A DNA stretch of 64,000 bases, taken from assembly GCA_031554185.1 (NCBI GenBank), contig JAVBKE010000023.1, forward strand, positions 15,597-79,596. The letters are read 5' to 3'. The position numbers and the translations under genes were made by a program. Shown here in pieces: positions 1 through 64,000 of the stretch. The DNA is from Bacillales bacterium (GTDB lineage: Bacteria > Bacillota > Bacilli > JARBTR01). How positions within the stretch are numbered: position 1 is the stretch's first letter; each line of letters begins with the position of its first letter. The notes beneath the pieces were generated by a model. That model saw nothing but the letters and a program-made list of their open reading frames with translations. It had not been told where the DNA came from and made no database searches.

Positions 1-3000
1 TTCGTGAACCTAGCAGGATCTGGAGCAGTCACTGGGGTAATTACATCTATCGTGAAAGCTCTTACTCTCCTTGTTAATGTGCTTAACAAGATCCCAGAGC
101 CTGTTCTAACAGGATTAATTGTTGCTATTACTGGTTTGCTTGTCGCCAGAAAAGTTGTTGGGCCAATTAAAGAGCTTGGTGGAGGACTAGCAGGACTTGC
201 AAGTATCGCAAAGTCATTTACATCGATGAAAGGTCTGTCAAATTTCTTTGGATCAATGTTTGGAGGAGGTGGAATTGCAACTGGAGCAGAGACAATGGCA
301 AAGTCTGCAAAAAAGACAGCTGCTTCTCTTTCAAAGGGACAAACAGCAATGAAAACTGTTCAAATGGGAATGGGAAATCTTATTTTGATGGCAGCAGCGA
401 TTGCCGCTCTTGCAGGAGCTTTATGGGTTGCGTACAAGGCGATTCCTGATGATTGGTATGGACTCGCCAAGAAATTAACTATGCTCGGTGGTGCAGTTTT
501 AGGAATGGAAGCTCTCGCAGTGATTGCAGGAAAGATCAAATCAACAAGAGCTGGAATCTTGAATCTTATAGGAATTGCAGCAGCTATTGCAGCACTTGCC
601 GGAGCACTGTGGATTGTTGACAAAGCAATTCCAAATGATCTGTCTGGATTAATTCAAAAACTTGCAGTTTTATCTGGAGCGGTTGTCGCAATTGGAGGAC
701 TATCATTCGTTGCCGGCTTATTAAAAGGAAACATCATTCCAGGATTATTTGTTCTTGTCGGAATTGCAGGAGTTCTTGCTATAGTAGCAGCTGCTGTGAA
801 ATATGCTAACTCAGCTCTTCCTTCTGACGTTGGAGATTTTGCTAAAAAAGTTGCAAGCCTAGCAATTGGTGTTGCTGCAGTCGGAGTTCTTGCTGGTGTT
901 CTTGGGGCAATTATGATGACTGGAGTTGGAGCTGCAATATTAGTTGCAGGACTATTAGCTATGACAGCTATCTGCGGAGCAATGATTGTTGCAGCAAAAG
1001 CAATCGATGAAGTGAACAAAAAAGTTCCTGAAGATATCGGAAAAGTAAAAGATAAAATCAAAAATATCGGAGAAGTTGTTAAATATATCAGCACTATTTC
1101 TACTGGTGGTCTATTTAGTAATTTCAAAAATTCATTAAATGCAGGTTCTATATCTGGAGTCGTAAAAGCATACGCAGACATCGCTGTCGCTCTTAACAAG
1201 ATACAATCTATTGAGCTAAATCCCGAAGCTATCAAAAACAAGATCATACTGATCTCAACAATTATGCATCTTGTAGCTGATTCTGGCGGAGAATCGATTG
1301 GATCAATGATCTCATCAATTGCGAAACAATTCTTAGCAAAAGTCGACATCGGAATTGTTGCCCAAGTTGTTAAAACATACTACGATGTTGCTGAAACTCT
1401 TAACAAACTTCAATCAATTGAATTGAACCCTGCAGCTATCTATGGTAAACTCGCAATTCTTAAGCAAGTAATTAGTTATGTTGCTGATCCAGGAGATAAG
1501 GGAATTGGCTCGATGATTGCTCAAACTGCGAAACAATTTTTGGCTATGGTTGACACAGCTCTAATTGGTAAAGTTGTCGACACATATTATACAGTTGCAA
1601 AACAATTAAATGAAATTCAAGGAATTGAATTAGACATTGGAATGATTCAAGTAAAATTGAACCTTCTAAAGAAATGCATCGATCTCGTGGCGTACAACGG
1701 AGACGAAGGTTTTTGGCAAATTCTAAGTAGAGCTTCAAAGCAAGCTTTGGATGCAAAAGCAACTGAAAATGCTGGGAAAGTTGTTCAAACATATGCATCT
1801 GTGATTGATGCTCTGAAAAAGATCGAGCAAGAAGTTACATTCAATCCTTCTGATCTTGAAAAGAAAATTAGTGATCTTGGGAAAATAATGAAAGTTGTTT
1901 TTGACACCAAGGGATCTGGTGGACTATTTGGAGCAGTTGGAAGCTTCTTTAGTGGAAAATCTATCACCGAAGATCAAGTTAGTACGGTTGTTTCTATCGT
2001 TAAAAAAATGGCAGAAATTTCAAAAGCTCTTAATGGAATGGAAGGCGTCAATCCTGGAAACGTCGACAAAATTGAAAGTATTTCTAACTGTATTTCAAAA
2101 ATAAACAATGTCAAAAGTATCAAAGACATCGGAGGCATTGAGCACACAGTAAATATGGCTGTTGCAATTGTTTACAAGATGCAAGAAGTCGTAGTCGGAA
2201 TGAACAAACTTTCTGGTCCAAAACCTGATACAGCCGCAATTCTTGAGAGTATTGCAAACGCATTGAACAAAGTTGATTTAATCAAAAACATCAAAGACAT
2301 CGGTGCGAAAGAGCATATGGTCGGAATGGCAACATCAATAATTTACAAGTTCATGGAACTAGTAAAAGTAATGAATCAATTAGAAGGTCCAAAATCTAGT
2401 GTTGTTGCTGCTATCGAAAGTATTACGAATTCGATGAGTAAATTATCTGGAATCGATGTGCTCAAAGATATTGGCGCAAAAGAACACATGATCGGTATGT
2501 CAACCTCTATTGCTTACAAGATGAAGGAATTTGTTGGAGCGGCAAATCAACTAGAGGGTCCAAAATCTGACACAGTTGCAATAATCGATAGTATTAAGAA
2601 TTGCCTTAATAAAATTTCTGATATTAAAACAGTCGACGATATCGGCGCAAAAGAATATACAGTTGCTGCTTCAATATCTATTGTTAACAAATTAAATGAA
2701 TTAACAAAAGTTCTAAATACACTTTCAGGTCCAAAACCAGAAACAGTTTCTATAATTCAAAGTATCGGAAATTGTATCAACAAGATCTCTGACATTAACG
2801 TCAAGGAAATTGGTGAAATTGCAAACACAGTGTCTACATCGGTGTCGATTGTTGGAAAAATGAAAGAACTTGTTGGAGTTCTAAACACACTTCAAGGTCC
2901 AAAACCGGAAGTTGCGGAAATAATCAAAAGTATTCAAAACTGTATTTCAAAAATTGTTAACGTACCATTTGCTGGAGACATAGGAAACAAAGAGTTCGTC

Positions 3001-4494
3001 GTAAATATGTCGATGTCAATAGTTTACAAGATGAGAGAACTGTCATCTGTCTTGAACACTCTTCAAGGACCTCGTCCTGAAACTATTTCAAACATTCAAA
3101 GCATCCAAAACTGTATTCGATCTATAGTCGATATTCAAGTTGCTGGTGACATCGGAGACAAGGAGCATATGGTCGGAATGGCTATGTCGATTGTTTATAA
3201 GATGACAGAGCTTTCAAGAGTTCTTAATTCTCTTCAAGGTCCGAAACCTGACACTATCCCTATTTTGCAAAGCATTCAAAACTGTATACGACAGATTTCT
3301 TACTCTCCAACTATGAGTGACATGGGAGAAAAAGAATGGACAACAAATATGGCAATGTCGATTCTTTACAAGTACACAGAATTCGCTAGAGTTCTCAATT
3401 CATTGACAAAACCAAGTCCTGAAGCAGAGACAAATCTTTCTGGAATTCAAAGTTCGATAACTAAAATAGCATTTTACTCTCCTGTTGGTAGTGAACTTGG
3501 AGAAAAAGAATGGACAGTAAACATGGCAATGAGTATCTTGTATAAGATGAGAGAATTTGTTGGTGTGTTAAATACACTTCCCGCTGTTGCTGAAGTCGCT
3601 CTAATAAACGTTGATCTAGCAAAAACTGGCCTTACAAGAATTCTTGATATCAGCGGAGATTCTGCTGCTGCTACTGAAAAACTAGCCGTCATCTCAGTAG
3701 CAATCGATATAGCAAATAAGTTACGAGAATTTGCGGGAATTATTTCGACTCTTCCAGCTATCACACCTGAAACTACAGCTGGATTAGTTTCATTGATTCA
3801 AACTATGGGACAAATGGTTAACGCAGTAATTTCAACTATCTCTGGTCAATCACAACAACTTTATAATGTTGGATTCTCGTTTGGAACAAAATTGACAGAA
3901 GGTTGGAACACAGCATTAATTCCAGAAAAAATGAAAGAAACAATTTCAACGGCGCTTAATTCTCTGGGTCAAATGGGTCCTCTATTCTTTACAACTGGTG
4001 CATCATTTGCAAACGCTCTTGGAAATGCATTTAGAAGTGCTAGAGACTGGAACGGAGATGGATTCCACGTTGGATATTGGATGGCTCAAGGAGTTATCAA
4101 CGGATTAAAGAGCAGACAATTCGAAGTTAATTCAGCCGCAGCTCAATTATCAACATCAGCTTCAAAAGCAATGGCAGATGCAGTTAAAGTTAAGTCTCCA
4201 TCACGAGTAACATATGCAATTGGTGAATTTATCGGAGAAGGACTTGCTCAAGGTATGCTTTCACAAATTTCAAACGTTCAATCTTCTTCAGAGCAATTAG
4301 CTAATGCAATCGCAAAACCGTTTGAAACTCTTAAATCAATGGATGTTAATGTTTCAGGCAATGCGCAAGTTTCAGGATCACCAGCGTCTTCTGGTGCAAC
4401 TAAGGATGGCATTACAATGTATAATACATTTAATACAGAGGCAGACGTTGACAAATTAGCAAGAGATATGTATTGGGAGTATTTAAAGGCGTAA
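1..4494 (+). CDS. tail tape measure protein (5' end lies outside window)
   Basis: 1496-aa ORF open to window start; Gly/Ala-rich hydrophobic segments near N-term; two families of in-frame tandem repeats; followed by Dit/Tal-like genes. Confidence 0.8.
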   Translation, partial: FVNLAGSGAVTGVITSIVKALTLLVNVLNKIPEPVLTGLIVAITGLLVARKVVGPIKELGGGLAGLASIAKSFTSMKGLSNFFGSMFGGGGIATGAETMAKSAKKTAASLSKGQTAMKTVQMGMGNLILMAAAIAALAGALWVAYKAIPDDWYGLAKKLTMLGGAVLGMEALAVIAGKIKSTRAGILNLIGIAAAIAALAGALWIVDKAIPNDLSGLIQKLAVLSGAVVAIGGLSFVAGLLKGNIIPGLFVLVGIAGVLAIVAAAVKYANSALPSDVGDFAKKVASLAIGVAAVGVLAGVLGAIMMTGVGAAILVAGLLAMTAICGAMIVAAKAIDEVNKKVPEDIGKVKDKIKNIGEVVKYISTISTGGLFSNFKNSLNAGSISGVVKAYADIAVALNKIQSIELNPEAIKNKIILISTIMHLVADSGGESIGSMISSIAKQFLAKVDIGIVAQVVKTYYDVAETLNKLQSIELNPAAIYGKLAILKQVISYVADPGDKGIGSMIAQTAKQFLAMVDTALIGKVVDTYYTVAKQLNEIQGIELDIGMIQVKLNLLKKCIDLVAYNGDEGFWQILSRASKQALDAKATENAGKVVQTYASVIDALKKIEQEVTFNPSDLEKKISDLGKIMKVVFDTKGSGGLFGAVGSFFSGKSITEDQVSTVVSIVKKMAEISKALNGMEGVNPGNVDKIESISNCISKINNVKSIKDIGGIEHTVNMAVAIVYKMQEVVVGMNKLSGPKPDTAAILESIANALNKVDLIKNIKDIGAKEHMVGMATSIIYKFMELVKVMNQLEGPKSSVVAAIESITNSMSKLSGIDVLKDIGAKEHMIGMSTSIAYKMKEFVGAANQLEGPKSDTVAIIDSIKNCLNKISDIKTVDDIGAKEYTVAASISIVNKLNELTKVLNTLSGPKPETVSIIQSIGNCINKISDINVKEIGEIANTVSTSVSIVGKMKELVGVLNTLQGPKPEVAEIIKSIQNCISKIVNVPFAGDIGNKEFVVNMSMSIVYKMRELSSVLNTLQGPRPETISNIQSIQNCIRSIVDIQVAGDIGDKEHMVGMAMSIVYKMTELSRVLNSLQGPKPDTIPILQSIQNCIRQISYSPTMSDMGEKEWTTNMAMSILYKYTEFARVLNSLTKPSPEAETNLSGIQSSITKIAFYSPVGSELGEKEWTVNMAMSILYKMREFVGVLNTLPAVAEVALINVDLAKTGLTRILDISGDSAAATEKLAVISVAIDIANKLREFAGIISTLPAITPETTAGLVSLIQTMGQMVNAVISTISGQSQQLYNVGFSFGTKLTEGWNTALIPEKMKETISTALNSLGQMGPLFFTTGASFANALGNAFRSARDWNGDGFHVGYWMAQGVINGLKSRQFEVNSAAAQLSTSASKAMADAVKVKSPSRVTYAIGEFIGEGLAQGMLSQISNVQSSSEQLANAIAKPFETLKSMDVNVSGNAQVSGSPASSGATKDGITMYNTFNTEADVDKLARDMYWEYLKA
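2100..3600 (+). repeat. about 9 tandem coding repeats (~171-177 nt, ~58 aa units, consensus ..DIGxKEhxVxMxxSIvYKMxELxxVLNxLxGPKP..) inside tape measure gene
   Basis: repeat units visible in the translation from aa ~700 to ~1190. Confidence 0.8.
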
Positions 4495-4495
4495 T

Positions 4496-5404
4496 ATGCA
4501 GATTTTAGCAGGAACACAAAGAGTAGACCGAGGTAAAGTTATTACTGAGGGAATTGAATTTGGCACCGAAAACGGAGATATCCAAATTGTTTCTGTGACA
4601 GGACTTGAAAGACCACCAATTCGAAATAACTATGGAGATTGGTCTGGTAGAGATGGTGGATATATGAGTTCACAACTTTACAGTGCCCGACAAATTACGA
4701 TTAACGGGTTTTATTACGACGAGTACTGGAATTGTCCTCCAGGAAGCAAATATCGATCTTCAGAATATAGTTCTAGAGAAAGACTGATTAATAAACTTAC
4801 TATTCGAAAATTATATCCGATATTTATTAAGTTCAGTTCAGGAAAAATCTTTTACACAGAAGGTTATTGTATTGATATTAAAGCTGATTATGACAACTAT
4901 AAAACAGGAAACTACCAAGTAACATTTTATTGTCCAGATTATCCTCTTTCACTTGCAGGAAAATACGGAGACTTAACTTCAATTTGGAATGAAGATCTTT
5001 TGTTTACAGAAATTTTTGGTGGTCACTTAGTACCAGAAACACTTCCAGTCCTGTTTGAAGCAGGACAACATGCTACAACGATATTTAATGCTGGTCCTAT
5101 TGAGACATGGCCAATAATCGAATTGACAGGTCCATTTTCTTCGCCAGTTATTTTGCTAAATGCGACAACGAATACATATATTCAGATTGATACTACTCTT
5201 GTAAAATCTCAAAAACTTGTCGTCAACATGAGAGAAAGAGAAGTCACGATTAACGGGAAGTCAGCATCTATGAGTATTAATCCTAACTCGAACTGGTGGC
5301 CTCTTGTCCCAGGAGACAATCGAATCTATCTTCTTTCATCTGGTGGAAGTAATGACAACGACAGAGCAGTAATTAAATGGACAACTGATTACGAAGGTGC
5401 ATAA
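4496..5404 (+). CDS. distal tail protein (Dit)-like
   Basis: 302-aa ORF immediately after tape measure stop; conserved siphovirus gene order. Confidence 0.5.
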   Translation: MQILAGTQRVDRGKVITEGIEFGTENGDIQIVSVTGLERPPIRNNYGDWSGRDGGYMSSQLYSARQITINGFYYDEYWNCPPGSKYRSSEYSSRERLINKLTIRKLYPIFIKFSSGKIFYTEGYCIDIKADYDNYKTGNYQVTFYCPDYPLSLAGKYGDLTSIWNEDLLFTEIFGGHLVPETLPVLFEAGQHATTIFNAGPIETWPIIELTGPFSSPVILLNATTNTYIQIDTTLVKSQKLVVNMREREVTINGKSASMSINPNSNWWPLVPGDNRIYLLSSGGSNDNDRAVIKWTTDYEGA

Positions 5405-5406
5405 AC

Positions 5407-7050
5407 ATGAAGAATGATGGCCTTACACCTTGGATTTCCGAATTAAAAATTCCTGACTATCGAATTGAACTTTATGACTCGAAATCTAATAAGATGCTTG
5501 CAGATCTTTCAAATATCGCTATTTCTGACTTGACAATTGAAAAAGAAAGAAATCAACCAGATTTTGGTGATGTAACTATTGAATATACTCAGTTTATTAA
5601 GAAAATGGAGAGAACTTCGACATGGAGTCAAAATGTTCTTGAGCCGTATTTAACAAATGTTGTAATTAAAAGAGACTTCAAGCCTCTTACCGGAGGATAT
5701 CTGGAGCACGTTTCATTAAAACTTTCTCAAGTTGGAAAAGAAGAACTTCAAGTAAAGTTTTCTGGTTTTGGAGAAATGCTCAACAAAAGATTTATCGAAG
5801 TTGGATATGGTGGTATGACTTATGCTCAAATGGCTCGTCAAATTGTTACCGATGCTCAACACGAAAAAAATTATATTGAAAATTATGCTTTTGAAACATC
5901 GGAAGACTGGTTTGATGGATGGACTTATTCTTCCGGAGAAGAACCAACAAGAAGTAATCCACGGTTGTGGGGAGGTGGTATTTATATTTTAAGTGGTCAA
6001 GGAATCCGATATAATTTCCCAGACAAAATGGAGTCGAATCATGGAGATTTATTTTTCAGCTTTTATAGTAAACACTCTGGAACATATCGGATAGACTTGA
6101 TTGACTCGAATAATTCGACGATTAGAAGTGTTTCTGGATCTGTTTCAGGAGAATCATTCGTTAAAAATTCAATAACAATTCCCAACACATCTCAAGAAGT
6201 TTATGGAATTAGATTTAATGTTTTGTCAGGAAATTTAGATCTTAGTGAATTTCAACTCTACAAAAAACCATCTCCAGGAGATGAGTACGATCTAGGAATT
6301 CGATTTGGAGATTATTATCCAGACGTTAATTGGCCAGCAACAAGAACACGACATTATCATCAACAAAACGCAAAAGATGCGCTGTATAATCTTTCAAAAT
6401 TAGCTGAAAATCCAGAAGAAAACTTTGAATACAACTTTAGTTGGGATAGAAAATTCAATCTATATGAATACGAAGGAAATCCTGCTGTAGTAAAAACAAT
6501 CACGTATCCTGGAGATATTCAAACAATTGAAATCGAAAGAGGAATCGAAGAGGTTTACAACACAAATTATGGATCAGCTCAAGAAGAGCAGTCAACTTCA
6601 ACTTCTGACGGAGTAAGTAGTGTCGTTAAGTGGGCAACATTAGCTCAAGACAAAAGTTCTATAAACAAATACGGAGTATTGGCTAAATATAGCTCTTACA
6701 GTGGTGTGAAAAACCAACAAGACCTTGATAATGCAGCAAAAGCTGACTTAAATATCCATAACGACATTCAAACTGTTCCAAGTCTGTTAATTGAAACAAA
6801 TAAATTAAACCCTTCAAACCTTAGTATTGGTGATGCAACAGGACTAAATGTTTTGGCAGATGAATATTTTTCTTTCTTAAATGGAGCATACAGGATTTAT
6901 TCGTACAGGCTGAATATCACCACAGACTCAGTTGAAAAAATGGAAATTACAATGTGCCAACCAGGGTGGCCAGCAACTCAAAGAATGACATTTCCAAAAT
7001 TGATCAAGCAAGTTCAAAGAGACATCTTTAGAATTGAAAAGAGTAAATAA
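5407..7050 (+). CDS. tail-associated protein (Tal)-like / baseplate hub
   Basis: 547-aa ORF following Dit-like gene; position-based call. Confidence 0.45.
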   Translation: MKNDGLTPWISELKIPDYRIELYDSKSNKMLADLSNIAISDLTIEKERNQPDFGDVTIEYTQFIKKMERTSTWSQNVLEPYLTNVVIKRDFKPLTGGYLEHVSLKLSQVGKEELQVKFSGFGEMLNKRFIEVGYGGMTYAQMARQIVTDAQHEKNYIENYAFETSEDWFDGWTYSSGEEPTRSNPRLWGGGIYILSGQGIRYNFPDKMESNHGDLFFSFYSKHSGTYRIDLIDSNNSTIRSVSGSVSGESFVKNSITIPNTSQEVYGIRFNVLSGNLDLSEFQLYKKPSPGDEYDLGIRFGDYYPDVNWPATRTRHYHQQNAKDALYNLSKLAENPEENFEYNFSWDRKFNLYEYEGNPAVVKTITYPGDIQTIEIERGIEEVYNTNYGSAQEEQSTSTSDGVSSVVKWATLAQDKSSINKYGVLAKYSSYSGVKNQQDLDNAAKADLNIHNDIQTVPSLLIETNKLNPSNLSIGDATGLNVLADEYFSFLNGAYRIYSYRLNITTDSVEKMEITMCQPGWPATQRMTFPKLIKQVQRDIFRIEKSK

Positions 7051-7400
7051 TGAGTTACGTAACTTATGAGTCAGACCCAGAAAAGATCTTAGCTAAAATT
7101 CAACTTGACACAAATATTGCTATGAGATTGGCATTAGAGGATATTCATAGACTTTCAAGAAAAATTACTCCGATGAAAAGTGGAGCTCTTAGAATGAACA
7201 CTCGACGATCTGTCGAACCTTGGTCAGGAACAATCGTTTGGGTAGAGCAATATTCGTGGTACCAAGAACGAGGATATACTTCAGGTCCAGTAACAAACTA
7301 CACTACATCTGGAACGGGACCCTGGTTTGCTAGAAGATCTGTAACATACGTAGTTGGCAGAATGCAAAATTACTACCCTCAAAGTTATATTAGAAGGTAA
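7050..7400 (+). CDS. hypothetical structural protein
   Basis: 116-aa ORF, ATG overlaps upstream stop (taATG); same strand as tail module. Confidence 0.45.
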   Translation: MSYVTYESDPEKILAKIQLDTNIAMRLALEDIHRLSRKITPMKSGALRMNTRRSVEPWSGTIVWVEQYSWYQERGYTSGPVTNYTTSGTGPWFARRSVTYVVGRMQNYYPQSYIRR

Positions 7401-7434
7401 TGCAAATATTTAAAAATGGTAAAATGTAAATAAT

Positions 7435-8043
7435 ATGGCAGTCAGAAAAGCCCCAAAACCAGTAGTATATGACGCAATGGTCAGAGGAACGAATAATTAC
7501 ATTCCTGTTTCTTTTGTTAATTTAAATTCTGCAGACAATACAACGACTCCAAAAAGTCTTGAAGGAAAAATCGCAGTCTTAACTGTAAAAGCAGTTCAAT
7601 ATGACGGAATCCGTCCTGAAAAAATTCAAGGGACAGCAAAAGCCGACTGGCAAAATGAGCAAAAAGATATTTCTTCAGCGATCACAGATGTCGACAAAGA
7701 ATTATCGGGATTCACATATGATGTTCTATTTAAAATTTCTGTAGATTGTGATGATGCAACCTCTGGAGAAGCTGGACCAACGGATACATCTTCTTGGTGG
7801 AAAAATAATTATCATGGAATGTATGGACTTGATCCAGCTGAAGGAAGAGTTATTTTTAGAATCAGCAAAAGGCAAACTCAAATTCCTCCAGCAATTTATT
7901 ATTTCGATGTACGGATTATGGAAAAAAGCAAGTCAGAACTTGGATTGATCAAAGAGTGTAGAGACTTTATGCCAGTTTTTGGAACAATAGAAATCGTTGG
8001 AACACCAACTAACAGAACCAGCGTTTTTGACTGGAAACTTTAA
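7435..8043 (+). CDS. hypothetical structural protein
   Basis: 202-aa ORF in tail module. Confidence 0.45.
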   Translation: MAVRKAPKPVVYDAMVRGTNNYIPVSFVNLNSADNTTTPKSLEGKIAVLTVKAVQYDGIRPEKIQGTAKADWQNEQKDISSAITDVDKELSGFTYDVLFKISVDCDDATSGEAGPTDTSSWWKNNYHGMYGLDPAEGRVIFRISKRQTQIPPAIYYFDVRIMEKSKSELGLIKECRDFMPVFGTIEIVGTPTNRTSVFDWKL

Positions 8044-8055
8044 GGAGAATAAAAC

Positions 8056-8784
8056 ATGGACCCTGATGCAAATATTTTTGGAACTTATGTAGCTTACAGA
8101 GATAATGATTCTTGGACATCCGAACGAGGTGCGAGCAAGTTTATAGATCGATTTGTAACGAATATTTTAGACTCAGAAACAGGATCGAATGGAGCTGTGC
8201 TAAACGGATTTAATGTTGTTCCCAACACTCCTTCAGATATGTCAATAGTTGTTAAATCTCAAGGTCACTTGAAAATCAAGTATAATGATTATTGTTATCT
8301 TGGCTGGAACGATAAAGATTTTATTCTTCCATTAGCTGGCTCAGACCAAGCATTCTCTAGATATTCATATATCGTTGTTTACATCGATAGAGATATTATT
8401 TTTGATGAAGGCGACCACATAATTGAAAGTCCTTCAGTTTTAAAAATTAAAGAAATCGAAGGTGTTGCTCAATCAAATCCAGTTCCGCCTTCAATGAGTG
8501 ACATCAAAGCTGTGGTTGGAGTCAATAACCCTTATCTGGTTATTGCTTTAATCGAAATTCCTGCAAATGCCACAGATATTAAAACAGCAAATATCATAGA
8601 CAAAAGACCTCCTGCAAATCTTTCTCCTGATTTAGGATTTGATCCAGACAATTCATTTGTTGCTGGTGTTTTACAACCAGATGCAGCAAAAACAAAAACT
8701 CGAATAATTATCACTGGTCCGACAGCTCCAACTCCTGCAGCAATTCCAGGTGTTCAACTTATCTGGCTACGTAAGAAGGTGTAA
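8056..8784 (+). CDS. hypothetical structural protein
   Basis: 242-aa ORF with AAGGAG RBS upstream. Confidence 0.5.
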   Translation: MDPDANIFGTYVAYRDNDSWTSERGASKFIDRFVTNILDSETGSNGAVLNGFNVVPNTPSDMSIVVKSQGHLKIKYNDYCYLGWNDKDFILPLAGSDQAFSRYSYIVVYIDRDIIFDEGDHIIESPSVLKIKEIEGVAQSNPVPPSMSDIKAVVGVNNPYLVIALIEIPANATDIKTANIIDKRPPANLSPDLGFDPDNSFVAGVLQPDAAKTKTRIIITGPTAPTPAAIPGVQLIWLRKKV

Positions 8785-8786
8785 AC

Positions 8787-9665
8787 ATGGCTCAGTCGAT
8801 TTATACTTATAGAGACAACGGAGCTGGAAATTCTGGAACTCTTGCAGTAAATTGGCATACTTCAGGAACGACACTTGTAATTGATTCTATAGCGTTTCCG
8901 TCAACAACAGGTGGATGGCACTGGCAAAACTCAATTAGACTCCAATTGGTCTGTAATGGAAGTATAATTTACGATAAGTCAAGCGGAGTTGGATATTCTC
9001 ACGAAGGGCCAGATAGTTACAGCACATCAGCGAGAGATTATTTTAATTCCAGCTTACCAGTAAGTTTTTCAATTTCTGGCTCAGGATCAATTTCTTGTAG
9101 TTTCGGAGATACAGTCGGCGGAGGAACATCTCTAAGAGTTCAAAACTTTGGAGGACTCTCGTTTTCTGGTGGAGACAACCCTGATTTCACTACTGTTACT
9201 CCTCCTAACTTTAACTCTGTTTCTATCAGCACATCAAATCCGTCTGTTTATCGATTGGATTCTGCAATTTCAGGAGTCGACTGGGGAATCGGATATAGCT
9301 CGAGAAATCTATGGGTAAATTATTCTTACAGCATCGATGGAGTTCCTGTCAACTACACTGTTGCTTCATGGCAAGATGGAAGAACAAGTGCTTCGGTTTC
9401 AGTTAATGGACTTGCAGCTCAACCAGCATCTCCATGGCTAAAGGTTCCAGATGATGAAACAGTTACAGTCATCTGGACTGCTCAAACTAACATTGGAACA
9501 GCTTCTGGAACAAGAACTCAATATTGTCAACCAAGTTATGATGCTTTTGTTATTGAACAAGGTGTTAATAATGGCAACCCAGTAGCTTCTGATTTAATAG
9601 TGTCAAACACAACTGGTTCGCAACCAAACAAAGCGATCAGACGAATTGCTACAGTCGGTCCCTAA
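8787..9665 (+). CDS. hypothetical Ser/Gly/Thr-rich structural protein (possible receptor-binding component)
   Basis: 292-aa ORF, beta-rich low-complexity composition, last gene before lysin. Confidence 0.45.
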   Translation: MAQSIYTYRDNGAGNSGTLAVNWHTSGTTLVIDSIAFPSTTGGWHWQNSIRLQLVCNGSIIYDKSSGVGYSHEGPDSYSTSARDYFNSSLPVSFSISGSGSISCSFGDTVGGGTSLRVQNFGGLSFSGGDNPDFTTVTPPNFNSVSISTSNPSVYRLDSAISGVDWGIGYSSRNLWVNYSYSIDGVPVNYTVASWQDGRTSASVSVNGLAAQPASPWLKVPDDETVTVIWTAQTNIGTASGTRTQYCQPSYDAFVIEQGVNNGNPVASDLIVSNTTGSQPNKAIRRIATVGP

Positions 9666-9718
9666 AATTACCCAGACCATTAATTGTATAATTAATATAT
9701 TAAAGATCGAGGGATAAA

Positions 9719-11617
9719 ATGACATTACAAGAATTTAAAAACTGGGGACTTTCACAAGGTGGAAACATCGGAAAATACAATGATGGTGGTTTTCCTGGTG
9801 AATGTGTAAGTTTTGTAAACCAATATTGTTACCGAGTGTTAAATGTTCCAGCTGGAGCATGGGGTCATGCTAAATCATGGGGAGACAATCAAGCCTCTCT
9901 TGCATATTTTGATATTGTTGGTGACATTCGTCCAGGAGACATCATTGTTTACCCAGATATGGGTGGTGGAGTTTATGGACACATCGAAGTCGCTCTTGAT
10001 GCTTCTACCGGAATCGATCAAAACGGACGAGCTGGTGCAGGACGAGTTGGAGTAGGTGGTTGGTTCGCAGGAAGAAAAAGAATTCTTCGTAAAAAAGGTG
10101 GACAAACTCTTGAGTCTAATCAGCGTCAAACAATTAATTCAACTATTAATCAAAGGTCTCAACCCACTACTAAGTCAGAAGTTAAGGGGACACTTGATCC
10201 AAATGTAGTTGGAACATTTAAAGGTTTCGTTCACGGAGAGGCAGTCGAAGGAAGCGACATTTGGTTTGTTGGAAACTTCTCTGGTTTATATTCTCACTCA
10301 AGTGGATTCACCAACTCAGGAACATCAGGGCTTCAAGACTTAACAGTATATGAAACTATTAAGCCTACTGAAAGAAAAGTTGCATTCGATGGAGTAACAT
10401 TCAGATCAGGGGCAAGTCGAGGATCTAGCGCGATTGCTTCTTATAACACCGGAGATGTCATCGACATGAAAGGCTGGGTTTACGGAGAAGAAGTTACAAC
10501 TGATGGAGGAAAATCAAATATCTGGTTTGTTTCATCTCTTCGAGGACTATATGCGCACTCAACACTATTTACAGATAAAAATGCTCATGATCTCTCTGAC
10601 TTGAATCCAAAAGATCCAGGTCCATCGGCTCCAGAAGAAGAGTTAAAATATCCTGAATATACGACTGATAAAAAAGTCACTGAAGTCGTGAACAAAAAAC
10701 ACCCGAATAATCCAATCACTTATGGCCCATCTGACTTGTCAACTGTCAATGGTCAAAAGCTTCGAAAAGAAACTGCAGAAGCTCTAGCAATGATGAACGA
10801 GGCTATAAAAAAAGAAAACATGTCATTGATAGTTGTAAGTGGATTCAGAACATTTGACTACCAGCAACAGCTTTACACAAATTACGTAAAACAAGATGGA
10901 ATTGAAGCAGCTGACAGGTACTCAGCTAGAGCTGGATATTCAGAGCACCAAACTGGTTTGACAGCTGATTTAAATGATATTGATGACAAGTTCAAAAATA
11001 CAAAAGAATACTCATGGCTTGTAAAAAACGCATACAAGTATGGATTCATACTTAGATATCCTGACGGAGAAGAATCTGTTACAGGTTATATGTATGAACC
11101 TTGGCACTGGAGATATGCTGGTGTAGAAGTAGCCACTGATATGAAAAATAAGAATGTTTCTACACTTGAACGATATTACGACATCTCTGGTGGAGATTAT
11201 TACAAAGAGAATCCAACTCCAACACCAGACCCTGACCCAGAGCCAACTCCAGGTCCTGATCCGACTCCAGATCCTGACCCTACGCCTGATCCTAACCCTG
11301 AACCAACTCCAGACCCTGAGCCCGAGCCTGAAATACCTGGTACAATAGCTATTGAGGAAATGAAAAAATTGAAAGAAGATCTCGACAAAGCTATTAACCA
11401 GGTTGAAAACCAAGAAGATGTTCCATCTGTAAGTGACAACGTCAGACACATTGCATATTGGATATTTGATGGTTTATTGTTGATTGCTCCAATCATTGGT
11501 ATGTTGATGATTTATCCTCAACTTCCTCCAGCAGCTATGCCAATCGCAGTAGCGACAATTCTTACAGCTTTTGCAAATGCAGGATTAACGCTTTTCCAAC
11601 TCAATAAGAAAAAGTAG
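9719..11617 (+). CDS. multidomain peptidoglycan hydrolase (lysin): CHAP + 2 SH3-like repeats + M15/VanY D-Ala-D-Ala carboxypeptidase + PT-rich linker + C-terminal 2-TM tail
   Basis: N-term FPGECVSFVNQYCY..GHIEVAL (CHAP Cys/His); two ~45-aa repeats GxxxGEAVEGSDIWFVxxxxGLYxHS; SGFRTFDYQQQLY..YSEHQTGLTADL..EPWHWRY (VanY/M15); PTPDPDPEPTP linker; hydrophobic C-terminus ending KKK. Confidence 0.8.
   Translation: MTLQEFKNWGLSQGGNIGKYNDGGFPGECVSFVNQYCYRVLNVPAGAWGHAKSWGDNQASLAYFDIVGDIRPGDIIVYPDMGGGVYGHIEVALDASTGIDQNGRAGAGRVGVGGWFAGRKRILRKKGGQTLESNQRQTINSTINQRSQPTTKSEVKGTLDPNVVGTFKGFVHGEAVEGSDIWFVGNFSGLYSHSSGFTNSGTSGLQDLTVYETIKPTERKVAFDGVTFRSGASRGSSAIASYNTGDVIDMKGWVYGEEVTTDGGKSNIWFVSSLRGLYAHSTLFTDKNAHDLSDLNPKDPGPSAPEEELKYPEYTTDKKVTEVVNKKHPNNPITYGPSDLSTVNGQKLRKETAEALAMMNEAIKKENMSLIVVSGFRTFDYQQQLYTNYVKQDGIEAADRYSARAGYSEHQTGLTADLNDIDDKFKNTKEYSWLVKNAYKYGFILRYPDGEESVTGYMYEPWHWRYAGVEVATDMKNKNVSTLERYYDISGGDYYKENPTPTPDPDPEPTPGPDPTPDPDPTPDPNPEPTPDPEPEPEIPGTIAIEEMKKLKEDLDKAINQVENQEDVPSVSDNVRHIAYWIFDGLLLIAPIIGMLMIYPQLPPAAMPIAVATILTAFANAGLTLFQLNKKK
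11222..11335 (+). repeat. imperfect 6-nt tandem repeats (cct gac cca gag ...) encoding the PT/PD/PE linker
   Basis: low-complexity DNA visible in sequence; coding. Confidence 0.7.
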
Positions 11618-11644
11618 GCAACTACACATATTAAATTAAAAATT

Positions 11645-11668
11645 AGGAGCTCTGCAGGGCTCCTTTTT
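11645..11668. terminator. rho-independent terminator between convergent lysin and terminase genes
   Basis: aggagc-tctgcagg-gctcct hairpin followed by TTTTT. Confidence 0.55.
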
Positions 11669-11733
11669 AAATTCTAGCCATATCCAGGAGCTGGCAGAGA
11701 CACTTTCTTTCGATAGACAATAATATACTTATC

Positions 11734-13125
11734 TTAAAGAATTGTGATCCTGGATCGTCTCTTGAACATCATCTCTCTACGACAAAAACTAGCAATCATC
11801 AAACTATCAGCGAAGTCAGGACTTCTTCCGATCTTCAGTTTAAGTTTATCTTTTGGAACGACTTTCGGATCTTGATTGTCCATGTCATATGTGTGAGCAG
11901 AAAGTTCTCTTCGAAGCTCATCTAAAGAACTTAATGATTTAAGAATTCTGACTGAACAAGAGTCAAAGTCAAGATACAAGTTGTAGTAGTTTTCGCTCCT
12001 ACTTTTTCCTGTTGCTTTGTAGTCAGTAATCTGCCATCCTTTAGCTCTCATCATGTCTCTCATTCCAACTCCGACACCGTTAGATTCAATTGCGATATTT
12101 CGAGATTCTCTTCGAGTGAATCCGTGGTTTTCGGCAAATCGACTTAATTCATCTGCATATAATCTAGAAAGTGGAGCGTCTGGGTTTGATTTATCGATTT
12201 TTAGTGATCTTTGATCAGTGACAACTCCGTTTTCGATTAAAGTAACTACTGTTTCATCTTTTCCACCGTCTGCGACGTCAACGCCTATGAACTTATTGAA
12301 TTTTTCTTCTGATTCAGGAATGTCGTATGTCATTGCTTTCATTAAAATGTCAGGTGGGAATAAAGAGTCGTCCTCAGAGTAATAGTCCCAGTTTCCATCA
12401 AGCAATCGTTTTCTTTCTCGATCAGGAAGAGTCTTCAGAGTTTCAATGTAGTTTTTGCTGATGAATGGGTTATCAAAAACACTCATTCTTAGGAATGCCC
12501 TGTATGACGGAAGTTTTTCTCCTGTTTGGCTAATGTAGTCTCCGATTTGCCATTTTTGAAACTCTCCAGCTCCAGCTTGTTCATATGGATCATAATACTC
12601 TTGTCTCAAAAAGTTTTGAGATGGGTTGCACGAAAGAATCAACTTTCCGGGAATTTTTAATTTTTGACAAATAGGTCCACGACCAACCCTAGATTTTACA
12701 GCATTTTTCGCAGAAACAACAATCTCACCAGCTTCATCGATAAATGCGAAATCGATCCCTAAAGATCCGAGTTTCGAATAATCAGGATCTGATGGTGAAT
12801 AATCAAGATCCATCAAAATAATTTTTGACCCATTTTTGTACCAAATTTCACCAAGCTGTCCCTTAAACTCAAAATCTGAATCTGTAATTCCTAGTGCTGG
12901 GTGAACTTCAGATAAAAGTGTCGACAAGGTCGTTCGTCTAAGGGAAACTCCTGTTTTTCTGAAAATAAAGTTTTTCATTCCAGCGTACTCTTTGCAAAGT
13001 AAAGCAGCGATCATTCCCATAGTGAATGTTTTCGACCCACCACCCGATCCTCCAACTAGAAGTTCTATAATCGATGGATCATGAGCAATTTCAATTGCAT
13101 ATTTTTGTTTTTCTGATACAATCAC
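11734..13125 (-). CDS. terL: terminase large subunit
   Basis: Walker A VGGSGGGSKT, Walker B IDFAFIDEAGE, C-terminal RNaseH-like nuclease acidic residues; GTG start 3 nt after upstream stop. Confidence 0.8.
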   Translation of the reverse strand: MIVSEKQKYAIEIAHDPSIIELLVGGSGGGSKTFTMGMIAALLCKEYAGMKNFIFRKTGVSLRRTTLSTLLSEVHPALGITDSDFEFKGQLGEIWYKNGSKIILMDLDYSPSDPDYSKLGSLGIDFAFIDEAGEIVVSAKNAVKSRVGRGPICQKLKIPGKLILSCNPSQNFLRQEYYDPYEQAGAGEFQKWQIGDYISQTGEKLPSYRAFLRMSVFDNPFISKNYIETLKTLPDRERKRLLDGNWDYYSEDDSLFPPDILMKAMTYDIPESEEKFNKFIGVDVADGGKDETVVTLIENGVVTDQRSLKIDKSNPDAPLSRLYADELSRFAENHGFTRRESRNIAIESNGVGVGMRDMMRAKGWQITDYKATGKSRSENYYNLYLDFDSCSVRILKSLSSLDELRRELSAHTYDMDNQDPKVVPKDKLKLKIGRSPDFADSLMIASFCRREMMFKRRSRITIL

Positions 13126-13128
13126 AAT

Positions 13129-13626
13129 TTACTCTTCTTTAGTTGTAGGTGCAACCTCGAATACGATTGTTGTTTTATCAAAGAACCCTTCTGTGTTGAC
13201 ATTAACATCAACTTTATCACCATATCCAAGTTTTCTCAAGAATTCAGCGGCTCGGATATCACCTTTCATTGCTCTAACAAGCATGATTGCAGGAATTAAC
13301 TCTCCAGCAGTTTTATTGTCAAGAGAATCAGCATATACTGGAAACTTTCCATCTTTAAAAACTGACTTAGCGAACTCTTCATCGTTCAACAGTTCTCGAA
13401 CTTTAGTTGACCAGTCCTTCAACTCTTTTCTTTTTTTATTAGATGCCACTTGAGCTTTTTGTCTAACTTTTTCTGCTTTTTCTGGATCTGTTTGAGCACC
13501 AAATTGTCCTTTTTCATGAATATGAAGATTTTTCATTCTTCTCTCTTCAACAGCCAACTCTTCACTTGGTGTATTTTTAATTCGGATTAAGTCTTCTTTA
13601 GAAAACTTTCCTTTCATTGCTCCCAT
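13129..13626 (-). CDS. putative terminase small subunit
   Basis: 165-aa ORF immediately upstream of terL on same strand; position-based. Confidence 0.4.
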   Translation of the reverse strand: MGAMKGKFSKEDLIRIKNTPSEELAVEERRMKNLHIHEKGQFGAQTDPEKAEKVRQKAQVASNKKRKELKDWSTKVRELLNDEEFAKSVFKDGKFPVYADSLDNKTAGELIPAIMLVRAMKGDIRAAEFLRKLGYGDKVDVNVNTEGFFDKTTIVFEVAPTTKEE

Positions 13627-13690
13627 TCGTCCATCCTCCGATGTTTATTTTTCCTTTCTATTTTATAATATTTATCTTTTGTGTCGTTTT

Positions 13691-15019
13691 TTATTCGAAC
13701 GATGGAGTGTCTTTGTCTTTTCGAAGTCGAACAAATGTTGGGAATCGAAGAGATTTTTTCCCATCTTTGTCTTGACATTCTTCCATGAATTTTACTTCTA
13801 TGATCTGTCCAAGCATATGGTCTTTAACTTTCCAAAAAATATCTCTTTCAGTATCTGTAAACCCTGACCCAACTCCTACGACACTTCCATCTTTGTACAT
13901 GACGTCAAAAGCACCAAGCTTGTTTCCGTTTTTATGCTCTTTATAACCCACGATTCGAAGGTCGACAGTGTTTTCTGATTTAACTTTAAAAATATTTTTA
14001 GATCGTTTCTTTTCGTATATCGAGTTCAATTTTCTAACAACTAATCCTTCACCGCCAGAATCAAATTCTTTCGATGCAAGTTTTTCGATTCCATGAGATG
14101 AACTTTTGATATCGACAACAGGAACCATAAAAATAGTTTGATATCTTTGGCTGATTATCAATGAATATTTGTCCAATTGCATTTTTATATAGGTCATTTC
14201 CATTTCATGAGTCATGTAGAATGTTTCGTTGTCAAAATCATTCAAAGGAGAGTAAGCGAATATGTTGTGTATAATATTTCTTTTTTCTCCTTTCGTGTTC
14301 ATCATTCCAGAAGTTCGTCGATAGATTTCTTTTCTATCATTCGTCGTCTTATTTCCTTCTGGAAAATAAATTGCTTCTCCGAAATAGTAGCCATTTGAAA
14401 AGTGTTTGTAGTGCTCTTGAAGAGTCAGTAAATCGTCAACAGTTTTTCCTTGCCTCGTTATAAATTGAACATTTCCATCTTGAACTCGAGCTGTCAAGTT
14501 GACTCCATCTAGTTTTTTAGTGACAGAAATTGGCTCATCGATAATTTTATCAGGGAACTTAGAGCACAACATGATTTCGAATTTTGGAATTAATCCATGA
14601 AAAACTTGATTGACAGTAGTCATCGATATTCCAATTGGACAATCTTTAGTTGCAAGATAATAAATTAATTGAGCTCCAGCTTTATCTCCACGCAACATAA
14701 ACAAATCGTACCTTGATTTGAAGTATTGTTTCCATTCATGCCTTGAGTTCGAAGTGCTTACTGTGAAGAGGAAAACTCCATATGGTTTGATTCCTAAAGA
14801 CTCTGGTGGGATAGATCCTTCACACACTGTGTCAAAAAACGCTGCTCGTCCAATTCCAGAATTTCTAGCGGGATCAAAAATAAGTTTCAAAGTTGATTTG
14901 AATAAATCATTTGTTTTTCCAGAAAGCAATATTTCTTTTTTTTTGTTTGTTCCCTTTGCATTTTTAATATCGTTTAATAGTCTAGCAGAGGTTATAAAAT
15001 CATCGTCGACTTCATACAT
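13691..15019 (-). CDS. ATP-dependent nucleic acid ligase (DNA or RNA ligase, covalent nucleotidyltransferase superfamily)
   Basis: motif I KKLDGVN (KxDG), motif IV EGLVVRK, motif V IFKVK, 442 aa. Confidence 0.55.
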   Translation of the reverse strand: MYEVDDDFITSARLLNDIKNAKGTNKKKEILLSGKTNDLFKSTLKLIFDPARNSGIGRAAFFDTVCEGSIPPESLGIKPYGVFLFTVSTSNSRHEWKQYFKSRYDLFMLRGDKAGAQLIYYLATKDCPIGISMTTVNQVFHGLIPKFEIMLCSKFPDKIIDEPISVTKKLDGVNLTARVQDGNVQFITRQGKTVDDLLTLQEHYKHFSNGYYFGEAIYFPEGNKTTNDRKEIYRRTSGMMNTKGEKRNIIHNIFAYSPLNDFDNETFYMTHEMEMTYIKMQLDKYSLIISQRYQTIFMVPVVDIKSSSHGIEKLASKEFDSGGEGLVVRKLNSIYEKKRSKNIFKVKSENTVDLRIVGYKEHKNGNKLGAFDVMYKDGSVVGVGSGFTDTERDIFWKVKDHMLGQIIEVKFMEECQDKDGKKSLRFPTFVRLRKDKDTPSFE

Positions 15020-15227
15020 TTAGTTTGTCCTCATAAGATCTTTTTAATTTACAATAATCAATAAACATTTTTTCATCTCTTTCGATCTTTATAAAAAGTT
15101 CGTCTAAGTAATTATTTATTCGTTTTTCGTCAAACTCCAAATCATCACAGATTTTTTCTTCATAAAGATTAAAAATGTTAGAGATAGCAAATAGTTCAAC
15201 TTGGCAATCTAGTGAAAGATTATTCAT
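15012..15227 (-). CDS. hypothetical protein
   Basis: 71-aa ORF in tightly packed leftward early block. Confidence 0.35.
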   Translation of the reverse strand: MNNLSLDCQVELFAISNIFNLYEEKICDDLEFDEKRINNYLDELFIKIERDEKMFIDYCKLKRSYEDKLNV

Positions 15228-15664
15228 TTCTCCTCCTTTGATAATTCAGCTAACCCATATTTTTTAACTAGTCTATCTAGTGGATAATCATCTTTAGGCC
15301 ATTGGCAGGTACTGAGCATTGAACGGTTACGGAACTCGTTAGCTGTTATTCTTTCTTCAAACCAACTGAATTTGTAGTTACTCCTATCCCAGCCATCAGG
15401 GTCTAAGATCTGGAATACTGGACTTTCAACCAACCTAACCCAGTCAGAACTTGTTAGTTTGATTACCGCCTTATCTACTTGTTGTTGGACTAGGGTGTCA
15501 ACATATTTATAGATAGCCTCTAGCTCAATCCTGCTGCGGTCGAACTCATCTTCGCTTGGCGGTAAGGATTCGAACTCACATTCAATTTTATCTAGGTGGC
15601 ACATACAGTAACCCATGATGTGTTCTATTCTGTCTCTAGCTTCTATATACTCTGGGTCGTTCAT
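15224..15664 (-). CDS. hypothetical protein
   Basis: 146-aa ORF, start/stop overlap with neighbours. Confidence 0.45.
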   Translation of the reverse strand: MNDPEYIEARDRIEHIMGYCMCHLDKIECEFESLPPSEDEFDRSRIELEAIYKYVDTLVQQQVDKAVIKLTSSDWVRLVESPVFQILDPDGWDRSNYKFSWFEERITANEFRNRSMLSTCQWPKDDYPLDRLVKKYGLAELSKEEK

Positions 15665-15978
15665 GGATGTATCCTTTTCTCTATTACTTCATAAAGTTGC
15701 CCGCCAGAAACTTTGGTGTGCTTGTTTACATGATACTTATCTTCACGATAATCTGTGTCATCTTTACAATTCACCCATATTGCCATCTCTGGATGACCAT
15801 CTTGTGAATGTTGGTTAGCAAATGACGGTGTGTATTTGTTCCATAATTCTTTGGCTTCTGCAAAAGTAATCAGTTTTGTGTTCTTGACCATTACATAACC
15901 ACCTAACGTGGCATCGTGTCTATACTGAAATAAACAATCTTTCTTCTCTGTGTCGGTTAGGTTAGTCATTATAATCAA
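15661..15978 (-). CDS. hypothetical protein
   Basis: 105-aa ORF, overlapping start/stop (coupled). Confidence 0.45.
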   Translation of the reverse strand: MIIMTNLTDTEKKDCLFQYRHDATLGGYVMVKNTKLITFAEAKELWNKYTPSFANQHSQDGHPEMAIWVNCKDDTDYREDKYHVNKHTKVSGGQLYEVIEKRIHP

Positions 15979-16171
15979 CCTCCTTAATTAGTTTTAATAA
16001 AGCTCTAGTTTTATTATCGTCACCTGAATAGATAATCTCTCCATCTACTCTAGCTTCAAAAGAATCAGAAGTTGTTTGATGTGATACTACCATTGTGTGG
16101 CCTGGACAGCCGCTATATTCACAATCGTTGTCGTGCTTGAATTTCAGAGATTCAGTTACTGTTGCCATCAC
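15962..16171 (-). CDS. hypothetical protein
   Basis: 69-aa ORF. Confidence 0.4.
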   Translation of the reverse strand: MMATVTESLKFKHDNDCEYSGCPGHTMVVSHQTTSDSFEARVDGEIIYSGDDNKTRALLKLIKEVDYND

Positions 16172-16527
16172 TCTTCCTCCAATGTTTTTAATTCTTTTTC
16201 TATTTGCTCGCCATAGAATTCAACAAAGCTAGGAATATCTAGCTCATGATATGGATCTTCATCATGAGAGCGCACTAAATCCCGTAGAACTACTCGACGA
16301 CCAGCTATAATTGCTCGCTTCATATCACGTTCTGCGCGGCAGTAGAGTTCAGTGGCTTCTGTTATAAATAACTCCGAATCTTCGCCTTTCACCAGACTTT
16401 TTTCTCCATCCCACGCATCATCGACAAAAACATGCCACCCATCGCTCTCAAAGTAGGCGATTACTTGTTGTTTTAAATAATCACTGTCAACCAATTTCGC
16501 CGAATCATTATGAATTGGTTTGTTCAT
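16168..16527 (-). CDS. hypothetical protein
   Basis: 119-aa ORF. Confidence 0.45.
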   Translation of the reverse strand: MNKPIHNDSAKLVDSDYLKQQVIAYFESDGWHVFVDDAWDGEKSLVKGEDSELFITEATELYCRAERDMKRAIIAGRRVVLRDLVRSHDEDPYHELDIPSFVEFYGEQIEKELKTLEEE

Positions 16528-16934
16528 TTCTCTACCTTCTTTTGTAGTCCATGTTTATTCTCGAATTTATTTCGATCTCTACGACCGATCCATGTATCTT
16601 TAAACTCAACTGCAGGTGGCGGAGGTGGCAGAGGTAATGGCAATTTAGTCTCTGATATCAACTCAATCTTTCTCTCTTGCAACTGTGAATCATTCAATTG
16701 TTCAAGTTCAACATCAGCTCGACCTTGCTCGTAACCACTTCGGTATTTCTCCTGTAGCTGTGCTTCAAGTTGGGAGTTGAAAAGCTGAACGAGTTCATCA
16801 GTTGCCTTGGTCTTATCCATAGCATCGAAAGAATATTCTTCTTCTTCTCCGTCCCAGCCGTAGTCAACATACTCTGCATCATCGAGTAGCTTTTCTATCT
16901 CTTTCCGCATTTTTGCCTGTGTTAATGGTTTCAC
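16524..16934 (-). CDS. hypothetical acidic protein
   Basis: 136-aa ORF. Confidence 0.45.
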   Translation of the reverse strand: MKPLTQAKMRKEIEKLLDDAEYVDYGWDGEEEEYSFDAMDKTKATDELVQLFNSQLEAQLQEKYRSGYEQGRADVELEQLNDSQLQERKIELISETKLPLPLPPPPPAVEFKDTWIGRRDRNKFENKHGLQKKVEK

Positions 16935-17164
16935 GACTTAACCTTTGTCGATTCTTTAGATTTTATCTTTAGGATTAACTCTTTCATTTCTTTACTCCCA
17001 GAAGAGAAATTAATTTCTCCTGTTTCATCTGTAAGAATTTTTTTGACATCGTCGTCTAACTCGGAGTCTTTGTAGACAAGAAAGCTAATTGGTCGATTTT
17101 GTTGGATCTTTGTTTTAATGAATTTTTTAATTTTTTGCATTGATACTGGTTTGACTGGTCCCAT
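16931..17164 (-). CDS. hypothetical protein
   Basis: 77-aa ORF. Confidence 0.4.
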   Translation of the reverse strand: MGPVKPVSMQKIKKFIKTKIQQNRPISFLVYKDSELDDDVKKILTDETGEINFSSGSKEMKELILKIKSKESTKVKS

Positions 17165-17174
17165 ATTGTTTCTC

Positions 17175-17435
17175 CTATAATTTTATTCTTCGATAAATCT
17201 CGATTTTCGCGTTATCATCAATAAACGTTACAATATTCATTGACGTAGAATTGTAATCTCTGTCTTGAATTATTCCTTTTACTTCACCTTTTGTAATTTC
17301 AAATTTTTCAAAATAGTCATTTACTTGTTTTTGTGTCACAAATGAAGTAATGTAATCAGATTTTTTTGTTCCAACATTTAATCGAAGAATCTTGTATTTG
17401 AATTTTGACGGTTTGTCTGGAGCTTGGACACTCAT
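17175..17435 (-). CDS. hypothetical protein
   Basis: 86-aa ORF. Confidence 0.4.
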   Translation of the reverse strand: MSVQAPDKPSKFKYKILRLNVGTKKSDYITSFVTQKQVNDYFEKFEITKGEVKGIIQDRDYNSTSMNIVTFIDDNAKIEIYRRIKL

Positions 17436-17692
17436 TATAAGTCATCCTCAGAATTGTCTATTTCAAACTCTTCATAGTCGATTTCATCGTTCAACTCTTC
17501 TCTTTTTAAGTTCCAGTATTCAATTTCATCAAATTCTAATTCTTCGTTAGTCAAGTGTTCGCATGTACATTTTGAAGTTGGATAAAAACAAAAGTGAGCA
17601 TGGTGCTTAGAGTCAAGAGCAATTTTAAGAACATCAACTTGATTTATCGGATCTGAAGAATTATCTTTTTCCATATACTTATTATATATCAA
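17435..17692 (-). CDS. hypothetical acidic protein
   Basis: 85-aa ORF; operator palindrome just upstream (17702-17715). Confidence 0.4.
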   Translation of the reverse strand: MIYNKYMEKDNSSDPINQVDVLKIALDSKHHAHFCFYPTSKCTCEHLTNEELEFDEIEYWNLKREELNDEIDYEEFEIDNSEDDL

Positions 17693-17701
17693 AGTAACGA
17701 A

Positions 17702-17715
17702 AAAGTAAATACTTT
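17702..17715. promoter_or_regulatory. palindromic operator-like site AAAGTAAATACTTT
   Basis: member of recurring 14-bp inverted repeat AAAGTA-WW-TACTTT. Confidence 0.4.
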
Positions 17716-17716
17716 T

Positions 17717-17989
17717 TTATTCAGTAATTGATTTCAAGCCAACTCTTTTTGCTTCCTTAAGAGGCATTAATTTTCTTGTTTTATGACAGTAAACAAAAGG
17801 AATCTCTCCTCCGATTCTTTCAGCTTCCATTTTCCATCCAGTGTATAAGGGAGTTTGTTTTGCTTCTAAAATAAATCCTAGTGTTTTTGCTTCTTCGACA
17901 AGGTTTTCAAGTCCGTTTGAACCACAGAAGATGCAATCTTTTTGATAGACAAAGATTTTTTTGTCATTCGGGTGTTTGGTTTCTTGCAT
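17717..17989 (-). CDS. hypothetical protein (possible thioredoxin/glutaredoxin-like, CxxC)
   Basis: 90-aa ORF with CIFC motif. Confidence 0.4.
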   Translation of the reverse strand: MQETKHPNDKKIFVYQKDCIFCGSNGLENLVEEAKTLGFILEAKQTPLYTGWKMEAERIGGEIPFVYCHKTRKLMPLKEAKRVGLKSITE

Positions 17990-18033
17990 TGTTTCAATTC
18001 TTTATTAAAAATCTTAATAATAGAATTATACAT
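17878..18033 (-). CDS. hypothetical small protein (uncertain, overlaps downstream gene)
   Basis: ORF track gives TTG start at 18174; first ATG gives ~51 aa; overlaps 17717-17989 by 112 nt. Confidence 0.2.
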   Translation of the reverse strand: MYNSIIKIFNKELKQCKKPNTRMTKKSLSIKKIASSVVQTDLKTLSKKQKH

Positions 18034-18155
18034 TTCTTTTTCAGGGTCGTCAGTGTCAACTATTTTATTAAATAAACATTGTCGATAAAGTATTCCATGC
18101 TTACAACAACCAGAAATACATTTTAGTTGATTGTCAGATTCTTTAGAAATCTTAA

Positions 18156-18521
18156 TCAGCACCACAAGCTCCAAAAATTCTTCGCAACAAAGTTTAATCC
18201 CTTTTGAGCATTTTTGTAAACTCTTTTTTCCGCCTTAATGTATTTGTCGATATCGTCATAATTATTTCCTTGACCGTCATTGTCGATGAATAATAGAACA
18301 GCTTCTAATGAGGCAAGAGCTTCTCTGAAATCTTTGTTCCATTTTTCTTCTGATTCATATCCAGCTGGATAACCTCGGCGACATTGACTTAAATCTTTCA
18401 TTCCTTTAACCATTACATTCAAAAGAGTCATGTCAAGATTCCAGTGGTCTTCTCTCGTATACCCAGTTCTTCCTCTTTCGATAAAAGAAGAAATTTTATT
18501 TTTTGATTTTAATACGTTCAT
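18156..18521 (-). CDS. hypothetical protein
   Basis: 121-aa ORF. Confidence 0.45.
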   Translation of the reverse strand: MNVLKSKNKISSFIERGRTGYTREDHWNLDMTLLNVMVKGMKDLSQCRRGYPAGYESEEKWNKDFREALASLEAVLLFIDNDGQGNNYDDIDKYIKAEKRVYKNAQKGLNFVAKNFWSLWC

Positions 18522-19039
18522 TTCTTATCTCCTAAACTTTCACCTAAACATCTCATACACCCAGTGTACCTGTAACCATAAGTAACCTCTAAGACACCAG
18601 CAAGAATATTGTAATCGAAAACAAGGACATCTAAGGCATCGTCATCATTTGTTGATTGCCAAACTTCAAAATCTTCTTCAACTACTTCAGACCAGTGTTT
18701 TACATCGCACCACATTTCTTCGTCATAATCTGGAGAGTTCTTTGCGATAAATCTCATTTTTTTAATTCGAGATTCACGTTTTAAGGAAATCATTTTTTTT
18801 AATTTTTCAACTTTATCTTCAAGTTTACTTATCTTTTCTCTTAATTCGTCTAATTGAGGATCCGGATCTGAAACTTCAACAATCCCCAAAACCTTATAAA
18901 GGTCTTCAATTTCTTTCATAGCGAAAATCATTCGCTCTTTGTTATGTTGCTCAGAGCATCGATTACTTCCAACAGCATGTATAGAATCTAAAAGCCAGTG
19001 ACGATTTGTTGATTGATTTTCATTATGGTCTTCGTGCAT
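18518..19039 (-). CDS. hypothetical protein
   Basis: 173-aa ORF. Confidence 0.45.
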   Translation of the reverse strand: MHEDHNENQSTNRHWLLDSIHAVGSNRCSEQHNKERMIFAMKEIEDLYKVLGIVEVSDPDPQLDELREKISKLEDKVEKLKKMISLKRESRIKKMRFIAKNSPDYDEEMWCDVKHWSEVVEEDFEVWQSTNDDDALDVLVFDYNILAGVLEVTYGYRYTGCMRCLGESLGDKK

Positions 19040-19076
19040 GATGTTATTATAACTAATTTTACATTAAAAATAAATA

Positions 19077-19472
19077 CTAATCTTTTATCTCGATTATTTG
19101 AATTATTGCTCTAGGATTCTCTTTGTCTAATTGTCCTGTTGAAACTATTTCTGGAACTTGTTGCCAACAGTCGTCCTCTATAATTCCGACATCAACCAAT
19201 AGATCATTTATAGATTCTAGTTTGTTGCTTAAATCAGTTTTTCTATTGTCTGGTAAGTAAAAATCAACATGAATTCTTACGGGGCCAGGATGCATCTTTG
19301 GTTTTTGAAGAGAAATTTCTTCAACAGCGTATTTGTGCCATTCTTTAAACTTTTGAGAAGTAGAAATAAAAGGTTTCCCATTTCGATAAAAAATTGATTT
19401 TTGATTTTTCTTAGAAGGAATTCTTCCATGAATTGAATATAGCATAAAACGAACATACCATAATCGTGACAA
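19077..19472 (-). CDS. rusA: RusA-like Holliday junction resolvase
   Basis: PSKKNQK ... HVDFYLPD ... DLSNKLESINDLLVDVGIIEDD pattern matching RusA family; true start may be an internal Met. Confidence 0.5.
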   Translation of the reverse strand: MSRLWYVRFMLYSIHGRIPSKKNQKSIFYRNGKPFISTSQKFKEWHKYAVEEISLQKPKMHPGPVRIHVDFYLPDNRKTDLSNKLESINDLLVDVGIIEDDCWQQVPEIVSTGQLDKENPRAIIQIIEIKD

Positions 19473-19522
19473 AATAAAAAGGAGGTGACCTCTCGCAAAT
19501 TGGCCACCTCCCGGTTGGTTTT

Positions 19523-19795
19523 CTATTTTCCTAAAACATAAATTTCATAAATCTTGTTTACAAGTAAACTTTGATAAGCCAAGTAAGCTCGATTTTTTGT
19601 AACATTTTCAACATCATAATCAAAGATGTTTTTCAAATTTATTTTTGTAATCGTCCATTCAGAATTTTTTCCATCAGCTCTGTCGATTTTCTTTATTTCC
19701 ATAAAGATGTCTAGTGCGTCGTCAATAGTTTCGATAGGTTTTACTTTAACTTGTTCAACCATTCCAACAACTTTATCTACCTGATTCTTATTCAT
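19523..19795 (-). CDS. hypothetical protein
   Basis: 90-aa ORF. Confidence 0.4.
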   Translation of the reverse strand: MNKNQVDKVVGMVEQVKVKPIETIDDALDIFMEIKKIDRADGKNSEWTITKINLKNIFDYDVENVTKNRAYLAYQSLLVNKIYEIYVLGK

Positions 19796-19805
19796 GATCG
19801 TTTCC

Positions 19806-20078
19806 TTAAAATAGTTGGAATAACATTTTATTAATTTTTTCTAAGTACAAGTCTTTGTCTCCAACAATAAATGCAATATCGGTGCGTAGAAGATCCTGAA
19901 GTGAATTTGAATATTCAGCTAGATCAAATAAGTCATCATTTATCAATAGAGCGTATTTATCTTTGCTATCTTTGTGTTCAATAACTCGAACATTTGGATT
20001 GAAACCATTCTTTCGATATTCTTCGCATACTTTGTTGATAATTCTCGCAACTTGCTGATATTCGTATTTTGTATTCAT
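19806..20078 (-). CDS. hypothetical protein
   Basis: 90-aa ORF; operator-like site upstream at 20138. Confidence 0.4.
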   Translation of the reverse strand: MNTKYEYQQVARIINKVCEEYRKNGFNPNVRVIEHKDSKDKYALLINDDLFDLAEYSNSLQDLLRTDIAFIVGDKDLYLEKINKMLFQLF

Positions 20079-20137
20079 CGGAATCTCCTTTTTCGATAAA
20101 TTAATTTAACTTTATTATTATAATCCTATTGGCTATA

Positions 20138-20150
20138 AAAGTAAATACTA
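20138..20150. promoter_or_regulatory. operator-like palindrome variant AAAGTAAATACTA
   Basis: variant of the recurring inverted repeat. Confidence 0.3.
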
Positions 20151-20217
20151 TTTATTGATAAAGTCAAGATTATTTAGCACAGATATATCGAGATGGTTGT
20201 TTAACAACTCTTCTTAA

Positions 20218-20499
20218 TTAAAACCCGCCAGCAGCTTCTGGTGAATCCACAGAATGAATATCTTCTCTTCTGTCGAGAACTCTATTGACAGCTAAAACGA
20301 CAGACTCAGAATCGTTTAGGGCTTCGAGAGCATCTTCTTTTAGAGCAACAAGTTCTTCTGTCGGAAGAGATAATAATGTTTGTTCAAGATCCTCAACGGG
20401 CTGAAAGTATTTTTCAGTTTCTTCCGGAGTAAATAAGCTTTCTTGGTTTGGATTAGACATCTTTGTTTTCCTCAAACTCTTGTTGCGCAGGTTGTGCAA
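20218..20499 (-). CDS. hypothetical protein
   Basis: 93-aa ORF. Confidence 0.4.
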   Translation of the reverse strand: MHNLRNKSLRKTKMSNPNQESLFTPEETEKYFQPVEDLEQTLLSLPTEELVALKEDALEALNDSESVVLAVNRVLDRREDIHSVDSPEAAGGF

Positions 20500-20683
20500 A
20501 TGGTTTTACTTTAATGAGTGGTTGGACAAATGTTGAACTTGTAAAATCAGAATCATAACTCTTAACAACAATCAATTCTCCATAAGGTCCAAAACCTTCT
20601 TTGAATTTTTCGTCAACTAACTCTTTCAAACACTCTAAGTCTAATGACTCGGCGTAAAACACTTCTTCAAATTCTGTTTGCAT
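20453..20683 (-). CDS. hypothetical protein (first leftward gene)
   Basis: start moved to second ATG preceded by AAGGAG (revcomp of ctccttat at 20688-20695). Confidence 0.4.
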   Translation of the reverse strand: MQTEFEEVFYAESLDLECLKELVDEKFKEGFGPYGELIVVKSYDSDFTSSTFVQPLIKVKPFAQPAQQEFEENKDV

Positions 20684-20785
20684 GATTCTCCTTATTTTCA
20701 AATTAATAATACCATTCAATGTTCCAAAAGTAAAAGTTTTCTTTTTCTCTTGATTAGGATATAATCATATTTAATATAGGGAATG

Positions 20786-20811
20786 CTCTCTCTCTCTCTC
20801 TCTCTCTCTCT
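20786..20811. repeat. (CT)12-13 dinucleotide microsatellite in divergent intergenic region
   Basis: ctctctctctctctctctctctctc seen directly. Confidence 0.9.
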
Positions 20812-21336
20812 AATTAGCTGCGAGACTAGTTAAAGACTTGAGGCCTCCAGGAAATATAAGTTGTTGGAACTGTGTCTATAAATAGTTTTAGTCTTAACAA
20901 AGATATGTATGCCTGATATTGAAATTCTCTAATTTTGGTTTAGAATATTGAAAAGTATAAGAATAAGTAGATGTTAGTAGGAAAACCTATTAAAAACTCT
21001 GCAGTTATGTCTTATTTGAAGCGGTTCTTGCGATTATCTTTGTGATTATTGCATTTTCCCGCGAAATCAAATTCACGATATTTTTGTATGAATTATTCGA
21101 ATTGTTAAAGTCCAGCAAAGTTTTAGTTATTCTTTACATTTCCCGGTGGGCCTGCCACTGTACCCCGTGACCAGGGACTTGAGTTCAACTTAATCATCTC
21201 CTTTATTTTTAGTTCGTCCGATGATCCTCGAACTCTAGATAGCCTAGACGAACAAAGCTTATTATATCACCGTCGGAAACAAAGTACATATTTAAAGCCT
21301 TTACAATCCAAAAGTATGTGAGTACTATACTCTTAT

Positions 21337-21666
21337 ATGGGACAAATAGACAAACACACAAAAAAACGAGCTTTACTGATCGACGATTCTATCTTATTGA
21401 ATCCAATTGTCGAAGATTACATCTACTTATTGATCGATATCTGCGAATTGAGTAATTATTATGATTGTATTATCGTTGCAGAAAAAGAAAATATGCAAAA
21501 TGTAATTGAAAAACTTGATCACGAATGCTTAGTAGCAAGAGTGGTTCAAAAATATTCTCAATACGATCAGTTAAAAAATAAGTATCGATTTTTACTCGCG
21601 ATTTGTAATGAATCTGACAAACAAAAGGTTAAGCAATTCTATCGTTGCGAAGTTTTGACTAGATAA
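21337..21666 (+). CDS. hypothetical protein (first rightward gene)
   Basis: 109-aa ORF. Confidence 0.4.
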   Translation: MGQIDKHTKKRALLIDDSILLNPIVEDYIYLLIDICELSNYYDCIIVAEKENMQNVIEKLDHECLVARVVQKYSQYDQLKNKYRFLLAICNESDKQKVKQFYRCEVLTR

Positions 21667-21703
21667 TATTTACTTTTTACCTTTAAAAGAATATAATTCA
21701 TTC

Positions 21704-22306
21704 ATGGACAATGACAAGTTGAATGAAGCAATCTCTCAAACAAAAACTGGATTATCTACAGTAATAAAAGCGCTTAGAGAAACATCGAGTGAAAACAAGT
21801 CACTAAGAAGAGAGCTCGACAAACTAAAAAAAGCTTTTTCTTTGTGTCAAGAAGGAAATGACAAGAAAATTCGAGAATACGAACGACTTTTAGCAAAAAA
21901 TGGTTTGGAAACGAAGTCTCAGAAACAAAAAAGGTTTTATGAAAATTATCCAGATGTAATGGATAAAATTCTCGCAGTCAAAAAATCACTGAGAATTCAA
22001 TCAAGGTCAGCAAGTGATTTTACAAATCGAAACAATATTATCAACAGGGTTTTGAATGATATCGAAGTAGATAATTTTTACACGAAAAAACAATTAGTGG
22101 CATACTTAGATGTTTTAGAAAATCTTGATATCAAAAAAGTTGACTCAGAGACAAGAAAATTCATGCCATCATTTAATGTTGATATTGATATTTTAAATAA
22201 ATATAATCAAACGAAGAAATTTTTAGAACGAGCAGAGGTTATTAAAAATGGAAAAATTAACAAAGAAAAGTTTTATAAAAATTCTTATAATTCAGGCGAA
22301 AAATGA
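21704..22306 (+). CDS. hypothetical coiled-coil protein
   Basis: 200-aa ORF. Confidence 0.45.
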   Translation: MDNDKLNEAISQTKTGLSTVIKALRETSSENKSLRRELDKLKKAFSLCQEGNDKKIREYERLLAKNGLETKSQKQKRFYENYPDVMDKILAVKKSLRIQSRSASDFTNRNNIINRVLNDIEVDNFYTKKQLVAYLDVLENLDIKKVDSETRKFMPSFNVDIDILNKYNQTKKFLERAEVIKNGKINKEKFYKNSYNSGEK

Positions 22307-22361
22307 TTTACATAATCACTATAAAGTGATAAAATAAAAACATAGAAGAGGGGGTGACAAA

Positions 22362-23183
22362 ATGAAATCGAGTTATTCGATTACGACTTTTCAGAAGTAC
22401 AAAACAAAAGCAAAAATACTTGAAAAAAAGTTTAATGTCACTGACCTTTATAAGTTCGAAGATCAAAGAATCAATGAATATCTTGGTGGAGGTTTTGGTC
22501 GAGAAAACGGATATGAGTCAATTTTGATTTATGGAGACACTGGTATCGGTAAATCTGTTTTGACACTTAATATGATTGCAGCAGCGATGAAACAAGGTAA
22601 AACAGTTGGAATGATGATCCTTGAAGATGACATGGCAGATGTTTACAACCGTTTGAAAAAAATAATTCCAGGAAGCGATATTGATAGCTCTCAACATATT
22701 ATTCTTTCAGATGATGAATTAGAAAAAGTATTCACACTCGATGATGTCTGTGAAATGATGAAAATCTGGTTTAAAGACTTAAAAGCAGACATTATATTTC
22801 TTGACCACTTACAATTTCTTTTTGAGGCTGCTTCAAGTGAATCAAAAAACGCACAATGGAATGAGCAGAGAATGTTTATGAGACAATTGATGCCAATTTT
22901 AAAGAAGTTGAATAAAACAATAGTTATCGTAAGTCACATTAATAAATCAAAAGAAGATGGAATGGCTCAAATTATGGGCTCATCAGGTATTTATCAATCT
23001 GCAACAAAAGTTATAGAACTTAGAGTTAATGATGATCAAGAAGAATTAGTTTTAAGAAAATCTCGATTTACAAAAAAGAAAAACGGCGGACTTGATTCAC
23101 TTCCTGTTAAATTAAGCGACTTTAAATTGACAGTTGACGACAAAAGAAAAGAAGAAAGTGGATCAAATGAATCCGACATCTGA
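22362..23183 (+). CDS. RecA-like recombination ATPase (Sak4-like / DnaB C-terminal-like)
   Basis: Walker A YGDTGIGKS, Walker B IIFLDH; RBS GGGGG upstream; adjacent to SSB. Confidence 0.55.
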   Translation: MKSSYSITTFQKYKTKAKILEKKFNVTDLYKFEDQRINEYLGGGFGRENGYESILIYGDTGIGKSVLTLNMIAAAMKQGKTVGMMILEDDMADVYNRLKKIIPGSDIDSSQHIILSDDELEKVFTLDDVCEMMKIWFKDLKADIIFLDHLQFLFEAASSESKNAQWNEQRMFMRQLMPILKKLNKTIVIVSHINKSKEDGMAQIMGSSGIYQSATKVIELRVNDDQEELVLRKSRFTKKKNGGLDSLPVKLSDFKLTVDDKRKEESGSNESDI

Positions 23184-23541
23184 TTACAACGGTCTGGAAT
23201 TAAATGAGCCAATAATTTTTGTTGACAATAAACAAAGGCTCGAAGCAATTAAGTCTAGATACAGTGTCTATATGTTTTCAGATGATAAAGAAAAAATTAA
23301 ATCATTTGAAGAATGGTGCATAAAGCACAACAAAATAATCGTCTATGTTCACAGAGAGGGCGAAGATGTTTTTGAAGGATCAAAACTAGTTAGATTTGAA
23401 TTTATTTATGATTCAGAATCTTTGGATGAATTTTTATTATCTGAAAGCAGAACAGATTTAGATGAAATAGTCGAAGATAAAGCACCAAGGCTATTAAGAG
23501 AAAGACAATTTGAAGAAAAGAAAATTAAATTACTCGACTGA
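23134..23541 (+). CDS. hypothetical protein
   Basis: 135-aa ORF overlapping upstream gene end. Confidence 0.4.
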   Translation: MTTKEKKKVDQMNPTSDYNGLELNEPIIFVDNKQRLEAIKSRYSVYMFSDDKEKIKSFEEWCIKHNKIIVYVHREGEDVFEGSKLVRFEFIYDSESLDEFLLSESRTDLDEIVEDKAPRLLRERQFEEKKIKLLD

Positions 23542-23596
23542 TTTACTTTTTATTTATTTTTTGGTATGATGAGGTTAGAAAAATCAAGGAGGAAAA

Positions 23597-23998
23597 ATGG
23601 CGTCACTAAATAAAGTTATATTGACAGGAAATCTTGCAAAAGATATGGAAGTATCTGCTTCAGGAAAATCGGGTCGATTGACTATCGCTCAAAATATTTG
23701 GGATGGACAAGAAGACAAGGCAAACTTCTTCAATGTTATGTTGCTTGGAGAAAAAACTATCGATCGTGCTAAAAAGATCTTGAATAAAGGTGCGAATATT
23801 ACAATCGATGGTTCGATTGAGAACAACAATTGGGAAGACAAAGATGGAAACAAGCATTATGATCTTTCTATTAAGACTTTTGACTTTTTTGTAAATCGTC
23901 TTCCAAATAGAGATGAAACTCAGCATGGGGTAAGTGAGTCGTCTCCAAAAGAAGAAATCAACGACGATCCTATTGACCTTAGCGACATTCCTTTCTAA
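23597..23998 (+). CDS. ssb: single-stranded DNA-binding protein
   Basis: OB-fold-like N-term MASLNKVILTGNL..., acidic C-terminal tail DDPIDLSDIPF; AGGAGG RBS. Confidence 0.75.
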   Translation: MASLNKVILTGNLAKDMEVSASGKSGRLTIAQNIWDGQEDKANFFNVMLLGEKTIDRAKKILNKGANITIDGSIENNNWEDKDGNKHYDLSIKTFDFFVNRLPNRDETQHGVSESSPKEEINDDPIDLSDIPF

Positions 23999-24008
23999 GG
24001 TGTAAACA

Positions 24009-24437
24009 ATGGAAAACATTGACACTCTTCTTGAAAACACAAGAAAGCTTGGAAAATATGATGTTGACCAACTTGAAAGATTGTTGACTGTTTTGCCATA
24101 TAAAATACAAGAGGTCGAGCAAGATGCGATCACCCTACAAGATAAATATGAAGAGTCAGAGCACTTTAGAAAAATAACTGAAGCTGATTTTAAGTTGAAG
24201 TCTATCGAATTAAAAAATCGAAAAGAACTTACTAGTGAGGGTGATCGATCTGCCTGGACTCAAATGAGACCAGAAGTTCAAGTTGCACAAAGAGCAGAAA
24301 GAGAAGCAAAGAAAAAATATCGACTTTGCCTAGCTCTATTGGATCGATATAAGAATCAATTTGTTGCAGTAAGAAAATTCGCATCAATGGTTAACGATAC
24401 AGACAACGCTATTGGAATGTCTCAAAAATATCTATAA
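24009..24437 (+). CDS. hypothetical coiled-coil protein
   Basis: 142-aa ORF. Confidence 0.4.
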   Translation: MENIDTLLENTRKLGKYDVDQLERLLTVLPYKIQEVEQDAITLQDKYEESEHFRKITEADFKLKSIELKNRKELTSEGDRSAWTQMRPEVQVAQRAEREAKKKYRLCLALLDRYKNQFVAVRKFASMVNDTDNAIGMSQKYL

Positions 24438-24462
24438 ATTAATTTGAAAAGAAAAATGTCGC

Positions 24463-25068
24463 ATGAAGAAAGTCGGAAAATTATCGATTTACGATGATAT
24501 TACACAGAAATCTCCTGAATGGCTGAAGCTTCGAGAAAACAAAGTTACATGTACTGGAATTCATTCTCTTTTGAATAAAGGATTTGAAGCTACAATCAAA
24601 AACAACAAGCCATCGAAATATGGAAATTGGACGTCTCCTTCAATGAAACGAGGAAATGATCTAGAGCCTTTTGCTAGAATGATGTTTGAAAAAAAGATGG
24701 GACTTCCTGTAGAAGAAGTTGGATTTTTGGTCAATGATGATTATCCTAATCTTGGTTATTCTCCAGATGGAGTTCATTTTACCGGTGATCCAGAAATGCC
24801 AGTTGACTACTTGATAGAAATTAAGTGTTTTATGTTTAAACATCACGAGCAAGTGTTGAAAGAAATCGATGAATCAATTATTTGTCAAATCCAAGGAGGA
24901 CTTTTGGTCACAGGTGCTCCATATGGATTTTTTGTTGCATACAACCCTGATTATATGGATGAAACAAAGACCGATGATGGAAAAAGGCATCCAGAAAAAG
25001 CTCTTTATATCAAGAAAATCTACTCTAGTGAAAAATATCATGATGCTATTCGTAAAAAATTAAAGTAA
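24463..25068 (+). CDS. PD-(D/E)xK exonuclease (YqaJ / lambda-exo-like)
   Basis: YSPDGV...LIEIKC (D...ExK) motif. Confidence 0.55.
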   Translation: MKKVGKLSIYDDITQKSPEWLKLRENKVTCTGIHSLLNKGFEATIKNNKPSKYGNWTSPSMKRGNDLEPFARMMFEKKMGLPVEEVGFLVNDDYPNLGYSPDGVHFTGDPEMPVDYLIEIKCFMFKHHEQVLKEIDESIICQIQGGLLVTGAPYGFFVAYNPDYMDETKTDDGKRHPEKALYIKKIYSSEKYHDAIRKKLK

Positions 25069-25070
25069 TT

Positions 25071-25084
25071 ATAGTATTTACTTT
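25071..25084. promoter_or_regulatory. operator-like palindrome ATAGTATTTACTTT
   Basis: inverted-repeat motif before the 25125 gene. Confidence 0.35.
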
Positions 25085-25124
25085 TTTCCCTTACCATTAT
25101 ATAATGAATACATGGAGGAAAATA

Positions 25125-25646
25125 ATGACTAGAGGATTTAAAATATCTAAAGAGACATCTGAAAAACTCGAAAAAGGTTTGTCAGTTCAAGAAAAAACGA
25201 ACTTAAAGCTTCGAAAGATCGAAGATTACCTTGAAAATAAGAAGCCAGAAAAAAGGGTGACTCAAAATGATTTAGCAAAAGTTGCTGGATATGATATGAG
25301 TAATTTTGGATCTAATAGTTATATGAGTGGTCGAGCTTTTATTTCTTACCACATAAAGAAATCTGGAAAGATCAAAGAAATTGAGTCTTTTGAAGGTGGA
25401 AAACCATTTATCGATTATTACATTGACATCGAAAACAAAGTAAAGCCAAGGAAATTCAAAGTTCCAGTCAGAGATTCTCCTTCATTTAAATTAGTTGATA
25501 GTAGAGAAAAATCTCCGAAAGAAGTCGAAATGTTTTCAATGACATTTATCATCGATGGGGTAACATACGCAGCTGAAAATATCAATAGTAAAGAGAAGAC
25601 ATCTATCAAAGAACTTAAAAAGATATTTGAAAGGATTGTAGAATAA
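25125..25646 (+). CDS. hypothetical protein
   Basis: start moved to ATG 25125 (GGAGGA RBS 5 nt upstream). Confidence 0.45.
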   Translation: MTRGFKISKETSEKLEKGLSVQEKTNLKLRKIEDYLENKKPEKRVTQNDLAKVAGYDMSNFGSNSYMSGRAFISYHIKKSGKIKEIESFEGGKPFIDYYIDIENKVKPRKFKVPVRDSPSFKLVDSREKSPKEVEMFSMTFIIDGVTYAAENINSKEKTSIKELKKIFERIVE

Positions 25647-26101
25647 TGCGAAAAATTAAAAGTGACGAAGAACTTCAAGAGTCCGCATTGTTTGCAGAGA
25701 AAGAGAAATACGAGCTTAAAATAAAAGCTCAGGAACTTGAAAGTGTAATTCAGCAAAAAGCAATTCGAGAGTACAAAGAGTTAAAGAAAATTCAGAAGCA
25801 ACTTCAAGAAATCGACGTGGATTTCAAAGAAAAAGCAATGAAGTTCATGGTTGAAAACGATATCGTCACATCTGAAGGAAAAGCTGGAAAGATTACTCGA
25901 GTTATTCGGAATACATACAAGGTTGTCGATGATTCAAAACTTCCGAAAGAATACAAGGGTGTTGAAATGTTGAAAAAGTCATATGATCAAAAAATGAAAG
26001 AGATCAAGAAAGATTTTGAGATGTTTGAAAAACCAGTTCCTGGAATCGAACGATCACAGACAGAATTCTTGAAAATAACTCTAAAGAAAGAGGAAGAATG
26101 A
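25646..26101 (+). CDS. hypothetical coiled-coil protein
   Basis: 151-aa ORF. Confidence 0.4.
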   Translation: MRKIKSDEELQESALFAEKEKYELKIKAQELESVIQQKAIREYKELKKIQKQLQEIDVDFKEKAMKFMVENDIVTSEGKAGKITRVIRNTYKVVDDSKLPKEYKGVEMLKKSYDQKMKEIKKDFEMFEKPVPGIERSQTEFLKITLKKEEE

Positions 26102-26844
26102 GCTTAAGCAAAAATATAGTATCTCAGTTAAACAAATACTTTGAATCTGATACTTTTGAAGATAGGAATTCAGCTGAGAAATCTTTTAAAGCTTTTAAGC
26201 TTTATTTAAATGATCCATCATCAAAGATTCCGTCAAAAGAAGCACAATACTACTATCAAGACTGGAAGAAGTTTCATAATCTCAAGATTCAGCTTGATGG
26301 TAAAGAGTGTTATTACACAGGAAGTAGGATTACTCCTTCGTACATTGGATTGAAAAACTCTGTTTTACGAATTTATCCTAAGGCGAATATCGATATTCAA
26401 ATCGTCTATGATGGGGATAAGTTCGAATACGGGAAAACAGATAAAGGAATAAAGTACGTTTTTCAGTCAGCTGATCCATTTTCTAGAAAAGAAATGGTTG
26501 GAACATTTGGTTATATTTCAACAAATGACGGATCTGGGCAAGAAGTTCTTGAGACACTAAATACAGAAGAAATTGATTCTATCAGAAAACTTGCTCAAAC
26601 TGACATGTTCTGGAAAAGGTGGGAAACAGAAAGTATCAAAAAATCTATTCTAAAAAGAGTCACAACACGACTCAGAGACGATGATCGAGAATTCTCTGAA
26701 TTAGTTCAAATTGATAATGAAGTCGTTAACGGAGATTTATTAGAAATTGGAAGTGCTCCAGGATCGATGCCAGAAAAATCAGAAAATGAAATTTTAAATA
26801 ACTCAGTGGTGGAGGAAGGCGAACAAGGAGATGGCGAGAACTAG
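26098..26844 (+). CDS. hypothetical protein
   Basis: 248-aa ORF. Confidence 0.45.
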   Translation: MSLSKNIVSQLNKYFESDTFEDRNSAEKSFKAFKLYLNDPSSKIPSKEAQYYYQDWKKFHNLKIQLDGKECYYTGSRITPSYIGLKNSVLRIYPKANIDIQIVYDGDKFEYGKTDKGIKYVFQSADPFSRKEMVGTFGYISTNDGSGQEVLETLNTEEIDSIRKLAQTDMFWKRWETESIKKSILKRVTTRLRDDDREFSELVQIDNEVVNGDLLEIGSAPGSMPEKSENEILNNSVVEEGEQGDGEN

Positions 26845-26940
26845 AAAAACAGTCACAATAAGTATGAATGAGGAAATCTTTTACATTTTAAAAGATAAGA
26901 ATATAAAAGTGTCAACATTGATTAATCAACTTCTTCAAGA

Positions 26941-27285
26941 GTGGTTGAAAAAAGAAGAAAAGAAATGATGAACACAGAAGATTTTGAGAAAAATGTTGAT
27001 GAATTCTTGACTCATATGAGAGAAATCTTAATTTCCAAGAACAAAGAATATTCTGAAGATGGTGTAAATAGACTTCATAACTTTGAAAGAGGAGCATCTG
27101 TTGCAGGGTGCTCTCCGTTAGAAATAGCTCAGTCGTGGAAAACAAAACATTCTGTAAGCATCTCGGATATGTGTTCATCTGGAAAAGTATACTCAAAAGA
27201 AAAATGGTTTGAGAAGCTTGGAGATGAAGCAATCTATGACATTCTCTTATATTGTATTGCAATTGGATATAAAAAAGCAAACTAA
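26941..27285 (+). CDS. hypothetical protein
   Basis: 114-aa ORF. Confidence 0.4.
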   Translation: MVEKRRKEMMNTEDFEKNVDEFLTHMREILISKNKEYSEDGVNRLHNFERGASVAGCSPLEIAQSWKTKHSVSISDMCSSGKVYSKEKWFEKLGDEAIYDILLYCIAIGYKKAN

Positions 27286-27299
27286 AAAGTATTTACTTT
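27286..27299. promoter_or_regulatory. operator-like palindrome AAAGTATTTACTTT
   Basis: inverted-repeat motif followed by tatataat. Confidence 0.4.
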
Positions 27300-27345
27300 T
27301 TTATAAACAAGATATATAATATAAACATAACCAATGGAGGAAAAT

Positions 27346-28107
27346 ATGAACGATAAGTCAGAGTTTAACACTCTTAAAGAAAAACTTGAAAAAAGTACTA
27401 GTGACGAAAAAGAGATGCTAGACCTTCAGAAAGTTAGTGACGGAGATATTATAAGGTTTGATCTTAAGAAAAAAGGTGCACTTGGAAAACTTAAAGACAA
27501 GTTTGGCAAGAACAAGGGGAAAGGTTCTTCTGACGGTTTTCAAAACTTTGAAATTGACGAAGACCTTGTGAAAAAAGGTATCAAAATGGAGTTTGTAGAA
27601 GACAAATCGGCGTTTTGGGTTAACCTTAAATTAACGCAAAATGATAACCCATTTGATGAATCTTACCAGGTCAAACTTTCGAACGATAAAGATGGAAATC
27701 AGTTGTTGGGCGAATATCAAAAACCTTTTAGAGAAAGTCAATCGATTTATCTTCCACACGCAGTAATCTCGTTGATCAAACTAAAAAATTCATCAATCAA
27801 GATGACTGTTGAAGCCATTGGAACATCTCTGATAAAACCTGCATACACAACTATCACAAGTGAACAATTTGAAGGGAAAGAAATAGTCATTGGATATTCT
27901 GATAAAGGAATGGACTATATCGAAAGAGCAGATGGTAAAGAAAATTATGTAATTGTAGATGCAAGGTCTCCAAAAGAAGATGATAAAACATTTATTCTAT
28001 CAAGTGTAACGACCCCTTCATTTTATCGTGGAGGAAACGAACCGTTGATTTGTTTCGATTGTGAGAAAGTTAAGTTCATTTCTATAGAAGAACTGGAGGA
28101 AAATTAA
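27346..28107 (+). CDS. hypothetical protein
   Basis: start at ATG 27346 after GGAGG RBS. Confidence 0.45.
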   Translation: MNDKSEFNTLKEKLEKSTSDEKEMLDLQKVSDGDIIRFDLKKKGALGKLKDKFGKNKGKGSSDGFQNFEIDEDLVKKGIKMEFVEDKSAFWVNLKLTQNDNPFDESYQVKLSNDKDGNQLLGEYQKPFRESQSIYLPHAVISLIKLKNSSIKMTVEAIGTSLIKPAYTTITSEQFEGKEIVIGYSDKGMDYIERADGKENYVIVDARSPKEDDKTFILSSVTTPSFYRGGNEPLICFDCEKVKFISIEELEEN

Positions 28108-28949
28108 TGCCTTTAAGTTTTGATAAATCCTTCGGAGAGGTTGAATATCGAAAAAGCATCGAAAAGATGAAAATCGAATTCAAACATAAAAGAATAGAAC
28201 TTGAAGAGATAGCGAAAACAAAGATTAGAATCGAACTTAATTTTGAAGGAAAAAATCTTTCCTCTCTTAACGAAAAACAGCACCAAAAATTCGAACAAGT
28301 TTTCACTGTTTTGTCTGGAAAGATGAACGCATTCCTTTATGGTCCTGCAGGATCAGGAAAATCATACATCGCTCAACAAGTAGCCGAAACAATTAAAGTT
28401 CCTTATTACGCTATCTCAGTTTGTTACCAGACTTCGATATCTACATTAATGGGATATATGGACGCTAATGGAAAATATATCAGGTCTCTTTTGAGAGAAG
28501 CATATGAAAATGGTGGAGTATTTTGTATCGACGAAATCGATGCAGGAAATCAAAATGTCATTATGTGTCTAAATGCAATTACAAACAATGAAACAGTAGC
28601 ATTTCCAGACAAAATGGTGAAAAAGCATAAAGACTTTATATGTGTTGCTACAGCAAATACTGCGGGGACTGGAAACGACTTGCAATATGTTGGAAGGGAA
28701 AGGATTGATGCTTCGACTCTATCAAGATTTGTAAAACTAAAAATCGACTACGACCTAGATCTTGAGAAATCTCTTATTGATAAAAGTGAACATAAAGATG
28801 CGATCATCGAATTCATTTTGAAGAAAAGAAGGAATGTTAATCGAGATTCAAACAACCTGTTTACTCCTAGGCAAACTGTCTTTGCAGCAAAATTAGCTGA
28901 AACTATGGGACTTGATGAAGCTCTAAAGGTTATCGAAGGGGAATTGTGA
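28107..28949 (+). CDS. AAA+ ATPase (MoxR/CobS-like, AAA_5 type)
   Basis: Walker A LYGPAGSGKSY, Walker B VFCIDEIDAG, sensor region TANTAGTG; GGAGG RBS. Confidence 0.7.
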   Translation: MPLSFDKSFGEVEYRKSIEKMKIEFKHKRIELEEIAKTKIRIELNFEGKNLSSLNEKQHQKFEQVFTVLSGKMNAFLYGPAGSGKSYIAQQVAETIKVPYYAISVCYQTSISTLMGYMDANGKYIRSLLREAYENGGVFCIDEIDAGNQNVIMCLNAITNNETVAFPDKMVKKHKDFICVATANTAGTGNDLQYVGRERIDASTLSRFVKLKIDYDLDLEKSLIDKSEHKDAIIEFILKKRRNVNRDSNNLFTPRQTVFAAKLAETMGLDEALKVIEGEL

Positions 28950-28950
28950 G

Positions 28951-29214
28951 ATGGCGGCTGGACCATTTGACGGACTAGATTACGATATTACATTTGACAG
29001 CTCTAGTCTTGATCGATTGAAAGAATCAATGGTTCATCTCCCATCTTTTTCAAGTTTCGGAACTGATTGGTCTATCTCTTTTGGAACTCCTGAAACGGAA
29101 GAAGAATCTAGAGTTCGAAGAGTTATTAAAGAGACTGAAAGATCTGTAACTCAGCACATAGAAAGAACAGAAAAATCATGGCTGAAATCAGTTAACGAGA
29201 GCCAAGATGAATAA
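28951..29214 (+). CDS. hypothetical small acidic protein
   Basis: 87-aa ORF. Confidence 0.35.
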   Translation: MAAGPFDGLDYDITFDSSSLDRLKESMVHLPSFSSFGTDWSISFGTPETEEESRVRRVIKETERSVTQHIERTEKSWLKSVNESQDE

Positions 29215-30046
29215 TCATGTTTCAGATAACTTAATAGAAGCTGATTCTACAAGAGAGTGGTTGACAGAAGTTTTTTCTAGGTGGCAAAGCAAGAAATCTT
29301 ATTACAACTCAAGCCACGATAAAACCTCTTCTGGGGATAAATGGACTATGTTTGAGTCATATGAAAAGTTTCATGACATATTCTTTGGTAAAGAAAAGTC
29401 ATCATATATTGATGAGATAATTAATTCTAATTTTGAAAATATTTCTCAAGTAACTCAACTAGTTAATCACGACACTGGTAGATCAACAATTTTCAAAGAT
29501 GAATATGCAACATCTGGTCATTATTTAGATATTGGACGATACTTAGAGGGAGAGCCCGAGAGTTGGATGGATTCAGTCAGGCCAGTTAATGAATTAATTG
29601 ACATTTATGTATCTGGATCTATTCATTGTACGACAACGGCAAAAAGAACAGTCGAAGATGCTATTCAATTATCTAAACTTGTATACATCTTGAAGATTAA
29701 AGGGTACAATGCGAGAATATTTTATGTAGACAATGGAACATATGGGACTCTGAAATTCAAAATTAAAGATTTTAGAGATGAATTAAATGTCAGAGAATTA
29801 ATCTTGATTATGCTGCCAGATTTTTACAGAAGATTTGTGTTTCAATTTTTCGAATTAAACCAGGATCTTACAGAAGAGTATGGTCGTGGTGAAGGTTTCC
29901 AACACTTTGTCAATCAATTCTCAGAAAATGTTCTAACAATGAATTTAATGAATCATGACAGTTTGAGAATATCTAACTATTTGCTAGAAAAGGTTGGGAG
30001 TGAAAGAGATGTTCGAACAGTCGTAAGAATGGTAAATGAGAGATAG
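29207..30046 (+). CDS. hypothetical protein (possible degenerate VWA-like partner of AAA+ ATPase)
   Basis: 279 aa; IDIYVSGSIHCTTTAK resembles a degenerate MIDAS motif; inference only. Confidence 0.4.
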   Translation: MNNHVSDNLIEADSTREWLTEVFSRWQSKKSYYNSSHDKTSSGDKWTMFESYEKFHDIFFGKEKSSYIDEIINSNFENISQVTQLVNHDTGRSTIFKDEYATSGHYLDIGRYLEGEPESWMDSVRPVNELIDIYVSGSIHCTTTAKRTVEDAIQLSKLVYILKIKGYNARIFYVDNGTYGTLKFKIKDFRDELNVRELILIMLPDFYRRFVFQFFELNQDLTEEYGRGEGFQHFVNQFSENVLTMNLMNHDSLRISNYLLEKVGSERDVRTVVRMVNER

Positions 30047-30049
30047 AAA

Positions 30050-30751
30050 ATGAAGATTTTAACATTCGGAGACATACACACTAACCATCAAAGAATAGAT
30101 GAAGCGAAGAAATATATTAACGACGTAGATAAAATAGTCTTCTTGGGGGATTATGTAGATGACTTTGACGTTCATCCAATCATGTCATTGATCACATTAG
30201 AAAAACTAATTAGTTTAAAAAAAGAATTTCCAGATAAAGTAGTTCTGTTGTATGGAAATCATGACATGTCATATAAATATGTTTCTATGAGATGCTCAGG
30301 TTGGAATTCTATTACTGAGGGATTCACGAAACCAGTATACGAAAATAACAAAGATTTATTTGATTATTTTTTCGTTTGTGATAAATGGATTTGGAGTCAT
30401 GCTGGAGTCACTCAGTCGTGGTTTGATAAGTTTATGGACCCAAAGAAAAGTTTCCAAGATAATATTGAAGACATGACGTGGAATTATTTTAATGAAGCTG
30501 GCCAAGCTAGGGGAGGAGGATCTGATTATCCTTCTCCAGTTTGGTCAGATAAATCAGAGCTTCTAGCTGATCAATTAATTAATCCACATTTCAATCAAAT
30601 TGTTGGACATACTCCTCAATTAACGATACATTCGGTAGAGGAAGACAGTTTTCCAGTATTGATCTTTTGTGACACAATCAGGGGAGATAAGAGCATTCTT
30701 TATTGGGAAGATGGAGAATATAGGAGAATAGCTCATGGCAAAGAATTATAG
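30050..30751 (+). CDS. calcineurin-like metallophosphoesterase
   Basis: FGDIH...FLGDYVDD...YGNHD signature. Confidence 0.65.
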   Translation: MKILTFGDIHTNHQRIDEAKKYINDVDKIVFLGDYVDDFDVHPIMSLITLEKLISLKKEFPDKVVLLYGNHDMSYKYVSMRCSGWNSITEGFTKPVYENNKDLFDYFFVCDKWIWSHAGVTQSWFDKFMDPKKSFQDNIEDMTWNYFNEAGQARGGGSDYPSPVWSDKSELLADQLINPHFNQIVGHTPQLTIHSVEEDSFPVLIFCDTIRGDKSILYWEDGEYRRIAHGKEL

Positions 30752-31103
30752 TGAAAAAGATTTTGTTGATTTTGCAAACTCAATAGGGTTTGAACTTAAA
30801 AAAGACCAAAACGGAAAATTATTCTACATGAAAGAGGATTCGAAGATAAACTTTTGCGACATTGGGGCTTTTTTTAAAGTTTTAGAATTACAAAAATATA
30901 AAAATCTTAAAGACTTTGGGAATGATGCATTGTTATCTCTGGGAGAGACCAAAAAACCAAAAGGAGATATTACAAAAGATGTATTAAAAAAATGTCTTAA
31001 AGAGAGTGTTGAAAGAGAAAATAAGATTAAAAAATATCTCAAATCAGAAATAGTTTATTTTGAAGAAAATATAAAAAACATAAACGATAAGTTTAAAGAC
31101 TAG
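30735..31103 (+). CDS. hypothetical protein
   Basis: 122-aa Lys-rich ORF. Confidence 0.4.
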   Translation: MAKNYSEKDFVDFANSIGFELKKDQNGKLFYMKEDSKINFCDIGAFFKVLELQKYKNLKDFGNDALLSLGETKKPKGDITKDVLKKCLKESVERENKIKKYLKSEIVYFEENIKNINDKFKD

Positions 31104-31285
31104 TGATATATAATAGGTTTCATGGGGATGAAATTGGAATCGATCATTGGATAGCGAAATAAACGGTCAAGAATCTAAGTAGCAACAACCCAATGAGACC
31201 CGGCTTCGATTGCCGGCATCTCCACCAAGATTTACTTTTCAAGCATTTTGATTTATAATTATATTACTTACATAAGGAGGTGAAT

Positions 31286-31729
31286 ATGGAAGAGAATAAA
31301 AATTATGACTTTTATTTTGCTAGTGGATGGTTTAGTCCTGAGCAAGTAGCAAACTACGATCTCTTAGTTCCAAAATTGAAAGAAGCAGGTTTAACATTAT
31401 TTGAGCCTCGATATAAAGCTGGAGAACTTGAGAGTGGACCTCTTACTCTCGATCGAGCGAAAAAGATTTTTAAAGCTGACCTTGATGGCATAGATGCATG
31501 TGATGGCATGTTTGCTGATATCACTTTCCGAGACACTGGTGTGCTGTTCGAGATCGGATATGCATGTGCCAAGGGAATTCCAATCGTGTTATTTGATAAC
31601 TCAAAAGGAAAACCATTTAACGTCATGTTGGCAGGAACAGCTAAAAGTTGCTTGAGAACCGAGAAAGATATTGAGAACTGGCTGTCTGGTGATGTTGTCT
31701 ACAATTTGAAAGAAACGGAACTTCAATAA
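31286..31729 (+). CDS. nucleoside 2-deoxyribosyltransferase family protein
   Basis: FYFASGWFSPEQ and DTGVLFEIGYA motifs match NDT/Rcl family; ATG 31286 after AAGGAGG. Confidence 0.7.
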   Translation: MEENKNYDFYFASGWFSPEQVANYDLLVPKLKEAGLTLFEPRYKAGELESGPLTLDRAKKIFKADLDGIDACDGMFADITFRDTGVLFEIGYACAKGIPIVLFDNSKGKPFNVMLAGTAKSCLRTEKDIENWLSGDVVYNLKETELQ

Positions 31730-31730
31730 A

Positions 31731-32663
31731 ATGCCAGTAAATAATTCTATCGAGAGAGTCAAACACTCAGTTGAGAACTTCTTTGGAATAAAGCCAAAAA
31801 CGAAGTTCAAAATGTTAGAAGAAAATATTTCTGTAAAATTAGTTGATGGAAGCTACCAAACATGGGAACAACTACTTGAATCAATTCCAAGTTTTGTTTC
31901 AGCGACATGGGGTTTAAAAACAGAGTTTTCTGAAGAAGAAAAAGAAGAAATCGTTATGAAGATGTTTAAGAACGAACATCTTCCAGGAGCTCAAGAAACT
32001 TTTAGATTTACGTTTTTGGTAGACAACATGACATATGTAGAGGTCAGCCATTTTTTGAGGCATCGTGAAGTAACATTCTCTGCGGTCTGCACTGGAGATA
32101 GAAATCTTGCCCAAGACGACATATTGATTCCTGAATCAATAATGAACATGCCAAAACTTTGTAAAAAGTATATGGAAACTTGCCAGATTCAAAAAGAATT
32201 GTATCAAGAAGCAGTTGATTCAAAATTGGTGTCTCATATGGATGCACGATATATGCTTCCAAAGTCAACAAGGCAAACATACTTTATGAGTATGGATTGG
32301 CGAACTCTTGTGAAGATCATCAATCAAAGGATGGATCGACAAATTCAGCCAAAGGGAGATAACTTGATTGCATATGGAATGTGGAATGCAATTCTCGAAG
32401 CTTATCCAAAATTGAAAGAATTGAACATAGTAAACGTTGATTCGATGAACAAGTTTTATGTTGCAAATGCTCGAAAAGAGATGACGACTAATTTGTATTA
32501 TCCAGAAAAACAAAATGATGTTTTCGATTTTAGAGAAGACGACTTTGTTTATCAAGGAAATCGAGAAGATTTTAATGGAAAAGCTCCAAAAGGAACTTCT
32601 TCAAAATTCCAAAAACTTCTTGAAAAATACCGAGAAAAGTTTAATGGAAAAACAGATAGTTAA
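31731..32663 (+). CDS. thyX: flavin-dependent thymidylate synthase (ThyX)-like
   Basis: LRHREVTFS RHR motif; spacing differs from canonical RHRx7S. Confidence 0.45.
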   Translation: MPVNNSIERVKHSVENFFGIKPKTKFKMLEENISVKLVDGSYQTWEQLLESIPSFVSATWGLKTEFSEEEKEEIVMKMFKNEHLPGAQETFRFTFLVDNMTYVEVSHFLRHREVTFSAVCTGDRNLAQDDILIPESIMNMPKLCKKYMETCQIQKELYQEAVDSKLVSHMDARYMLPKSTRQTYFMSMDWRTLVKIINQRMDRQIQPKGDNLIAYGMWNAILEAYPKLKELNIVNVDSMNKFYVANARKEMTTNLYYPEKQNDVFDFREDDFVYQGNREDFNGKAPKGTSSKFQKLLEKYREKFNGKTDS

Positions 32664-33462
32664 AGACAAATACTTAAACTTATTTGTTTATTATGTGAAT
32701 ATGGCAATGGGGGACAAAAAGTCTCCCATTGATCTTGTAGCAAAAAAATTAAATCCTGTGTTTGATTTTCCCGACCCAAGAAGAGAAAAACAGCCAATGG
32801 CGATATTATGCTTTGAAATCCAAAAACAACATAATTATTCTAACGAAGAGCTATTTAACCTGATAGTATTTTCTAGATTGTGCTGGAATCCAGAAACGAT
32901 AGAATACATTACATATTTATGCAGACCATCGATAGAAAATCTTGAAAATGGAAAGTTCGAACAAGCGTGTATTGACACAAAGAAGAAGAAAAATAAGTTC
33001 TGGTCTAATTCTTATATGCCACCAGGTTGCACAAACTTTAGTGACTTATGCAATGTATTGAAAGAATTGTTTTATGAAGTTTTTAAAAAAGATCTTTCTG
33101 CTGAAGAAGCATACATGACAATAAATTCAAAAAAAGGACTTGGGCAATTTTATTCAAACCTTCTAGTTTCCGATATTCATTTTTGTGTTAAAGAATTCAG
33201 AGAATTCGACAAGTATTTCCCGAAACCAGGAAGCGGAGCAATTGAAGGTTATAAAAAAATAACTGGAAAGAAATATGACAAGGAAAGCTTTGCCAGAAGC
33301 ATTCTAGAGGTCCAGGATAAACTTAAAGAGCTAAATATGGATTTACACTATACTCAAATAGAAGATGAATACTGTGAGTTCAACAAGTACTTAAGAGAAT
33401 TTGAGAAAGTTTCAAAAAAGTCTCAAGAAAGAATCATAGACAATATTTACTTTTTGAAATAA
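32644..33462 (+). CDS. hypothetical protein within nucleotide-metabolism cluster
   Basis: start ATG 32644 overlapping upstream gene by 20 nt. Confidence 0.4.
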   Translation: MEKQIVKDKYLNLFVYYVNMAMGDKKSPIDLVAKKLNPVFDFPDPRREKQPMAILCFEIQKQHNYSNEELFNLIVFSRLCWNPETIEYITYLCRPSIENLENGKFEQACIDTKKKKNKFWSNSYMPPGCTNFSDLCNVLKELFYEVFKKDLSAEEAYMTINSKKGLGQFYSNLLVSDIHFCVKEFREFDKYFPKPGSGAIEGYKKITGKKYDKESFARSILEVQDKLKELNMDLHYTQIEDEYCEFNKYLREFEKVSKKSQERIIDNIYFLK

Positions 33463-33498
33463 TAGGTTTAAAATTAAATCAAGATTAAGGAGGGAAAT

Positions 33499-34092
33499 AT
33501 GGAAGAAGATCTGTTAATTGAATTACGAGAAAATGGTTGTTTACAAGTATTTCTCAAGATAAATGATTCTAACCTTTACAAACAATTTAATGTCAATCGA
33601 TGGTCTGGTAGGCAATTTATTAAGGAACAAAACGATGGAGAGCATCATGCGATTGTTGCTCAAACTATAGTTAAAGTTTGTGAACATTATGACAAACAAT
33701 TGACATTCGAGCAAAAATATAAAGCGCTAGCCCTTGGTTCGATTCATGATTTAGGTGAAATCGAGACAAATGACATCTCTCATGTTTTTAAGCAAAAGCA
33801 TCCAGATATCAAGAAAAAACTTGAAGAATTAGAAGATGAAATCATATCGTCAATTCCAGGATATGAAACTATTTACACGGAAGCAATAAATGATCCGGTG
33901 ACTGAGGCGATTTTTAAAATCGGAGATAATATCGATTGTTATCTTTATACAGGAAGAGAAATTGAGCTTGGCACGAAGAATAAAGAGTTAATTCAAATAC
34001 ATAAAGATTCTGGAAAACGAGTTTCTCAATGGATTGAAAGACTTGATAATTTGATCAATAACAAGGAAGCAAAGCATGTCGAAGACCACTAA
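33499..34092 (+). CDS. HD-domain phosphohydrolase (5'-deoxynucleotidase-like)
   Basis: H..H ... LGSIHDLGE ... D pattern; AAGGAGGG RBS. Confidence 0.55.
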   Translation: MEEDLLIELRENGCLQVFLKINDSNLYKQFNVNRWSGRQFIKEQNDGEHHAIVAQTIVKVCEHYDKQLTFEQKYKALALGSIHDLGEIETNDISHVFKQKHPDIKKKLEELEDEIISSIPGYETIYTEAINDPVTEAIFKIGDNIDCYLYTGREIELGTKNKELIQIHKDSGKRVSQWIERLDNLINNKEAKHVEDH

Positions 34093-34537
34093 AAAACAAT
34101 ACATGGTTTTCTTTGAAGGTGTCGACAACTCTGGGAAAACATCGATCAAAGAAGCATTTGGAAAATTGTGTAATCAACATCATTTATTATTAGATAGAGG
34201 AACAATAAGTCTCAAAGCTTACGATAAAAGATATGGTCGAAACATTTATTCAAACGAATTAGAGAATGAATTGTCCGATAAAGAAAATGTGATAATCGTT
34301 TATTGTTTTGCAGATATCGAAGATCTTGAATATCGGTGTATGAAAACAGGTCATGAGCCAGTTGATTACAAAAAAGATATTTCTTTCTTTGGATGGGCTC
34401 TAGATAATTCTTCGTACAAAAAGGTTTTATACCTTAATACTAGTTTAGTCTCGATAAGTGACTGTGCTAAAACAATAGAAAAGTACATAGATTCTCTTGA
34501 TCTAAGCAGAGAACTTGAAAACGGAGGTTTCTTGTAG
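34076..34537 (+). CDS. P-loop (d)NMP kinase (thymidylate kinase-like)
   Basis: FFEGVDNSGKTS P-loop resembling Tmk EGxDGxGKTT. Confidence 0.5.
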   Translation: MSKTTKKQYMVFFEGVDNSGKTSIKEAFGKLCNQHHLLLDRGTISLKAYDKRYGRNIYSNELENELSDKENVIIVYCFADIEDLEYRCMKTGHEPVDYKKDISFFGWALDNSSYKKVLYLNTSLVSISDCAKTIEKYIDSLDLSRELENGGFL

Positions 34538-34851
34538 TGGCACTTCCTCAATCTGTAACTCAAGTCAATGAACACGCCAAGTACTATCTTGAACAAGAGC
34601 AAAAAAGAGATGCTGTTGTAAAAGAAAAAGAAGAGCAACGAAAGAAAATGTTTCAAGACTATACTTTTGAGAAATCGATTAATAAACATTTTTCAGTTTA
34701 TAAAAAAGATCATATGACAGAAGAAGACGAACAAATGGGGGTCTCGTATCGTATTGATTTTACAGTTCAAGATGTTCAGTGTCACATATTTTCAAATGAA
34801 AGTATGATTGAAAGTAAAGTTAAAACAATTAAAGAAAGGTTTTCAAAATGA
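34537..34851 (+). CDS. hypothetical protein
   Basis: 104-aa ORF (GTG start). Confidence 0.35.
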   Translation: MALPQSVTQVNEHAKYYLEQEQKRDAVVKEKEEQRKKMFQDYTFEKSINKHFSVYKKDHMTEEDEQMGVSYRIDFTVQDVQCHIFSNESMIESKVKTIKERFSK

Positions 34852-35072
34852 CAGAAGCTCAAATGAGAAAACTTATCGCTGAAGAATTTCCAGGATCAAT
34901 AATAGATTTTTTTGACAGAGGAGAAGATAGATGCGTCAGAGTAGAGTTTGAAGAAAAAGCCGCTGTAACTGAGATATGTAAAATCGATGGAGTCATTCCA
35001 ACTAACTTAGTTCTTGATGATGTTTACCAAGGGTATAGAGTTGAATTAATAAAACTAAAGGAGAAGAAATAA
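34848..35072 (+). CDS. hypothetical protein
   Basis: 74-aa ORF. Confidence 0.35.
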   Translation: MTEAQMRKLIAEEFPGSIIDFFDRGEDRCVRVEFEEKAAVTEICKIDGVIPTNLVLDDVYQGYRVELIKLKEKK

Positions 35073-35073
35073 T

Positions 35074-35502
35074 ATGAAAATTAAACTTACAAATCCAGCA
35101 GGAATCATTGACGAAGAATTCCAAAAATCAGTTCCTGTTAGGCAATATTACAATGATGCTGGCGCTGACGTGTTTTCTCCCATTGAGGTTGTCGTTATGC
35201 CTGGAGAAACAAAAAGAATTGGGTTAGGTTTTGGAATTCAAATGCCAGATGGATTTATGGGAATGTTGATGCCGAAAAGCGGTTTATCTTCGGAAGGAAT
35301 ATTTGCTCAAGTCCCACCTATTGACCCAGGCTATACTGGAGAAATAAATGTTGTTCTTTACAATTCGACAAAAGAAAATAGAAAGTTCGAAAAAGGACAC
35401 AAACTTGCTCAACTTGTAATTGTTCCAGTAATTATACCAGAATTAGTTGTAGAGCTCGGAGAGGAGAGAGGTAATGGTGGATTCGGAAGCACAGGAAAGT
35501 AA
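35074..35502 (+). CDS. dut: dUTP diphosphatase
   Basis: dUTPase motifs AGADVFSP, C-terminal RGNGGFGSTGK; AAGGAG RBS. Confidence 0.7.
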   Translation: MKIKLTNPAGIIDEEFQKSVPVRQYYNDAGADVFSPIEVVVMPGETKRIGLGFGIQMPDGFMGMLMPKSGLSSEGIFAQVPPIDPGYTGEINVVLYNSTKENRKFEKGHKLAQLVIVPVIIPELVVELGEERGNGGFGSTGK

Positions 35503-35773
35503 CACTTTTCAAGTAACATATATTGGAGAGACTAGAAACAGCCTCTACGGAAACTATCAGTACAGACTTTCTTACTGCGAGCGAGACGGAGAAGAATATA
35601 AACTTTATCTTCGTTTCAAAGACTGGCATATTTGCGAAGGTGACAGAATTGAAGCTGAGATGCTCAATCAAGACACATTAAACTCAAAAACTGTTCAATT
35701 GGTAAGTAGAGACTCCAGTCAAATCGGATTAGACATCGATGAAATGATTGACAATGCAACGATCGACGTATAA
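35474..35773 (+). CDS. hypothetical protein
   Basis: 99-aa ORF. Confidence 0.35.
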   Translation: MVDSEAQESNTFQVTYIGETRNSLYGNYQYRLSYCERDGEEYKLYLRFKDWHICEGDRIEAEMLNQDTLNSKTVQLVSRDSSQIGLDIDEMIDNATIDV

Positions 35774-36071
35774 AGACAGAGTAAACAAGGTGGCTGATTG
35801 GTCTTTGTATGTACTAGAATTAGAAGACGATTTTTATTATGTGGGAATTACTCAATCTAATTTTTTGTCAACTAGGTTTTTGCAACATTGCGGAGAGGAG
35901 ATTGGTGTAGGACATCCGTCCCATATATGCACCTTACATCGACCTAAAAAAATAATTTATTCTCGAGAATTCAAAAATACGTTGGGAACTGATGTAGAAA
36001 AATATGAAGACTTAGTAACGAAAAATCTCAGAAGGTCTGGAAAGAAAGCATATGGCGGGAAGTACCTTTAA
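35748..36071 (+). CDS. hypothetical protein, possible GIY-YIG-like
   Basis: YVLELEDDFYYVGIT weakly resembles a GIY-YIG core. Confidence 0.3.
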   Translation: MTMQRSTYKDRVNKVADWSLYVLELEDDFYYVGITQSNFLSTRFLQHCGEEIGVGHPSHICTLHRPKKIIYSREFKNTLGTDVEKYEDLVTKNLRRSGKKAYGGKYL

Positions 36072-36579
36072 AATAAAGCCTTGCAAAGAGTGCGGAAGTT
36101 CCTTCCATCAAGCTTGGCAATGTCCTGTTAGAATGAAGAAAAAACTTCAAGATAGTAAAACAACAACTACTATAAAGAAGTCATCTCCTGCATCATCTGG
36201 TGAATCCAGGGGAAGTATAATTGATAAACTTGATGTTACTTTTGCTCAATATATAAAAGAAAAACAAAGACAAGAAAACTATGGACAGAATTTTTGTTTT
36301 ATTTGTCAAAAGAAATTGACTAAAGAGAATACGTTTGCGATGCACTTTATCAATAGGAGGTTCGTTGCTGTGAGGTTTGATGAAGATAATGTTAAGCCAG
36401 GTTGTTGGGAGTGCAACAATATAAAGCACGGAAATCTTGAAGAATACGAAAAACAATTAGGAGAAGATGTAGTCTTTGAAATCAATCTCAGAAAACAAAA
36501 TAAAGTTTATACATATCAGTTGAAAGAACTTTTAAAAGAATATAAAGGCAAGTTAAAATATTTACAAAAAATGGTATAA
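36052..36579 (+). CDS. Zn-finger / HNH-like (NinG/Rap-like) protein
   Basis: CKECGSSFHQAWQCP, CFICQ, CWECNNIKHGN cysteine/His motifs. Confidence 0.4.
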   Translation: MAGSTFKIKPCKECGSSFHQAWQCPVRMKKKLQDSKTTTTIKKSSPASSGESRGSIIDKLDVTFAQYIKEKQRQENYGQNFCFICQKKLTKENTFAMHFINRRFVAVRFDEDNVKPGCWECNNIKHGNLEEYEKQLGEDVVFEINLRKQNKVYTYQLKELLKEYKGKLKYLQKMV

Positions 36580-36580
36580 T
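36572..36580 (+). promoter_or_regulatory. extended -10 promoter element TGGTATAAT
   Basis: TGnTATAAT 20 nt upstream of the 36600 gene. Confidence 0.35.
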
Positions 36581-36599
36581 AGTCAAAAATGGAGGAAAA

Positions 36600-37268
36600 A
36601 TGCAGCACTTAAAAGAACGAGAATTCGATATCAACAATATTCAAAAAGTTGATATCAATGAAGTCAAATACAACACATGGAATCCGAAACAAAAAAGAAC
36701 AAAAGAGTATGAAAAGGTTTTCAAGTCTATCGAAAAGAACGGATCCCTTGCTCCAATTTTTGTCAGAGAAATTGATGATGAAAACTTTGGTTATGAAATT
36801 GTTGATGGAGCTCAAAGATATACAGCTATGCTTGATCTTTCGTACCCAGAAGTTTATATTTACAACCTAGGAAAAATCACTGACGAAGAAGGGCAAGCTT
36901 TAACTTTATATTTAGATCAAAGTGTTCCATTCGACGATGATATGTTAGGAAAGTTGTTGTCAGACCTTCAAAGAACTGTTGATTTGCCTTACACAGATGA
37001 AGAAATTGCTTTATTTTCTGGAATTGACATTTCTATCGAAGAAGATGAAGATGGTGACGACTTTGATATTACATCGAAACTAAAAGATTTTCGAATTAAG
37101 ATCACAAAAAATCAATATAATGAAGCGTTGAACTTCTTCAATGTTAAAAACGAAGAACTTGAGCACAGTTTTACTTCGATATTCATGACAATGATTAGAG
37201 AGTCGAATAATTTAGAATTCAAAGAAGAGAACCTTCAAAATGCAGAAGATGAACTCATCGACGAATAG
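36600..37268 (+). CDS. ParB-like nuclease domain protein
   Basis: YEIVDGAQRYTAM matches ParB/Srx core; GGAGG RBS. Confidence 0.5.
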   Translation: MQHLKEREFDINNIQKVDINEVKYNTWNPKQKRTKEYEKVFKSIEKNGSLAPIFVREIDDENFGYEIVDGAQRYTAMLDLSYPEVYIYNLGKITDEEGQALTLYLDQSVPFDDDMLGKLLSDLQRTVDLPYTDEEIALFSGIDISIEEDEDGDDFDITSKLKDFRIKITKNQYNEALNFFNVKNEELEHSFTSIFMTMIRESNNLEFKEENLQNAEDELIDE

Positions 37269-38178
37269 CAGGGCATTTGTTGTCTTGTGCAACAATGTAA
37301 AGTTTTTTTACAGATTCTGTCTATGGTTCCCGAAAGAGGAATTTAAAGATTACGATTTTTATGTAGTTTTCGACAATAGATTGAAAGATATAAAAAATGA
37401 ACTCGAGAGTGTCAGAGATAGTTTTGACAATAAAAATATAAGAAAAATTAATGTAGTCAATGGAGATGAAATCTTAGACTACTACAAGGATGAGTTTAAA
37501 TATGCTTATAAGAATAAGTTTTGTTTGAATAATTTGAAAGATGTCTTTTATTTAGAAAAATATGATTATGTTTACGGTCAAGATGACGATATCGTTGTAT
37601 TTCGAAAAGGAAAACTATTTGACACTAAGAGTAATGTTTTCGTAGTCGCAGGAAACCTGTCAGAAATAAAGACATTTAATGAGCTTAGAATGGAAATTCT
37701 TCCAAGGTACAAAATATTCATTAGAGACTACATTGGAGATAAGACAACAGATTTCCATGTTGGTCAGTATTTCTTAAATAAATCGTTTTTAGAAAATTAT
37801 AAAAATGCTATTTCAGCTATATATAATTGTGAAAAATTTGTTGATGATGTAATCGATATAAAATCAGCTTCTGATTTGAATGCATGGTACTTAGACAGCC
37901 AAATTATAAAATTAGCACTTCATCATGGAAAATTTGTTGACAGGAAAAAGATTAAATTCGCTGAAATAATTCCAAACAAATTCATCAAGACTAGAGCAGT
38001 AGAAGTAACAAAAAAGACTTTGATGTTTCATTATGCTGGAGGAAAAAAAGAAGAAATCTATAAGAAATTAATCCCCTATCTTGAAAAGTATGCAAAAAAG
38101 AATGAAACAACAATAACTGGCGAAGATGACATGTCGTTTGTCAGCAGAAAATATTTTGAGTCTCAAGTAATAGAATAG
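37240..38178 (+). CDS. hypothetical protein (possible DxD-type glycosyltransferase)
   Basis: 312-aa ORF; GQDDDIVVF acidic motif; weak inference. Confidence 0.4.
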   Translation: MQKMNSSTNSRAFVVLCNNVKFFYRFCLWFPKEEFKDYDFYVVFDNRLKDIKNELESVRDSFDNKNIRKINVVNGDEILDYYKDEFKYAYKNKFCLNNLKDVFYLEKYDYVYGQDDDIVVFRKGKLFDTKSNVFVVAGNLSEIKTFNELRMEILPRYKIFIRDYIGDKTTDFHVGQYFLNKSFLENYKNAISAIYNCEKFVDDVIDIKSASDLNAWYLDSQIIKLALHHGKFVDRKKIKFAEIIPNKFIKTRAVEVTKKTLMFHYAGGKKEEIYKKLIPYLEKYAKKNETTITGEDDMSFVSRKYFESQVIE

Positions 38179-38203
38179 ATTTTGAGTATAATTCTATAGA
38201 CGT

Positions 38204-38268
38204 GGTGCCTCCCCTCGTTGTAGCCCAGAACAAACCATCATGGAAAAATCTGGGCACCTTTTATTTTT
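38204..38268 (+). terminator. nested hairpin terminator-like structure
   Basis: ggtgcc...(cccaga..tctggg)...ggcacc followed by ttttattttt. Confidence 0.35.
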
Positions 38269-38275
38269 GCCAAAA

Positions 38276-38284
38276 AATGGTATA
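38276..38284 (+). promoter_or_regulatory. extended -10 promoter TGGTATAAT
   Basis: followed by AGGAGG RBS and the 38311 gene. Confidence 0.4.
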
Positions 38285-38310
38285 ATAAGATTAATTCTAT
38301 AGGAGGAATG

Positions 38311-38685
38311 ATGACAAATAGAGAATATTTTAAACAAGTCGCGAAATTATCAAAAAAAATTGGTAAGAAACTTGGTGTTGTCGACATCAAAGTTTTGGGA
38401 CAAATTTCGATGGATGGGGTAACTGGTGACATTTCTTATGCTGCTCAATATTCATCACCAGCTGATGGCGTAGCACCATTAACATTTTTGAAAGATTCGC
38501 CTGAAGCAGTGATTGATGCAATCAAAAAACAAATCAAAGAATACAGCCCAGAATTGTTAGAAATTGCTTATCATGAAGCTCAAGCAAATCACGCTCAAAA
38601 CACATCAACGAGTCACCAAAAGATTGTTGAAGAGTTGAAAGCTACTTATGCAGAAAAAGAAGTCAGTCGTGGCAATAAAAATTGA
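38311..38685 (+). CDS. hypothetical protein
   Basis: ATG 38311 7 nt after AGGAGG (track start 38308). Confidence 0.45.
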   Translation: MTNREYFKQVAKLSKKIGKKLGVVDIKVLGQISMDGVTGDISYAAQYSSPADGVAPLTFLKDSPEAVIDAIKKQIKEYSPELLEIAYHEAQANHAQNTSTSHQKIVEELKATYAEKEVSRGNKN

Positions 38686-38944
38686 TGAATTAAGAGAGAA
38701 AAGGTCTCAGCAAATTGCACCTTCGAAATTTGAAGAAAAGAAAACAGTGATGTCAGAACCTATTTCGGAAAATTCAAAAAAAGAAGATGAACTTGTCGAA
38801 AAGCAGTTTGATCAATTTGCTAAAAATACCAATGCTTTAGTAATATTTTTTTGGTTAATTATTGCATCTCTATCAATTGTAGTTTTAGCAATTGCAGGAG
38901 CTCTTGTTTCATTAATAATTAAAGGTATTACTTTATTATTTTAA
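38648..38944 (+). CDS. hypothetical protein with C-terminal transmembrane helix
   Basis: 98-aa ORF; hydrophobic C-terminus. Confidence 0.4.
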   Translation: MQKKKSVVAIKIDELREKRSQQIAPSKFEEKKTVMSEPISENSKKEDELVEKQFDQFAKNTNALVIFFWLIIASLSIVVLAIAGALVSLIIKGITLLF

Positions 38945-38947
38945 GTA

Positions 38948-38956
38948 TGGTATAAT
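38948..38956 (+). promoter_or_regulatory. extended -10 promoter TGGTATAAT
   Basis: TGnTATAAT directly after the 38944 stop. Confidence 0.4.
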
Positions 38957-38962
38957 GTCAAC

Positions 38963-39088
38963 ATGAAAGCTTATCGCATTACATCGTGGAATCAACCCGA
39001 ACTCGTAATTAGGGAGTTTTCAGTTTAGTTAGTTTAACACAAAAACGTCAATAAACAAGAAAGCTCCCAACCACCCGGGAGCTTTTTA
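38963..39088 (+). ncRNA. candidate small RNA (promoter-to-terminator unit, ~125 nt)
   Basis: bounded by ext -10 promoter (38948) and terminator (39060-39090); no RBS; only a 21-codon ORF. Confidence 0.25.
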
Positions 39089-39090
39089 TC
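39060..39090 (+). terminator. rho-independent terminator
   Basis: aaagctccc-aaccacc-gggagcttt hairpin plus TTTTT. Confidence 0.55.
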
Positions 39091-39184
39091 TTAACAATCA
39101 AAATACAGGGAATTAGGCTAATGGTAAACCTTTGGATTCCAAACCCAACATTTACAGTTCAAATCTGTAATTCCCTGCCAATAT

Positions 39185-39261
39185 GCCACTTTAGCTCAGC
39201 TGGTTAGAGCAACTGCTTTGTAAGCAGTAGGTCCTCGGTTCGAATCCGAGAAGTGGCTCCA
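39185..39261 (+). tRNA. tRNA-Thr: tRNA-Thr (anticodon TGT)
   Basis: acceptor gccactt/aagtggc, anticodon stem actgc/gcagt loop tttgtaa, T arm ctcgg-ttcgaat-ccgag, CCA encoded. Confidence 0.75.
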
Positions 39262-39264
39262 AAT

Positions 39265-39278
39265 AAAGTATTTACTTT
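39265..39278. promoter_or_regulatory. operator-like palindrome AAAGTATTTACTTT
   Basis: inverted-repeat motif between first tRNA and rest of array. Confidence 0.4.
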
Positions 39279-39439
39279 TTAATATAAGTGAATTATAATA
39301 ATTAAGAACTTTAAAAATTAACAACTGGCGGACAAGGCTTTGGCGCAAGTATAAGAGATTGAAAAATTGAGTCTCAGTTTTCACACTGGAAAATTATACG
39401 TTAAATAGCGATGGGTAGCGAGTGGCCAGTTTCAAGCAT

Positions 39440-39513
39440 AGCAGGGAAAGATTTGGTAATCTATCTTGTCTCATAAGCAAGAGGTGAAGGTTCGATTCCT
39501 TCCCTTGCATCCA
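39440..39513 (+). tRNA. tRNA-like, CAT anticodon (Met/Ile2), non-canonical
   Basis: anticodon stem cttgt/gcaag loop ctcataa, T arm gaagg-ttcgatt-ccttc, CCA; A1.A72 mismatch, short D loop, extra nt at position 26. Confidence 0.3.
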
Positions 39514-39519
39514 ATTTGA

Positions 39520-39594
39520 TGGGCGATGGTGTAATGGTTAGCACAGAACTTTCATACGGTTCAAGTCAAAGTTCAACTCTTTGTTGCCCAACCA
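39520..39594 (+). tRNA. tRNA-Met: tRNA-Met/Ile2 (anticodon CAT)
   Basis: acceptor tgggcga/ttgccca, D loop aatggtta, anticodon stem gaact/ggttc loop ttcatac, T arm caaag-ttcaact-ctttg, CCA. Confidence 0.7.
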
Positions 39595-39601
39595 AAAACA
39601 T

Positions 39602-39677
39602 CAGGGTAAAGTGTTGATGGTAACACACTCGGCCTGGAACCGAGAGATTGTGAGTTCGACCCTCGCAACCCTGACCA
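39602..39677 (+). tRNA. tRNA-Pro: tRNA-Pro (anticodon TGG)
   Basis: acceptor cagggta/aaccctg, anticodon stem ctcgg/ccgag loop cctggaa, T arm gtgag-ttcgacc-ctcgc, CCA. Confidence 0.75.
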
Positions 39678-39749
39678 CGAGAGTTAGTGTAAATGCTAAC
39701 ACGCTTTCCATAGGGGAAAGAAAAGGTGGTTCAACTCCATCACTCTCGA
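39678..39749 (+). tRNA. tRNA-like, undetermined isotype (anticodon loop cATAGGg; TAG if canonical)
   Basis: perfect acceptor cgagagt/actctcg, D stem gtgt/acac with D loop aaatgcta (no GG), anticodon stem ctttc/gaaag, T arm ggtgg-ttcaact-ccatc, A73, no CCA; position 33 is A. Confidence 0.4.
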
Positions 39750-39755
39750 ACATGA

Positions 39756-39841
39756 GCTAGAGCGACGAAGTGGGAGAGTCGTGGCAGACTGTAAATCTGT
39801 TCCCGTTGGGTGAGTAGGTTCGAATCCTACCTCTGGCACCA
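39756..39841 (+). tRNA. tRNA-Tyr: tRNA-Tyr (anticodon GTA), long variable arm
   Basis: acceptor gctagag/ctctggc, anticodon stem gcaga/tctgt loop ctgtaaa, long variable arm, T arm gtagg-ttcgaat-cctac, CCA. Confidence 0.75.
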
Positions 39842-39847
39842 AATTAT

Positions 39848-39921
39848 AGGGGATTAGTATAATGGTAGAACGTTGCTCTGATGTGGCGAAGGTATAGGTT
39901 CAATTCCTTTATCCCCTACCA
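39848..39921 (+). tRNA. tRNA-Ile: tRNA-Ile (anticodon GAT)
   Basis: perfect acceptor aggggat/atcccct, anticodon stem ttgct/ggcga loop ctgatgt, T loop ttcaatt, CCA. Confidence 0.7.
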
Positions 39922-40316
39922 AAAAAGCACATTAACAAGTGATTATATAGTTTTATGAGCAAATGAGTCGAACGAAAGTTTAACGCTCTGTTTTCAAACA
40001 GGAACCTCATTTGTTCAGGTAAATTACACGTGGTGGAAAATTAGGTAGACACTATAGGACGCAATAAGTATCGGGAAAAGATGGTAGCGTTGTGGAATGT
40101 AACACCCAGATTTTCTTCTAAGTACACGAAGAAAGATTACGTTGGCGGTAACTGGCAACAGATTGCGTCAAGGGAGCATCCGCGCCGGTGACTCGATATA
40201 TGCAAGGTTAACTATTCTAGTTGCAATGTAAGCTAGAATATTCTCTATGAGATATTTGAATAAAGCTATTGCCTAGACAAACCCTTGCCGTGTTATTTCA
40301 TAGAACTATATAATTA

Positions 40317-40391
40317 GCCCACATAGTGAAACGGATATAATATTAGTCTTCGAAACTAAAGTTTCAGGTTCGAATCCTGATGAGGGCACCA
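40317..40391 (+). tRNA. tRNA-Arg: tRNA-Arg (anticodon TCG)
   Basis: acceptor gcccaca/tgagggc (one mismatch), anticodon stem ttagt/actaa loop cttcgaa, T arm tcagg-ttcgaat-cctga, CCA. Confidence 0.65.
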
Positions 40392-40396
40392 AATTT

Positions 40397-40471
40397 GCAA
40401 GTGAAGTGTTTATGGTTGCACTTCTGCCTTCCAAGCAGAGAGACAGAGTTCGAATCTCTGCACTTGCACCA
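40397..40471 (+). tRNA. tRNA-Gly: tRNA-Gly (anticodon TCC)
   Basis: perfect acceptor gcaagtg/cacttgc, D gtgt..gcac, anticodon stem tctgc/gcaga loop cttccaa, T arm cagag-ttcgaat-ctctg, CCA. Confidence 0.8.
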
Positions 40472-40475
40472 ATAA

Positions 40476-40552
40476 GCTCCGGTAGCTCAAATGGATAGAG
40501 TAATAGGTTTCTACCCTACAGGTTGGGGGTTCGAATCCCTCTCGGAGTACCA
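40476..40552 (+). tRNA. tRNA-Arg: tRNA-Arg (anticodon TCT)
   Basis: acceptor gctccgg/tcggagt, anticodon loop tttctac, T arm ggggg-ttcgaat-ccctc, CCA. Confidence 0.65.
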
Positions 40553-40563
40553 TTAACAATTTA

Positions 40564-40638
40564 GGGGTGTTCGTATAACGGTTATTACTGTTGCTTTGCA
40601 AGCAACGAACCAGAGTTCGACTCTCTGACACTCCACCA
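40564..40638 (+). tRNA. tRNA-Ala: tRNA-Ala (anticodon TGC)
   Basis: acceptor ggggtgt/acactcc with G3.U70, anticodon stem gttgc/gcaac loop tttgcaa, T arm cagag-ttcgact-ctctg, CCA. Confidence 0.75.
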
Positions 40639-40644
40639 AAACGA

Positions 40645-40720
40645 GCGGGTATAGCCAAGTGGTTAAGGCGCTGGATTTTCATTCCAGTATTCGTCGGTTC
40701 GAATCCGTCTACCCGTACCA
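40645..40720 (+). tRNA. tRNA-Glu: tRNA-Glu (anticodon TTC)
   Basis: acceptor gcgggta/tacccgt, anticodon stem ctgga/tccag loop ttttcat, T loop ttcgaat, CCA. Confidence 0.75.
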
Positions 40721-40723
40721 AAT

Positions 40724-40801
40724 GCTTCTCTATCCCAACTGGCAGAGGAGAACGGCTCAAACCCGTTTAATGTCTCAGTTCGAATCTGAGGAGAAGCACC
40801 A
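40724..40801 (+). tRNA. tRNA with Leu anticodon CAA but short (6-nt) variable arm
   Basis: perfect acceptor gcttctc/gagaagc, anticodon stem aacgg/ccgtt loop ctcaaac, T arm ctcag-ttcgaat-ctgag, A73, CCA. Confidence 0.55.
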
Positions 40802-40804
40802 TAC

Positions 40805-40889
40805 GCATAAGTGGTGGAACTGGTATACACGCGTGTCTTAGAAGCACGTGCCGAAAGGATTGAGAGTTCAAGTCTCTCCTTATGCACCA
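40805..40889 (+). tRNA. tRNA-Leu: tRNA-Leu (anticodon TAG), canonical long variable arm
   Basis: perfect acceptor gcataag/cttatgc, anticodon stem cgtgt/gcacg loop cttagaa, 13-nt variable arm, T arm gagag-ttcaagt-ctctc, CCA. Confidence 0.8.
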
Positions 40890-40893
40890 ACAA

Positions 40894-40969
40894 GCTTCTG
40901 TAGCCCAAAGGCAGAGGCAAACGACTTAAGATCGTTAAAGTGTTGGTTCGACTCCAACCAGAAGCACCA
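40894..40969 (+). tRNA. tRNA with Leu anticodon TAA but short (5-nt) variable arm
   Basis: perfect acceptor gcttctg/cagaagc, anticodon stem aacga/tcgtt loop cttaaga, T arm gttgg-ttcgact-ccaac, A73, CCA; canonical 76-nt class I cloverleaf. Confidence 0.6.
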
Positions 40970-41024
40970 GCGCATGTACTGGTAAGATGATATAATAAGT
41001 GTATTATCTAAAAGGAATAAATAT

Positions 41025-41210
41025 ATGCTCTTAACAGTTTTCGCAGCAGTAATCGTAATACTATTGTTTGTATTATTCATAAGGCTGATAGCCTCGTTGT
41101 TTTCTACAGCGATTCGACCATTATCAGAAAAGAATAATTCAGTTTACACAATTGTTACAGCGATTTTAGCTGCATTAGCACTATGGTGGCTATTGTCACT
41201 AGTGCTGTAG
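41025..41210 (+). CDS. small hydrophobic membrane protein (61 aa, 2 predicted TM) embedded in tRNA array
   Basis: ORF MLLTVFAAVIVILLFVLF... between tRNA blocks; weak RBS. Confidence 0.4.
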   Translation: MLLTVFAAVIVILLFVLFIRLIASLFSTAIRPLSEKNNSVYTIVTAILAALALWWLLSLVL

Positions 41211-41212
41211 AT

Positions 41213-41298
41213 GGAAGATATCCGGCCGGATGAGGACACCGCTTTGAAAGCGGCTGGGTGTTAAAGCCTTCAGGGTTCGAGTCCCTGGTCTTCCGCCA
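41213..41298 (+). tRNA. tRNA-Ser: tRNA-Ser (anticodon TGA), long variable arm
   Basis: acceptor ggaagat/gtcttcc, anticodon stem ccgc/gcgg loop tttgaaa, long variable arm, T arm caggg-ttcgagt-ccctg, G73, CCA. Confidence 0.75.
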
Positions 41299-41301
41299 AA
41301 T

Positions 41302-41377
41302 GCCCATATAGTGTAGCGGTTTGCATACTTCCCTGTCACGGAAGAGGCCACGGGTTCAAATCCCGTTGTGGGCGCCA
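41302..41377 (+). tRNA. tRNA-Asp: tRNA-Asp (anticodon GTC)
   Basis: acceptor gcccata/tgtgggc, anticodon stem cttcc/ggaag loop ctgtcac, T arm acggg-ttcaaat-cccgt, G73, CCA. Confidence 0.8.
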
Positions 41378-41382
41378 GATAA

Positions 41383-41457
41383 TGCGTATTCGTCCAACGG
41401 TTAGGACATCGGACTTATATTCCGACAACATCAGTTCAACTCTGATATACGCTACCA
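41383..41457 (+). tRNA. tRNA-Ile: tRNA-Ile (anticodon TAT)
   Basis: acceptor tgcgtat/atacgct (U1.U72 mismatch), D gtcc..ggac, anticodon stem tcgga/tccga loop cttatat, T arm atcag-ttcaact-ctgat, CCA. Confidence 0.6.
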
Positions 41458-41462
41458 AGTAA

Positions 41463-41538
41463 GCTCCCTTAGCTCAATGGCTAGAGCGCCCTCCTTACAA
41501 GTGGGAGGTTCCTGGTTCGAATCCAGGAGGGAGTACCA
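41463..41538 (+). tRNA. tRNA-Val: tRNA-Val (anticodon TAC)
   Basis: acceptor gctccct/agggagt, D gctc..gagc, anticodon loop cttacaa, T arm cctgg-ttcgaat-ccagg, CCA. Confidence 0.75.
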
Positions 41539-41543
41539 AGTAA

Positions 41544-41617
41544 TCCCTTGTGGTGAAATGGTATCACAATTGGCTGTTAACCAATCATTTCAGGTTCAAG
41601 TCCTGGCGAGGGAGCCA
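41544..41617 (+). tRNA. tRNA-Asn: tRNA-Asn (anticodon GTT)
   Basis: acceptor tcccttg/cgaggga, D gtga..tcac, anticodon stem attgg/ccaat loop ctgttaa, T loop ttcaagt, G73, CCA. Confidence 0.8.
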
Positions 41618-41623
41618 AAATAT

Positions 41624-41699
41624 GGTGAGCATAGTGTAATAGTTCGCACGTCACCCTGTGAAGGTGAAGGAACTGGTGCAAATCCAGTTGTTTACCCCA
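41624..41699 (+). tRNA. tRNA-His: tRNA-His (anticodon GTG) with G-1
   Basis: extra 5' G pairing with C73 (His identity), acceptor gtgagca/tgtttac, anticodon stem tcacc/ggtga loop ctgtgaa, T arm actgg-tgcaaat-ccagt, CCA. Confidence 0.8.
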
Positions 41700-41704
41700 A
41701 ATAG

Positions 41705-41780
41705 TAGGAAGTAGCTTAATCGGTAGAGCATCGAGCTTTGAACTCGAAGGTTGCAGGTTCGACCCCTGCCTTCCTAGCCA
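41705..41780 (+). tRNA. tRNA-Gln: tRNA-Gln (anticodon TTG)
   Basis: perfect acceptor taggaag/cttccta, anticodon stem tcgag/ctcga loop ctttgaa, T arm gcagg-ttcgacc-cctgc, G73, CCA. Confidence 0.8.
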
Positions 41781-41784
41781 AATT

Positions 41785-41877
41785 GGAAGATTGGCGGAGC
41801 TTGGTTTATCGCACTTCATTGCTAATGAAGCGTGTGGAGAGATCCCACCGTAGGTTCGAATCCTGCATCTTCCGCCA
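41785..41877 (+). tRNA. tRNA-Ser: tRNA-Ser (anticodon GCT), long variable arm
   Basis: acceptor ggaagat/atcttcc (identical to the other Ser tRNA), anticodon stem cttca/tgaag loop ttgctaa, long variable arm, T loop ttcgaat, G73, CCA. Confidence 0.8.
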
Positions 41878-42015
41878 AATTGTTTACTTTAAATCTTTCG
41901 TGTGATATAATTCTTAATATGATTAACTTAACCTGTAAAACAACCAAAAAGTTTACGATCTCCAGTCGGAGAAACGATTATTTGGTTTAATATCTAGTTA
42001 AAAAATCATAAATCG

Positions 42016-42041
42016 AACTCCGGCTGATAGCGGAGTTTTTT
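42016..42041 (+). terminator. rho-independent terminator inside tRNA array
   Basis: aactccg-gctgatag-cggagtt hairpin plus TTTTTT. Confidence 0.5.
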
Positions 42042-42045
42042 ATTT

Positions 42046-42120
42046 GCCCCCATAGCTCAATGGTAGAGCACCATCCTTGTAAGATGGCGACGAAAGTTCG
42101 ATTCTGTTCTGGGGGAGCCA
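42046..42120 (+). tRNA. tRNA-Thr-like (anticodon TGT), irregular T-arm/acceptor (possible pseudo-tRNA)
   Basis: acceptor gccccca/tggggga with G1.A72 mismatch, perfect D stem gctc/gagc, anticodon stem ccatc/gatgg loop cttgtaa, T loop ttcgatt with weak stem and an extra c, CCA. Confidence 0.45.
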
Positions 42121-42123
42121 AAC

Positions 42124-42197
42124 GGGTTGATAGTTCAACGGTAGAATAACTGGCTCTTAACCAGTCCACGAAGGTTCGACACCTTCTCAGCCCACCA
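42124..42197 (+). tRNA. tRNA-Lys: tRNA-Lys (anticodon CTT)
   Basis: acceptor gggttga/tcagccc, anticodon stem actgg/ccagt loop ctcttaa, T arm gaagg-ttcgaca-ccttc, CCA. Confidence 0.75.
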
Positions 42198-42205
42198 AAA
42201 TATAT

Positions 42206-42280
42206 GCCTTCGTAGCATAGAAGTAAATGCACCTGCCTGAAGAGCAGGGGAATACAGTGCGATTCTGTACGTTGGCACCA
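42206..42280 (+). tRNA. tRNA-Phe: tRNA-Phe (anticodon GAA)
   Basis: acceptor gccttcg/cgttggc (two U.U mismatches at 4:69 and 5:68), perfect D stem gcat/atgc but D loop lacks GG, anticodon stem cctgc/gcagg loop ctgaaga, T arm tacag-tgcgatt-ctgta, CCA. Confidence 0.65.
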
Positions 42281-42284
42281 GTTT

Positions 42285-42358
42285 GGATCCTTGGCTTATC
42301 GGCTGAGCACTTGGCTTTTAACCAAGCGAGAGAGGTTCGACTCCTCTAGGATCCACCA
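42285..42358 (+). tRNA. tRNA-Lys: tRNA-Lys (anticodon TTT)
   Basis: perfect acceptor ggatcct/aggatcc, anticodon stem cttgg/ccaag loop cttttaa, T arm agagg-ttcgact-cctct, CCA. Confidence 0.8.
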
Positions 42359-42362
42359 TTAT

Positions 42363-42438
42363 GGCGTTGTGGGGGAGTGGTTTCACCCGTGTGCCTGCAA
42401 AGCACAAGACGTTGGTTCAAATCCAACCTGCGCTTCCA
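42363..42438 (+). tRNA. tRNA-Cys: tRNA-Cys (anticodon GCA)
   Basis: anticodon stem tgtgc/gcaca loop ctgcaaa, T arm gttgg-ttcaaat-ccaac, U73 discriminator (Cys identity), CCA. Confidence 0.75.
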
Positions 42439-42475
42439 TATTCACATTAAAGATTATTTGTTGTAGAATATTTCT

Positions 42476-42790
42476 ATGGAGAAAATTAGAGATTCTACCG
42501 GATGTCCTCCGGATATTTGCGGGACAGATGAATGTTTTGTTTTTAGAACAACTGGTGAATGCTTTGAAGATATTCATCATGAATTTCACCCTAGGAGAGA
42601 ATACAAAACAGGACTCGAAAGAAAGTTTCGAGAAATACCAGAGTTTAAAACTATTTTGTGCAGAGCTTCACATCAATTGATTCATGCAATGATCGATAAA
42701 AGAATTGAACCTTTGCCAGAAAAACCAGATCGCGTATTCATGTTAAACGCACTGCAAGAAGCACGACGATCAACAATGGTCAATAATTAA
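42476..42790 (+). CDS. HNH endonuclease
   Basis: CPPDICGTDEC...HHEFHPRREY...LCRASHQLIH HNH/Zn motifs; flanks tRNA array. Confidence 0.55.
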   Translation: MEKIRDSTGCPPDICGTDECFVFRTTGECFEDIHHEFHPRREYKTGLERKFREIPEFKTILCRASHQLIHAMIDKRIEPLPEKPDRVFMLNALQEARRSTMVNN

Positions 42791-42810
42791 TATACTTTCA
42801 CTAGACACTA

Positions 42811-42819
42811 TGGTATAAT
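42811..42819 (+). promoter_or_regulatory. extended -10 promoter TGGTATAAT
   Basis: TGnTATAAT upstream of SLT gene. Confidence 0.35.
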
Positions 42820-42985
42820 TGATCAGTCCAATTTTGAAAAGATAGTTTCTAATATTAGATAAATTATCCTATTATTCTGAGGACAAATATGAGTAGAAAT
42901 AAACGAACAATACAAGTTCCGCAAACGAAATTCATCACGACTAATTTTAGTCGTGTTTTTATTTGTGAACAAAAAAGGAGCGAAA

Positions 42986-43717
42986 ATGCTTAAATTAAAA
43001 CAATCTTTAAAAGGCTTTAAACAAAAGCTCAGACGTAAACACACACCAATGACGAAAGAAAAATTATCAAAACGTCTTAAAGTTTTGAAATGGATAATTT
43101 TGTTTTTGGTTCTTTCTGTTTTAGTGGCAATTGTATTTAACATAATACAAAGTGGAGAAATCAATAAGAGACAAAGAGAGATTGAAAATCGACAAATCCA
43201 AATTGAGCAAATCGACACAAAGTTAAATGACTCCAGGAAAAAACTTGACGATCAAGAAATCACTGTTCAAGAATATCAAAAAGAAGTCGATAAGTTAAAC
43301 AAAGAAAAAGAAGACCTGAATTCACAACTACAAGCAAAAGTTGAACGGCAGAAGCAAGAACAAATTGCATACGCCGAATCACAAAAGAAAGTTTCAGTTC
43401 AACAAACAGTCTCTCAACCAGTTCAATCTTCACCTCAAGTTTCAGGATCAAAAGCGGATTGGTTAGCTGCTTCAGGAATTCCTCAAAGTGAATGGGGGTA
43501 TGTTGATAGCATTGTTACAAAAGAAAGTGGATGGAATCCAAATGCAGTTAATTCTAGTTCTGGGGCATGTGGTCTAGGTCAACAACTTCCATGCGGAAAG
43601 TGGGCAGGAGCTTGGAATGATCCAGTCGCTGCTTTAGTTGCGATGAATGGATATGTTCAAAAATATGGTGGTTGGGCAGGAGCTGTGTCATTCTGGCAAA
43701 CTAATAGGTGGTATTAA
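42986..43717 (+). CDS. membrane-anchored lytic transglycosylase (SLT domain) with coiled-coil
   Basis: N-terminal TM helix, coiled coil, C-terminal ESGWNPNAVNSSSGACGLGQ (SLT ES...GLxQ motif); ATG 42986 after AAGGAG (track start 42953). Confidence 0.6.
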   Translation: MLKLKQSLKGFKQKLRRKHTPMTKEKLSKRLKVLKWIILFLVLSVLVAIVFNIIQSGEINKRQREIENRQIQIEQIDTKLNDSRKKLDDQEITVQEYQKEVDKLNKEKEDLNSQLQAKVERQKQEQIAYAESQKKVSVQQTVSQPVQSSPQVSGSKADWLAASGIPQSEWGYVDSIVTKESGWNPNAVNSSSGACGLGQQLPCGKWAGAWNDPVAALVAMNGYVQKYGGWAGAVSFWQTNRWY

Positions 43718-43725
43718 GGAGTCAT

Positions 43726-43821
43726 ATGAAAATTTCTAAAACAATGTTTCCAAAAAGATTTAAAAAAGCAGAACTTCCAAAAGAAGGCATTAAAGTTAGT
43801 ATGTACTTCGAAGAATCATAA
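43726..43821 (+). CDS. small basic peptide (31 aa)
   Basis: AAGGAG RBS 5 nt upstream of ATG, terminator hairpin immediately downstream. Confidence 0.35.
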   Translation: MKISKTMFPKRFKKAELPKEGIKVSMYFEES

Positions 43822-43840
43822 TTAACTACAAACAAATTTG

Positions 43841-43866
43841 AGCATCGAAAGGTGCTCTTTTTAATT
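43841..43866 (+). terminator. rho-independent terminator
   Basis: gagca-tcgaaagg-tgctc hairpin plus TTTTT. Confidence 0.45.
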
Positions 43867-43868
43867 AA

Positions 43869-43882
43869 AAAGTATTTACTTA
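43869..43882. promoter_or_regulatory. operator-like palindrome AAAGTATTTACTTA followed by ttagcatagataatatataat promoter
   Basis: inverted-repeat motif; same architecture as the site at 48823. Confidence 0.4.
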
Positions 43883-44025
43883 TTAGCATAGATAATATAT
43901 AATGCTTATATCAATCTAATATAGGATTGAAGAACATTTACCACTACTTAGATAGATTAAGGCGAAACAAATTTCAATTCGTGAGAGAAATTGAAGTGTG
44001 AGGGTAGGTCTTAATCTATCATCTT

Positions 44026-44100
44026 GCTTGCGTAGCTCAGAGGCAGAGCGCTTCCCTGTCACGGAAGAGGTCGAGATTTCAAAATTCTTCGTAGGCGCCA
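44026..44100 (+). tRNA. tRNA-Asp-like (anticodon GTC), diverged second copy outside main array
   Basis: acceptor gcttgcg/cgtaggc, perfect D stem gctc/gagc, anticodon arm identical to the array tRNA-Asp (cttcc-ctgtcac-ggaag), weak T arm gaga-ttcaaaa-tctt, G73, CCA. Confidence 0.45.
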
Positions 44101-44184
44101 ACATAAGGAGGGTATTATGAAACAAATCAACGTAAAAATCGTAAGTGAAACATATCACATCGACGTCAACATAAAAGGAATTTA

Positions 44185-44370
44185 ATGAATACATTTGTAC
44201 AAATAGTTCTATGCATCTTAATAGTTTTTCAATTCTTATCAATAATTCTTTCTCCATTTAAGGTTCGAAAAGAAAACGAAACTGGAGGAACAATTGCATT
44301 AGGAATACTGCTAAACATTTGTTTCATAGCTTTGTACATTTATTTGTTTAATGTTCTAAGGAATCTATAG
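44185..44370 (+). CDS. small membrane protein (2 TM)
   Basis: 61-aa hydrophobic ORF. Confidence 0.4.
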   Translation: MNTFVQIVLCILIVFQFLSIILSPFKVRKENETGGTIALGILLNICFIALYIYLFNVLRNL

Positions 44371-44378
44371 GAGGATTT

Positions 44379-44582
44379 ATGGCAGGAACCAAAGCAGGTG
44401 CCGCAAAAGCAAAAGCAACTAATATTGCTAGGCATGGTGAGGAATTTTACGCATTGATCGGAGCAAAAGGTGGTCGTAATGGTCACACCGGTGGCTTTGC
44501 CGCTAACCGAGATCTAGCCCGAATTGCTGGCGCGAAAGGTGGAAAAATTAGTAAAAGAGGAAAGGTAAAGGAAACAATATAA
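44379..44582 (+). CDS. KGG-repeat general stress protein-like (YciG/Con-10 family motif)
   Basis: repeated GAKGG / GAKGGK motifs in a 67-aa protein; GGAGG RBS. Confidence 0.5.
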   Translation: MAGTKAGAAKAKATNIARHGEEFYALIGAKGGRNGHTGGFAANRDLARIAGAKGGKISKRGKVKETI

Positions 44583-44794
44583 TGAAATTTTCGATATTTA
44601 AACGAAAGAAACAAGAAAAAACTCCAGAAAATCTTTCTCCTCAAGAAAAAATTGCATATAAATTATTGAAATCTGGAGCGACTGCTCCAAAACTTTTAGA
44701 GGAAGGAATTGGAAACCCATATTCAGTTATTCATAAACTTCGATCAAGAGGAATTTGTATTAAAAATAGTGGTGGCGTTTATAAATTAAATTAA
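44582..44794 (+). CDS. hypothetical small basic protein
   Basis: 70-aa ORF overlapping upstream stop. Confidence 0.4.
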   Translation: MKFSIFKRKKQEKTPENLSPQEKIAYKLLKSGATAPKLLEEGIGNPYSVIHKLRSRGICIKNSGGVYKLN

Positions 44795-44829
44795 TTTACA
44801 ATTCGTTGTAAAAGATTTATAATATACTT

Positions 44830-47800
44830 ATGAGTGAATTAAAGTCTAGCGATTTTGTATATCTCCACAATCACACAGAAATGGGCTCACTTTTAGATGG
44901 ATTGTCTAAAATTGATGAAATGGTTGAAAAGGTCAAAGAATATGGAATGGTTGCATGTGGTATTACTGATCACGGAAGAATGGCAGGAGCGCTAGATTTT
45001 TACAAGAAATGCAAGCAAAATGGAATAAATCCAGTCATTGGATGTGAATTCTATGTTGCAAAAAGAAAACACACTGACAAAGAACCAGAAGATAAACCAA
45101 GGTCCCACTTAACTGTTCTATGTATTTCAAATCAAGGTTGGAAAAACCTTTGTGAATTAAATTATAGGGCAGGAAAAGATGGATTTTACTATAAGCCAAG
45201 GATTGACAAAGAGTTATTGCTTAAGTGCAAAGAGGGTTTAGTTGTTCTTTCTGGTTGTGCAAGTGGAGAAATCGGTGAAGCATTAAAAATCGACGATTAC
45301 AACACAGCAAGAGAAATAGCTTTATGGTATAAAGAAAACTTTGGAGAAAATTTTTATTTAGAGATTCAGATGCATGGTCACAAAGATTTCCATAAACACT
45401 GGGACGTTCAAGGAAAAATTAATGATGGGCTTGACAGGTTGTCAAAGGAGTTGGACATTCCCCAAGTGTTGACAGCTGACTCTCACTATGTCAATAAAGA
45501 CGATACATATAATCATGAAATTCTTCTTTGTATTGGTACAGCTTCGAATTATGACAACCCAAACAGAATGAGTTTGCAGAATTTTGACTTGAGTTTAACT
45601 GATCCTCAAGTTGTCATTGACTTATTCGGAAAAACTCATCCAGAAGCGATAAGAAATACAAAAAGAATAGCAGACCAAAACACTCTTGAAATTGAAATGG
45701 ATAAAACTTATGTTCCAACATTTTTGTGTCCTGATGGATTGTCAGAAAAAGATTACCTGAGAAGACTTACATGGAAAGGTTTGACAAAGAGATACTTGAA
45801 CACAGAGGTAGAAACTGAGGAAGAAGCTAAAAAAATCTTAAGTAAAGAGATTATAGATCAAACTGAGTATGAATTGTCGACAGTGAATAAACTCGGATAT
45901 AACGGATATTTCTTAATCACTCAAGAATTCATCGTTTGGGGAAAAGATAGAGGAATTTTGTTTGGACCAGGACGAGGATCAGCTGCTGGAAGTATCGTTT
46001 GCTATGCACTAAGAATCACAGAGATCGATCCAATTGAAGCAGACCTAATGTTCGAAAGGTTTTTGAATCCCGATAGACTTTCTATGCCAGACATAGACAC
46101 AGATATTCAAGACTCAAGAAGAGATGAAGTTTTAGATCATTGTAAAGATTTATATGGTAATGAGAACGTTACGTGCATCGGTGTCTTTGGAACACTTCGA
46201 GCGAAAAATGCAGTAAGAGATGTTGCAAGAGTTTTGGAGTACCCGTATACTGAGAGTTTAAAGCTTTCTAAAATGATCTCAGATGCTCAGCATAATGGGG
46301 GAAACTATCTTCCAAATGAAATTAAAGAAAATGAAGACTTTAAAAAAGAGTATGAAGGAAGTTCTGAAGTAAGAAAAATTGTAGATACAGCAATAAAACT
46401 TGAAGGAAATCATAGAACTCATGGTGTTCATGCTTGCGCAGTTGTTATTAGTCCAAAACCGATTTATGAATATATGCCTTGTGAAGCAGCTCAAAACGGA
46501 GAAATGGCAACTCAGTTTGCAATGCATGATGTCGAAGAACTAGGACTTTTGAAGATGGACTTTTTAGGACTTTCAACCTTGACAGTTATTGATAACACAG
46601 TGAAAATGATTAAAAAAACAAGAGGAGTTGATGTTGATATTCACAATATTCCTTTAGATGATTATGAAACTTATAAGTTATATCGAGAAAAACGAAGCAA
46701 CAATACATTTACGTTCAACTCTCCAGGAATGAGAGCAACATTGGCGGGTTTAGAGGCGGACAATTTCGAAGATCTTGTTGCAACGAATGCGCTATACAGG
46801 CCTGGTCCTATGCAATATATAGGAAGTTATATCAAAAGAAAAAAGGGAACAGAGAAAATTAAGTATCTTCTAAAAGGAAGTGAAAAATTTCTTTCTAAAA
46901 CTTATGGGTACATAGTTTACCAAGAACAATGGATGCGCATTTGTGAGTTTTACGGTTTTCGTGGTGGAGAGCTCGACAACGCAAGGAAAGCAATTGCAAA
47001 GAAAAATGTTGCTTTGATGGAAGTTGTTAAAGAAAAGTTTTATGCTGGTGCAATGGAACACGGAAACAGTAAACAAACGATTGATACTTTTTGGAATGAA
47101 CTCCTAGATTTCGCAAATTACTCGTTTAATAGATCCCATGCATATGCATATGCCTTAGTTGGATATCAAACAGCTTATTTGAAAGCTCATTATCCAGCAG
47201 AGTATATGGCATCAATAATGATTAATGTCAAGGGTGACAAAGAGAAACTTGAAACAGCTATTTCAGATGCAAGGTCAGAAGGAGTAAAAGTTAATCCTCC
47301 AAATGTTGTTGAATCAGATATTGACTTTACTGTGAACTCAAAAGGAGAAATTGTTTTTGGTCTCTCTGCGATAAAAGGAATTGGAAAAAGTGCAGATATA
47401 ATTGTCGAAAAAGCAAATGGAAAAGACATAAAAACATTGGAAGAGTTCTTGTCGTTGTTTCCAGGATCTGAATTGAATAAGAGGTCCCTAGAAGGTCTTG
47501 CAAAGTCAGGAGCACTAGATAATTTCGGAGACAGGTATGCTCTAGTTTTTAGTTTAGGCGAGATAAGTGAGCAAAGAGCACTGATAAATAAAGAGTTTAA
47601 TAAAGTTAACAAAGATCAAACATCACTATTAGACGGAATAGAAGATTTTACAGTTACTAAGTTAAATATAATCAGGCCACCAAAAATAGACAGAGCAAAG
47701 ATGTTTCAAGATGAAAGAGAGTACATCGGAACATATGTTTCTGGCCACCCTTTAGATGATTATGAATCAAAGGTGAAAAATAAACCTGGAACAAATATTT

Positions 47801-48069
47801 GGACAGGTGTGATTGGTTTGATATCTTCAAAAAGAATAATTACTACTAGGTATGGAGATAAGATGTGTTTCTTGGTGATTGATTCAAAGAAGGAGGAATT
47901 TGAAGTTACAGTTCCTCCAAAGGTATATAAAATTAAGTCACACGAATTAAAAGAAAATCATCCACTATTGATGTCTCTAGAAAGAAAAGAAACAGAATCA
48001 GGACAGGTAAAGTGGTCAATGGTTGATTCACGAGATTTATTGGCCACTGATGCATTATTGAATAAATAA
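44830..48069 (+). CDS. dnaE: DNA polymerase III alpha subunit (DnaE-type, PHP N-terminus)
   Basis: N-terminal PHP motif FVYLHNHTEMGSLLDG, 1079 aa, polymerase-core and OB-like regions. Confidence 0.85.
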   Translation: MSELKSSDFVYLHNHTEMGSLLDGLSKIDEMVEKVKEYGMVACGITDHGRMAGALDFYKKCKQNGINPVIGCEFYVAKRKHTDKEPEDKPRSHLTVLCISNQGWKNLCELNYRAGKDGFYYKPRIDKELLLKCKEGLVVLSGCASGEIGEALKIDDYNTAREIALWYKENFGENFYLEIQMHGHKDFHKHWDVQGKINDGLDRLSKELDIPQVLTADSHYVNKDDTYNHEILLCIGTASNYDNPNRMSLQNFDLSLTDPQVVIDLFGKTHPEAIRNTKRIADQNTLEIEMDKTYVPTFLCPDGLSEKDYLRRLTWKGLTKRYLNTEVETEEEAKKILSKEIIDQTEYELSTVNKLGYNGYFLITQEFIVWGKDRGILFGPGRGSAAGSIVCYALRITEIDPIEADLMFERFLNPDRLSMPDIDTDIQDSRRDEVLDHCKDLYGNENVTCIGVFGTLRAKNAVRDVARVLEYPYTESLKLSKMISDAQHNGGNYLPNEIKENEDFKKEYEGSSEVRKIVDTAIKLEGNHRTHGVHACAVVISPKPIYEYMPCEAAQNGEMATQFAMHDVEELGLLKMDFLGLSTLTVIDNTVKMIKKTRGVDVDIHNIPLDDYETYKLYREKRSNNTFTFNSPGMRATLAGLEADNFEDLVATNALYRPGPMQYIGSYIKRKKGTEKIKYLLKGSEKFLSKTYGYIVYQEQWMRICEFYGFRGGELDNARKAIAKKNVALMEVVKEKFYAGAMEHGNSKQTIDTFWNELLDFANYSFNRSHAYAYALVGYQTAYLKAHYPAEYMASIMINVKGDKEKLETAISDARSEGVKVNPPNVVESDIDFTVNSKGEIVFGLSAIKGIGKSADIIVEKANGKDIKTLEEFLSLFPGSELNKRSLEGLAKSGALDNFGDRYALVFSLGEISEQRALINKEFNKVNKDQTSLLDGIEDFTVTKLNIIRPPKIDRAKMFQDEREYIGTYVSGHPLDDYESKVKNKPGTNIWTGVIGLISSKRIITTRYGDKMCFLVIDSKKEEFEVTVPPKVYKIKSHELKENHPLLMSLERKETESGQVKWSMVDSRDLLATDALLNK

Positions 48070-48392
48070 ATCCTTTACTTTAAAAACGTAAAATGGTATT
48101 ATTAAAAAGTAGCTGATGGGTTCGCGACCCCTGTTCAACTAAGATATAGGCGAGGTATGCACGAAAGTTGTTAAAAAAGATACGCCGCTTGTGAGGTTTT
48201 CCGCCTTTAATAGAAAACCAAGTCTAGTGCCAGAAGGTCTTAGGGCCTGAACCGACTAAAAATCGGAGTTCCACTACAACTACCTGTGGTTGACGGTCAG
48301 CTGCTGTGATTGTTACTCTTCAATCAAAAAAGAGCAAGTTTGCTGGTATCCTTGGTCAAAATAAAAACCAGCTACAAGTTTTGGTTACAATA

Positions 48393-48417
48393 AAAGCTCC
48401 TTAATTGGAGCTTTTTG
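48393..48417 (+). terminator. rho-independent terminator
   Basis: aaagctcc-ttaatt-ggagcttt hairpin plus TTT. Confidence 0.55.
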
Positions 48418-48479
48418 CTTATGATGGTAGTTTATAAAGGTTTATGAAAATGATGTCTCTGGAGTCATCTGGTGATCTC

Positions 48480-48713
48480 CTAGAATACCATATACCTCAT
48501 GTACTTGTCTAATATGTTTGTTTCTTTTCCTGAATCATTTTTGTAAAATCCGTAATAGTATTTGAATTTTCCTAAGATATAGTCAAAATCTTTTCCTTGA
48601 TATCGTTTTTGGTTTTTAAAATCTTTCAAGAACTTGTTGAATGTATTGATAGCGTCGACCTCTGAGTAGCTGTCGAATATTGTTTGATTTTGTTTTTTTA
48701 TGATGAACCTCAT
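48480..48713 (-). CDS. hypothetical protein (lone leftward gene)
   Basis: 77-aa ORF with GGAGGGG RBS 5-7 nt upstream on minus strand. Confidence 0.5.
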   Translation of the reverse strand: MRFIIKKQNQTIFDSYSEVDAINTFNKFLKDFKNQKRYQGKDFDYILGKFKYYYGFYKNDSGKETNILDKYMRYMVF

Positions 48714-48770
48714 TGTGCCCCTCCTTAAGTATGTATAACCATTATAAACTTTATTCTTTGAAAAGTAAAT

Positions 48771-48783
48771 AAAGTATTTACTA
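48771..48783. promoter_or_regulatory. operator-like palindrome half-site pair AAAGTAAATAAAGTATTTACTA
   Basis: overlapping inverted-repeat motif copies. Confidence 0.35.
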
Positions 48784-48822
48784 TTTATTAATATTCTTGA
48801 TCTAAGTTGAAAATCTTTGTAA

Positions 48823-48836
48823 AAAGTATTTACTTT
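48823..48836. promoter_or_regulatory. operator-like palindrome AAAGTATTTACTTT followed by tagcataaatggtatataat promoter
   Basis: inverted-repeat motif plus TATAAT at 48852-48857. Confidence 0.45.
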
Positions 48837-48903
48837 TTAGCATAAATGGTATATAATCTTAACATAACCACAAATAATAGATGGTTAAACAAGGAACAAT
48901 CTA

Positions 48904-49164
48904 ATGAAAAACACCACCACAAGTCAAACATCAGAAACTTCACCAGAAGTATTAAAATATCAGTTAGCTTCTGTAAAACGAGATTCTCGAAAAAATATTA
49001 TTATCGCAACTTTGGTAACTCTGTTGGTCGCATTTATTTTAGGATATATGGTTTCTGCATTTCAAAATGGTCCCAATGGGAATCAGGTAAATGCTCTTCA
49101 ATCTCAAATAAATGAGAATACAAACCAGTTAAAAGTCCTACAGTCAGCTCAAGAACAGAAATAG
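48904..49164 (+). CDS. TM + coiled-coil protein (N-terminal part of a split SLT-family gene?)
   Basis: 86 aa with TM helix and coiled coil resembling N-terminal half of the 42986 gene product. Confidence 0.45.
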   Translation: MKNTTTSQTSETSPEVLKYQLASVKRDSRKNIIIATLVTLLVAFILGYMVSAFQNGPNGNQVNALQSQINENTNQLKVLQSAQEQK

Positions 49165-49244
49165 ATACTCAATCCCCTGAGCAATCAGGGGCTCAAAGTA
49201 TAGTTCAAAAAGTTGACGAACCTAAATATGAAGGTTGTAGATTA

Positions 49245-49517
49245 TTGCTTCACAACTCTGGAATAGAAGATTTTGAAATCGAAGATGCGTATACACTTGT
49301 AATGAAAGAATCGTCATGCAGAATTAATGCAGAAAACCCAGAATCAGGAGCATACGGTCTCCCTCAAAGTTTACCTGCTGAGAAAATGGCATCGATGGGA
49401 GGTGACTGGAGAACAAATCCAAACACTCAACTCAAATGGATGAAAGATTACGTTTACAAGAGGTATGGTGGATTTAATCAAGCTTTGCAATTTCATTTAT
49501 CGAATAACTGGTATTAG
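49245..49517 (+). CDS. SLT-domain fragment (frame -1 relative to the upstream ORF; possible frameshifted or two-part gene)
   Basis: KESSCRINAENPESGAYGLPQ SLT motif and C-terminal NNWY like the 42986 protein; frame open back to 49116, overlapping the upstream ORF end. Confidence 0.45.
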   Translation: MLHNSGIEDFEIEDAYTLVMKESSCRINAENPESGAYGLPQSLPAEKMASMGGDWRTNPNTQLKWMKDYVYKRYGGFNQALQFHLSNNWY

Positions 49518-49584
49518 TTTATAGTGAAATTAATCGATAAACAAATGATGTCAGATACTTGTAGTTAATTCGAATAAGTAATTT

Positions 49585-49593
49585 TGGTATAAT
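49585..49593 (+). promoter_or_regulatory. extended -10 promoter TGGTATAAT
   Basis: TGnTATAAT upstream of the 49623 gene. Confidence 0.35.
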
Positions 49594-49622
49594 TGCTCCA
49601 TACAATACATGGAGCAATTTTT

Positions 49623-50198
49623 ATGAAAACTATTAAAACAAACGTTAAAATTAATTCTCGAGACATCTCAGCGCAAGATGATTCGACGATTAGATTCAAT
49701 CAGCCTCTGGCAATTACAGATAACTCAACTCAATGGAATGGAACACAATACGACATTGATTCTCTTGATATGAATTATTTCGATGGAATTGTTTCTGCCA
49801 ATCATGGACAAAATATTCAAGATGCAATTGGAAAAGTAGTTGGATTGAAAAAAGTTGGAAATAAAATAATCATCGAAGGTATTAAATATGCCACTAAGAT
49901 TAATCCTATCGCCCAGCTTGCATATAATCTTATGAAAGAAGGATTTGTTACTGGAGTTTCAATCGAAACTGTTGGACCAGATCCCGATTCAAATCTTACT
50001 TGGAAAAATCACAAGTTATCTGGACTTTCACAAGTTCTTCACCCGAATAATACAAATGCATACGCTGTTGTCTCTAATTCAATTAATCAAGCTAGAAAAA
50101 ATGGACTTGACATCACAGAATTAGAAGGTATTAAACAAGACCTTACTCGGCTTCAACGATTAAATAACTTAGTTTTTCGATTCGAAAAAAGACAATAA
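49623..50198 (+). CDS. hypothetical protein
   Basis: ATG 49623 with GGAG 8 nt upstream. Confidence 0.45.
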   Translation: MKTIKTNVKINSRDISAQDDSTIRFNQPLAITDNSTQWNGTQYDIDSLDMNYFDGIVSANHGQNIQDAIGKVVGLKKVGNKIIIEGIKYATKINPIAQLAYNLMKEGFVTGVSIETVGPDPDSNLTWKNHKLSGLSQVLHPNNTNAYAVVSNSINQARKNGLDITELEGIKQDLTRLQRLNNLVFRFEKRQ

Positions 50199-50270
50199 CA
50201 GATTTACTTTAGATAATGTAAAGGGTATAATAGATACATACACTTGAATTATAATTGTGTGTGGATAATT

Positions 50271-50519
50271 ATGACATTAAAACACAAGAGTCCAAAAGAA
50301 TTGAGGGAAGAGAAACGTAGGAGGATAGTAAACGTTTCAAAGTCTGACAATTACCTTTATTGTCCCGATGCACACAAAAATAAGTTTAACTATTCTACTG
50401 AAAAGAAAGCTCAACTAGCGATTCAATATTCTAATGGATCGACAGTGAGATTCTATCATTGCAACAAGTGTTGTTCGTATCATACGACGTCAAAGCCTTT
50501 AAGAGAGGTAGACACTTAA
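50271..50519 (+). CDS. hypothetical Cys-rich small protein
   Basis: CPDAH...HCNKCCSYH motif; start uncertain (track 50244 TTG). Confidence 0.35.
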   Translation: MTLKHKSPKELREEKRRRIVNVSKSDNYLYCPDAHKNKFNYSTEKKAQLAIQYSNGSTVRFYHCNKCCSYHTTSKPLREVDT

Positions 50520-50558
50520 TATTTATTTTGTTGTATAATAAATAAAAAGGAGAATTAT

Positions 50559-50831
50559 ATGTCAAAAAGAAATGCTTACCCAATTTCAATGCTACTAAAG
50601 CTAAAGGCTCTCAATCCAAGTCAGAACTTTGAAGGCGAAGATAAAAGAGTTTATGAAGAGTGGCTTGAAAAAGAAGCTGAAAATTCTTTACTAAACGAGC
50701 TCGATAAAGTCGAAAAGAAGCCAAAGATGAAAAAAGTAAAACAAGTTGTTGAACCGACTGATACTCAATCGATGGACGTGGTGGTTCCTGAAGATGTCTC
50801 CGAAGACAAAACAGACAAGACAGAAGTTTAA
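50559..50831 (+). CDS. hypothetical acidic protein
   Basis: AAGGAG RBS; 90 aa. Confidence 0.45.
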   Translation: MSKRNAYPISMLLKLKALNPSQNFEGEDKRVYEEWLEKEAENSLLNELDKVEKKPKMKKVKQVVEPTDTQSMDVVVPEDVSEDKTDKTEV

Positions 50832-51153
50832 TTCTCTTAAAAAAACAAATCGGTATAAAAATTTCCGAAAAAGACAATATGTCTATCAGCTAGGTAGGTG
50901 CTGTTATTGCAAAAGGTTGTTGAAAAATGTTCCATGGCATTTCGAACACATACGACCAGTCTCTCAAGGTGGAGTTAGGGTAAATAATTACGCAAATCTT
51001 GCTCTTTCGTGTCCTTCTTGCAACATCAAAAAAGGAGCTATGAGAGGAGTTCAATATCCTCAATGGATACTAGACAGGAAACAAATGTTTGAAAAAGTTT
51101 CTGCAAAAGAGATTCACAAACTTTACTATACTCTTAGAGAAATGGGAAGATGA
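50794..51153 (+). CDS. HNH endonuclease
   Basis: CCYCKRLL...WHFEHIRPVSQGG...NLALSCPSCNIKKG HNH motif; start set to first ATG in frame (track 50746). Confidence 0.5.
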   Translation: MSPKTKQTRQKFNSLKKTNRYKNFRKRQYVYQLGRCCYCKRLLKNVPWHFEHIRPVSQGGVRVNNYANLALSCPSCNIKKGAMRGVQYPQWILDRKQMFEKVSAKEIHKLYYTLREMGR

Positions 51154-51179
51154 TACAATTATCCTAATTTAGGAGGTCT

Positions 51180-51404
51180 ATGAAATTAAAGAATATTTGT
51201 TGTCCAGGAGAAATCGTCAAACCTAATAACAGGGTTATTTCTTGCAATGCGTTGCTTTTAAAAGTTGGGCCATGTGAAAGAGGAGAAATAGTTTGCAGAA
51301 GGTGTAAGAAAAAGATTATTTTTTCTGTTAGCGAAAACCTTATTGGTGAAACTGTAGTCAAAATTAGATTGATCATTGACGAAGATGACGACCTAAGACT
51401 ATGA
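51180..51404 (+). CDS. Zn-ribbon small protein (CxxC x2)
   Basis: CCPGE...C..., CRRC motifs; AGGAGG RBS. Confidence 0.45.
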   Translation: MKLKNICCPGEIVKPNNRVISCNALLLKVGPCERGEIVCRRCKKKIIFSVSENLIGETVVKIRLIIDEDDDLRL

Positions 51405-51431
51405 TCTTGAAAATGGTAAAATAAGACCATT

Positions 51432-52142
51432 ATGGATATAGATATTTACCAGACGTTGACTGGAATTACAATTAAGGAATCTCAAATTCCTCAGTTCGAA
51501 GCATCAATGAATCGAGCTATGATTTTAGTTCAAAACGCATTAGGGTATATGTTCAACTATACTCCGACATTTTCTGAAAAAGGAGTTAGTCCCCGAGAAT
51601 GTGATTGTCCAACTGATGATTCTTCTCTTTTACCACCAGAAATAATTTCTGGAGAAGTTAAGTTATTCAGATACGACGTTAGTGATGTTCAAATAAGAAT
51701 TGATCCAGCTTCGGCAATTTATGCAGCAAAATTAATTGTTCCTGACAAAGGTGATAGCGAAAGATTCGTTTCTGTTAAAAAAATAGAAAAATGGATTCCA
51801 AAATACAACGAACAAGGTTGGACAACTTACATAGAAAAGTGTGAAGGTTGGCCTTTTTCGTTATGTGGATGTGATTGCAAAAACTGTGTTTTATTAGCTG
51901 TTTGGGGAGACTGGATAGATGTTATTCCTGTCGATCTTCAATATCTGATTTGCGACATGATTACATTCTTTATGAATAACAATCCCTTAGAAAGAGGAAT
52001 AAAATCTGAATCAGTCGACGGTCACTCTGTAAGTTACGACAATTCTCCGACAAATCCTATTGACTCTCCAATGTATTCATCTTTGATAAAAAAATATATG
52101 GGTCCTTATTCTCCATACTATAAAAAAGTAATGATTGTTTAA
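51432..52142 (+). CDS. hypothetical Cys-rich protein (possible head-tail connector/adaptor)
   Basis: 236 aa, directly upstream of fibre-like gene family; position-based. Confidence 0.4.
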   Translation: MDIDIYQTLTGITIKESQIPQFEASMNRAMILVQNALGYMFNYTPTFSEKGVSPRECDCPTDDSSLLPPEIISGEVKLFRYDVSDVQIRIDPASAIYAAKLIVPDKGDSERFVSVKKIEKWIPKYNEQGWTTYIEKCEGWPFSLCGCDCKNCVLLAVWGDWIDVIPVDLQYLICDMITFFMNNNPLERGIKSESVDGHSVSYDNSPTNPIDSPMYSSLIKKYMGPYSPYYKKVMIV

Positions 52143-52543
52143 TGAAACGAATTGACACAAGTAAAGATTCAATTACACTATATTCGTATGGTCCAAATGG
52201 ATGGGGTGATAAAACCCTTAAAGACACAAGAGAGATAAATTGTTTGTTTCAGTTAGGAATGACACAAAATAGAAATGATTATGTCGATGGCTTGGGAACC
52301 GATGCTCATGTTTATCTTAATGAAGAAGATGAATATGTTCTTAGCCAAGTTTATAGATTAGAAGGTTGTTATGTGAATTACTCAACCCTTGGTGGTGATG
52401 AAAAAGACAATTGGTACAAAATTGAAAGAGTCAAACCTGGACGAGAAACTCTTACAACGAATGAGATAAACTGTGTTCATTGTTTTTTGACAAAGAGTAC
52501 ACCTCATTCTGCTGAAATTCCAGCACCAGTTCCTGTGCCATAA
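52142..52543 (+). CDS. hypothetical protein
   Basis: 133-aa ORF with ATG overlapping upstream stop. Confidence 0.4.
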   Translation: MKRIDTSKDSITLYSYGPNGWGDKTLKDTREINCLFQLGMTQNRNDYVDGLGTDAHVYLNEEDEYVLSQVYRLEGCYVNYSTLGGDEKDNWYKIERVKPGRETLTTNEINCVHCFLTKSTPHSAEIPAPVPVP

Positions 52544-52644
52544 CGAATTGGATTATCATAATTTGGTAGAATATAGATAGAATTATTAACCATGAATCTA
52601 AATGAGTAAGTGGAAAATTAAAGTAAGGAAAAGACGGTGAAATA

Positions 52645-53718
52645 ATGGATTATCCGATCGAAAAATTAAAAGATTATAAATTTCCAGCTAGAACTGAAGG
52701 AGTCAAGATCCAGACTCAATCTGAAGGAAAATCCGGTTTTCCGTCAAGGGTCAACAATCAATTAATTGGAACTTCTGATTTAGTTTCAGGAGTTGTTGTC
52801 ACAGACGAACTTCCTGTAGAGGGGCAAGAAGGAGTCTTGTATTATAACTCTGTTGATGGAACTTTGTGGGTTTGGGACGATGGATCATATCACCCAATTG
52901 GTGGTTCTACTGATTCGAAGTTTAGGGGAATCTATGAAACTCCTGCAGAATTAAGTTCTATTGAAGACCCGCTTGAAGGTGACTACGCAACTGTTGTTGA
53001 AACTCAAACAACTTGGTCGTATGACGGAACAACATGGATAGATACTGAAATTTCAGTATTAAGTGTTCAATCAGTCAATGGTAAAACAGGTGTCGTTGTA
53101 TTAGACAAAACTGATATTGGACTTGAAAATGTTGACAACACCTCTGACTTAAACAAGCCAGTTTCAACTGCGACTCAAAGTTCTATTGATCAACTTGATT
53201 CAGAGGTTACCACAGAAATAGGAACTTTGAACGATAGAGTTAACGATGCGTGGAATGCTATCGGAAATATTGACTATGTCGACAACGTTCCAGAGTTGAA
53301 AAAACATAAGATTGGTGAATTTCATGATTACACTCAATCACCAAAAGATGTCAATGAAACTATAACTCCATTGGTTGACAACGGAGATGGAACTTATACA
53401 TACACTGATCAAACAGGGGTTTCAACAACCTTTTCTGCAAATGCCTCGACACCTCCTGAAGTTTCTGTCGAACAAACAACTTATGATGAGATGGGAAACG
53501 GAGTTGCAACAACATTTGCCACTTTAGTTCCAGGTCTAACGACTTCCCCTCAAAATTATATTTTAAATATTTATAAAAATGGTCTATTACAACGTCAAGG
53601 TTCAGGAAAAGATTGTGAAACGACAATCACAAATGGTAGTGTAGAAGTTACATTTCCAGCTGCACCGAAAACAAATGATAATATTGTAATAGAGGCAAAC
53701 GTAACCAAAATAATCTAA
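52645..53718 (+). CDS. fibre-like structural protein (shares modules with the 53732 and 57607 proteins)
   Basis: 357 aa; VDNGDGTYTYTDQTGVSTTF module; C-terminal NYILNIYKNGLLQRQGSGKD domain similar to the C-terminus of the next ORF. Confidence 0.5.
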   Translation: MDYPIEKLKDYKFPARTEGVKIQTQSEGKSGFPSRVNNQLIGTSDLVSGVVVTDELPVEGQEGVLYYNSVDGTLWVWDDGSYHPIGGSTDSKFRGIYETPAELSSIEDPLEGDYATVVETQTTWSYDGTTWIDTEISVLSVQSVNGKTGVVVLDKTDIGLENVDNTSDLNKPVSTATQSSIDQLDSEVTTEIGTLNDRVNDAWNAIGNIDYVDNVPELKKHKIGEFHDYTQSPKDVNETITPLVDNGDGTYTYTDQTGVSTTFSANASTPPEVSVEQTTYDEMGNGVATTFATLVPGLTTSPQNYILNIYKNGLLQRQGSGKDCETTITNGSVEVTFPAAPKTNDNIVIEANVTKII

Positions 53719-53731
53719 AGGAGATTTATAA

Positions 53732-54784
53732 ATGGCACGAACACAAATTAGAGTACAAACCGACATCCGACCAGGTGCAGAAGATCAAGTTCTTCAGGTC
53801 AAAGATGGAATTTTGGACTACGTAAATGTAACAGAAATCACAGACGGTTTTGTTACAGATGCAGAACTGGCAACTGAGTCTACAGCTCGTCAATCTGGAG
53901 ACACAACTCTTCAAACAAACATCGATGCTGTCGTAACGAATCTTGCATCAGAAACTTCTGCTAGAACAGCAGCTGACACAGCTCTGTCAACTCAAGTTGG
54001 TGATGTAGAAGATTCAGTTACTGCCGAGGTCACAGCTCGAACAAGTGCTGACACAGCATTAGGCGCACGGATTGATGGTGTTGTAACAAGCGTTTCGACA
54101 GAAGTTACAGATCGAACAACAGCTGACACTGCTCTGCAAACTCAAATTGATGCTCTTGAATCAAAGGCAAATGTTAGAGGTTCAGTTGATACATTCGCAG
54201 AACTTGAAGCACTTTCAACTACTGATCTAGTAGATGGTGACTCATACATCGTTCTAGCAGACGAAACTCACGACGATGGAACAACAGAGTATGTTTGGAA
54301 TGGAACTGCTTGGGTCTATGCTGGTTCATTCTCAGTTAACTTAGCAGATTACGCCACAGTTACAGCTCTTACGACAGAAACCTCAGCTAGAACTTCTGCT
54401 GATTCAGCTTTGGACACCCGAGTTACAGCTATCGAAGATGCTGATTACATCACAGATGCTCCAGCTGATGGAAAATCATATGTTCGAGTTGATAATGCAT
54501 GGGCACAAAACTCAGCAGTTGGTTCGCTAGTCATCACTGACACAAGCACAACAGCTATCGCAAATGGAACTCAGACAGCTTTCGTTGCAACAGCAACAGG
54601 TTTGACTCCAACTCCAGCAAATTATACCGCACGTGTTTATCGAAACGGTATCTTGATGGAAAAAGGTTCTGGCAACGATTACTTGGAAACAGTCGCAACA
54701 GGAAGCTACACAGCAACATTTGCTACAGCTCCAATGGCTGACGATAAAGTTGTCATCACTCTTACAACATTCGACTTAGTTTAA
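53732..54784 (+). CDS. fibre-like structural protein, paralog family member (conserved N-terminus)
   Basis: N-term MARTQIRVQTDIRPGAEDQVLQV; Thr/Ala-rich repeats; C-terminal domain shared with previous ORF. Confidence 0.5.
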   Translation: MARTQIRVQTDIRPGAEDQVLQVKDGILDYVNVTEITDGFVTDAELATESTARQSGDTTLQTNIDAVVTNLASETSARTAADTALSTQVGDVEDSVTAEVTARTSADTALGARIDGVVTSVSTEVTDRTTADTALQTQIDALESKANVRGSVDTFAELEALSTTDLVDGDSYIVLADETHDDGTTEYVWNGTAWVYAGSFSVNLADYATVTALTTETSARTSADSALDTRVTAIEDADYITDAPADGKSYVRVDNAWAQNSAVGSLVITDTSTTAIANGTQTAFVATATGLTPTPANYTARVYRNGILMEKGSGNDYLETVATGSYTATFATAPMADDKVVITLTTFDLV

Positions 54785-54859
54785 TTTAAACTTGGAAATG
54801 GAGAGGGAATAAAATCCCTCTCCTAGAATGTAAAGTAAAAACGAAAAAGAAAGATTAAA

Positions 54860-55276
54860 ATGGCAGCAACATCTATCAATGTGAATGATATTAAACCGTC
54901 GTCATCTGATGGTGATGTTGTAACTGTAGTCAACGGAAAGCCGACTTGGAGACCTCAGGTTTCTGGGAAAACTTCTACTTCAGTTTTGAACATTTCATCA
55001 AAAACAACTGATGTGATCTTGACAGCTTCAGGAAATCTTTCAGTTGCAGCTCCAACATTTTCTTCTCTATACTATGGAGATAAAAATGGAGCTGTTATTC
55101 GTTTTAGAATTAAGTCATCTGGCGTTTCTAGAGCAATTTCTTGGAATTCGATTTATCGACCAATAGGATTTCCTCTTCCTTTGTCAACAGTTTCAGATAA
55201 ATTGTTATATGTTGGAGCGATTTATAATTCAACTGACGATCGATGGGATGTCTTAGCTGTGAATCAGGAGTCATAA
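54860..55276 (+). CDS. paralog family member (conserved N-terminal anchor motif)
   Basis: N-term MAATSINVNDIKPSSSDGDVVTVVNGKPTW. Confidence 0.5.
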   Translation: MAATSINVNDIKPSSSDGDVVTVVNGKPTWRPQVSGKTSTSVLNISSKTTDVILTASGNLSVAAPTFSSLYYGDKNGAVIRFRIKSSGVSRAISWNSIYRPIGFPLPLSTVSDKLLYVGAIYNSTDDRWDVLAVNQES

Positions 55277-55974
55277 TGCCACCTTCAACTGGGATGACAG
55301 CATGGTGGAGGGCAGATTCGATTTCTCAAGAGGACGGAACTATAGTTTCTTTTTTGCCAGATATTTCTGGAAACAATAATAACTTGATTCCAGTAGGAGC
55401 TGCAACAGGGGCAATTTATTATAACAATATAATTAACGGATATCCCGCTCTTAGATTCAATGGAACGTCTGTGAATACAATGGGATCTCAGACTTTAAAT
55501 GCTTCAGATCTTAATTTTACGATGGTCGCAATAATGTCTCCACAAGATCTTTCTACGAATCATAACATCGTTGACTCAAGCGCAAACGGAGGAAGAAGTG
55601 TCAGAACAGGAACTGTTTCTTACCAAATGGTTGTTAGGGGACTTCAAGCAGGTCCAGTTGCTACAGCGACGACTCTAGTTATAGGAAAACCAGTAGCTAT
55701 ATTTGTTGGTTGTGATTCTTTAACAGTTAATTATTGGACGAATAATGCAGTCGCTGGTGGAGGGAACATAAATGTTTCTTCAACTCCTGGTACATACCAA
55801 ATAGTCGGAGGAGGAACAAGTGTAATGAATGCTTATTTGACAGAAATGATGTTTTATGATCACAAAATCACTTCTTCTGAGAAAGAACAAATAGCTTCTT
55901 ATATACAAAATAAATATTCAATTAACATGGGAATAACAAACAACTTCCAAGGGAACTTTGCTCAACTACTTTAA
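55276..55974 (+). CDS. hypothetical structural protein
   Basis: ATG 55276 after AGGAG (track start 55243). Confidence 0.45.
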   Translation: MPPSTGMTAWWRADSISQEDGTIVSFLPDISGNNNNLIPVGAATGAIYYNNIINGYPALRFNGTSVNTMGSQTLNASDLNFTMVAIMSPQDLSTNHNIVDSSANGGRSVRTGTVSYQMVVRGLQAGPVATATTLVIGKPVAIFVGCDSLTVNYWTNNAVAGGGNINVSSTPGTYQIVGGGTSVMNAYLTEMMFYDHKITSSEKEQIASYIQNKYSINMGITNNFQGNFAQLL

Positions 55975-55989
55975 AACAGGTACAAAATT

Positions 55990-56478
55990 ATGGCAATAAC
56001 AAAAATAAACACACAAGACTTAAAACCATCAACAGTAGACGGAGAATTCTTAGGAACTGTTGGAGATAAAGTTTTGTGGCAAACATTGTCTAATTCTGTT
56101 CCGGCTTTAAACTTCGGTGAAACAAATGAAAAATGGACAGGAAGAAGAGACTATACAGTAGAGTCTAGAATCGATCCAATTACTGGTCAACAAGAATATC
56201 CAAAAATCTATCATAGGTGGTTTAGTTGGGGATTTTTGCCTTCTGCTCAAGCGATAACTAAACCTCACGGAGTTCCTTCGATAAGTACGATGGTGACAGT
56301 TGATGGAGTCGCAAGAATTCCAGGTTCGTTCACAATTAGTCTTCCATTCGGTGCACCTGGAACGACATTGCCAATCTCGATAACAGCTGACTCAACAAAT
56401 ATTATTTTGACAACAGGAAACAATAGAACAACTTATGTTGGATGGATTCGACTTGAATATACATGCACAGATAGATAA
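55990..56478 (+). CDS. paralog family member (conserved N-terminal anchor motif)
   Basis: N-term MAITKINTQDLKPSTVDGEFLGTVGDKVLW. Confidence 0.5.
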   Translation: MAITKINTQDLKPSTVDGEFLGTVGDKVLWQTLSNSVPALNFGETNEKWTGRRDYTVESRIDPITGQQEYPKIYHRWFSWGFLPSAQAITKPHGVPSISTMVTVDGVARIPGSFTISLPFGAPGTTLPISITADSTNIILTTGNNRTTYVGWIRLEYTCTDR

Positions 56479-56506
56479 AATGGTATTATACAGATAGGAA
56501 CACACC

Positions 56507-57598
56507 ATGGCAAAGACTCAATTAAACCCAATCGATATCAAAGAATCATCAACAAATGGAGATGTTTTAAAAACTGTAGATGGGAAAACCCAATGGTCTT
56601 CAAACTCTGGTGGTACAATCCCTACTCTAGAACAAGTCCTTGATTCAGGAAACATTGGAGGATCTCTTCAGTCAATTGATTTTGCCGACGGAGAGTCTGG
56701 TTCGAGTTTTAATTATTCTGGTTTTTCGATAAACAATCCTGACGCTGGGTATTCAGCAATAAGTCCAGGAACAGGATATTTTTCAGATATTTTTGGAAAC
56801 TTTCTTCAACTTGAAGCATCTGAGATCTCAGGAAGATTGATAACAGTAACCACAGCAGATAGAATTCAAATTCCGAATTTAGTTTCTGGAGTCAAAGAGG
56901 TAAATGGGACTGACTTAGGGAGATATTATGAAATCGAGCCAGGAACTCAGACTAAGGTAACAGTTGCTATTGTTGGATATACTCAAATTGGTCTAATGAC
57001 AGCAGCAAATAATCCAGAAAAAATATTCTATCCTGGGATGATAACTACAGTTGTTTTATCTTCTGATAGTGGAAATAGGATGGTGGTATGGGGAAACGTA
57101 GAATCATTCGCAGCAACTCCTCCTGCAGCAGGAATCAATGGAAAGATCCAACATGTTGAATTTAAATACGATGCATCAAGAGATATTTGGATGTGTATGT
57201 CTGTCACTGTTCAGGGAAGACAATATATGTCGCCTCCTCGACAAACATCAGCAGGATTTACATTTAATAATTCATGGAAAAACTTCTCAGCTGACAGACC
57301 TTGCAAATATTTAGTAGAAGGAAATACAGTTCACTTAATAGGGCTTGCTTCTAAGGGGTCAGCATGGGCAGCGAACGAAGTGATCGCGACTCTTCCTAGC
57401 CAGTATTGGCCAAGAGCTGATTATTATAGCACAGGTGGTTTGATATTTCAAACAGCTGCATCGGGAACAGTTTCATCTGGCACAATGATGATTAACCCAG
57501 CAAATGGACAAATCTCAGCAAGAATCGCAGGATCTACTGATCAATGGATTTCGATGTACGGTGTATCATTCTTAATTAATGAACTGCAATTATCATAG
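56507..57598 (+). CDS. paralog family member, fibre-like
   Basis: N-term MAKTQLNPIDIKESSTNGDVLKTVDGKTQW; IPTLEQVLDSGN module shared with 57607. Confidence 0.5.
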   Translation: MAKTQLNPIDIKESSTNGDVLKTVDGKTQWSSNSGGTIPTLEQVLDSGNIGGSLQSIDFADGESGSSFNYSGFSINNPDAGYSAISPGTGYFSDIFGNFLQLEASEISGRLITVTTADRIQIPNLVSGVKEVNGTDLGRYYEIEPGTQTKVTVAIVGYTQIGLMTAANNPEKIFYPGMITTVVLSSDSGNRMVVWGNVESFAATPPAAGINGKIQHVEFKYDASRDIWMCMSVTVQGRQYMSPPRQTSAGFTFNNSWKNFSADRPCKYLVEGNTVHLIGLASKGSAWAANEVIATLPSQYWPRADYYSTGGLIFQTAASGTVSSGTMMINPANGQISARIAGSTDQWISMYGVSFLINELQLS

Positions 57599-57606
57599 GA
57601 GAAATT

Positions 57607-58884
57607 ATGACAAAAACACAAGTAAATCCCAATGACATCAAACCTTCAGAAACTGAAAACTCAGTTATCCAAACGATAAGTGGAAAAGCAGTTTGGTCAA
57701 ATTCTCCAATCCCTCCTGTAGTTCAAACTACTGGAACATCTGTTACAAATGTAATGTCTCAAAATGCAGTTACGTCTAAGATCAATGCTATTCAGGCGTC
57801 GATACTTGATGTTACATACACAGATTCAGTTGCTCCTGCAAATGCTCACAGAATTGGTTATTTCCAAGATGGAGGATCTGTGGAGAGGGCTGTCAACGAA
57901 ACTGTTACTCGAATGGTTGATAACGGAAACAAGACCTATACCTACACAAATGAAGCTGGTACATCGACAGTGATCAATGCTGCTGGCCCTACAGTTGTAC
58001 AATTTCCAGGATCATCGACGACGTCAGTGATGTCTCAGAAAGCTTTCACAGACAGTTTAGACCTGATGTTCAACCAGATAGAAACTATCACATATACAAG
58101 TACTTCTGGTACTCACAAAATTGGTTCTCTTCATGAAGGAAACGGTGAAACAGTCGACATAAAAGAATCTGTGTCGCCTTTGGTTGATAACGGTGATGGA
58201 ACATACACTTACACAGATGAATCTGGGATTTCAACTACGTTTTCTACTGGAGGAAGTTCGTCAATTCCAACTCTAGAACAAGTTTTAAACTCTGGTGATA
58301 AAGGTACAGATCTTCAAAAAATCATGATGGGTGACGAAGCAACTGGGTACACTTCGACATTTGATTATTCAGGACTAGCAGTAACATCTGACGGAAATAA
58401 TTTTACAAATGTTGGACCAACGTTAGTTCAAGTTGACAATGGGTCAGGAGACAATGCATCGTTAACAGCATTAGGTTTGAGTGGAACAGACACAGCAAAA
58501 GAAGCAACAAATTTATGGTTAGGAAATGTTTCTCAAGAATCAGGAAGAGTAGAAGGAGCAATTCAACACTCACTAAATATTGTCGATGAATTCGAAAACT
58601 CTGCCAGAAGATCGGGAGCAACAGTTAACTTAAAGTTCAATGTATCTGTTTTAGGAGATGCAGCAATTCCACCAGGATCTATCATTGGCTCTGTCGACGA
58701 ACAGTTTGCTTCAGATACAGAGATCTTTATCTATGCAAGGTCTGAGCCTGGAGATACTTCAAACAGTAGGGTCATAAGATTCTCAGAAGGAATTTTGTAT
58801 TTGGTGAATGGTCAACAAGCCGGAGAAAGCTTTGGGATATGCTTTGACACAATATATATGACTAACTATTGGGCGACAGCTTAA
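57607..58884 (+). CDS. paralog family member, fibre-like (largest)
   Basis: N-term MTKTQVNPNDIKPSETENSVIQTISGKAVW; two DNG(N/D)xTYTYT modules; IPTLEQVLNSGD module. Confidence 0.5.
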   Translation: MTKTQVNPNDIKPSETENSVIQTISGKAVWSNSPIPPVVQTTGTSVTNVMSQNAVTSKINAIQASILDVTYTDSVAPANAHRIGYFQDGGSVERAVNETVTRMVDNGNKTYTYTNEAGTSTVINAAGPTVVQFPGSSTTSVMSQKAFTDSLDLMFNQIETITYTSTSGTHKIGSLHEGNGETVDIKESVSPLVDNGDGTYTYTDESGISTTFSTGGSSSIPTLEQVLNSGDKGTDLQKIMMGDEATGYTSTFDYSGLAVTSDGNNFTNVGPTLVQVDNGSGDNASLTALGLSGTDTAKEATNLWLGNVSQESGRVEGAIQHSLNIVDEFENSARRSGATVNLKFNVSVLGDAAIPPGSIIGSVDEQFASDTEIFIYARSEPGDTSNSRVIRFSEGILYLVNGQQAGESFGICFDTIYMTNYWATA

Positions 58885-58887
58885 ATC

Positions 58888-59364
58888 ATGTTGTTTAACA
58901 AAAATAAAAAAGATAAAGTAGAAAAAACTATGTTAGAGAATTTTGAAAAAGACTTTAGGGCCCTGTTAGACAATCCAGTTATCGAAGATATTGAAATCAA
59001 AGATCCAAAATCTCAAAAAAGTTTAACAGTTAATGGAATTTTACCAGTCAATCAAAACATCAAGATAACTAGTAAAGATATTCCTATGGAAGAAGATGGT
59101 CAAACATCAATCCAGACCTATCTTAGAGACTCTCTGTTTGCTTTAAATAACAAAGTTGCATATAATCCAAATCAATTTGCAAAAGCTTCTGAAATCAAAA
59201 AAATAAAAACTATAATTAAATCTCAAAACGAAATAATTGAATCGCAAAACCAAAAAATCGATCAATTATTCTCAAGCGTAAAAATTCTTACAGATTATAA
59301 TAAGGCTAAACAGGCAGCGATAAACAAGGCTACCGAAAATAGAATAAAAATCGCAAGGAGATAA
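58888..59364 (+). CDS. hypothetical coiled-coil protein
   Basis: 158-aa ORF. Confidence 0.4.
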   Translation: MLFNKNKKDKVEKTMLENFEKDFRALLDNPVIEDIEIKDPKSQKSLTVNGILPVNQNIKITSKDIPMEEDGQTSIQTYLRDSLFALNNKVAYNPNQFAKASEIKKIKTIIKSQNEIIESQNQKIDQLFSSVKILTDYNKAKQAAINKATENRIKIARR

Positions 59365-59367
59365 CTC

Positions 59368-60018
59368 GTGAAAATAAAAAAAGCAAGCAACTGGAAATGG
59401 TTATATCTAATTCCAGTGATTTTAACGTTATTAGGTGCCGTTTATCTTTATATGCTTGCTTTGGACTTTCGAAAAGCAGAATCAAATATAATTTATGAAT
59501 ACAACAAAACCTCAGCTCAAATTGTAGAAGAATCAATCAACGATTTTGTTTTAAGGGATGGAGATTGGAATGTATACAGGGAATCATATGTTGCATCAAT
59601 GGCTCACTCAGCTGAATTATTAGATTGCAAGCCAGAAATTGTTGCAGTTTTAGGTGATAAAGATTTAAACGTAATAAATGATCGAAATGAAAATAAACCT
59701 AATCCGTTTGATGATCCAGCTATTAGAGAGCAAGTGTTAAATTCTAAGAGTGGAGAGATCTATTCAAATTATGGTAAAGGATCTGAACTAAAGTTTTCAA
59801 GTTCACCAATTAGATATTATTTCACATGGATTCCTGCAGGACAAGAAGATCAATTCTTATTATTAGTAGGATCAACTGAAGATGCAGCTAATCAAAGCTT
59901 TAACAGGATCTTAGTGATTTTAAGTCAAACTATGGTGGGAGTTTTTATCATTGAGTTCGTAATGGTGGACCAAATCAAAAGAGCTAAAAAAACGAGACAG
60001 GGTAATGGGAAAAGATAG
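59368..60018 (+). CDS. hypothetical membrane-anchored protein
   Basis: GTG start; N-terminal TM helix; 216 aa. Confidence 0.4.
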   Translation: MKIKKASNWKWLYLIPVILTLLGAVYLYMLALDFRKAESNIIYEYNKTSAQIVEESINDFVLRDGDWNVYRESYVASMAHSAELLDCKPEIVAVLGDKDLNVINDRNENKPNPFDDPAIREQVLNSKSGEIYSNYGKGSELKFSSSPIRYYFTWIPAGQEDQFLLLVGSTEDAANQSFNRILVILSQTMVGVFIIEFVMVDQIKRAKKTRQGNGKR

Positions 60019-60023
60019 AGATA

Positions 60024-60329
60024 ATGCATCAACCAATAGACTTATTCACAATCATCTTGCACGCTTGTTTAGCTTTAATGGGTGCTTTAGTGAGGGAAAT
60101 TAGAGACTGGGAAAAGGATCGATCGATTCCTGGTTTTATTGGAGGAGCACTATGTGGGGCATTTCTCGGAGTTTTGGCTTATTTGATCTGCAATTCAATC
60201 GGAATGGACGGGTCAATGACAGCTGCTATTGCTGGAATTTTTGGTTATGGTTCGTATCCGATGTTGGATGCATTAGAAAAAAGAGTTCGTCACGCAGTCA
60301 AAAACAAAGACATTTCAAAAAAGAAATAG
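60024..60329 (+). CDS. holin-like small membrane protein
   Basis: 101 aa, 2-3 predicted TM helices, charged C-terminus ending KDISKKK. Confidence 0.4.
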   Translation: MHQPIDLFTIILHACLALMGALVREIRDWEKDRSIPGFIGGALCGAFLGVLAYLICNSIGMDGSMTAAIAGIFGYGSYPMLDALEKRVRHAVKNKDISKKK

Positions 60330-60418
60330 TGTACTTCATGTAAAGTGCGTGGTATGATTGAATAGTCTGGTACGACTTCCGTACTTTAACAACTAGGCAG
60401 GACAAACAAGGAGAATAT

Positions 60419-60811
60419 ATGTCTACTAACAGCGACAGCTCTAACAAGACTAAGTTAACTTGTCACTTAATAATTCAAAAACCACTCAGCCCAAAAATGG
60501 GTAATGATCCAGTTATAAGAATTGATGTTACAGATCAAATCGAGAAGTTTACACCCGTGAATGACTTCTTTATGGAGAGAGATTTTATGGGTATTACAAT
60601 GTCAGAGGACAACGGAAAGACAGGCGGCTTCATTTCTGGTAAAGCCGCCCCAACATACGATGACTTTGATCAACTGAAAACAGCGTTAATTACGTTGATT
60701 GACATCGCAATTGTTAATCAAAAACAGAATGAAAAACTTAAAGACGCAATAGTTCATGAAGTTACAAGAACTCAGAACAGGGCATTCAGGCGCCTACGAA
60801 CGACTAATTAA
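60419..60811 (+). CDS. hypothetical protein
   Basis: 130-aa ORF with AAGGAG RBS. Confidence 0.45.
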   Translation: MSTNSDSSNKTKLTCHLIIQKPLSPKMGNDPVIRIDVTDQIEKFTPVNDFFMERDFMGITMSEDNGKTGGFISGKAAPTYDDFDQLKTALITLIDIAIVNQKQNEKLKDAIVHEVTRTQNRAFRRLRTTN

Positions 60812-60864
60812 ATAAAATAAACTATCCTGCCTATTTGTTAAGGTGTGGTCCAACTTAATCAATT

Positions 60865-60873
60865 TGATATAAT
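60865..60873 (+). promoter_or_regulatory. extended -10 promoter TGATATAAT
   Basis: TGnTATAAT 12 nt upstream of the large ORF start. Confidence 0.35.
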
Positions 60874-60884
60874 AAATAATAATT

Positions 60885-63800
60885 ATGAATCCTTTTGCAA
60901 AAATCTTCAACATAAACAGAAACAAAGAAAAAACAATAGAAAACGATCGAAGGTTGTCAAACGATTACTTGCGAAATGGAAATGCGAAAGCCAAGAGAAC
61001 GATAATCATCGATGAAGAAGACAACAAGGAAACTTCATACTCTGGTTGGTTATACGCAGCGCTGAATGTTCGAGCAGATAACTTTGCTTCTTTTTGTGAA
61101 GAATCTGTCATGCCAGCATTTGACGTAGAAGATGAGAATGTTACAGTAAATCACCCTTATATCAAAATGATCGAGAATTCTCAACGATATGAAGAATACG
61201 ATTTTTGGCACGACATCTTAGCCGATTACGATATTTTTGGTGAATACTTTATTTTCATTTTGCGAAGAGTTGTGTATGAAAAAGATCCAAAAACTGGCAA
61301 ACAAGTATTGACTTATTGCGGGGAGCCTCAATCAATCGAAGTTTTAGATGCTGGAAACATGACTGTTTTGAAGAATGGTTATGGAGAAGTTGTTGGCTAC
61401 AAAGAGCAAGTAGATAGCACTCATTACAGGGAATTCTCAGTAGACCAAATTATTCACAGGATAAATAAGAATCCGATGAACAAGGAATTACCTTATTCTA
61501 TTTTTGATGCTGCTAGAGATTATCAATATACGATTAACAAAGGCAGCGACTATGCAAAAGCTGCTTTAATCAATAACATCAATACCCCTGCAATTATTAG
61601 TTCCCAGCAAGAACTTTCTCCAGATGAATACGATAACTTGGTTGCAAGAATTTCTCAACATGAAGCTGGAAAACCTATTGTTGCTAATGGTGCTGGTGCG
61701 ATTGATTACAAAGAAACAAATCAAAGTTTAGACAAAGCTTCTCTTCCTTCTTTAAATGAAATTAATCGACAAACAATTTATGCCATTACAGGAACTTCAA
61801 AAACTATTCTTGGTATCGAAGAATCAGGAACGACAAGAGAGACAGCTCGAGTCCAAGACAAGAAGTTTACACAAAAAACTATTCTTCCATTGGCAAAACG
61901 AGTTGTTGGCTCACTAAACCTTGATTTTAGAATTCACTATCCTGAAGCTGTAAAAAAATATAATTTAAAACTTGACATTAAAGATCTCACAGATCCTGAA
62001 GATGTTCAAGAAAAACTTACTACTCAAAAACTTTTATTCGACGATATTACAGAAATCGTTTATTCAGGTTACACAGCTCAATCAGCTGAAGATTTCATGT
62101 ATGGTGATATTTCATATACAGCTCTGGTACCTGATGAAGACTCTTCTCAAGATGAAACAGAAGAAGATGTTCCTGGAGGAATTAATTCACCTGAAGAAGA
62201 AGAAGAAGAAGAACCAGTTGACGAAACTCCAAAGGAAACAATGGATGGCGCAGTCGACTTAAAAGAGTCTGATAAACTATTAGTTCCAGAGAACTTTGTT
62301 CGGAATTATGTTCATGACAAAAATTACGTAAGCGACCTTATCATAGAAGAAAACGCAACCCCAAAAGGAAACCCTCACCATGATAAAGTTGGAAAGTTTA
62401 CTTATGGTCCTTATGGAGAATACACAGGTTTGGAAAAAACGACAAAGCTTTGCCAAACAATGAACAAACTTCTTGAGAAACAATATAAGAAGAGAGAAAA
62501 GATGGCGTCGATGGCGTCTGATGAGGAATTTTATAATCAATGGCAAGATCTTAAAGAGAAGTCAGGAGAAGTAATCAAGAATTACATCGAAGCAAATGGT
62601 GGTGATTACAACAAGTTGATGACGATGGAAAGTGATTGGGTAGGAAATGACTACAAGACAATTGAAGATCACATTAAAAACAAAGACTCAAAAGAATTAG
62701 AGTTGATGAATGCTCTTCAGCAAGCATATTTTCACGAAGCAGGAATTAAGGAGATTACCCTTGAAAGAGGTGTCTATGGGGATCAAGCAAAAAAACTAAA
62801 AGAAGCACAAAAAAGCGGGAAATCGATAGATCTTGGACCTGACTACGCAACTTCATTTACAGGAGATCATTATGCTGCAGTTGATTACGCTGATGGTGCT
62901 TCATTTACTGCTCCAGATGACATATCAGACTCTGTAGTTATTAAGAAAACAATTCCAGTAGATCAAATAGTCTATTCTACAGAGGTCCTTAGAGGAAAAG
63001 CTGGATCGTTAAAAGATGAATTTATCGTGACTATGCCAAAGGGAATGAAGATCGATCCAAGTGATATCGAAGTGATTAATTCGCTGGAAGATGTTGTCAC
63101 AAATAATATTGAAGATGAACACGATTTTAGCCCAAAGATCACCGAAGAGCATCAAGGTTGGGTAGGAGCTAAGGTAACGCCTATTGAGGTTTCTGACAGG
63201 CTAAGTGATGAATTGAAAATTCAGCTTGCAGATGAAAGTTTAATGGATGCCGAACAAGAGGCAACGAACAGTCCAGGACAAGAAAATCCTCACTTCACTG
63301 TTGTTTATGGTTTGAAAGAGGAAGCTTATAAAAATGATATTAAAAAACTTTTTAAAGATTTAGTTCCAAAAGAAGTAGAGATCGAATCAATTGAAAAATT
63401 CGACCTAGACAATGACGACTCTGATGTAATCGTCGCTAAGGTAAAAAAGACCCCAGAGCTAGAAGCTATGAATAAAGCTTTCTTGGAGCTACCTCATTAC
63501 GACCAGAAATTTCCAGATTACACTCCGCATGTTTCTTTGGTTTATGTCAAAAAAGATGCAGACGACAAAGAAATCATTGACTCATTTCAAGATTTAGTTG
63601 GTAAGAAACTTAAAGTTGCTGGAGCTGACTATGGTAAGAATTCTCCAATGACAACAAATCAAAAAGAAATCGATTTTGAGAATCATACTCACGATGGTGG
63701 TGAATTTACAATAGATGATCATATTAACTCTGTGTTTTCTAAGCGGCTTAATGATCTTGGTGAATTAGATGACTATTCTAAGACACAACAAGCTCAACTT

Positions 63801-64000
63801 ATAAAAGCAAAAGAAACACTTTTAAAAGGAATTCGTAAGGTGCAGTTGTTAGCAATTCAAAAAGCAAACAACAAAGTCGCTAAGAACGCTATTGAACGAT
63901 CTGATGTTATTTCTGAGGATGATGAAAACAGTTTAATTGAAAATCTTTATAATTTATTCAGACAATATTGGTTTTTGGCTTTGCCAGTTATTGGTAAAAA
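60885..64000 (+). CDS. large virion protein, portal-like N-terminal region fused to a long C-terminal extension containing a 2H-phosphoesterase-like domain (3' end outside window)
   Basis: own translation: ATG 60885, no stop to window end (>1038 aa; absent from ORF track because unterminated); poly-Glu linker near aa 445; C-terminal HFTVVYGL (63289) and HVSLVYV (63528) H-x-T/S-x motifs about 80 aa apart. Confidence 0.5.
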   Translation, partial: MNPFAKIFNINRNKEKTIENDRRLSNDYLRNGNAKAKRTIIIDEEDNKETSYSGWLYAALNVRADNFASFCEESVMPAFDVEDENVTVNHPYIKMIENSQRYEEYDFWHDILADYDIFGEYFIFILRRVVYEKDPKTGKQVLTYCGEPQSIEVLDAGNMTVLKNGYGEVVGYKEQVDSTHYREFSVDQIIHRINKNPMNKELPYSIFDAARDYQYTINKGSDYAKAALINNINTPAIISSQQELSPDEYDNLVARISQHEAGKPIVANGAGAIDYKETNQSLDKASLPSLNEINRQTIYAITGTSKTILGIEESGTTRETARVQDKKFTQKTILPLAKRVVGSLNLDFRIHYPEAVKKYNLKLDIKDLTDPEDVQEKLTTQKLLFDDITEIVYSGYTAQSAEDFMYGDISYTALVPDEDSSQDETEEDVPGGINSPEEEEEEEPVDETPKETMDGAVDLKESDKLLVPENFVRNYVHDKNYVSDLIIEENATPKGNPHHDKVGKFTYGPYGEYTGLEKTTKLCQTMNKLLEKQYKKREKMASMASDEEFYNQWQDLKEKSGEVIKNYIEANGGDYNKLMTMESDWVGNDYKTIEDHIKNKDSKELELMNALQQAYFHEAGIKEITLERGVYGDQAKKLKEAQKSGKSIDLGPDYATSFTGDHYAAVDYADGASFTAPDDISDSVVIKKTIPVDQIVYSTEVLRGKAGSLKDEFIVTMPKGMKIDPSDIEVINSLEDVVTNNIEDEHDFSPKITEEHQGWVGAKVTPIEVSDRLSDELKIQLADESLMDAEQEATNSPGQENPHFTVVYGLKEEAYKNDIKKLFKDLVPKEVEIESIEKFDLDNDDSDVIVAKVKKTPELEAMNKAFLELPHYDQKFPDYTPHVSLVYVKKDADDKEIIDSFQDLVGKKLKVAGADYGKNSPMTTNQKEIDFENHTHDGGEFTIDDHINSVFSKRLNDLGELDDYSKTQQAQLIKAKETLLKGIRKVQLLAIQKANNKVAKNAIERSDVISEDDENSLIENLYNLFRQYWFLALPVIGK

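What the first reader, a model, noticed from the sequence alone, without database searches (positions are those of the whole stretch)
9719..11617. Lysin with four catalytic/binding modules and a C-terminal two-helix membrane tail (possible lysin-holin fusion)
The domain order is CHAP, two SH3-like repeats, M15/VanY peptidase, a 38-aa PT/PD/PE linker, a coiled segment, then about 45 hydrophobic residues (two predicted TM helices) ending in KKK. Established knowledge: canonical endolysins are soluble and rely on a separate holin. A membrane-embedded C-terminal module is unusual and suggests a holin-like or signal-anchor function fused to the lysin. The gene is the last of the rightward unit and is followed only by a terminator. 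A separate holin-like ORF lies far away at 60024-60329.
Basis: partly seen in the sequence, partly recalled or inferred. Interest (0 to 1): 0.55.

Follow-up and report, generated by a model that had tools for sequence, protein, structure and literature searches.

The report
Phage lysin with membrane-hairpin tail
This phage gene encodes a cell-wall-cutting enzyme that ends in a two-helix membrane hairpin; in related phages that hairpin takes the place of the separate 'holin' gene that normally lets such enzymes out of the cell.

Summary
ORF 9719-11617 encodes 632 aa: CHAP, two SH3b-like repeats, an LdcB/VanY-type zinc peptidase, a disordered Pro/Thr/Asp/Glu linker, one amphipathic helix, two hydrophobic helices, then NKKK. 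A hairpin terminator follows.

About 84 metagenomic homologs share this build. All end in either a roughly 75-aa two-helix hydrophobic tail (55) or a short amphipathic helix (29).

The main comparative result:
- In 6 of 6 loci with a short-tailed lysin, a stand-alone 2-TM holin gene lies directly downstream (phrog_443, Phage_r1t_holin or phrog_1299).
- In 0 of 11 loci with a long-tailed lysin is there such a gene.
- One stand-alone downstream ORF is homologous to one tail type (BLASTP 5e-10; HMM 7e-19).

So the family shows endolysin-holin gene fusion or fission.

The window's own tail is an orphan with no holin homology. Its helices are only marginally hydrophobic. A separate LydA-type holin sits at 60024-60329. 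Whether this tail forms holes or only tethers the enzyme is therefore open.

The closest precedents are Enc34/M4Lys endolysins (C-terminal two-helix TMD, Gram-negative phages) and a Clostridium sporogenes holin-endolysin fusion. I rate it a new variant of a known kind, of moderate interest.

The parts
9709..9713 (+). Shine-Dalgarno-like GAGGG, 5 nt upstream of the ATG
   Evidence: Read directly from the sequence.
9719..11617 (+). Lysin gene, 632 aa plus stop codon
   Evidence: About 84 homologs share the architecture.
9782..9991 (+). CHAP cysteine peptidase/amidase domain (Pfam envelope, residues 22-91; the fold spans about 1-125)
   Evidence: Pfam PF05257 1.6e-8. PDB profile hits to LysK, LysGH15 and PlyPy CHAP domains at about 1e-8. 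C29 and H88 invariant.
10109..10351 (+). SH3b-like repeat 1 (residues about 131-211)
   Evidence: Matches repeat 2 at BLASTP 8e-12. Beta-rich in the AF2 model, pLDDT 82-91.
10358..10612 (+). SH3b-like repeat 2 (residues about 214-298)
   Evidence: PDB profile hit 8b2f SH3-like cell-wall-binding domain 2.8e-4. Foldseek 8b2f TMt 0.80 and 8b2g TMt 0.65.
10688..11188 (+). LAS-family zinc peptidase (VanY/LdcB-like; residues about 324-490)
   Evidence: Pfam VanY 1.2e-42. PDB LdcB 4mph/4ox3/4ox5 at 1e-60 to 1e-50. Foldseek TMt 0.82. H410, D417, E460 and H463 invariant.
11204..11332 (+). Pro/Thr/Asp/Glu-rich linker (residues about 496-538)
   Evidence: Read from the sequence. AF2 pLDDT below 50 over 496-542. 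A Pro-rich linker occupies this position in all homologs.
11342..11407 (+). Charged amphipathic helix before the hydrophobic tail (residues 542-563)
   Evidence: AF2 helix H542-563.
11450..11518 (+). Hydrophobic helix 1 (core residues 578-600; AF2 helix 573-601)
   Evidence: Kyte-Doolittle 19-mer maximum 2.0. AF2 helix. Marginal on the Hessa-type scale at +2.6.
11531..11602 (+). Hydrophobic helix 2 (core residues 605-628; AF2 helix 604-631), followed by NKKK and the stop codon
   Evidence: Kyte-Doolittle 1.66. AF2 helix. Hessa-type scale +3.3.
11645..11664 (.). Terminator-like hairpin, readable on both strands, between the convergent lysin and large terminase genes
   Evidence: Terminase assignment.
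60024..60329 (+). Separate holin gene (LydA type, holin superfamily III), 101 aa. Probable functional partner of the lysin.
   Evidence: Pfam Phage_holin_3_3 3.5e-12, 46.7 bits against a cutoff of 28.4. phrog_785 3.2e-13.
59368..60018 (+). 216-aa protein with N- and C-terminal hydrophobic segments, immediately upstream of the holin. A possible lysis accessory; function not established.
   Evidence: Hydropathy. No Pfam or PHROG hit.

Best explanation
This is the phage's endolysin. It is a Gram-positive-type modular enzyme: CHAP peptidase/amidase, two SH3b wall-binding repeats and an LdcB/VanY-like zinc peptidase. Its C-terminus is a holin-type two-helix membrane hairpin, joined by a flexible linker of about 40 residues.

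Proposed mechanism:
1. The protein has no signal peptide, so it folds in the cytoplasm (inferred).
2. The hairpin inserts after translation with both ends inside (N-in/C-in) and the short PQLPP loop outside. NKKK stays on the cytoplasmic side, following the positive-inside rule. The enzyme is thus parked on the inner face of the membrane (inferred).
3. At lysis time the membrane is breached by the separate LydA-type holin (60024-60329), possibly with the hairpins co-assembling into the lesion (inferred).
4. The catalytic and binding domains pass through the lesion on their linker and cut the stem peptides while still tethered (inferred).

What is shown: the domain identities, intact catalytic residues, the helical hydrophobic tail, and the lysis-cassette context in relatives. 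In this protein family the tail is evolutionarily interchangeable with the holin gene that otherwise lies immediately downstream, so the tail is best read as a fused holin-class module. The topology, hole formation and tethered action are all inferred.
For: Endolysin identity:
- Domain hits and invariant catalytic residues.
- Cultured Arthrobacter phages Wyborn and BarretLemon carry a CHAP + 2 SH3-like protein annotated as endolysin, lying between a holin and a membrane protein.
- Relatives always sit at the end of the TMP-Dit-tail module, among small membrane proteins.
- No other endolysin-like gene was found among about 45 window ORFs scanned.

Tail as a holin-class module:
- Of 84 homologs, 55 have two-helix tails and 29 have a short amphipathic helix.
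- In 6 of 6 short-tailed loci a stand-alone 2-TM gene follows the lysin within 100 bp. These are phrog_443 holin 1.7e-21, Pfam Phage_r1t_holin, phrog_1299 holin 2e-4 to 7e-4, and the L137 66-aa ORF, which hits phrog_443 at 0.006.
- In 0 of 11 long-tailed loci is there such a gene. My arithmetic gives Fisher p of about 8e-5. The loci are not phylogenetically independent.
- The L137 66-aa ORF is homologous to type B tails: BLASTP 5e-10 with 46% identity over 52 aa, and HMM 6.7e-19.
- The P0070 tail hits phrog_443 holin at 2e-5.
- At least five mutually unrelated tail types occupy the same position. This mirrors the diversity of holins.

Helical hairpin in the window protein.
Against: - The window's own tail matches no holin family.
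- Exhaustive phmmer over 1.8 billion representatives gave only one hit, probably compositional. A profile of the tail plus the P0001 tail found nothing.
- Both helices are only marginally hydrophobic, and TM1 contains Asp and Pro. Stable insertion is therefore not assured.
- The charged C-terminus is only four residues long, shorter than in typical holins.
- The genome has its own holin about 48 kb away within the window, so a second one is not needed.
- No experiment has been done and no dedicated TM or topology predictor was run.
- A folded N-terminal cargo of about 55 kDa on every subunit could hinder holin oligomerisation.
Confidence: 0.5

Rival explanations
1. Passive membrane tether only. 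The hairpin does not form or join holes. It keeps the endolysin on the cytoplasmic membrane, concentrating it where the LydA-type holin will open. After lysis it keeps the enzyme on cell debris, so it does not diffuse and kill neighbouring potential hosts.
For: A separate, well-supported holin exists. The window tail has no holin homology. Short-tailed relatives carry only an amphipathic helix with a high hydrophobic moment of 0.5-0.76. This suggests that membrane association, rather than hole formation, is the trait shared by the whole family.
Against: In relatives the long tail replaces the downstream holin gene rather than being added to it. One tail type is homologous to a stand-alone holin-class ORF.
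Confidence: 0.28
2. Autonomous, holin-independent endolysin of the Enc34/M4Lys kind. The C-terminal helices themselves get the N-terminal enzyme across the membrane, and the protein lyses cells alone.
For: The layout matches: enzyme domains followed by a C-terminal two-helix TMD with a basic end. M4Lys lyses E. coli on its own and needs its TMD to do so (PMC7143992). Enc34 ORF39 behaves similarly (PMC8943055). Some long-tailed loci (L001) show no other membrane protein nearby.
Against: [quoted passage not shown] The Enc34 authors make the same point. There is no sequence relation to the Enc34 catalytic domain or TMD. This genome keeps a holin. Holin-independent lysis by M4Lys was seen only on overexpression.
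Confidence: 0.1
3. Virion-associated (tail-tip) peptidoglycan hydrolase used at infection. The hydrophobic helices insert into the host membrane to help DNA entry.
For: The gene directly follows the tape measure, Dit and minor tail genes. The holin lies elsewhere. Some related phages also encode a second LysM+CHAP protein.
Against: SH3b wall-binding repeats and two catalytic domains are typical of endolysins. Relatives are flanked by holin genes. No virion-attachment domain was recognised. The LysM+CHAP proteins of the relatives carry a signal peptide and lie on the opposite strand. No other endolysin candidate was found in the window.
Confidence: 0.08
4. Assembly or frameshift artefact that joins a lysin gene to a downstream holin gene.
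For: Relatives do have a separate holin gene exactly where the tail would be.
Against: The ORF is continuous through a 40-residue in-frame linker. There are 55 independent protein clusters from different samples and assemblers with the same fused layout.
Confidence: 0.02

Closest known systems
Enc34-type endolysins (Hafnia phage Enc34 ORF39, Salmonella phage BSPM4 M4Lys, phage Siskin; chi-like phages)
   Same: [quoted passage not shown] There is no signal peptide. A separate holin gene is still present in the genome (PMC8943055, PMC7143992).
   Different: These have a single PHA02564 lysozyme-like catalytic domain of about 200 aa and no wall-binding domain, and their hosts are Gram-negative. 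Here there are two peptidase domains plus two SH3b repeats and a long Pro-rich linker. There is no sequence similarity in either the enzyme or the tail. The published view was that the arrangement is limited to Chivirus-related phages.
Natural TpeE-family holin-endolysin fusion of Clostridium sporogenes (WP_163247266.1; PMC9527704)
   Same: A holin-class membrane module and an endolysin are translated as one polypeptide.
   Different: There the holin is N-terminal, with one TM helix plus an amphipathic helix, and the endolysin hangs from its C-terminus. Here the order is reversed and the module is a two-helix hairpin.
Class II (two-TMD, N-in/C-in) holins such as phage 21 S68, and r1t-type holins (Pfam PF16945, phrog_443)
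   Same: Two helices separated by a very short loop, with a basic C-terminus. Tails of relatives (P0070, type B) match phrog_443 or a stand-alone downstream ORF of that class.
   Different: The window's tail has no detectable homology to any holin family. It is fused behind 540 residues of enzyme. Its charged C-terminus is only NKKK.
Arthrobacter phage (Marthavirus and relatives) endolysins, e.g. Wyborn gp29 and BarretLemon gp28
   Same: CHAP plus two SH3-like repeats at 27-29% identity. They end in an amphipathic helix and are flanked by a holin and a 2-TM membrane protein. The terminase is also distantly related.
   Different: Their third domain is an amidase rather than VanY/LdcB. They have no two-helix tail. 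Their genomes are high in G+C.
SAR endolysins (P1 Lyz, phage 21 R)
   Same: The endolysin is held at the membrane by a weakly hydrophobic helix until the holin acts. The partner holin here is of the LydA (P1) type.
   Different: The SAR domain is N-terminal and exports the enzyme through Sec before release. Here the helices are C-terminal, so the enzyme should remain cytoplasmic.

Membership tests
Modular Gram-positive-type endolysin | One or more peptidoglycan-hydrolase domains with intact catalytic residues | tested here: met
   CHAP C29/H88 and LAS H410/D417/E460/H463 are invariant in 24 relatives. Domain hits.
Modular Gram-positive-type endolysin | Cell-wall-binding domain | tested here: met
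   Two SH3b-like repeats.
Modular Gram-positive-type endolysin | Encoded in a lysis cassette next to a holin | tested here: inconclusive
   In the window the holin is 48 kb away and there is no adjacent membrane-protein gene. In relatives, holin genes are adjacent.
Modular Gram-positive-type endolysin | Soluble cytoplasmic protein without membrane segments | tested here: not met
   Two C-terminal hydrophobic helices.
Enc34/M4Lys-type endolysin | [quoted passage not shown] | tested here: met
   Helices 573-601 and 604-631, from hydropathy and AF2. They are marginal on the insertion scale.
Enc34/M4Lys-type endolysin | PHA02564 lysozyme-like catalytic domain | tested here: not met
   The catalytic domains are CHAP and VanY/LdcB.
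Enc34/M4Lys-type endolysin | TMD-dependent lysis without a holin on expression | not testable with these tools
   Requires expression experiments.
Holin (as a fused module) | At least one TM helix and a charged C-terminus; two-TMD N-in/C-in layout for class II | tested here: inconclusive
   Two helices with an 8-9 residue loop and an NKKK end. The topology was not computed with a dedicated tool, and the charged end is very short.
Holin (as a fused module) | Sequence membership in a described holin family | tested here: not met
   The window tail gave no Pfam or PHROG holin hit and no relatives. Tails of relatives do hit: P0070 to phrog_443 at 2e-5, and type B to a stand-alone ORF.
Holin (as a fused module) | Membrane permeabilisation at a defined time | not testable with these tools
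   Requires experiment.
SAR endolysin | N-terminal signal-anchor-release helix | tested here: not met
   There is no hydrophobic segment before residue 575.
Virion-associated peptidoglycan hydrolase | Structural component of the tail (fused to tape measure/Tal, or present in virions) | not testable with these tools
   It is a separate gene after the tail genes. Virion content is unknown.
TpeE-type holin-endolysin fusion | Holin at the N-terminus with the endolysin attached to its C-terminal amphipathic helix | tested here: not met
   The membrane module is C-terminal.

The most novel reading that the evidence does not exclude
A widespread, so far undescribed class of single-polypeptide lysis devices. 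These are Gram-positive-type endolysins that have repeatedly captured the neighbouring holin gene as a C-terminal module, giving at least five unrelated tail types. The enzyme would leave the cytoplasm through a lesion made by its own tails and act while tethered. In phages such as L001, which have no other membrane protein nearby, this would be a one-gene holin-endolysin system. The window's orphan tail would be a new holin family.
Probability: 0.3. Interest if true: 0.75.

Novelty: new variant of a known kind. Interest (0 to 1): 0.58.

Why it matters
Holins and endolysins are textbook separate partners. How a folded endolysin physically gets through the holin lesion is still debated, especially for Gram-positive hosts and for non-lytic holin transport.

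A large natural family in which the two are covalently joined in some members and separate in close relatives offers matched fused and unfused pairs. These could be used to test:
- whether each holin subunit can carry its own cargo;
- whether tethering limits collateral killing;
- what sets lysis timing.

It also extends C-terminal TMD endolysins beyond the chi-like phages, where they were thought to be confined. The tails and short amphipathic helices are candidate membrane-active modules for engineered lysins.

Tried and rejected
- Window tail against Pfam and PHROGs at permissive thresholds: only noise.
- Exhaustive phmmer of the tail against 1.8 billion representatives: one 1240-aa repetitive hit, judged compositional.
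- Profile of the window tail plus the P0001 tail against 5.8 billion proteins: nothing.
- Profile of type A tails against the same database: nothing scored, not even known members, so this search is uninformative.
- Pairwise BLASTP of the r1t-type stand-alone holin against P0076 and P0070: not significant. The link rests only on both hitting phrog_443.
- An apparent resemblance of type C tails to the 2-TM protein downstream of the Arthrobacter phage endolysins got no HMM support, so I dropped it.
- The type C tail hits Pfam Phage_holin_10 only at 0.0047, below the cutoff.
- Internal translation start idea: GAGGAA directly before ATG at M548 (11354-11362) could give an 85-aa stand-alone 2-TM protein. 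The spacing is 2 nt against 5-8 nt for real starts in this genome, and P0001 has no good counterpart. Not supported.
- Host identification failed. There is no close phage in GenBank. No prophage with the full architecture occurs in 185,579 species genomes, only VanY-domain hits, many of them in Patescibacteria/Saccharibacteria MAGs. The exact protein is not in the contig index.
- The IMG/VR and metagenome scans yielded few full-architecture loci, so the downstream-gene comparison rests on 17 loci.
Full report
**1. What is in the sequence**

The ORF at 9719-11617 (+) is uninterrupted and encodes 632 residues. It has a GAGGG ribosome-binding site 5 nt upstream.

- Pfam finds CHAP (22-91, 1.6e-8) and VanY (346-468, 1.2e-42).
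- A profile of 24 family members hits solved LdcB LD-carboxypeptidases at 1e-60 to 1e-50, CHAP domains of phage lysins (LysK, LysGH15, PlyPy) at about 1e-8, and an SH3-like wall-binding domain (8b2f) at 2.8e-4.
- The two beta-rich repeats between CHAP and VanY match each other at 8e-12.
- The catalytic Cys/His of CHAP (C29, H88) and the zinc and catalytic residues of the LAS peptidase (H410, D417, E460, H463) are invariant.
- An AlphaFold2 model (mean pLDDT 78.8) gives confident SH3-like and VanY domains. It shows a disordered stretch at 496-542 (the Pro/Thr/Asp/Glu linker), a helix at 542-563, and two long helices at 573-601 and 604-631.
- Foldseek places the peptidase on B. anthracis LdcB (TMt 0.82, 45% identity) and the N-terminal half on CHAP-SH3 endolysins.

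The only hydrophobic stretches of the protein are 578-600 (Kyte-Doolittle 2.0) and 605-628 (1.66), and the protein ends in NKKK. A terminator-like hairpin at 11645-11664 separates the gene from the convergent large terminase gene.

One caveat applies. No dedicated TM predictor was available. On a Hessa-type insertion scale, with values recalled from memory, both helices are marginal at +2.6 and +3.3 kcal/mol. TM1 contains Asp584 and Pro590.

**2. Genomic setting**

The window is part of a phage genome longer than 64 kb, with 35.6% G+C. No close relative exists among 50,697 GenBank phages.

The gene order is as follows:
- Tape measure protein (N-terminus lies off the window), Dit, a minor tail protein and four ORFs without hits. 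None of the four has a hydrophobic segment.
- The lysin.
- Convergent terminase and DNA ligase genes.
- Replication genes.
- Thirty tRNA genes at 39.1-44.1 kb.
- DNA polymerase.
- Tail-fibre-like genes at 52.6-59.4 kb.
- A 216-aa two-TM protein, then a 101-aa holin at 60024-60329. The holin hits Pfam Phage_holin_3_3 (LydA type) at 3.5e-12, above the gathering score, and phrog_785 at 3e-13.
- A giant portal-region ORF that runs off the end of the window.

Among about 45 ORFs scanned, the only other wall-active protein is a membrane-anchored SLT-like protein at 42953-43717. The 632-aa protein is therefore the only endolysin candidate in the window.

**3. The family and its tails**

A search of 5.8 billion proteins returned about 84 proteins of 440-640 aa with the same build: CHAP or M23, then SH3-like repeats, then VanY. 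In every one, the VanY domain is followed by a Pro-rich linker and then a hydrophobic or amphipathic C-terminus.

- 55 have a roughly 75-residue tail with two hydrophobic helices.
- 29 have a single amphipathic helix of about 22 residues, with a hydrophobic moment of 0.5-0.76.
- None lacks such an end.

The long tails fall into at least five types that do not cross-match with HMMs, apart from A and A2, which do match each other. The window and its nearest relative P0001 (51% identity) share a sixth type.

**4. The key comparison**

I examined 17 independent loci. In all of them the gene sits at or near the end of the TMP-Dit-tail module, often among small membrane proteins.

In all six loci with a short-tailed lysin, a stand-alone two-TM gene begins within 100 bp downstream:
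- L041/L055 and L043/L044: an 82-aa ORF hitting phrog_443 holin at 1.7e-21.
- L138: a 79-aa Pfam Phage_r1t_holin.
- L035 and L136: ORFs of 92 and 94 aa hitting phrog_1299 holin at 7e-4 and 2e-4.
- L137: a 66-aa ORF hitting phrog_443 at 0.006.

In none of the eleven loci with a long-tailed lysin is there such a gene. These loci are the window, L001/2, L036-L040, L042, L054, L057 and L135.
- L036 and L135 have only a three-TM Transgly_assoc gene downstream. The short-tailed loci L035 and L136 carry that gene in addition to the holin.
- L037 has a one-TM 64-aa ORF downstream.

By my arithmetic, six of six against none of eleven gives a Fisher p of about 8e-5. The loci are related, so this overstates independence.

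The L137 66-aa ORF overlaps the stop codon of its lysin. It is homologous to the type B tails: BLASTP against P0007 gives 5e-10, with 46% identity over 52 residues, and an HMM of type B tails gives 6.7e-19 among 9,245 ORFs. The tail of P0070 hits the same holin PHROG as the stand-alone genes (phrog_443, 2e-5).

Together these results show that, in this family, the C-terminal hairpin and the downstream holin-class gene are the same element in fused and unfused states. Cultured Arthrobacter phages add an anchor. Their distantly related CHAP + SH3-like proteins are annotated as endolysins, end in an amphipathic helix, and lie between a holin and a two-TM membrane protein.

**5. What this means for the window's gene**

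That it is the endolysin is well supported. That it carries a membrane-type helical hairpin is supported by hydropathy, the structural model and conservation of the feature across the family.

That this particular hairpin is a holin is only an inference by analogy:
- It has no match in Pfam or PHROGs.
- An exhaustive search gave only a compositional hit, and a two-sequence profile search gave nothing.
- It is weakly hydrophobic.
- The genome has a separate LydA-type holin.

The most economical model runs as follows:
1. The enzyme folds in the cytoplasm.
2. The hairpin inserts N-in/C-in, with NKKK inside and the PQLPP loop outside.
3. The LydA-type holin triggers, with or without participation of the tails.
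4. The linker of about 40 residues lets the tethered enzyme reach the wall through the lesion.

Each step after 'helical hydrophobic tail' is inferred. The report lists four rivals: a pure tether, an M4Lys-like autonomous lysin, a virion-associated lysin, and an artefact. The first of these cannot be separated from the preferred model without experiments.

**6. Relation to what is known**

- Endolysins with a C-terminal two-helix TMD are described for Enc34, M4Lys and Siskin in chi-like phages of Gram-negative hosts. There the TMD is required for lysis on overexpression, and the arrangement was said to be limited to that clade (PMC8943055, PMC7143992).
- A natural holin-endolysin fusion with the opposite order is reported from C. 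sporogenes (PMC9527704).
- Five full-text literature searches found no description of a Gram-positive-type multi-domain lysin with a C-terminal holin-class hairpin, and none of fused and unfused pairs. The library is incomplete, so this is absence of evidence.

I therefore rate it a new variant of a known kind.

**7. Verdict**

Interest is moderate, at 0.58. The window gene by itself is an annotation curiosity. The family-wide fusion/fission pattern is a useful natural experiment for how endolysins leave the cell.

Noticed in passing
window 39107-44100: A cluster of 30 tRNA genes covering nearly all amino acids, all on the + strand, interspersed with small 2-TM ORFs at 41025-41210 and 44185-44370. 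This is a large tRNA set for a phage of this size.
   Followed up: no
window 42953-43717: A 254-aa protein with an N-terminal TM helix, a coiled coil and a C-terminal SLT-like transglycosylase domain (phrog_3310 1e-11; Pfam SLT 1.4e-4). It also gives weak hits to Rz-like spanins, probably through the coiled coil. It lies among early genes and tRNAs, and its role is unknown.
   Followed up: partly
window 59368-60018: A 216-aa ORF with hydrophobic segments at both ends and no family hit, ending 5 nt before the LydA-type holin gene. It could be an antiholin or a lysis accessory.
   Followed up: no
window 60885-64000 (runs off the end): A very long ORF of more than 1038 aa at the start of the head module. 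It contains a 2H-phosphoesterase/RNA-ligase-like segment (phrog_755 1e-13, residues 779-896). It may be a portal fused to accessory domains, as reported for the portal-MuF fusions of Arthrobacter cluster AK phages (PMC5513430).
   Followed up: partly
window 11354-11362: An in-frame GAGGAA followed directly by ATG (M548), just before the tail. An internal start here would give an 85-aa stand-alone 2-TM protein. The spacing is only 2 nt and the feature is not conserved in P0001.
   Followed up: yes
L003-L034 (genome-contig hits): The closest cellular relatives of the VanY/LdcB domain in 185,579 species genomes are mostly in Patescibacteria/Saccharibacteria MAGs. No genome carries the full lysin architecture, so no prophage copies were found. 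The phage's host remains unknown.
   Followed up: partly
L036 11846-12130 (+): The stored gene call here is a 79-aa ORF on the minus strand. A 94-aa + strand ORF with three hydrophobic segments looks like the Transgly_assoc genes downstream of the lysin in L035, L135 and L136. That resemblance was judged by eye and was not tested by alignment or a family search. If it holds, the + strand ORF is the better gene call.
   Followed up: partly
L035 8996-9217; L036 9244-9474; L041 8711-9088: Upstream of many family lysins lies a small protein with an N-terminal coiled coil and a single C-terminal TM helix. By eye the layout resembles XhlA, but it has no Pfam or PHROG hit. It is followed by one or two N-terminally anchored proteins. 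Together these look like a conserved, uncharacterised lysis-cassette module that is absent from the window.
   Followed up: partly
window 11734-13125 (-): The large terminase gene is convergent with the late tail-lysin unit. Its nearest relatives are terminases of Bacteroides, Flavobacteriia and Arthrobacter phages, at 23-32% identity.
   Followed up: no

Follow-up and report, generated by a model that had tools for sequence, protein, structure and literature searches.

A tRNA array in a phage genome holds two genes with leucine anticodons, CAA and UAA, that have the short variable loop of class I tRNAs, and between them lies a leucine tRNA gene with a long variable arm. [quoted passage not shown] We analyzed a stretch of 64,000 nucleotides (the window) of the 94.6-kb genome, of which about 30 kb falls outside the window. 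The window has a G+C content of about 35%, and its open reading frames (ORFs) include a large terminase subunit, a DNA ligase, tail proteins, a CHAP+VanY lysin, and a DnaE-like DNA polymerase, a gene content that identifies a tailed phage.

The source phage is uncultured. No close relatives of it were found among cultured phages (INPHARED) or in IMG/VR, and a megablast search of the tRNA array against cultured phages returned a single match, 69 nt long, between the long-arm leucine tRNA and Pseudomonas phage EM. For the DnaE-like polymerase, no relatives were found in IMG/VR; the best tblastn matches were unannotated human-faecal 'Bacteriophage sp.' contigs at about 37% identity, and the one such contig examined, MT835501, has no tRNA genes. 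The polymerase is nearest to the chromosomal DnaE of Candidatus Saccharibacteria, at about 48% identity, which hints at the phage host and at nothing beyond that.

We located the tRNA genes with ARAGORN and Rfam, which place 30 of them between positions 39107 and 44100, all on the plus strand. The strand is fixed by the T-loop and CCA sequences; a minus-strand reading was discarded, as its Rfam 'Plastid-ycf2' matches were below threshold and were mirror images of the tRNAs. Three leucine tRNA genes, spaced 3 to 4 nt apart, make up the functional leucine set of the array: CAA (type I), UAG (type II), and UAA (type I). The array also holds long-arm serine and tyrosine tRNAs, as called by ARAGORN.

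The first short gene, tRNA-Leu(CAA), is 78 nt long (positions 40724 to 40801, plus strand) and matches the Rfam tRNA model RF00005 at 43.9 bits (E 6e-9), a score obtained by searching that gene alone; the speed filters skipped it in larger searches. Its acceptor stem (GCUUCUC/GAGAAGC) is fully paired (7/7), as are its anticodon stem (AACGG/CCGUU, 5/5) and T-stem (CUCAG/CUGAG, 5/5). The anticodon loop is CUCAAAC with U33, the T-loop is UUCGAAU, and the variable loop is UAAUGU, 6 nt long and ending in U48. The D-arm has a 3-bp stem with a C13.A22 mismatch and a leucine-type loop, A14 A15 C U G18 G19 C A20a G21. The discriminator is A73, and CCA is encoded.

The second, tRNA-Leu(UAA), is 76 nt long (positions 40894 to 40969, plus strand; ARAGORN) and scores 61.3 bits against RF00005 (E 3e-13). 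It is much like the first: the acceptor stems differ by one pair and the D-arm is identical, with the same leucine-type loop and 3-bp stem with its C13.A22 mismatch. The acceptor stem (GCUUCUG/CAGAAGC), anticodon stem (AACGA/UCGUU), and T-stem (GUUGG/CCAAC) are again fully paired (7/7, 5/5, and 5/5), the T-loop is canonical, and the anticodon loop is CUUAAGA with U33. The variable loop, AAAGU, has 5 nt. U48, A73, and an encoded CCA are all present. Position 37 is unusual: tRNAs that read UUR codons usually carry A37, but this gene has G37, a base shared by 9 of 81 phage and 1 of 57 bacterial members with anticodon UAA among the matches listed from the family searches described below.

Lying between them, tRNA-Leu(UAG) is a canonical class II gene of 85 nt (positions 40805 to 40889, plus strand) found by ARAGORN and, at 55.4 bits, by Rfam; like the two short genes, it scores above the RF00005 gathering score of 29 bits. 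It has A73, an encoded CCA, and a 13-nt variable arm, UGCCGAAAGGAUU, which the Rfam alignment displays as an insertion, and it is 85.9% identical to an annotated tRNA-Leu of Pseudomonas phage EM. A variable region counts here as long above 10 nt, provided it forms a stem, and as type I at 4 to 6 nt and stemless; the UAG gene falls in the first class and both short genes fall in the second.

These results bear out the structural part of the sequence-only reading, which had folded the genes by hand. ARAGORN, Rfam, and our own parsing of the sequence recover the same two class I tRNAs with leucine anticodons at the same coordinates, with intact stems and variable loops of 5 to 6 nt; parsing likewise confirms A73 in both, and ARAGORN and Rfam confirm the adjoining class II tRNA-Leu(UAG) with its 13-nt arm. 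Automated folding with ARAGORN and Rfam assigned the same anticodons and revealed no long arm that had been overlooked, and we found no alternative fold of either short gene that shifts the anticodon or yields a long arm. The quality of the two cloverleafs is well beyond chance.

The array also includes an aberrant member, a short tRNA-like gene with UAG at the anticodon position (positions 39678 to 39749, plus strand; ARAGORN; Rfam 45.2 bits when searched alone). In this gene, A33 replaces U33 (loop CAUAGGG), the D-loop lacks G18G19, and CCA is not encoded, features that rule it out as a member of the type I leucine family. RNAfold favors a 6-bp stem with a 5-nt loop for it, and a pattern search found no relatives in IMG/VR. 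The presence of such a gene allows the thought that the CAA and UAA genes are themselves unused relics of the array, as does the RF00005 score of the CAA gene, which is below those of most of its neighbors. We give this explanation almost no credence: in both short genes the stems are paired, the T-loops canonical, the tertiary positions conserved, and CCA encoded.

We then asked whether the two genes have relatives. A first pattern, made from their 5' halves and run on viral contigs, recovered contigs with short Leu(UAA), Leu(CAA), Leu(CAG), and Leu(GAG) genes. A second pattern was blind to the anticodon and joined the D-arm to the T-loop at a spacing that fits a short variable loop alone (CCAA-N1-2-GGCAGAG-N28-31-GTTCGANTC). 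It matched at least 120 contigs in IMG/VR, and all 140 of the phage tRNAs among the matches listed have leucine anticodons (UAA, 82; CAA, 27; UAG, 20; CAG, 6; GAG, 5), covering both codon boxes. A scan of one bacterial genome per GTDB species with the same pattern gave at least 120 loci, and leucine anticodons were found in 114 of the 121 tRNAs listed. The bacterial loci listed are overwhelmingly on Actinomycetota chromosomes (Nocardioides, Nocardia, Mycobacterium, Corynebacterium, Rhodococcus, Amycolatopsis, and others), with some in Planctomycetota and scattered cases in other phyla. Of the 120 listed, 98 contain one tRNA each, which marks them as ordinary genes of the chromosome rather than arrays.

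Several features that the pattern did not impose are shared by the family. U48 and A73 occur in 138 of 138 phage and 114 of 114 bacterial members listed, and U8 is nearly invariant among the members listed; the variable loop has 5 nt in 125 of the 138 and 108 of the 114, respectively. The phage anticodons vary, five or six kinds in both boxes, and all are leucine anticodons, as expected for a synthetase that ignores the anticodon. The family thus appears to be leucine specific, with an identity that would not depend on the anticodon. A looser D-loop motif, AA-N1-2-GG-Y-A-R-A, was rejected as a leucine signature, as it matched 58 of 730 nonleucine tRNAs and merely 12 of 25 long-arm leucine tRNAs.

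We aligned 107 members with mutual identity below 85%, with the CAA gene as row 1 and the UAA gene as row 2; both fit without rearrangement. For the short-loop cloverleaf, 97.9% of cells in this alignment are paired and 724 cells have both sides changed, giving a covariation score of 0.958, versus at most 0.167 for slid partners and 0.219 for shuffles. By this measure the type I leucine family is under strong selection as tRNA, a further point against decay of the two genes. A metagenome scan with a 5' half like that of the window genes gave nine contigs, all of them tRNA arrays and most with adjoining short Leu(UAA) and Leu(CAA) genes; such recurrence of the pair in other arrays is likewise at odds with relics. 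By blastn, the UAA gene is 81% identical over 74 nt to tRNA-Leu(taa) of Streptomyces BE-cluster phages, and matches of the window short genes include a tRNA-Leu of Mycobacterium cluster M (79%) and tRNA-Leu(caa) of Pseudomonas phage PPSC2 (74%, full length). On all the structural and homology tests we applied, then, both genes belong to a type I tRNA-Leu family of Actinomycetota and phages.

How often phages lack the long arm was estimated from a sample that was not selected on leucine, namely, phage contigs gathered by a pattern that only G73 (nonleucine) tRNAs can match. On these contigs, 19 of 57 tRNA-Leu genes are short armed, compared with 0 of 61 tRNA-Ser and 0 of 17 tRNA-Tyr genes. The strict anticodon-blind pattern matches 0 of the 19, and several short phage leucine tRNAs retain a type II D-arm (e.g., L313, L345, and L347), so the armless phage form appears to reach beyond this family, and it probably had more than one origin. 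G1.U72 is enriched among the short-armed phage tRNA-Leu genes. The long arm is used by SerRS and, to a lesser degree, by bacterial TyrRS, whereas LeuRS does not use it (PMC9976931); the restriction of arm loss to leucine fits a synthetase that does not need the arm.

Arm loss that recurs in leucine tRNAs only, across phages of very different hosts, might instead be adaptive and not the outcome of neutral drift, although we think this doubtful. On such an account the short arm is kept in phages to escape enzymes, of the host or of abortive-infection systems, that recognize class II tRNAs by the long arm; candidates are nucleotidyltransferase toxins with DUF1814 (AbiEii/MenT type) or nucleases, and the idea is compatible with the two genes being functional leucine tRNAs. 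If so, an armless tRNA-Leu would remain a substrate for host LeuRS yet be invisible to arm-selecting enzymes, and leucine decoding would outlast a defence that inactivates host tRNA-Leu. We know of no defence enzyme that acts on tRNA-Leu through the long arm, which counts against this proposal. Speaking for it, about one-third of phage tRNA-Leu is short armed though bacterial tRNA-Leu is mostly type II (PMC6614811); short-arm leucine genes occur in Pseudomonas, Synechococcus, and Myxococcus phages, and the type II D-arms on some of the phage genes suggest repeated loss. In addition, AbiEii probably favors long-arm class II tRNAs, like MenT3 (preprint 10.64898/2026.01.19.700257), and sequence changes let phage tRNAs evade tRNA-targeting defences (PMC10264068). 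However, the same family is a normal single-copy gene of Actinomycetota chromosomes (the 98 of 120 listed loci with one tRNA), where no defence rationale is needed. The phage in the window retains long-arm Leu(UAG), Ser, and Tyr tRNAs, and the loss may be neutral if LeuRS does not need the arm. We regard evasion as an unlikely explanation.

What the two tRNAs would read was assessed from the 929 leucine codons of 39 long ORFs in the window, distributed as CTT 32%, TTA 30%, TTG 20%, CTA 10%, CTG 4%, and CTC 4%. TTA and TTG together are 50%, so the two short-arm tRNAs serve half of the leucine codons, and within the 30-gene array the CAA and UAA genes are the only phage-encoded readers of that half, a role hard to square with disuse. 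The earlier expectation that anticodons CAA and UAA read UUG and UUA/UUG, and that UUA is abundant here, is upheld, and UUG is abundant as well. Given this abundance, compensation for codon usage, which the sequence-only reading offered as one of two outcomes, is a reasonable interpretation.

The other outcome it offered was deliberate recoding. Here the short-arm tRNAs would carry a nonleucine residue through some other host synthetase or a phage factor, and UUA and UUG would be reassigned or ambiguous. The unorthodox structure of a short arm invites this idea, and the UAA and CAA anticodons have A35 and A36 in common with tRNA-Phe(GAA). We aligned the DnaE-like polymerase of the phage with 60 homologues and averaged the percentage of leucine in the columns under each codon, a measure that reports what the genes expect and not what the two tRNAs deliver. 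Homologue columns contain 71% leucine at TTA codons, 55% at TTG, 72% at CTT, and 50% at CTA; for nonleucine codons the values are 16% (ATT), 7% (TTT), 3% (GTT), and 2% (AAA). TTA and TTG thus align with leucine-conserved columns no less often than CTN codons, and not with phenylalanine or any other residue, and by this alignment UUA and UUG mean leucine in the phage.

Further evidence points the same way. The phage family members listed carry leucine anticodons exclusively, in both boxes, and the two short genes have neither the G3.U70 pair for alanine nor the long arm for serine or tyrosine; their anticodons suit no synthetase that reads the anticodon. A Pfam scan of 20 ORFs of the window (64 of 94.6 kb) found no domain of an aminoacyl-tRNA synthetase. 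Only two window ORFs reach 800 amino acids, and these are the only ones of a size compatible with LeuRS. One is the DnaE-like polymerase, recognized through PHROGs and precomputed Pfam domains; the other encodes a protein of 1,496 amino acids without a Pfam match. The UAA and CAA anticodons read sense codons, and TTA and TTG keep their leucine meaning in the polymerase alignment, so that the genes do not qualify as recoding or suppressor tRNAs. Recoding is therefore unsupported, and mischarging by another enzyme is, in our estimation, very improbable.

If the tRNAs carry leucine, LeuRS must be able to charge them without the arm. Passages of PMC9976931 give the identity set of E. coli LeuRS as A14, A15, G18G19, A20a, U48 (in the A15-U48 pair), and A73, and in those passages and in PMC6614811 the sequence and folding of the long arm are uncorrelated with leucylation and the arm is dispensable. 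Both short genes show U8-A14, A15-U48, G18G19, A20a, the 13:22 mismatch, U54-A58, and A73. A check of LeuRS identity elements, which the sequence-only reading had proposed, thus finds every element of the E. coli-type set in both. Acceptance of type I tRNA is nevertheless not universal among bacterial LeuRS, as the type I tRNA-Leu(CAA) of Streptomyces coelicolor was not leucylated in vitro by E. coli LeuRS, in the sole published cross-test, and the leucine-specific domain of LeuRS determined acceptance (PMC6614811). That tRNA has C48, whereas the window family keeps A15-U48, reportedly needed by E. coli LeuRS. Many bacterial LeuRS can probably use the short-arm family, judging from its presence in Pseudomonas, Synechococcus, and Myxococcus phages. 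Among the bacterial loci listed for the type I family (at least 120), none is from Saccharibacteria, the group hinted at as host by the polymerase, so that the host may itself have a tRNA-Leu and a LeuRS adapted to type II.

Taken together, we consider it probable that the two genes are functional type I leucine tRNAs, charged by host LeuRS, that supply decoding of UUA and UUG. We infer three parts of this explanation: expression, charging by host LeuRS, and a benefit in codon supply. The 30-gene array would be transcribed and its tRNAs processed, and host LeuRS would then recognize the two type I tRNAs by A73 and the elbow and charge them. The charged tRNAs would decode UUA and UUG, half of the phage leucine codons, in an AT-rich genome, while the long-arm tRNA-Leu(UAG) would cover CUN codons.

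Short-arm tRNA-Leu is thus an uncommon but known architecture, and the window genes are most likely ordinary leucine tRNAs and not a recoding device. As they have a recognized leucine form and the phage appears to use the standard code, gene calls and translations stand unadjusted. The short arm had been taken as anomalous for bacteria and phages, a view that has to be given up: it is published in S. coelicolor, frequent in Actinomycetota, annotated in cultured phages, and found in about one-third of phage tRNA-Leu in the sample not selected on leucine. Although that sample is small, the armless form would be far commoner than the textbook view, the more so given the many Actinomycetota chromosomes that carry it. 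Arm loss confined to leucine would be a natural confirmation of the LeuRS identity rules established in vitro, and the phage and Actinomycetota genes form a natural substrate set for asking which bacterial LeuRS take type I tRNA-Leu. They also raise the further question of arm loss as phage evasion of enzymes that target class II tRNAs. In the open-access literature that we searched, no paper remarking on phage tRNA-Leu without the long arm was found, and both the prevalence of the armless form in phages and the restriction of arm loss to leucine seem under-described there.

Among known systems, the canonical class II tRNA-Leu, as in E. coli and at positions 40805 to 40889, shares with the two genes the D-loop A14 A15 N N G18 G19 Y A20a, a 13:22 mismatch, A15-U48, A73, and an anticodon that LeuRS does not read. 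It differs in its variable region (at least 13 nt with a stem versus 5 to 6 nt) and in the mismatch itself (G.A versus C.A). Animal mitochondrial tRNA-Leu(UUR) also has a short variable loop, A73, and anticodon UAA, but its D and T loops are degenerate and it has a dedicated LeuRS, whereas the elbows of the window genes are fully canonical; human mitochondrial tRNA-Leu is not charged by S. coelicolor LeuRS (PMC6614811).

Engineered substrates offer a closer match. Minimalist, arm-deleted E. coli tRNA-Leu substrates (Larkin et al. 2002) are still charged by LeuRS, according to passages of PMC9976931, and an arm-deleted S. coelicolor tRNA-Leu(UAA) likewise showed charging by bacterial LeuRS without the long arm (PMC6614811). 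Such charging needs A73 and the D/T tertiary contacts to be kept (PMC6614811 and the same passages of PMC9976931). The phage genes have this very configuration, A73 and D/T contacts with no arm, in a form that is natural, conserved, and abundant rather than engineered.

The nearest published case is the S. coelicolor type I tRNA-Leu(CAA), which has a 5-nt loop, ACAGC, and which both its own LeuRS and the human mitochondrial enzyme leucylate (Fan et al. 2019, NAR, PMC6614811). It and the window genes alike have a bacterial cloverleaf with normal D and T loops, a short variable loop, a leucine anticodon, and A73. The loop is ACAGU in the family consensus and AAAGU and UAAUGU in the window. The window genes differ in being phage borne and AT richer (acceptor GCUUCU...), in having U48 and not C48, and in that one loop has 6 nt. 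We compared the S. coelicolor tRNA by its published description, and sequence homology rests on the other actinobacterial and phage members.

Finally, cultured phages contain genes of 74 to 77 nt annotated as tRNA-Leu, in the Streptomyces BE cluster (CeilingFan gene 114), in Mycobacterium cluster M (MrMagoo genes 119 and 120), and in Myxococcus phage Mx1, Synechococcus phage Sf-FR1, Pseudomonas phage PPSC2, and Gordonia phage Nedarya. These have the D-arm, U48, A73, and short loop of the window genes and often adjoin leucine isoacceptors within arrays; they differ in belonging to other phages with other hosts. The short-arm form is therefore already known, published for S. coelicolor and routinely annotated in phages, and the two window genes join it.

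We compared phage and bacterial chromosomal members of the type I (short variable loop) tRNA-Leu family, using the family alignment and the loci retrieved from phage (L009-L128) and bacterial genomes (L129-L248). Among the matches listed, a G1.U72 wobble tops the acceptor stem of 80 of 138 phage members (58%) versus 17 of 114 bacterial members (15%). G37 in UAA isoacceptors is likewise commoner in phages, occurring in 9/81 compared with 1/57 in bacteria, again among the matches listed. The UAA gene of the window (40894-40969) has G37, but it carries a G1-C72 pair rather than the wobble. In some short-arm phage tRNA-Leu genes, including those at L313, L345, and L347 (three loci sampled from phage contigs through a non-Leu tRNA) and others, the D-arm is still of the typical type II kind, GUGGUGAAAUUGGUAAACAC-like and with G13.A22. 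This retention suggests independent losses of the long arm in several phage lineages, rather than inheritance from a single armless ancestor.

A third short tRNA-like gene, at 39678-39749 (+) and with UAG in the place of the anticodon, is aberrant and was rejected as a type I Leu family member based on the replacement of U33 by A33 in its anticodon loop (CAUAGGG), a D-loop (AAAUGCUA) without G18G19, and the absence of an encoded CCA. It abuts tRNA-Pro with zero spacer, and RNAfold favors a 5-nt loop closed by a 6-bp stem. The gene may be a copy that has decayed, or its product may be a tRNA-like RNA serving another role.

With speed filters, Rfam missed both this gene and the type I tRNA-Leu(CAA) gene at 40724-40801 in a 5.2-kb search, even at an E value of ≤1. 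The CAA gene was also missed with speed filters in a search of a 261-nt stretch that excluded 39678-39749. Searched alone, each of the two scored 44 to 45 bits, and it was solely in this way that 39678-39749 reached its 45.2 bits. Automated Rfam annotation could under-call type I tRNA-Leu genes.

Beyond the array, the phage encodes a DnaE-like polymerase III alpha of 1,079 amino acids (44830-48069, +). Its closest match is the chromosomal DnaE of Candidatus Saccharibacteria/Nanosynbacter, with approximately 48% identity across 96% of the phage protein, versus approximately 37% to other phage DnaE proteins. A 94,592-bp contig in NCBI encodes exactly this protein. From sequence similarity, the host may be a member of the Saccharibacteria (TM7) or a related bacterium. 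Three adjoining genes at 31731-34092 (+) resemble a module for thymidine hypermodification. The first (31731-32663, +) encodes a ThyX-like protein (Thy1), the second (32515-33462, +) a protein containing the 5-hmdU DNA kinase helical domain (HMUDK_hel), and the third (33499-34092, +) an HD/YfbR-like 5'-deoxynucleotidase. A modified thymine may therefore be present in the phage DNA.

Elsewhere in the array, ARAGORN called two tRNA(CAU) genes (39440-39594), a tRNA-Ile gene whose anticodon, UAU, is rare (41383-41457), and duplicated genes for Thr(UGU) (39185 and 42047) and Asp(GUC) (41302 and 44026), the last Asp gene lying 1.6 kb past the remaining tRNA genes. In another array, on the 99.6-kb viral contig IMGVR_UViG_3300044728_000147 (25 tRNA genes plus a tmRNA gene), the tmRNA gene (430-792; tag peptide AEFSLIAA) sits immediately upstream of a short-arm tRNA-Leu(CAA). 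Within the array of the window, tRNA-Leu(UAA) and tRNA-Ser(UGA) are separated by a gap of 243 nt, which holds a 61-codon open reading frame for a very hydrophobic peptide (41025-41210, +); Streptomyces phage CeilingFan likewise has small membrane-protein genes scattered among its tRNAs.

Follow-up and report, generated by a model that had tools for sequence, protein, structure and literature searches.

A shared N-terminal motif on mosaic fibre-like proteins encoded near the portal of an orphan long-tailed phage

Five neighbouring open reading frames in a low-GC, siphovirus-type genome of an orphan long-tailed phage begin with nearly the same 30 or so residues and continue into quite different bodies, which raises the question of what this common N-terminus does and where on the particle its carriers might sit. 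The answer is approached here from the genes of the window, i.e., the whole stretch of 64,000 nucleotides that was analysed, from the wider distribution of the motif, and from systems in which several fibres share an N-terminal peptide.

The gene cluster and its surroundings

The cluster and its neighbours are listed below; ORFs are named by their first nucleotide.

51432..52142, + strand: upstream neighbour, 236 aa, head-tail adaptor-like (weak PHROG matches at aa161-222)
52645..53718, + strand: first fibre gene, 357 aa, without the N-terminal motif (PHROG minor tail/tail fiber matches)
53732..54784, + strand: fibritin-like fibre, 350 aa (Pfam Fibritin_C, 1aa0, divergent N-terminal motif)
54860..55276, + strand: small fibre protein, 138 aa (N-terminal motif and a C-terminal domain of about 100 aa)
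55276..55974, + strand: 232 aa, motif absent (phrog_10356 'virion structural protein', E 1.3e-5)
55990..56478, + strand: small fibre protein, 162 aa (N-terminal motif and a unique C-terminal domain)
56507..57598, + strand: fibre protein, 363 aa (motif, IPTLEQVL module, C-terminal domain)
57607..58884, + strand: fibre protein, 425 aa (motif, duplicated unit of about 90 aa, IPTLEQVL module, unique C-terminal half)
60024..60329, + strand: holin, lying after the fibre cluster and before the portal (phrog_785 holin, E 3e-13)
60885..64000, + strand: portal gene, running past the window end (Pfam Phage_portal at aa60-382, E 1e-22)

The five ORFs named in the preliminary description (53732, 54860, 55990, 56507 and 57607) are all present where it had placed them, on the plus strand. 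For the ORF previously given as 55243, the most likely start is ATG 55276; this codon overlaps the stop of 54860 (TAATG), so that the two are probably translationally coupled.

The TMP, Dit and Tal genes lie at 4-7050, and the fibre cluster (52645-58884) is thus outside the tail module, about 41 kb from Dit/Tal within the window, between the adaptor-like gene and the portal; the terminase gene is also displaced (11734-13125, minus strand). A putative head-tail connector had been proposed to adjoin the cluster, and this is backed by the weak similarity of aa161-222 of 51432 to phrog_132, 442 and 541 (all 'head-tail adaptor', E 5e-4 to 9e-3), with no match to 51432 in PDB and Pfam searches. The portal that had been placed downstream is confirmed by its Pfam match, and it carries a long C-terminal extension with a 2H-phosphoesterase domain (PF13563, 36 bits), in which both HxT/S motifs are present.

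The shared N-terminal motif

The motif, MAxTxINxxDIKPSxxDGxVxxTVxGKxxW, consists of about ten residues, MAxTxINxxD, at the free N-terminus, followed by IKPSxxDGxVxxTVxGKxxW. It occupies nucleotides 54860-54949, 55990-56079, 56507-56596 and 57607-57696, with a divergent copy at aa1-30 of 53732, and it is absent from 52645 and from the ORF at 55276. In an all-against-all BLASTP comparison of 18 window proteins, the similarity was restricted to the residues from 1 to between 31 and 52 of the motif ORFs, with E values of 4e-9 (54860 vs. 57607), 5e-7 (54860 vs. 56507), 8e-6 (54860 vs. 55990), 1e-4 (55990 vs. 56507) and 5e-4 (55990 vs. 57607). An independent HMM, made only from 21 unrelated metagenomic sequences from outside the window, was run against all 977 six-frame segments of the window and matched 56507 (E 2.8e-11), 57607 (2e-9), 54860 (3.4e-9) and 55990 (2.2e-8) at their first residue; besides the motif ORFs, no segment scored below E 2. 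ORF 53732 is the weak member (E 0.12 with this HMM), as it has one residue inserted and diverges in the second half of the motif; its N-terminus aligns from residue 1 with residue 1 of an outside protein, P0066 (14 of 26 residues identical, pairwise E 3e-6). The preliminary claim that five ORFs share an N-terminus of about 30 residues is thus upheld by BLASTP, the outside-only HMM and the P0066 alignment, and the similarity is significant on proper alignment (E down to 4e-9 by BLASTP and to 2.8e-11 with the HMM). AlphaFold2, run on monomers with alignments of the five paralogues only, predicted a β-hairpin within this region in 54860 (strands 20-24/27-31; pLDDT 71-82 for residues 1-30) and in 55990 (19-24/27-32; pLDDT 74-84), the remainder of both models being of low confidence.

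No entry in Pfam, NCBIfam or the PDB, including the chains of FtbO and FtbP, matched the motif. However, of 1.84 billion cluster representatives searched exhaustively with the profile, 130 matched at E ≤ 1e-3, 5 of them window proteins and 125 from outside; in the latter the motif stands at the very start of varied fibre- or tailspike-like proteins, directly behind a signal-peptide-like segment, or, truncated, as an internal tandem repeat. In 19 outside matches that cover at least profile positions 6-30, the motif either starts at Met1 (P0066, P0073, P0126, P0143) or immediately follows a signal-peptide-like segment; such a leader, if cleaved, would leave the conserved T-x-I-N-P one or two residues from the new N-terminus. 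Two multi-copy proteins, P0043 and P0122, reach as far upstream in the profile but at internal positions. The signal-peptide-like segments precede the motif on high-GC phage contigs, which is odd for a virion protein assembled in the cytoplasm. The bodies behind the outside motif are wholly different, e.g., β-helix tailspike-like, GDSL esterase and T4 Gp10_C, the last found among the scanned proteins in the outside P0126 and P0016 only, so that the earlier view of the N-terminus as a discrete module on differing bodies holds both here and in unrelated phages.

The two parts of the motif are distributed differently. Positions from about 11 to 34 recur as internal tandem repeats of giant proteins, one of them a Cellulophaga chromosomal protein, with as many as 24 copies. 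The repeats of P0030 are spaced about 28 aa apart, and P0033 and P0037 have longer units, roughly 75-130 aa; the carriers comprise many large metagenomic proteins, and one, P0057, matches PHROG tail-fibre families. The first ten or so residues (MAxTxIN) are kept in the N-terminal class and are missing from most internal repeats, in most of which the profile match starts at position 9 or later. Since the second two-thirds of the motif also serves as an internal repeat, it is a general fibre building block and not an anchor alone, and the conservation of the motif could reflect folding rather than docking. P0037 also matches Pfam DUF5907, which had no match in the window proteins or in the nine other motif proteins scanned alongside it. 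Adjacent genes with a common motif were found on four other contigs, three with two genes each (L002, L003, L004) and a fourth, L005, with three, which directly follow the terminase, the portal and two small genes; L005 and the window have no other detectable protein in common.

Bodies and the exchange of modules

The first gene, 52645, encodes GDxxxV...WxxxGxxW (aa111-131), SVNGKTGxVxL (aa143-153), HKIG...VDNGDGTYTYTD (aa221-261) and a C-terminal domain of about 80 aa. Its residues 126-193 are matched by numerous PHROG 'minor tail protein / tail fiber' families (best E 2e-15, with E down to 8e-14 for a tail-category family). By tblastn, aa24-201 are 28-39% identical to minor tail proteins of actinophages, those of Gordonia and Clavibacter among them, and aa139-193 resemble the monocin side-fibre FtbO (9j1l) at E 0.01. 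In Gordonia phage Vendetta, the one genome inspected, the matching gene (gp27) sits in the tail module. ORF 52645 is a candidate primary fibre or adaptor.

The divergent motif of 53732 is followed by 25-aa coiled-coil repeats, encoded by 75-nt DNA repeats, then by a foldon-like element (aa239-257, nt 54446-54502) and a C-terminal domain of about 80 aa; aa203-259 match Pfam Fibritin_C (24.4 bits, cutoff 21), and T4 fibritin (1aa0) is matched at E 3.4e-5, with YITDAPADGKSYVRVDNAW within the alignment. The C-terminal domain of 54860 matches phrog_3030 (E 6e-15) and recurs in the metagenomic P0029, whose N-terminal region differs and is read as fibre-like. The 55276 product looks LamG- or lectin-like by eye only, with no match in Pfam and none by tblastn among GenBank phages, and 55990 has no family match in PHROG, Pfam or NCBIfam. 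Weak PHROG matches at aa166-358 of 56507 (E 4e-4 to 1e-3) are to 'minor tail protein' families 3639 and 3285 and to 9468 and 13022, two families of unknown function. ORF 57607 contains a tandem unit of about 90 aa, VVQxxGxSxTxVMSQxAxT...H(K/R)IG...VDNGxxTYTYT (aa38-121 and aa130-210), and matches phrog_35342 'tail fiber protein' (E 6e-8). Its homologues have the repeats alone in common, with DNGDGTYTYTD in Flavobacteriia proteins and the VMSQKAVT repeat in others, one of which carries a T4 Gp10_C domain.

The preliminary description had seen mosaic fibre-like proteins arising by module exchange, and the reshuffled modules that it listed were all recovered. VDNGDGTYTYTD occurs at aa244-261 of 52645 and at aa104-121 (degenerate) and aa193-210 of 57607; IPTLEQVLxSG occurs at aa38-48 of 56507 and aa220-230 of 57607, within a similarity of about 100 aa (BLASTP, aa9-109 vs. 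aa183-293, 34% identity, E 3e-11); and the C-terminal domain common to 52645 and 53732 is 39% identical over 75 aa. The figure of about 75% DNA identity stands for short stretches (46-90 nt, 72-81%) and does not extend beyond them. The VVQxxGxSxTxVMSQxAxT repeat, SVNGKTGxVxL, the foldon and the 25-aa coiled-coil repeats of 53732 are modules additional to those listed earlier.

Possible roles of the motif and comparison with known systems

The most probable explanation, put forward with moderate confidence and by analogy, is that the proteins form trimeric fibres and that a common N-terminal β-hairpin plug docks them to the virion, in the manner of the 29-aa docking peptide of KP32 RBP2. The cluster would then encode a set of trimeric virion fibres, in which the module of about 30 residues would fix each of five fibres to one type of docking site, so that fibres with different distal domains could appear on the particle side by side or rival one another for docking and, through these domains, might bind different host surface structures. 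The anchor role, the presence in the virion and the influence on host range are all inferred from this likeness. Candidate docking partners are the motif-less 52645, the Dit/Tal-associated proteins at 4496-9665 and the neck (the portal or the adaptor-like 51432); among 25 window proteins searched against PHROGs, 12 of them also against Pfam, neither a T4gp10-like branching domain nor another known adaptor was found. As judged from sequence, tail or neck fibres are favoured over capsid decoration because the bodies match tail-fibre and minor-tail families and no head-decoration family: no named decoration or head-fibre family was matched in Pfam, PHROG or NCBIfam, and within the head category there were matches only to three families, each labelled generically as 'virion structural protein', of which two fall on the SVNGKTG motif of 52645. 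A tail-distal location appears somewhat likelier than the neck, with the capsid least likely.

The recurrence of the hairpin part as an internal tandem repeat (P0030, P0033, P0037, the Cellulophaga protein and P0057), and the searches, in which no docking partner was found, would also fit a generic unit of trimeric β-fibres, i.e., a cap or initial repeat of the shaft from which folding starts, without specific docking, the fibres being attached otherwise or only some of them entering the virion. However, the first ten or so residues are conserved in the N-terminal class and missing from most internal repeats, and a shared interaction site would predict that this segment alone is kept across five unrelated bodies and recurs on adjacent genes of other phages; the generic unit is considered unlikely. 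A similarly low probability is given to neck or collar whiskers or head fibres, whose N-termini would bind the adaptor, portal or capsid and which would act in sensing, reversible adsorption or particle stabilisation. The cluster does have an adaptor-like gene on one side and the portal on the other, the motif genes of L005 likewise follow a portal, and 53732 resembles, with its foldon, the fibritin that forms the neck whiskers of T4; however, the bodies match minor tail and tail-fibre rather than head-decoration families, foldon-like elements occur beyond neck fibres, and little can be read from gene position when the terminase of this genome is displaced too.

The genes are adjacent and co-oriented and their modules have clearly been exchanged, as would be expected if the N-terminus were a leftover of tandem duplication, with the bodies replaced and no common function, or a linker for recombination at the DNA level. 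However, the N-terminal DNA identity, at best 74% over 47 nt, is too low for efficient homologous recombination, and the same peptide occurs on unrelated proteins of unrelated phages; its conservation despite DNA divergence points to purifying selection on the peptide, leaving this explanation very improbable. The docked-fibre reading can be widened, tentatively and with more doubt than confidence, to an uncatalogued, widely portable 'fibre plug' that needs a free N-terminus and serves to mount trimeric fibres on a common socket in very distant phages (the low-GC siphovirus described here, uncultured phages such as L005, and high-GC phages in which it comes after a cleavable leader), and possibly in bacterial surface proteins; if true, receptor-binding proteins could be exchanged between taxa by means of this one general handle.

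The closest arrangement is that of KP32, K11 and KP34, podophages of Klebsiella, in which an N-terminal peptide of about 29-30 aa likewise stands on unrelated receptor-binding bodies encoded by clustered genes. In KP32 RBP2, residues 1-29 form a docking peptide, which the protein needs in order to be incorporated into the virion and which can be transferred to foreign bodies (PMC13352976). In contrast to the five motif genes of the siphovirus-type genome described here, the KP32 type is a podovirus with two receptor-binding proteins, and RBP2 docks on a T4gp10-like branching domain of RBP1, which has no counterpart found in the window. The likeness is one of arrangement, with no sequence similarity claimed.

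In the monocin, a Listeria F-type tailocin, an N-terminal 'latch' of three β-hairpins, common to two different fibre proteins, plugs into one adaptor (PMC11830787). This system (adaptor FtbN, fibres FtbO and FtbP) resembles the present one in its siphovirus-type tail, in the hairpin predicted for the window motif, and in the SVNGKTGxVxL stalk motif common to FtbO and 52645. However, the window motif has no sequence similarity to FtbO or FtbP, no FtbN-like adaptor was found, and the genes lie outside the tail module.

Neighbouring receptor-binding genes whose products assemble through their N-termini, and whose bodies are horizontally exchanged, are also known from the branched tailspike complexes of Ackermannviridae (CBA120 TSP1-4) and the branched lateral fibres of the T5-like DT57C (LtfA/LtfB). 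Their N-terminal domains are larger, differ between members and follow a fixed hierarchy, whereas here a single short peptide of identical type stands on all five proteins. T4 fibritin (Wac) forms the neck whiskers, and its foldon is a trimerisation element. ORF 53732 likewise has segmented coiled-coil repeats followed by a foldon-like element; however, this element is internal (ending at aa257 of 350, with a domain of about 80 aa after it), the similarity covers about 57 residues, and the protein starts with the shared motif instead of the Wac neck-binding domain. The actinophage minor tail genes homologous to aa24-201 of 52645, such as gp27 of Vendetta, lie just downstream of the tape measure, unlike 52645. 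The KP32 docking peptide and the monocin latch give the docked-fibre reading of the window motif its experimental precedents.

The shared N-terminus and the modular bodies of the fibre cluster

The five ORFs for which the preliminary description claimed a common N-terminus (53732, 54860, 55990, 56507 and 57607, named by start position) all exist and begin with MAxTxINxxDIKPSxxDGxVxxTVxGKxxW, a similarity that proved significant by BLASTP among 18 window proteins, with four clear members at E 4e-9 to 5e-4 whose mutual matches are confined to the first 31–52 residues. A non-circular test used an HMM built from 21 outside sequences only and scanned over all 977 six-frame window segments. This model matches the very start of 56507, 57607, 54860 and 55990, with E from 2.8e-11 to 2.2e-8, and, besides these four and 53732 (E 0.12), nothing below E 2. 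The motif of 53732 is longer by one inserted residue and diverges in its second half, and is identical at 14 of 26 positions to the N-terminus of the outside metagenomic protein P0066, with a Met1 start in both. AlphaFold2 models of 54860 and 55990 have a mean pLDDT of 49–50, with only the motif (residues 1–30) confident, and predict for it a short turn followed by a beta-hairpin in both paralogues.

Behind this N-terminus the modules are reshuffled as previously described, while the reported DNA identity of about 75% holds (72–81%) only for pieces of 46–90 nt. Residues 126–193 of 52645, a cluster ORF without the motif, match many PHROG families of minor tail and tail-fibre proteins, the best at E 2e-15. 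Its residues 24–201 have counterparts among actinophage minor tail proteins, including those of Gordonia and Clavibacter phages; the matching gene of Gordonia phage Vendetta, the only one inspected, sits in the tail module. Residues 139–193 of the same protein are similar to the stalk of FtbO, a side-fibre protein of monocin (PMC11830787). In 53732 there are coiled-coil repeats of 25 aa, a foldon-like element (Fibritin_C scores above its Pfam cutoff; E 3.4e-5 against T4 fibritin, 1aa0) and, after it, a domain of about 80 aa in common with 52645. The C-terminal domain of 54860 recurs in a metagenomic protein with a different N-terminal region, which by our own reading is fibre-like. 57607 has its DNGDGTYTYTD repeats in common with Flavobacteriia proteins and its VMSQKAVT repeats with other proteins, among them one with a C-terminal T4 Gp10_C domain. 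No cluster protein matched a named head-decoration or head-fibre family, and PDB sequence searches with 56507 and with two ORFs elsewhere in the window, 51432 and 8056, gave no useful match.

Several further details of the cluster were noted. Within 57607 a unit of about 90 aa is duplicated in tandem (window 57718–58236; aa 38–121 and 130–210), each copy comprising a VMSQ-type and a DNGDGTYTYT-type repeat. The ORF listed at 55243 most likely starts at 55276, where its ATG and the stop of 54860 overlap (TAATG, 55274–55278), an arrangement that points to translational coupling between the 138-aa motif protein and a 232-aa protein that by eye looks lectin-like. The 75-nt gap between 53732 and 54860 holds a hairpin with a perfect 9-bp stem (GGAGAGGGA-n6-TCCCTCTCC, window 54803–54826), not followed by a T-run; the hairpin may delimit a transcript or act as a stability element. 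Switching by DNA inversion of the Mu G-segment type was rejected, since the genes are all co-oriented and long inverted repeats are absent.

The motif family outside the window

The profile was searched exhaustively against 1.84 billion cluster representatives. At E<=1e-3 it matched 130 proteins, including five from the window itself, and the matches fall into two classes. In class 1, 19 outside matches lie at the N-terminus and cover at least profile positions 6–30. Four of these start at Met1 (P0066, P0073, P0126 and P0143; MARTKINPKQIKPGADNQVLKTVGGKAVW), and in the remainder the motif directly follows a signal-peptide-like segment (...SAQ-TINPNQIRPSATNGQVLTTVGG.T.W). The class 1 bodies are unrelated to each other and include a GDSL esterase, a T4 Gp10_C domain and, by our reading of the sequence of contig L001, a putative pectate-lyase-like beta-helix. 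In class 2 the motif is internal and usually tandem, most matches starting at profile position 9 or later, with up to 24 copies in a 3138-aa protein at the extreme; a Cellulophaga chromosomal protein belongs here, as does P0057, over whose repeat PHROG tail-fibre families match. The multi-copy proteins P0043 and P0122 reach as far upstream as class 1, but at internal positions.

The motif matched no entry in Pfam, NCBIfam or PDB, nor, in its N-terminal form, any PHROG family. A word-indexed homology search with the N-terminal alignment was empty, and conservation in that alignment proved too loose for a pattern scan. With tblastn, the consensus gave chance-level matches only among GenBank phages, and searching the literature for the motif string turned up no relevant paper. 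Degenerate DNA patterns designed for the motif had no match in IMG/VR or JGI metagenomes; a looser pattern had 22, about the chance estimate, of which 20 lack the motif beyond the pattern and two (in L016 and L024) encode MATTKINASQIRPS followed by an early stop.

The leader is an odd feature for presumed virion proteins. In the high-GC phage contigs L001 (9980–12727) and L006 (8220–10088), a hydrophobic signal-peptide-like segment lies directly 5' of the motif in fibre- or tailspike-like genes, and members of one protein family have the leader in L006 (9294) but lack it in L001 (6917).

Genome setting and recurrence beside the portal

The window is part of a tailed-phage genome of low GC content (about 35%), with the following layout.

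Main features of the window, in order
4-4494, tape measure protein
4496-5404, Dit
5407-7050, Tal-like protein
9719-11617, large amidase/lysin
11734-13125, minus strand, terminase large subunit
between the terminase and the tRNA array, replication genes
39107-44100, single array of 30 tRNA genes covering most amino acids
44830-48069, DnaE-type polymerase
50746-51153, HNH endonuclease-like ORF (by eye from sequence motifs), just upstream of the adaptor-like gene
51180-51404, small zinc-ribbon-like ORF, 74 aa, two CxxC pairs (by eye), just upstream of the adaptor-like gene
51432-52142, protein with weak head-tail adaptor similarity
52645-58884, plus strand, fibre cluster
60024-60329, holin
60885-64000, running off the window end, long ORF with portal (Pfam, E 1e-22) and 2H-phosphoesterase domains

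The packaging genes are unusually arranged, the terminase lying on the opposite strand, right behind the tail/lysin block and a long way from the portal. The Phage_portal match covers aa 60–382 of the 60885 ORF, and in the C-terminal extension of more than 650 aa PF13563 scores 36 bits, above its cutoff. This 2H-phosphoesterase domain is intact and has both of its HxT/S motifs (NPHFTVVYGL, YTPHVSLVYV), whereas the score of the Acb1 (anti-CBASS) model stays under the cutoff. A portal-tethered phosphoesterase acting on cyclic nucleotides or RNA ends could be a packaged anti-defence enzyme.

Shine-Dalgarno-like sequences precede about half of the window genes, whereas the repeat modules are Flavobacteriia-like, so that the hints to the host conflict. 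Promoter and terminator scans did no better than shuffles. Megablast of the 44–64 kb region against GenBank phages found no close relative; six fibre proteins (all but that of the 55276 ORF) are singleton clusters, all deriving from a single NCBI contig of 94,592 bp; 57607, 56507 and the 55276 ORF had no tblastn match among GenBank phages; and IMG/VR scans with 51432, the portal and the second gene of contig L004 were empty.

Runs of motif genes recur elsewhere. On the short contigs of P0066, P0126 and P0143, the next gene also starts with a motif variant (MANTKINTLKQLRKAPNNGVVLATEG..LVWKNVS), and the 8.5-kb contig L005 carries, in order, a terminase with an inserted segment, a portal, a 96-aa gene, a 247-aa coiled-coil gene without the motif and three consecutive motif genes. 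By BLASTP, L005 has nothing else in common with the window, and thus the same organisation, a motif-less first gene and a run of motif genes near the portal, appears in an unrelated phage. Its terminase large subunit (120–2759, 879 aa) bears an apparent intein or homing-endonuclease-like insertion, and its portal gene is interrupted by a run of unknown bases.

A candidate docking element and known fibre-docking systems

The best explanation, which we hold to be somewhat better than an even bet by analogy with known systems, is that the five motif proteins would form trimeric fibres in the virion, each mounted on the particle through the common N-terminal plug. The conserved T-x-I-N-P lies at, or at most two residues from, the N-terminus, be it Met1 or the putative leader-cleavage end, which favours a role for a free N-terminus. 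A purely docking role is weakened in that the hairpin is also used as a repeat unit within the shaft and that no docking partner was found, and it is conceivable, though rather unlikely, that the motif is a generic structural unit. A variant of comparably low probability places the proteins at the neck or head. A neck site is plausible in that the adaptor-like gene and the portal flank the cluster and the fibritin-like 53732 belongs to it, whereas the tail-type homologies of the bodies favour the distal tail.

Phages with several receptor-binding proteins on a shared docking element are natural templates for host-range engineering, and at this locus, in a siphovirus-type genome for which no close relatives were found, five proteins share one short peptide. 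If docking is true, the peptide and its socket would form a new plug-and-socket pair on which foreign binding domains could be mounted, and a recurrent position beside the portal would raise the question of the fibre site on the particle. Docking of this kind has been established by experiment in two systems. In KP32 RBP2, the first 29 residues are a docking peptide on which incorporation depends and by which a foreign enzyme domain can be carried (PMC13352976). The monocin proteins FtbO and FtbP have in common an N-terminal latch of three hairpins, which is inserted into the adaptor FtbN (PMC11830787). The principle of several receptor-binding proteins with a common short N-terminal docking element is therefore already known. 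What is new is the sequence family of the putative element, which by our searches is large and absent from the curated libraries and solved structures covered, as well as its use on five genes of one siphovirus-type genome, the finding that an unrelated phage (L005) also has it beside the portal, and its appearance in three settings: N-terminal, behind a leader and internally repeated.
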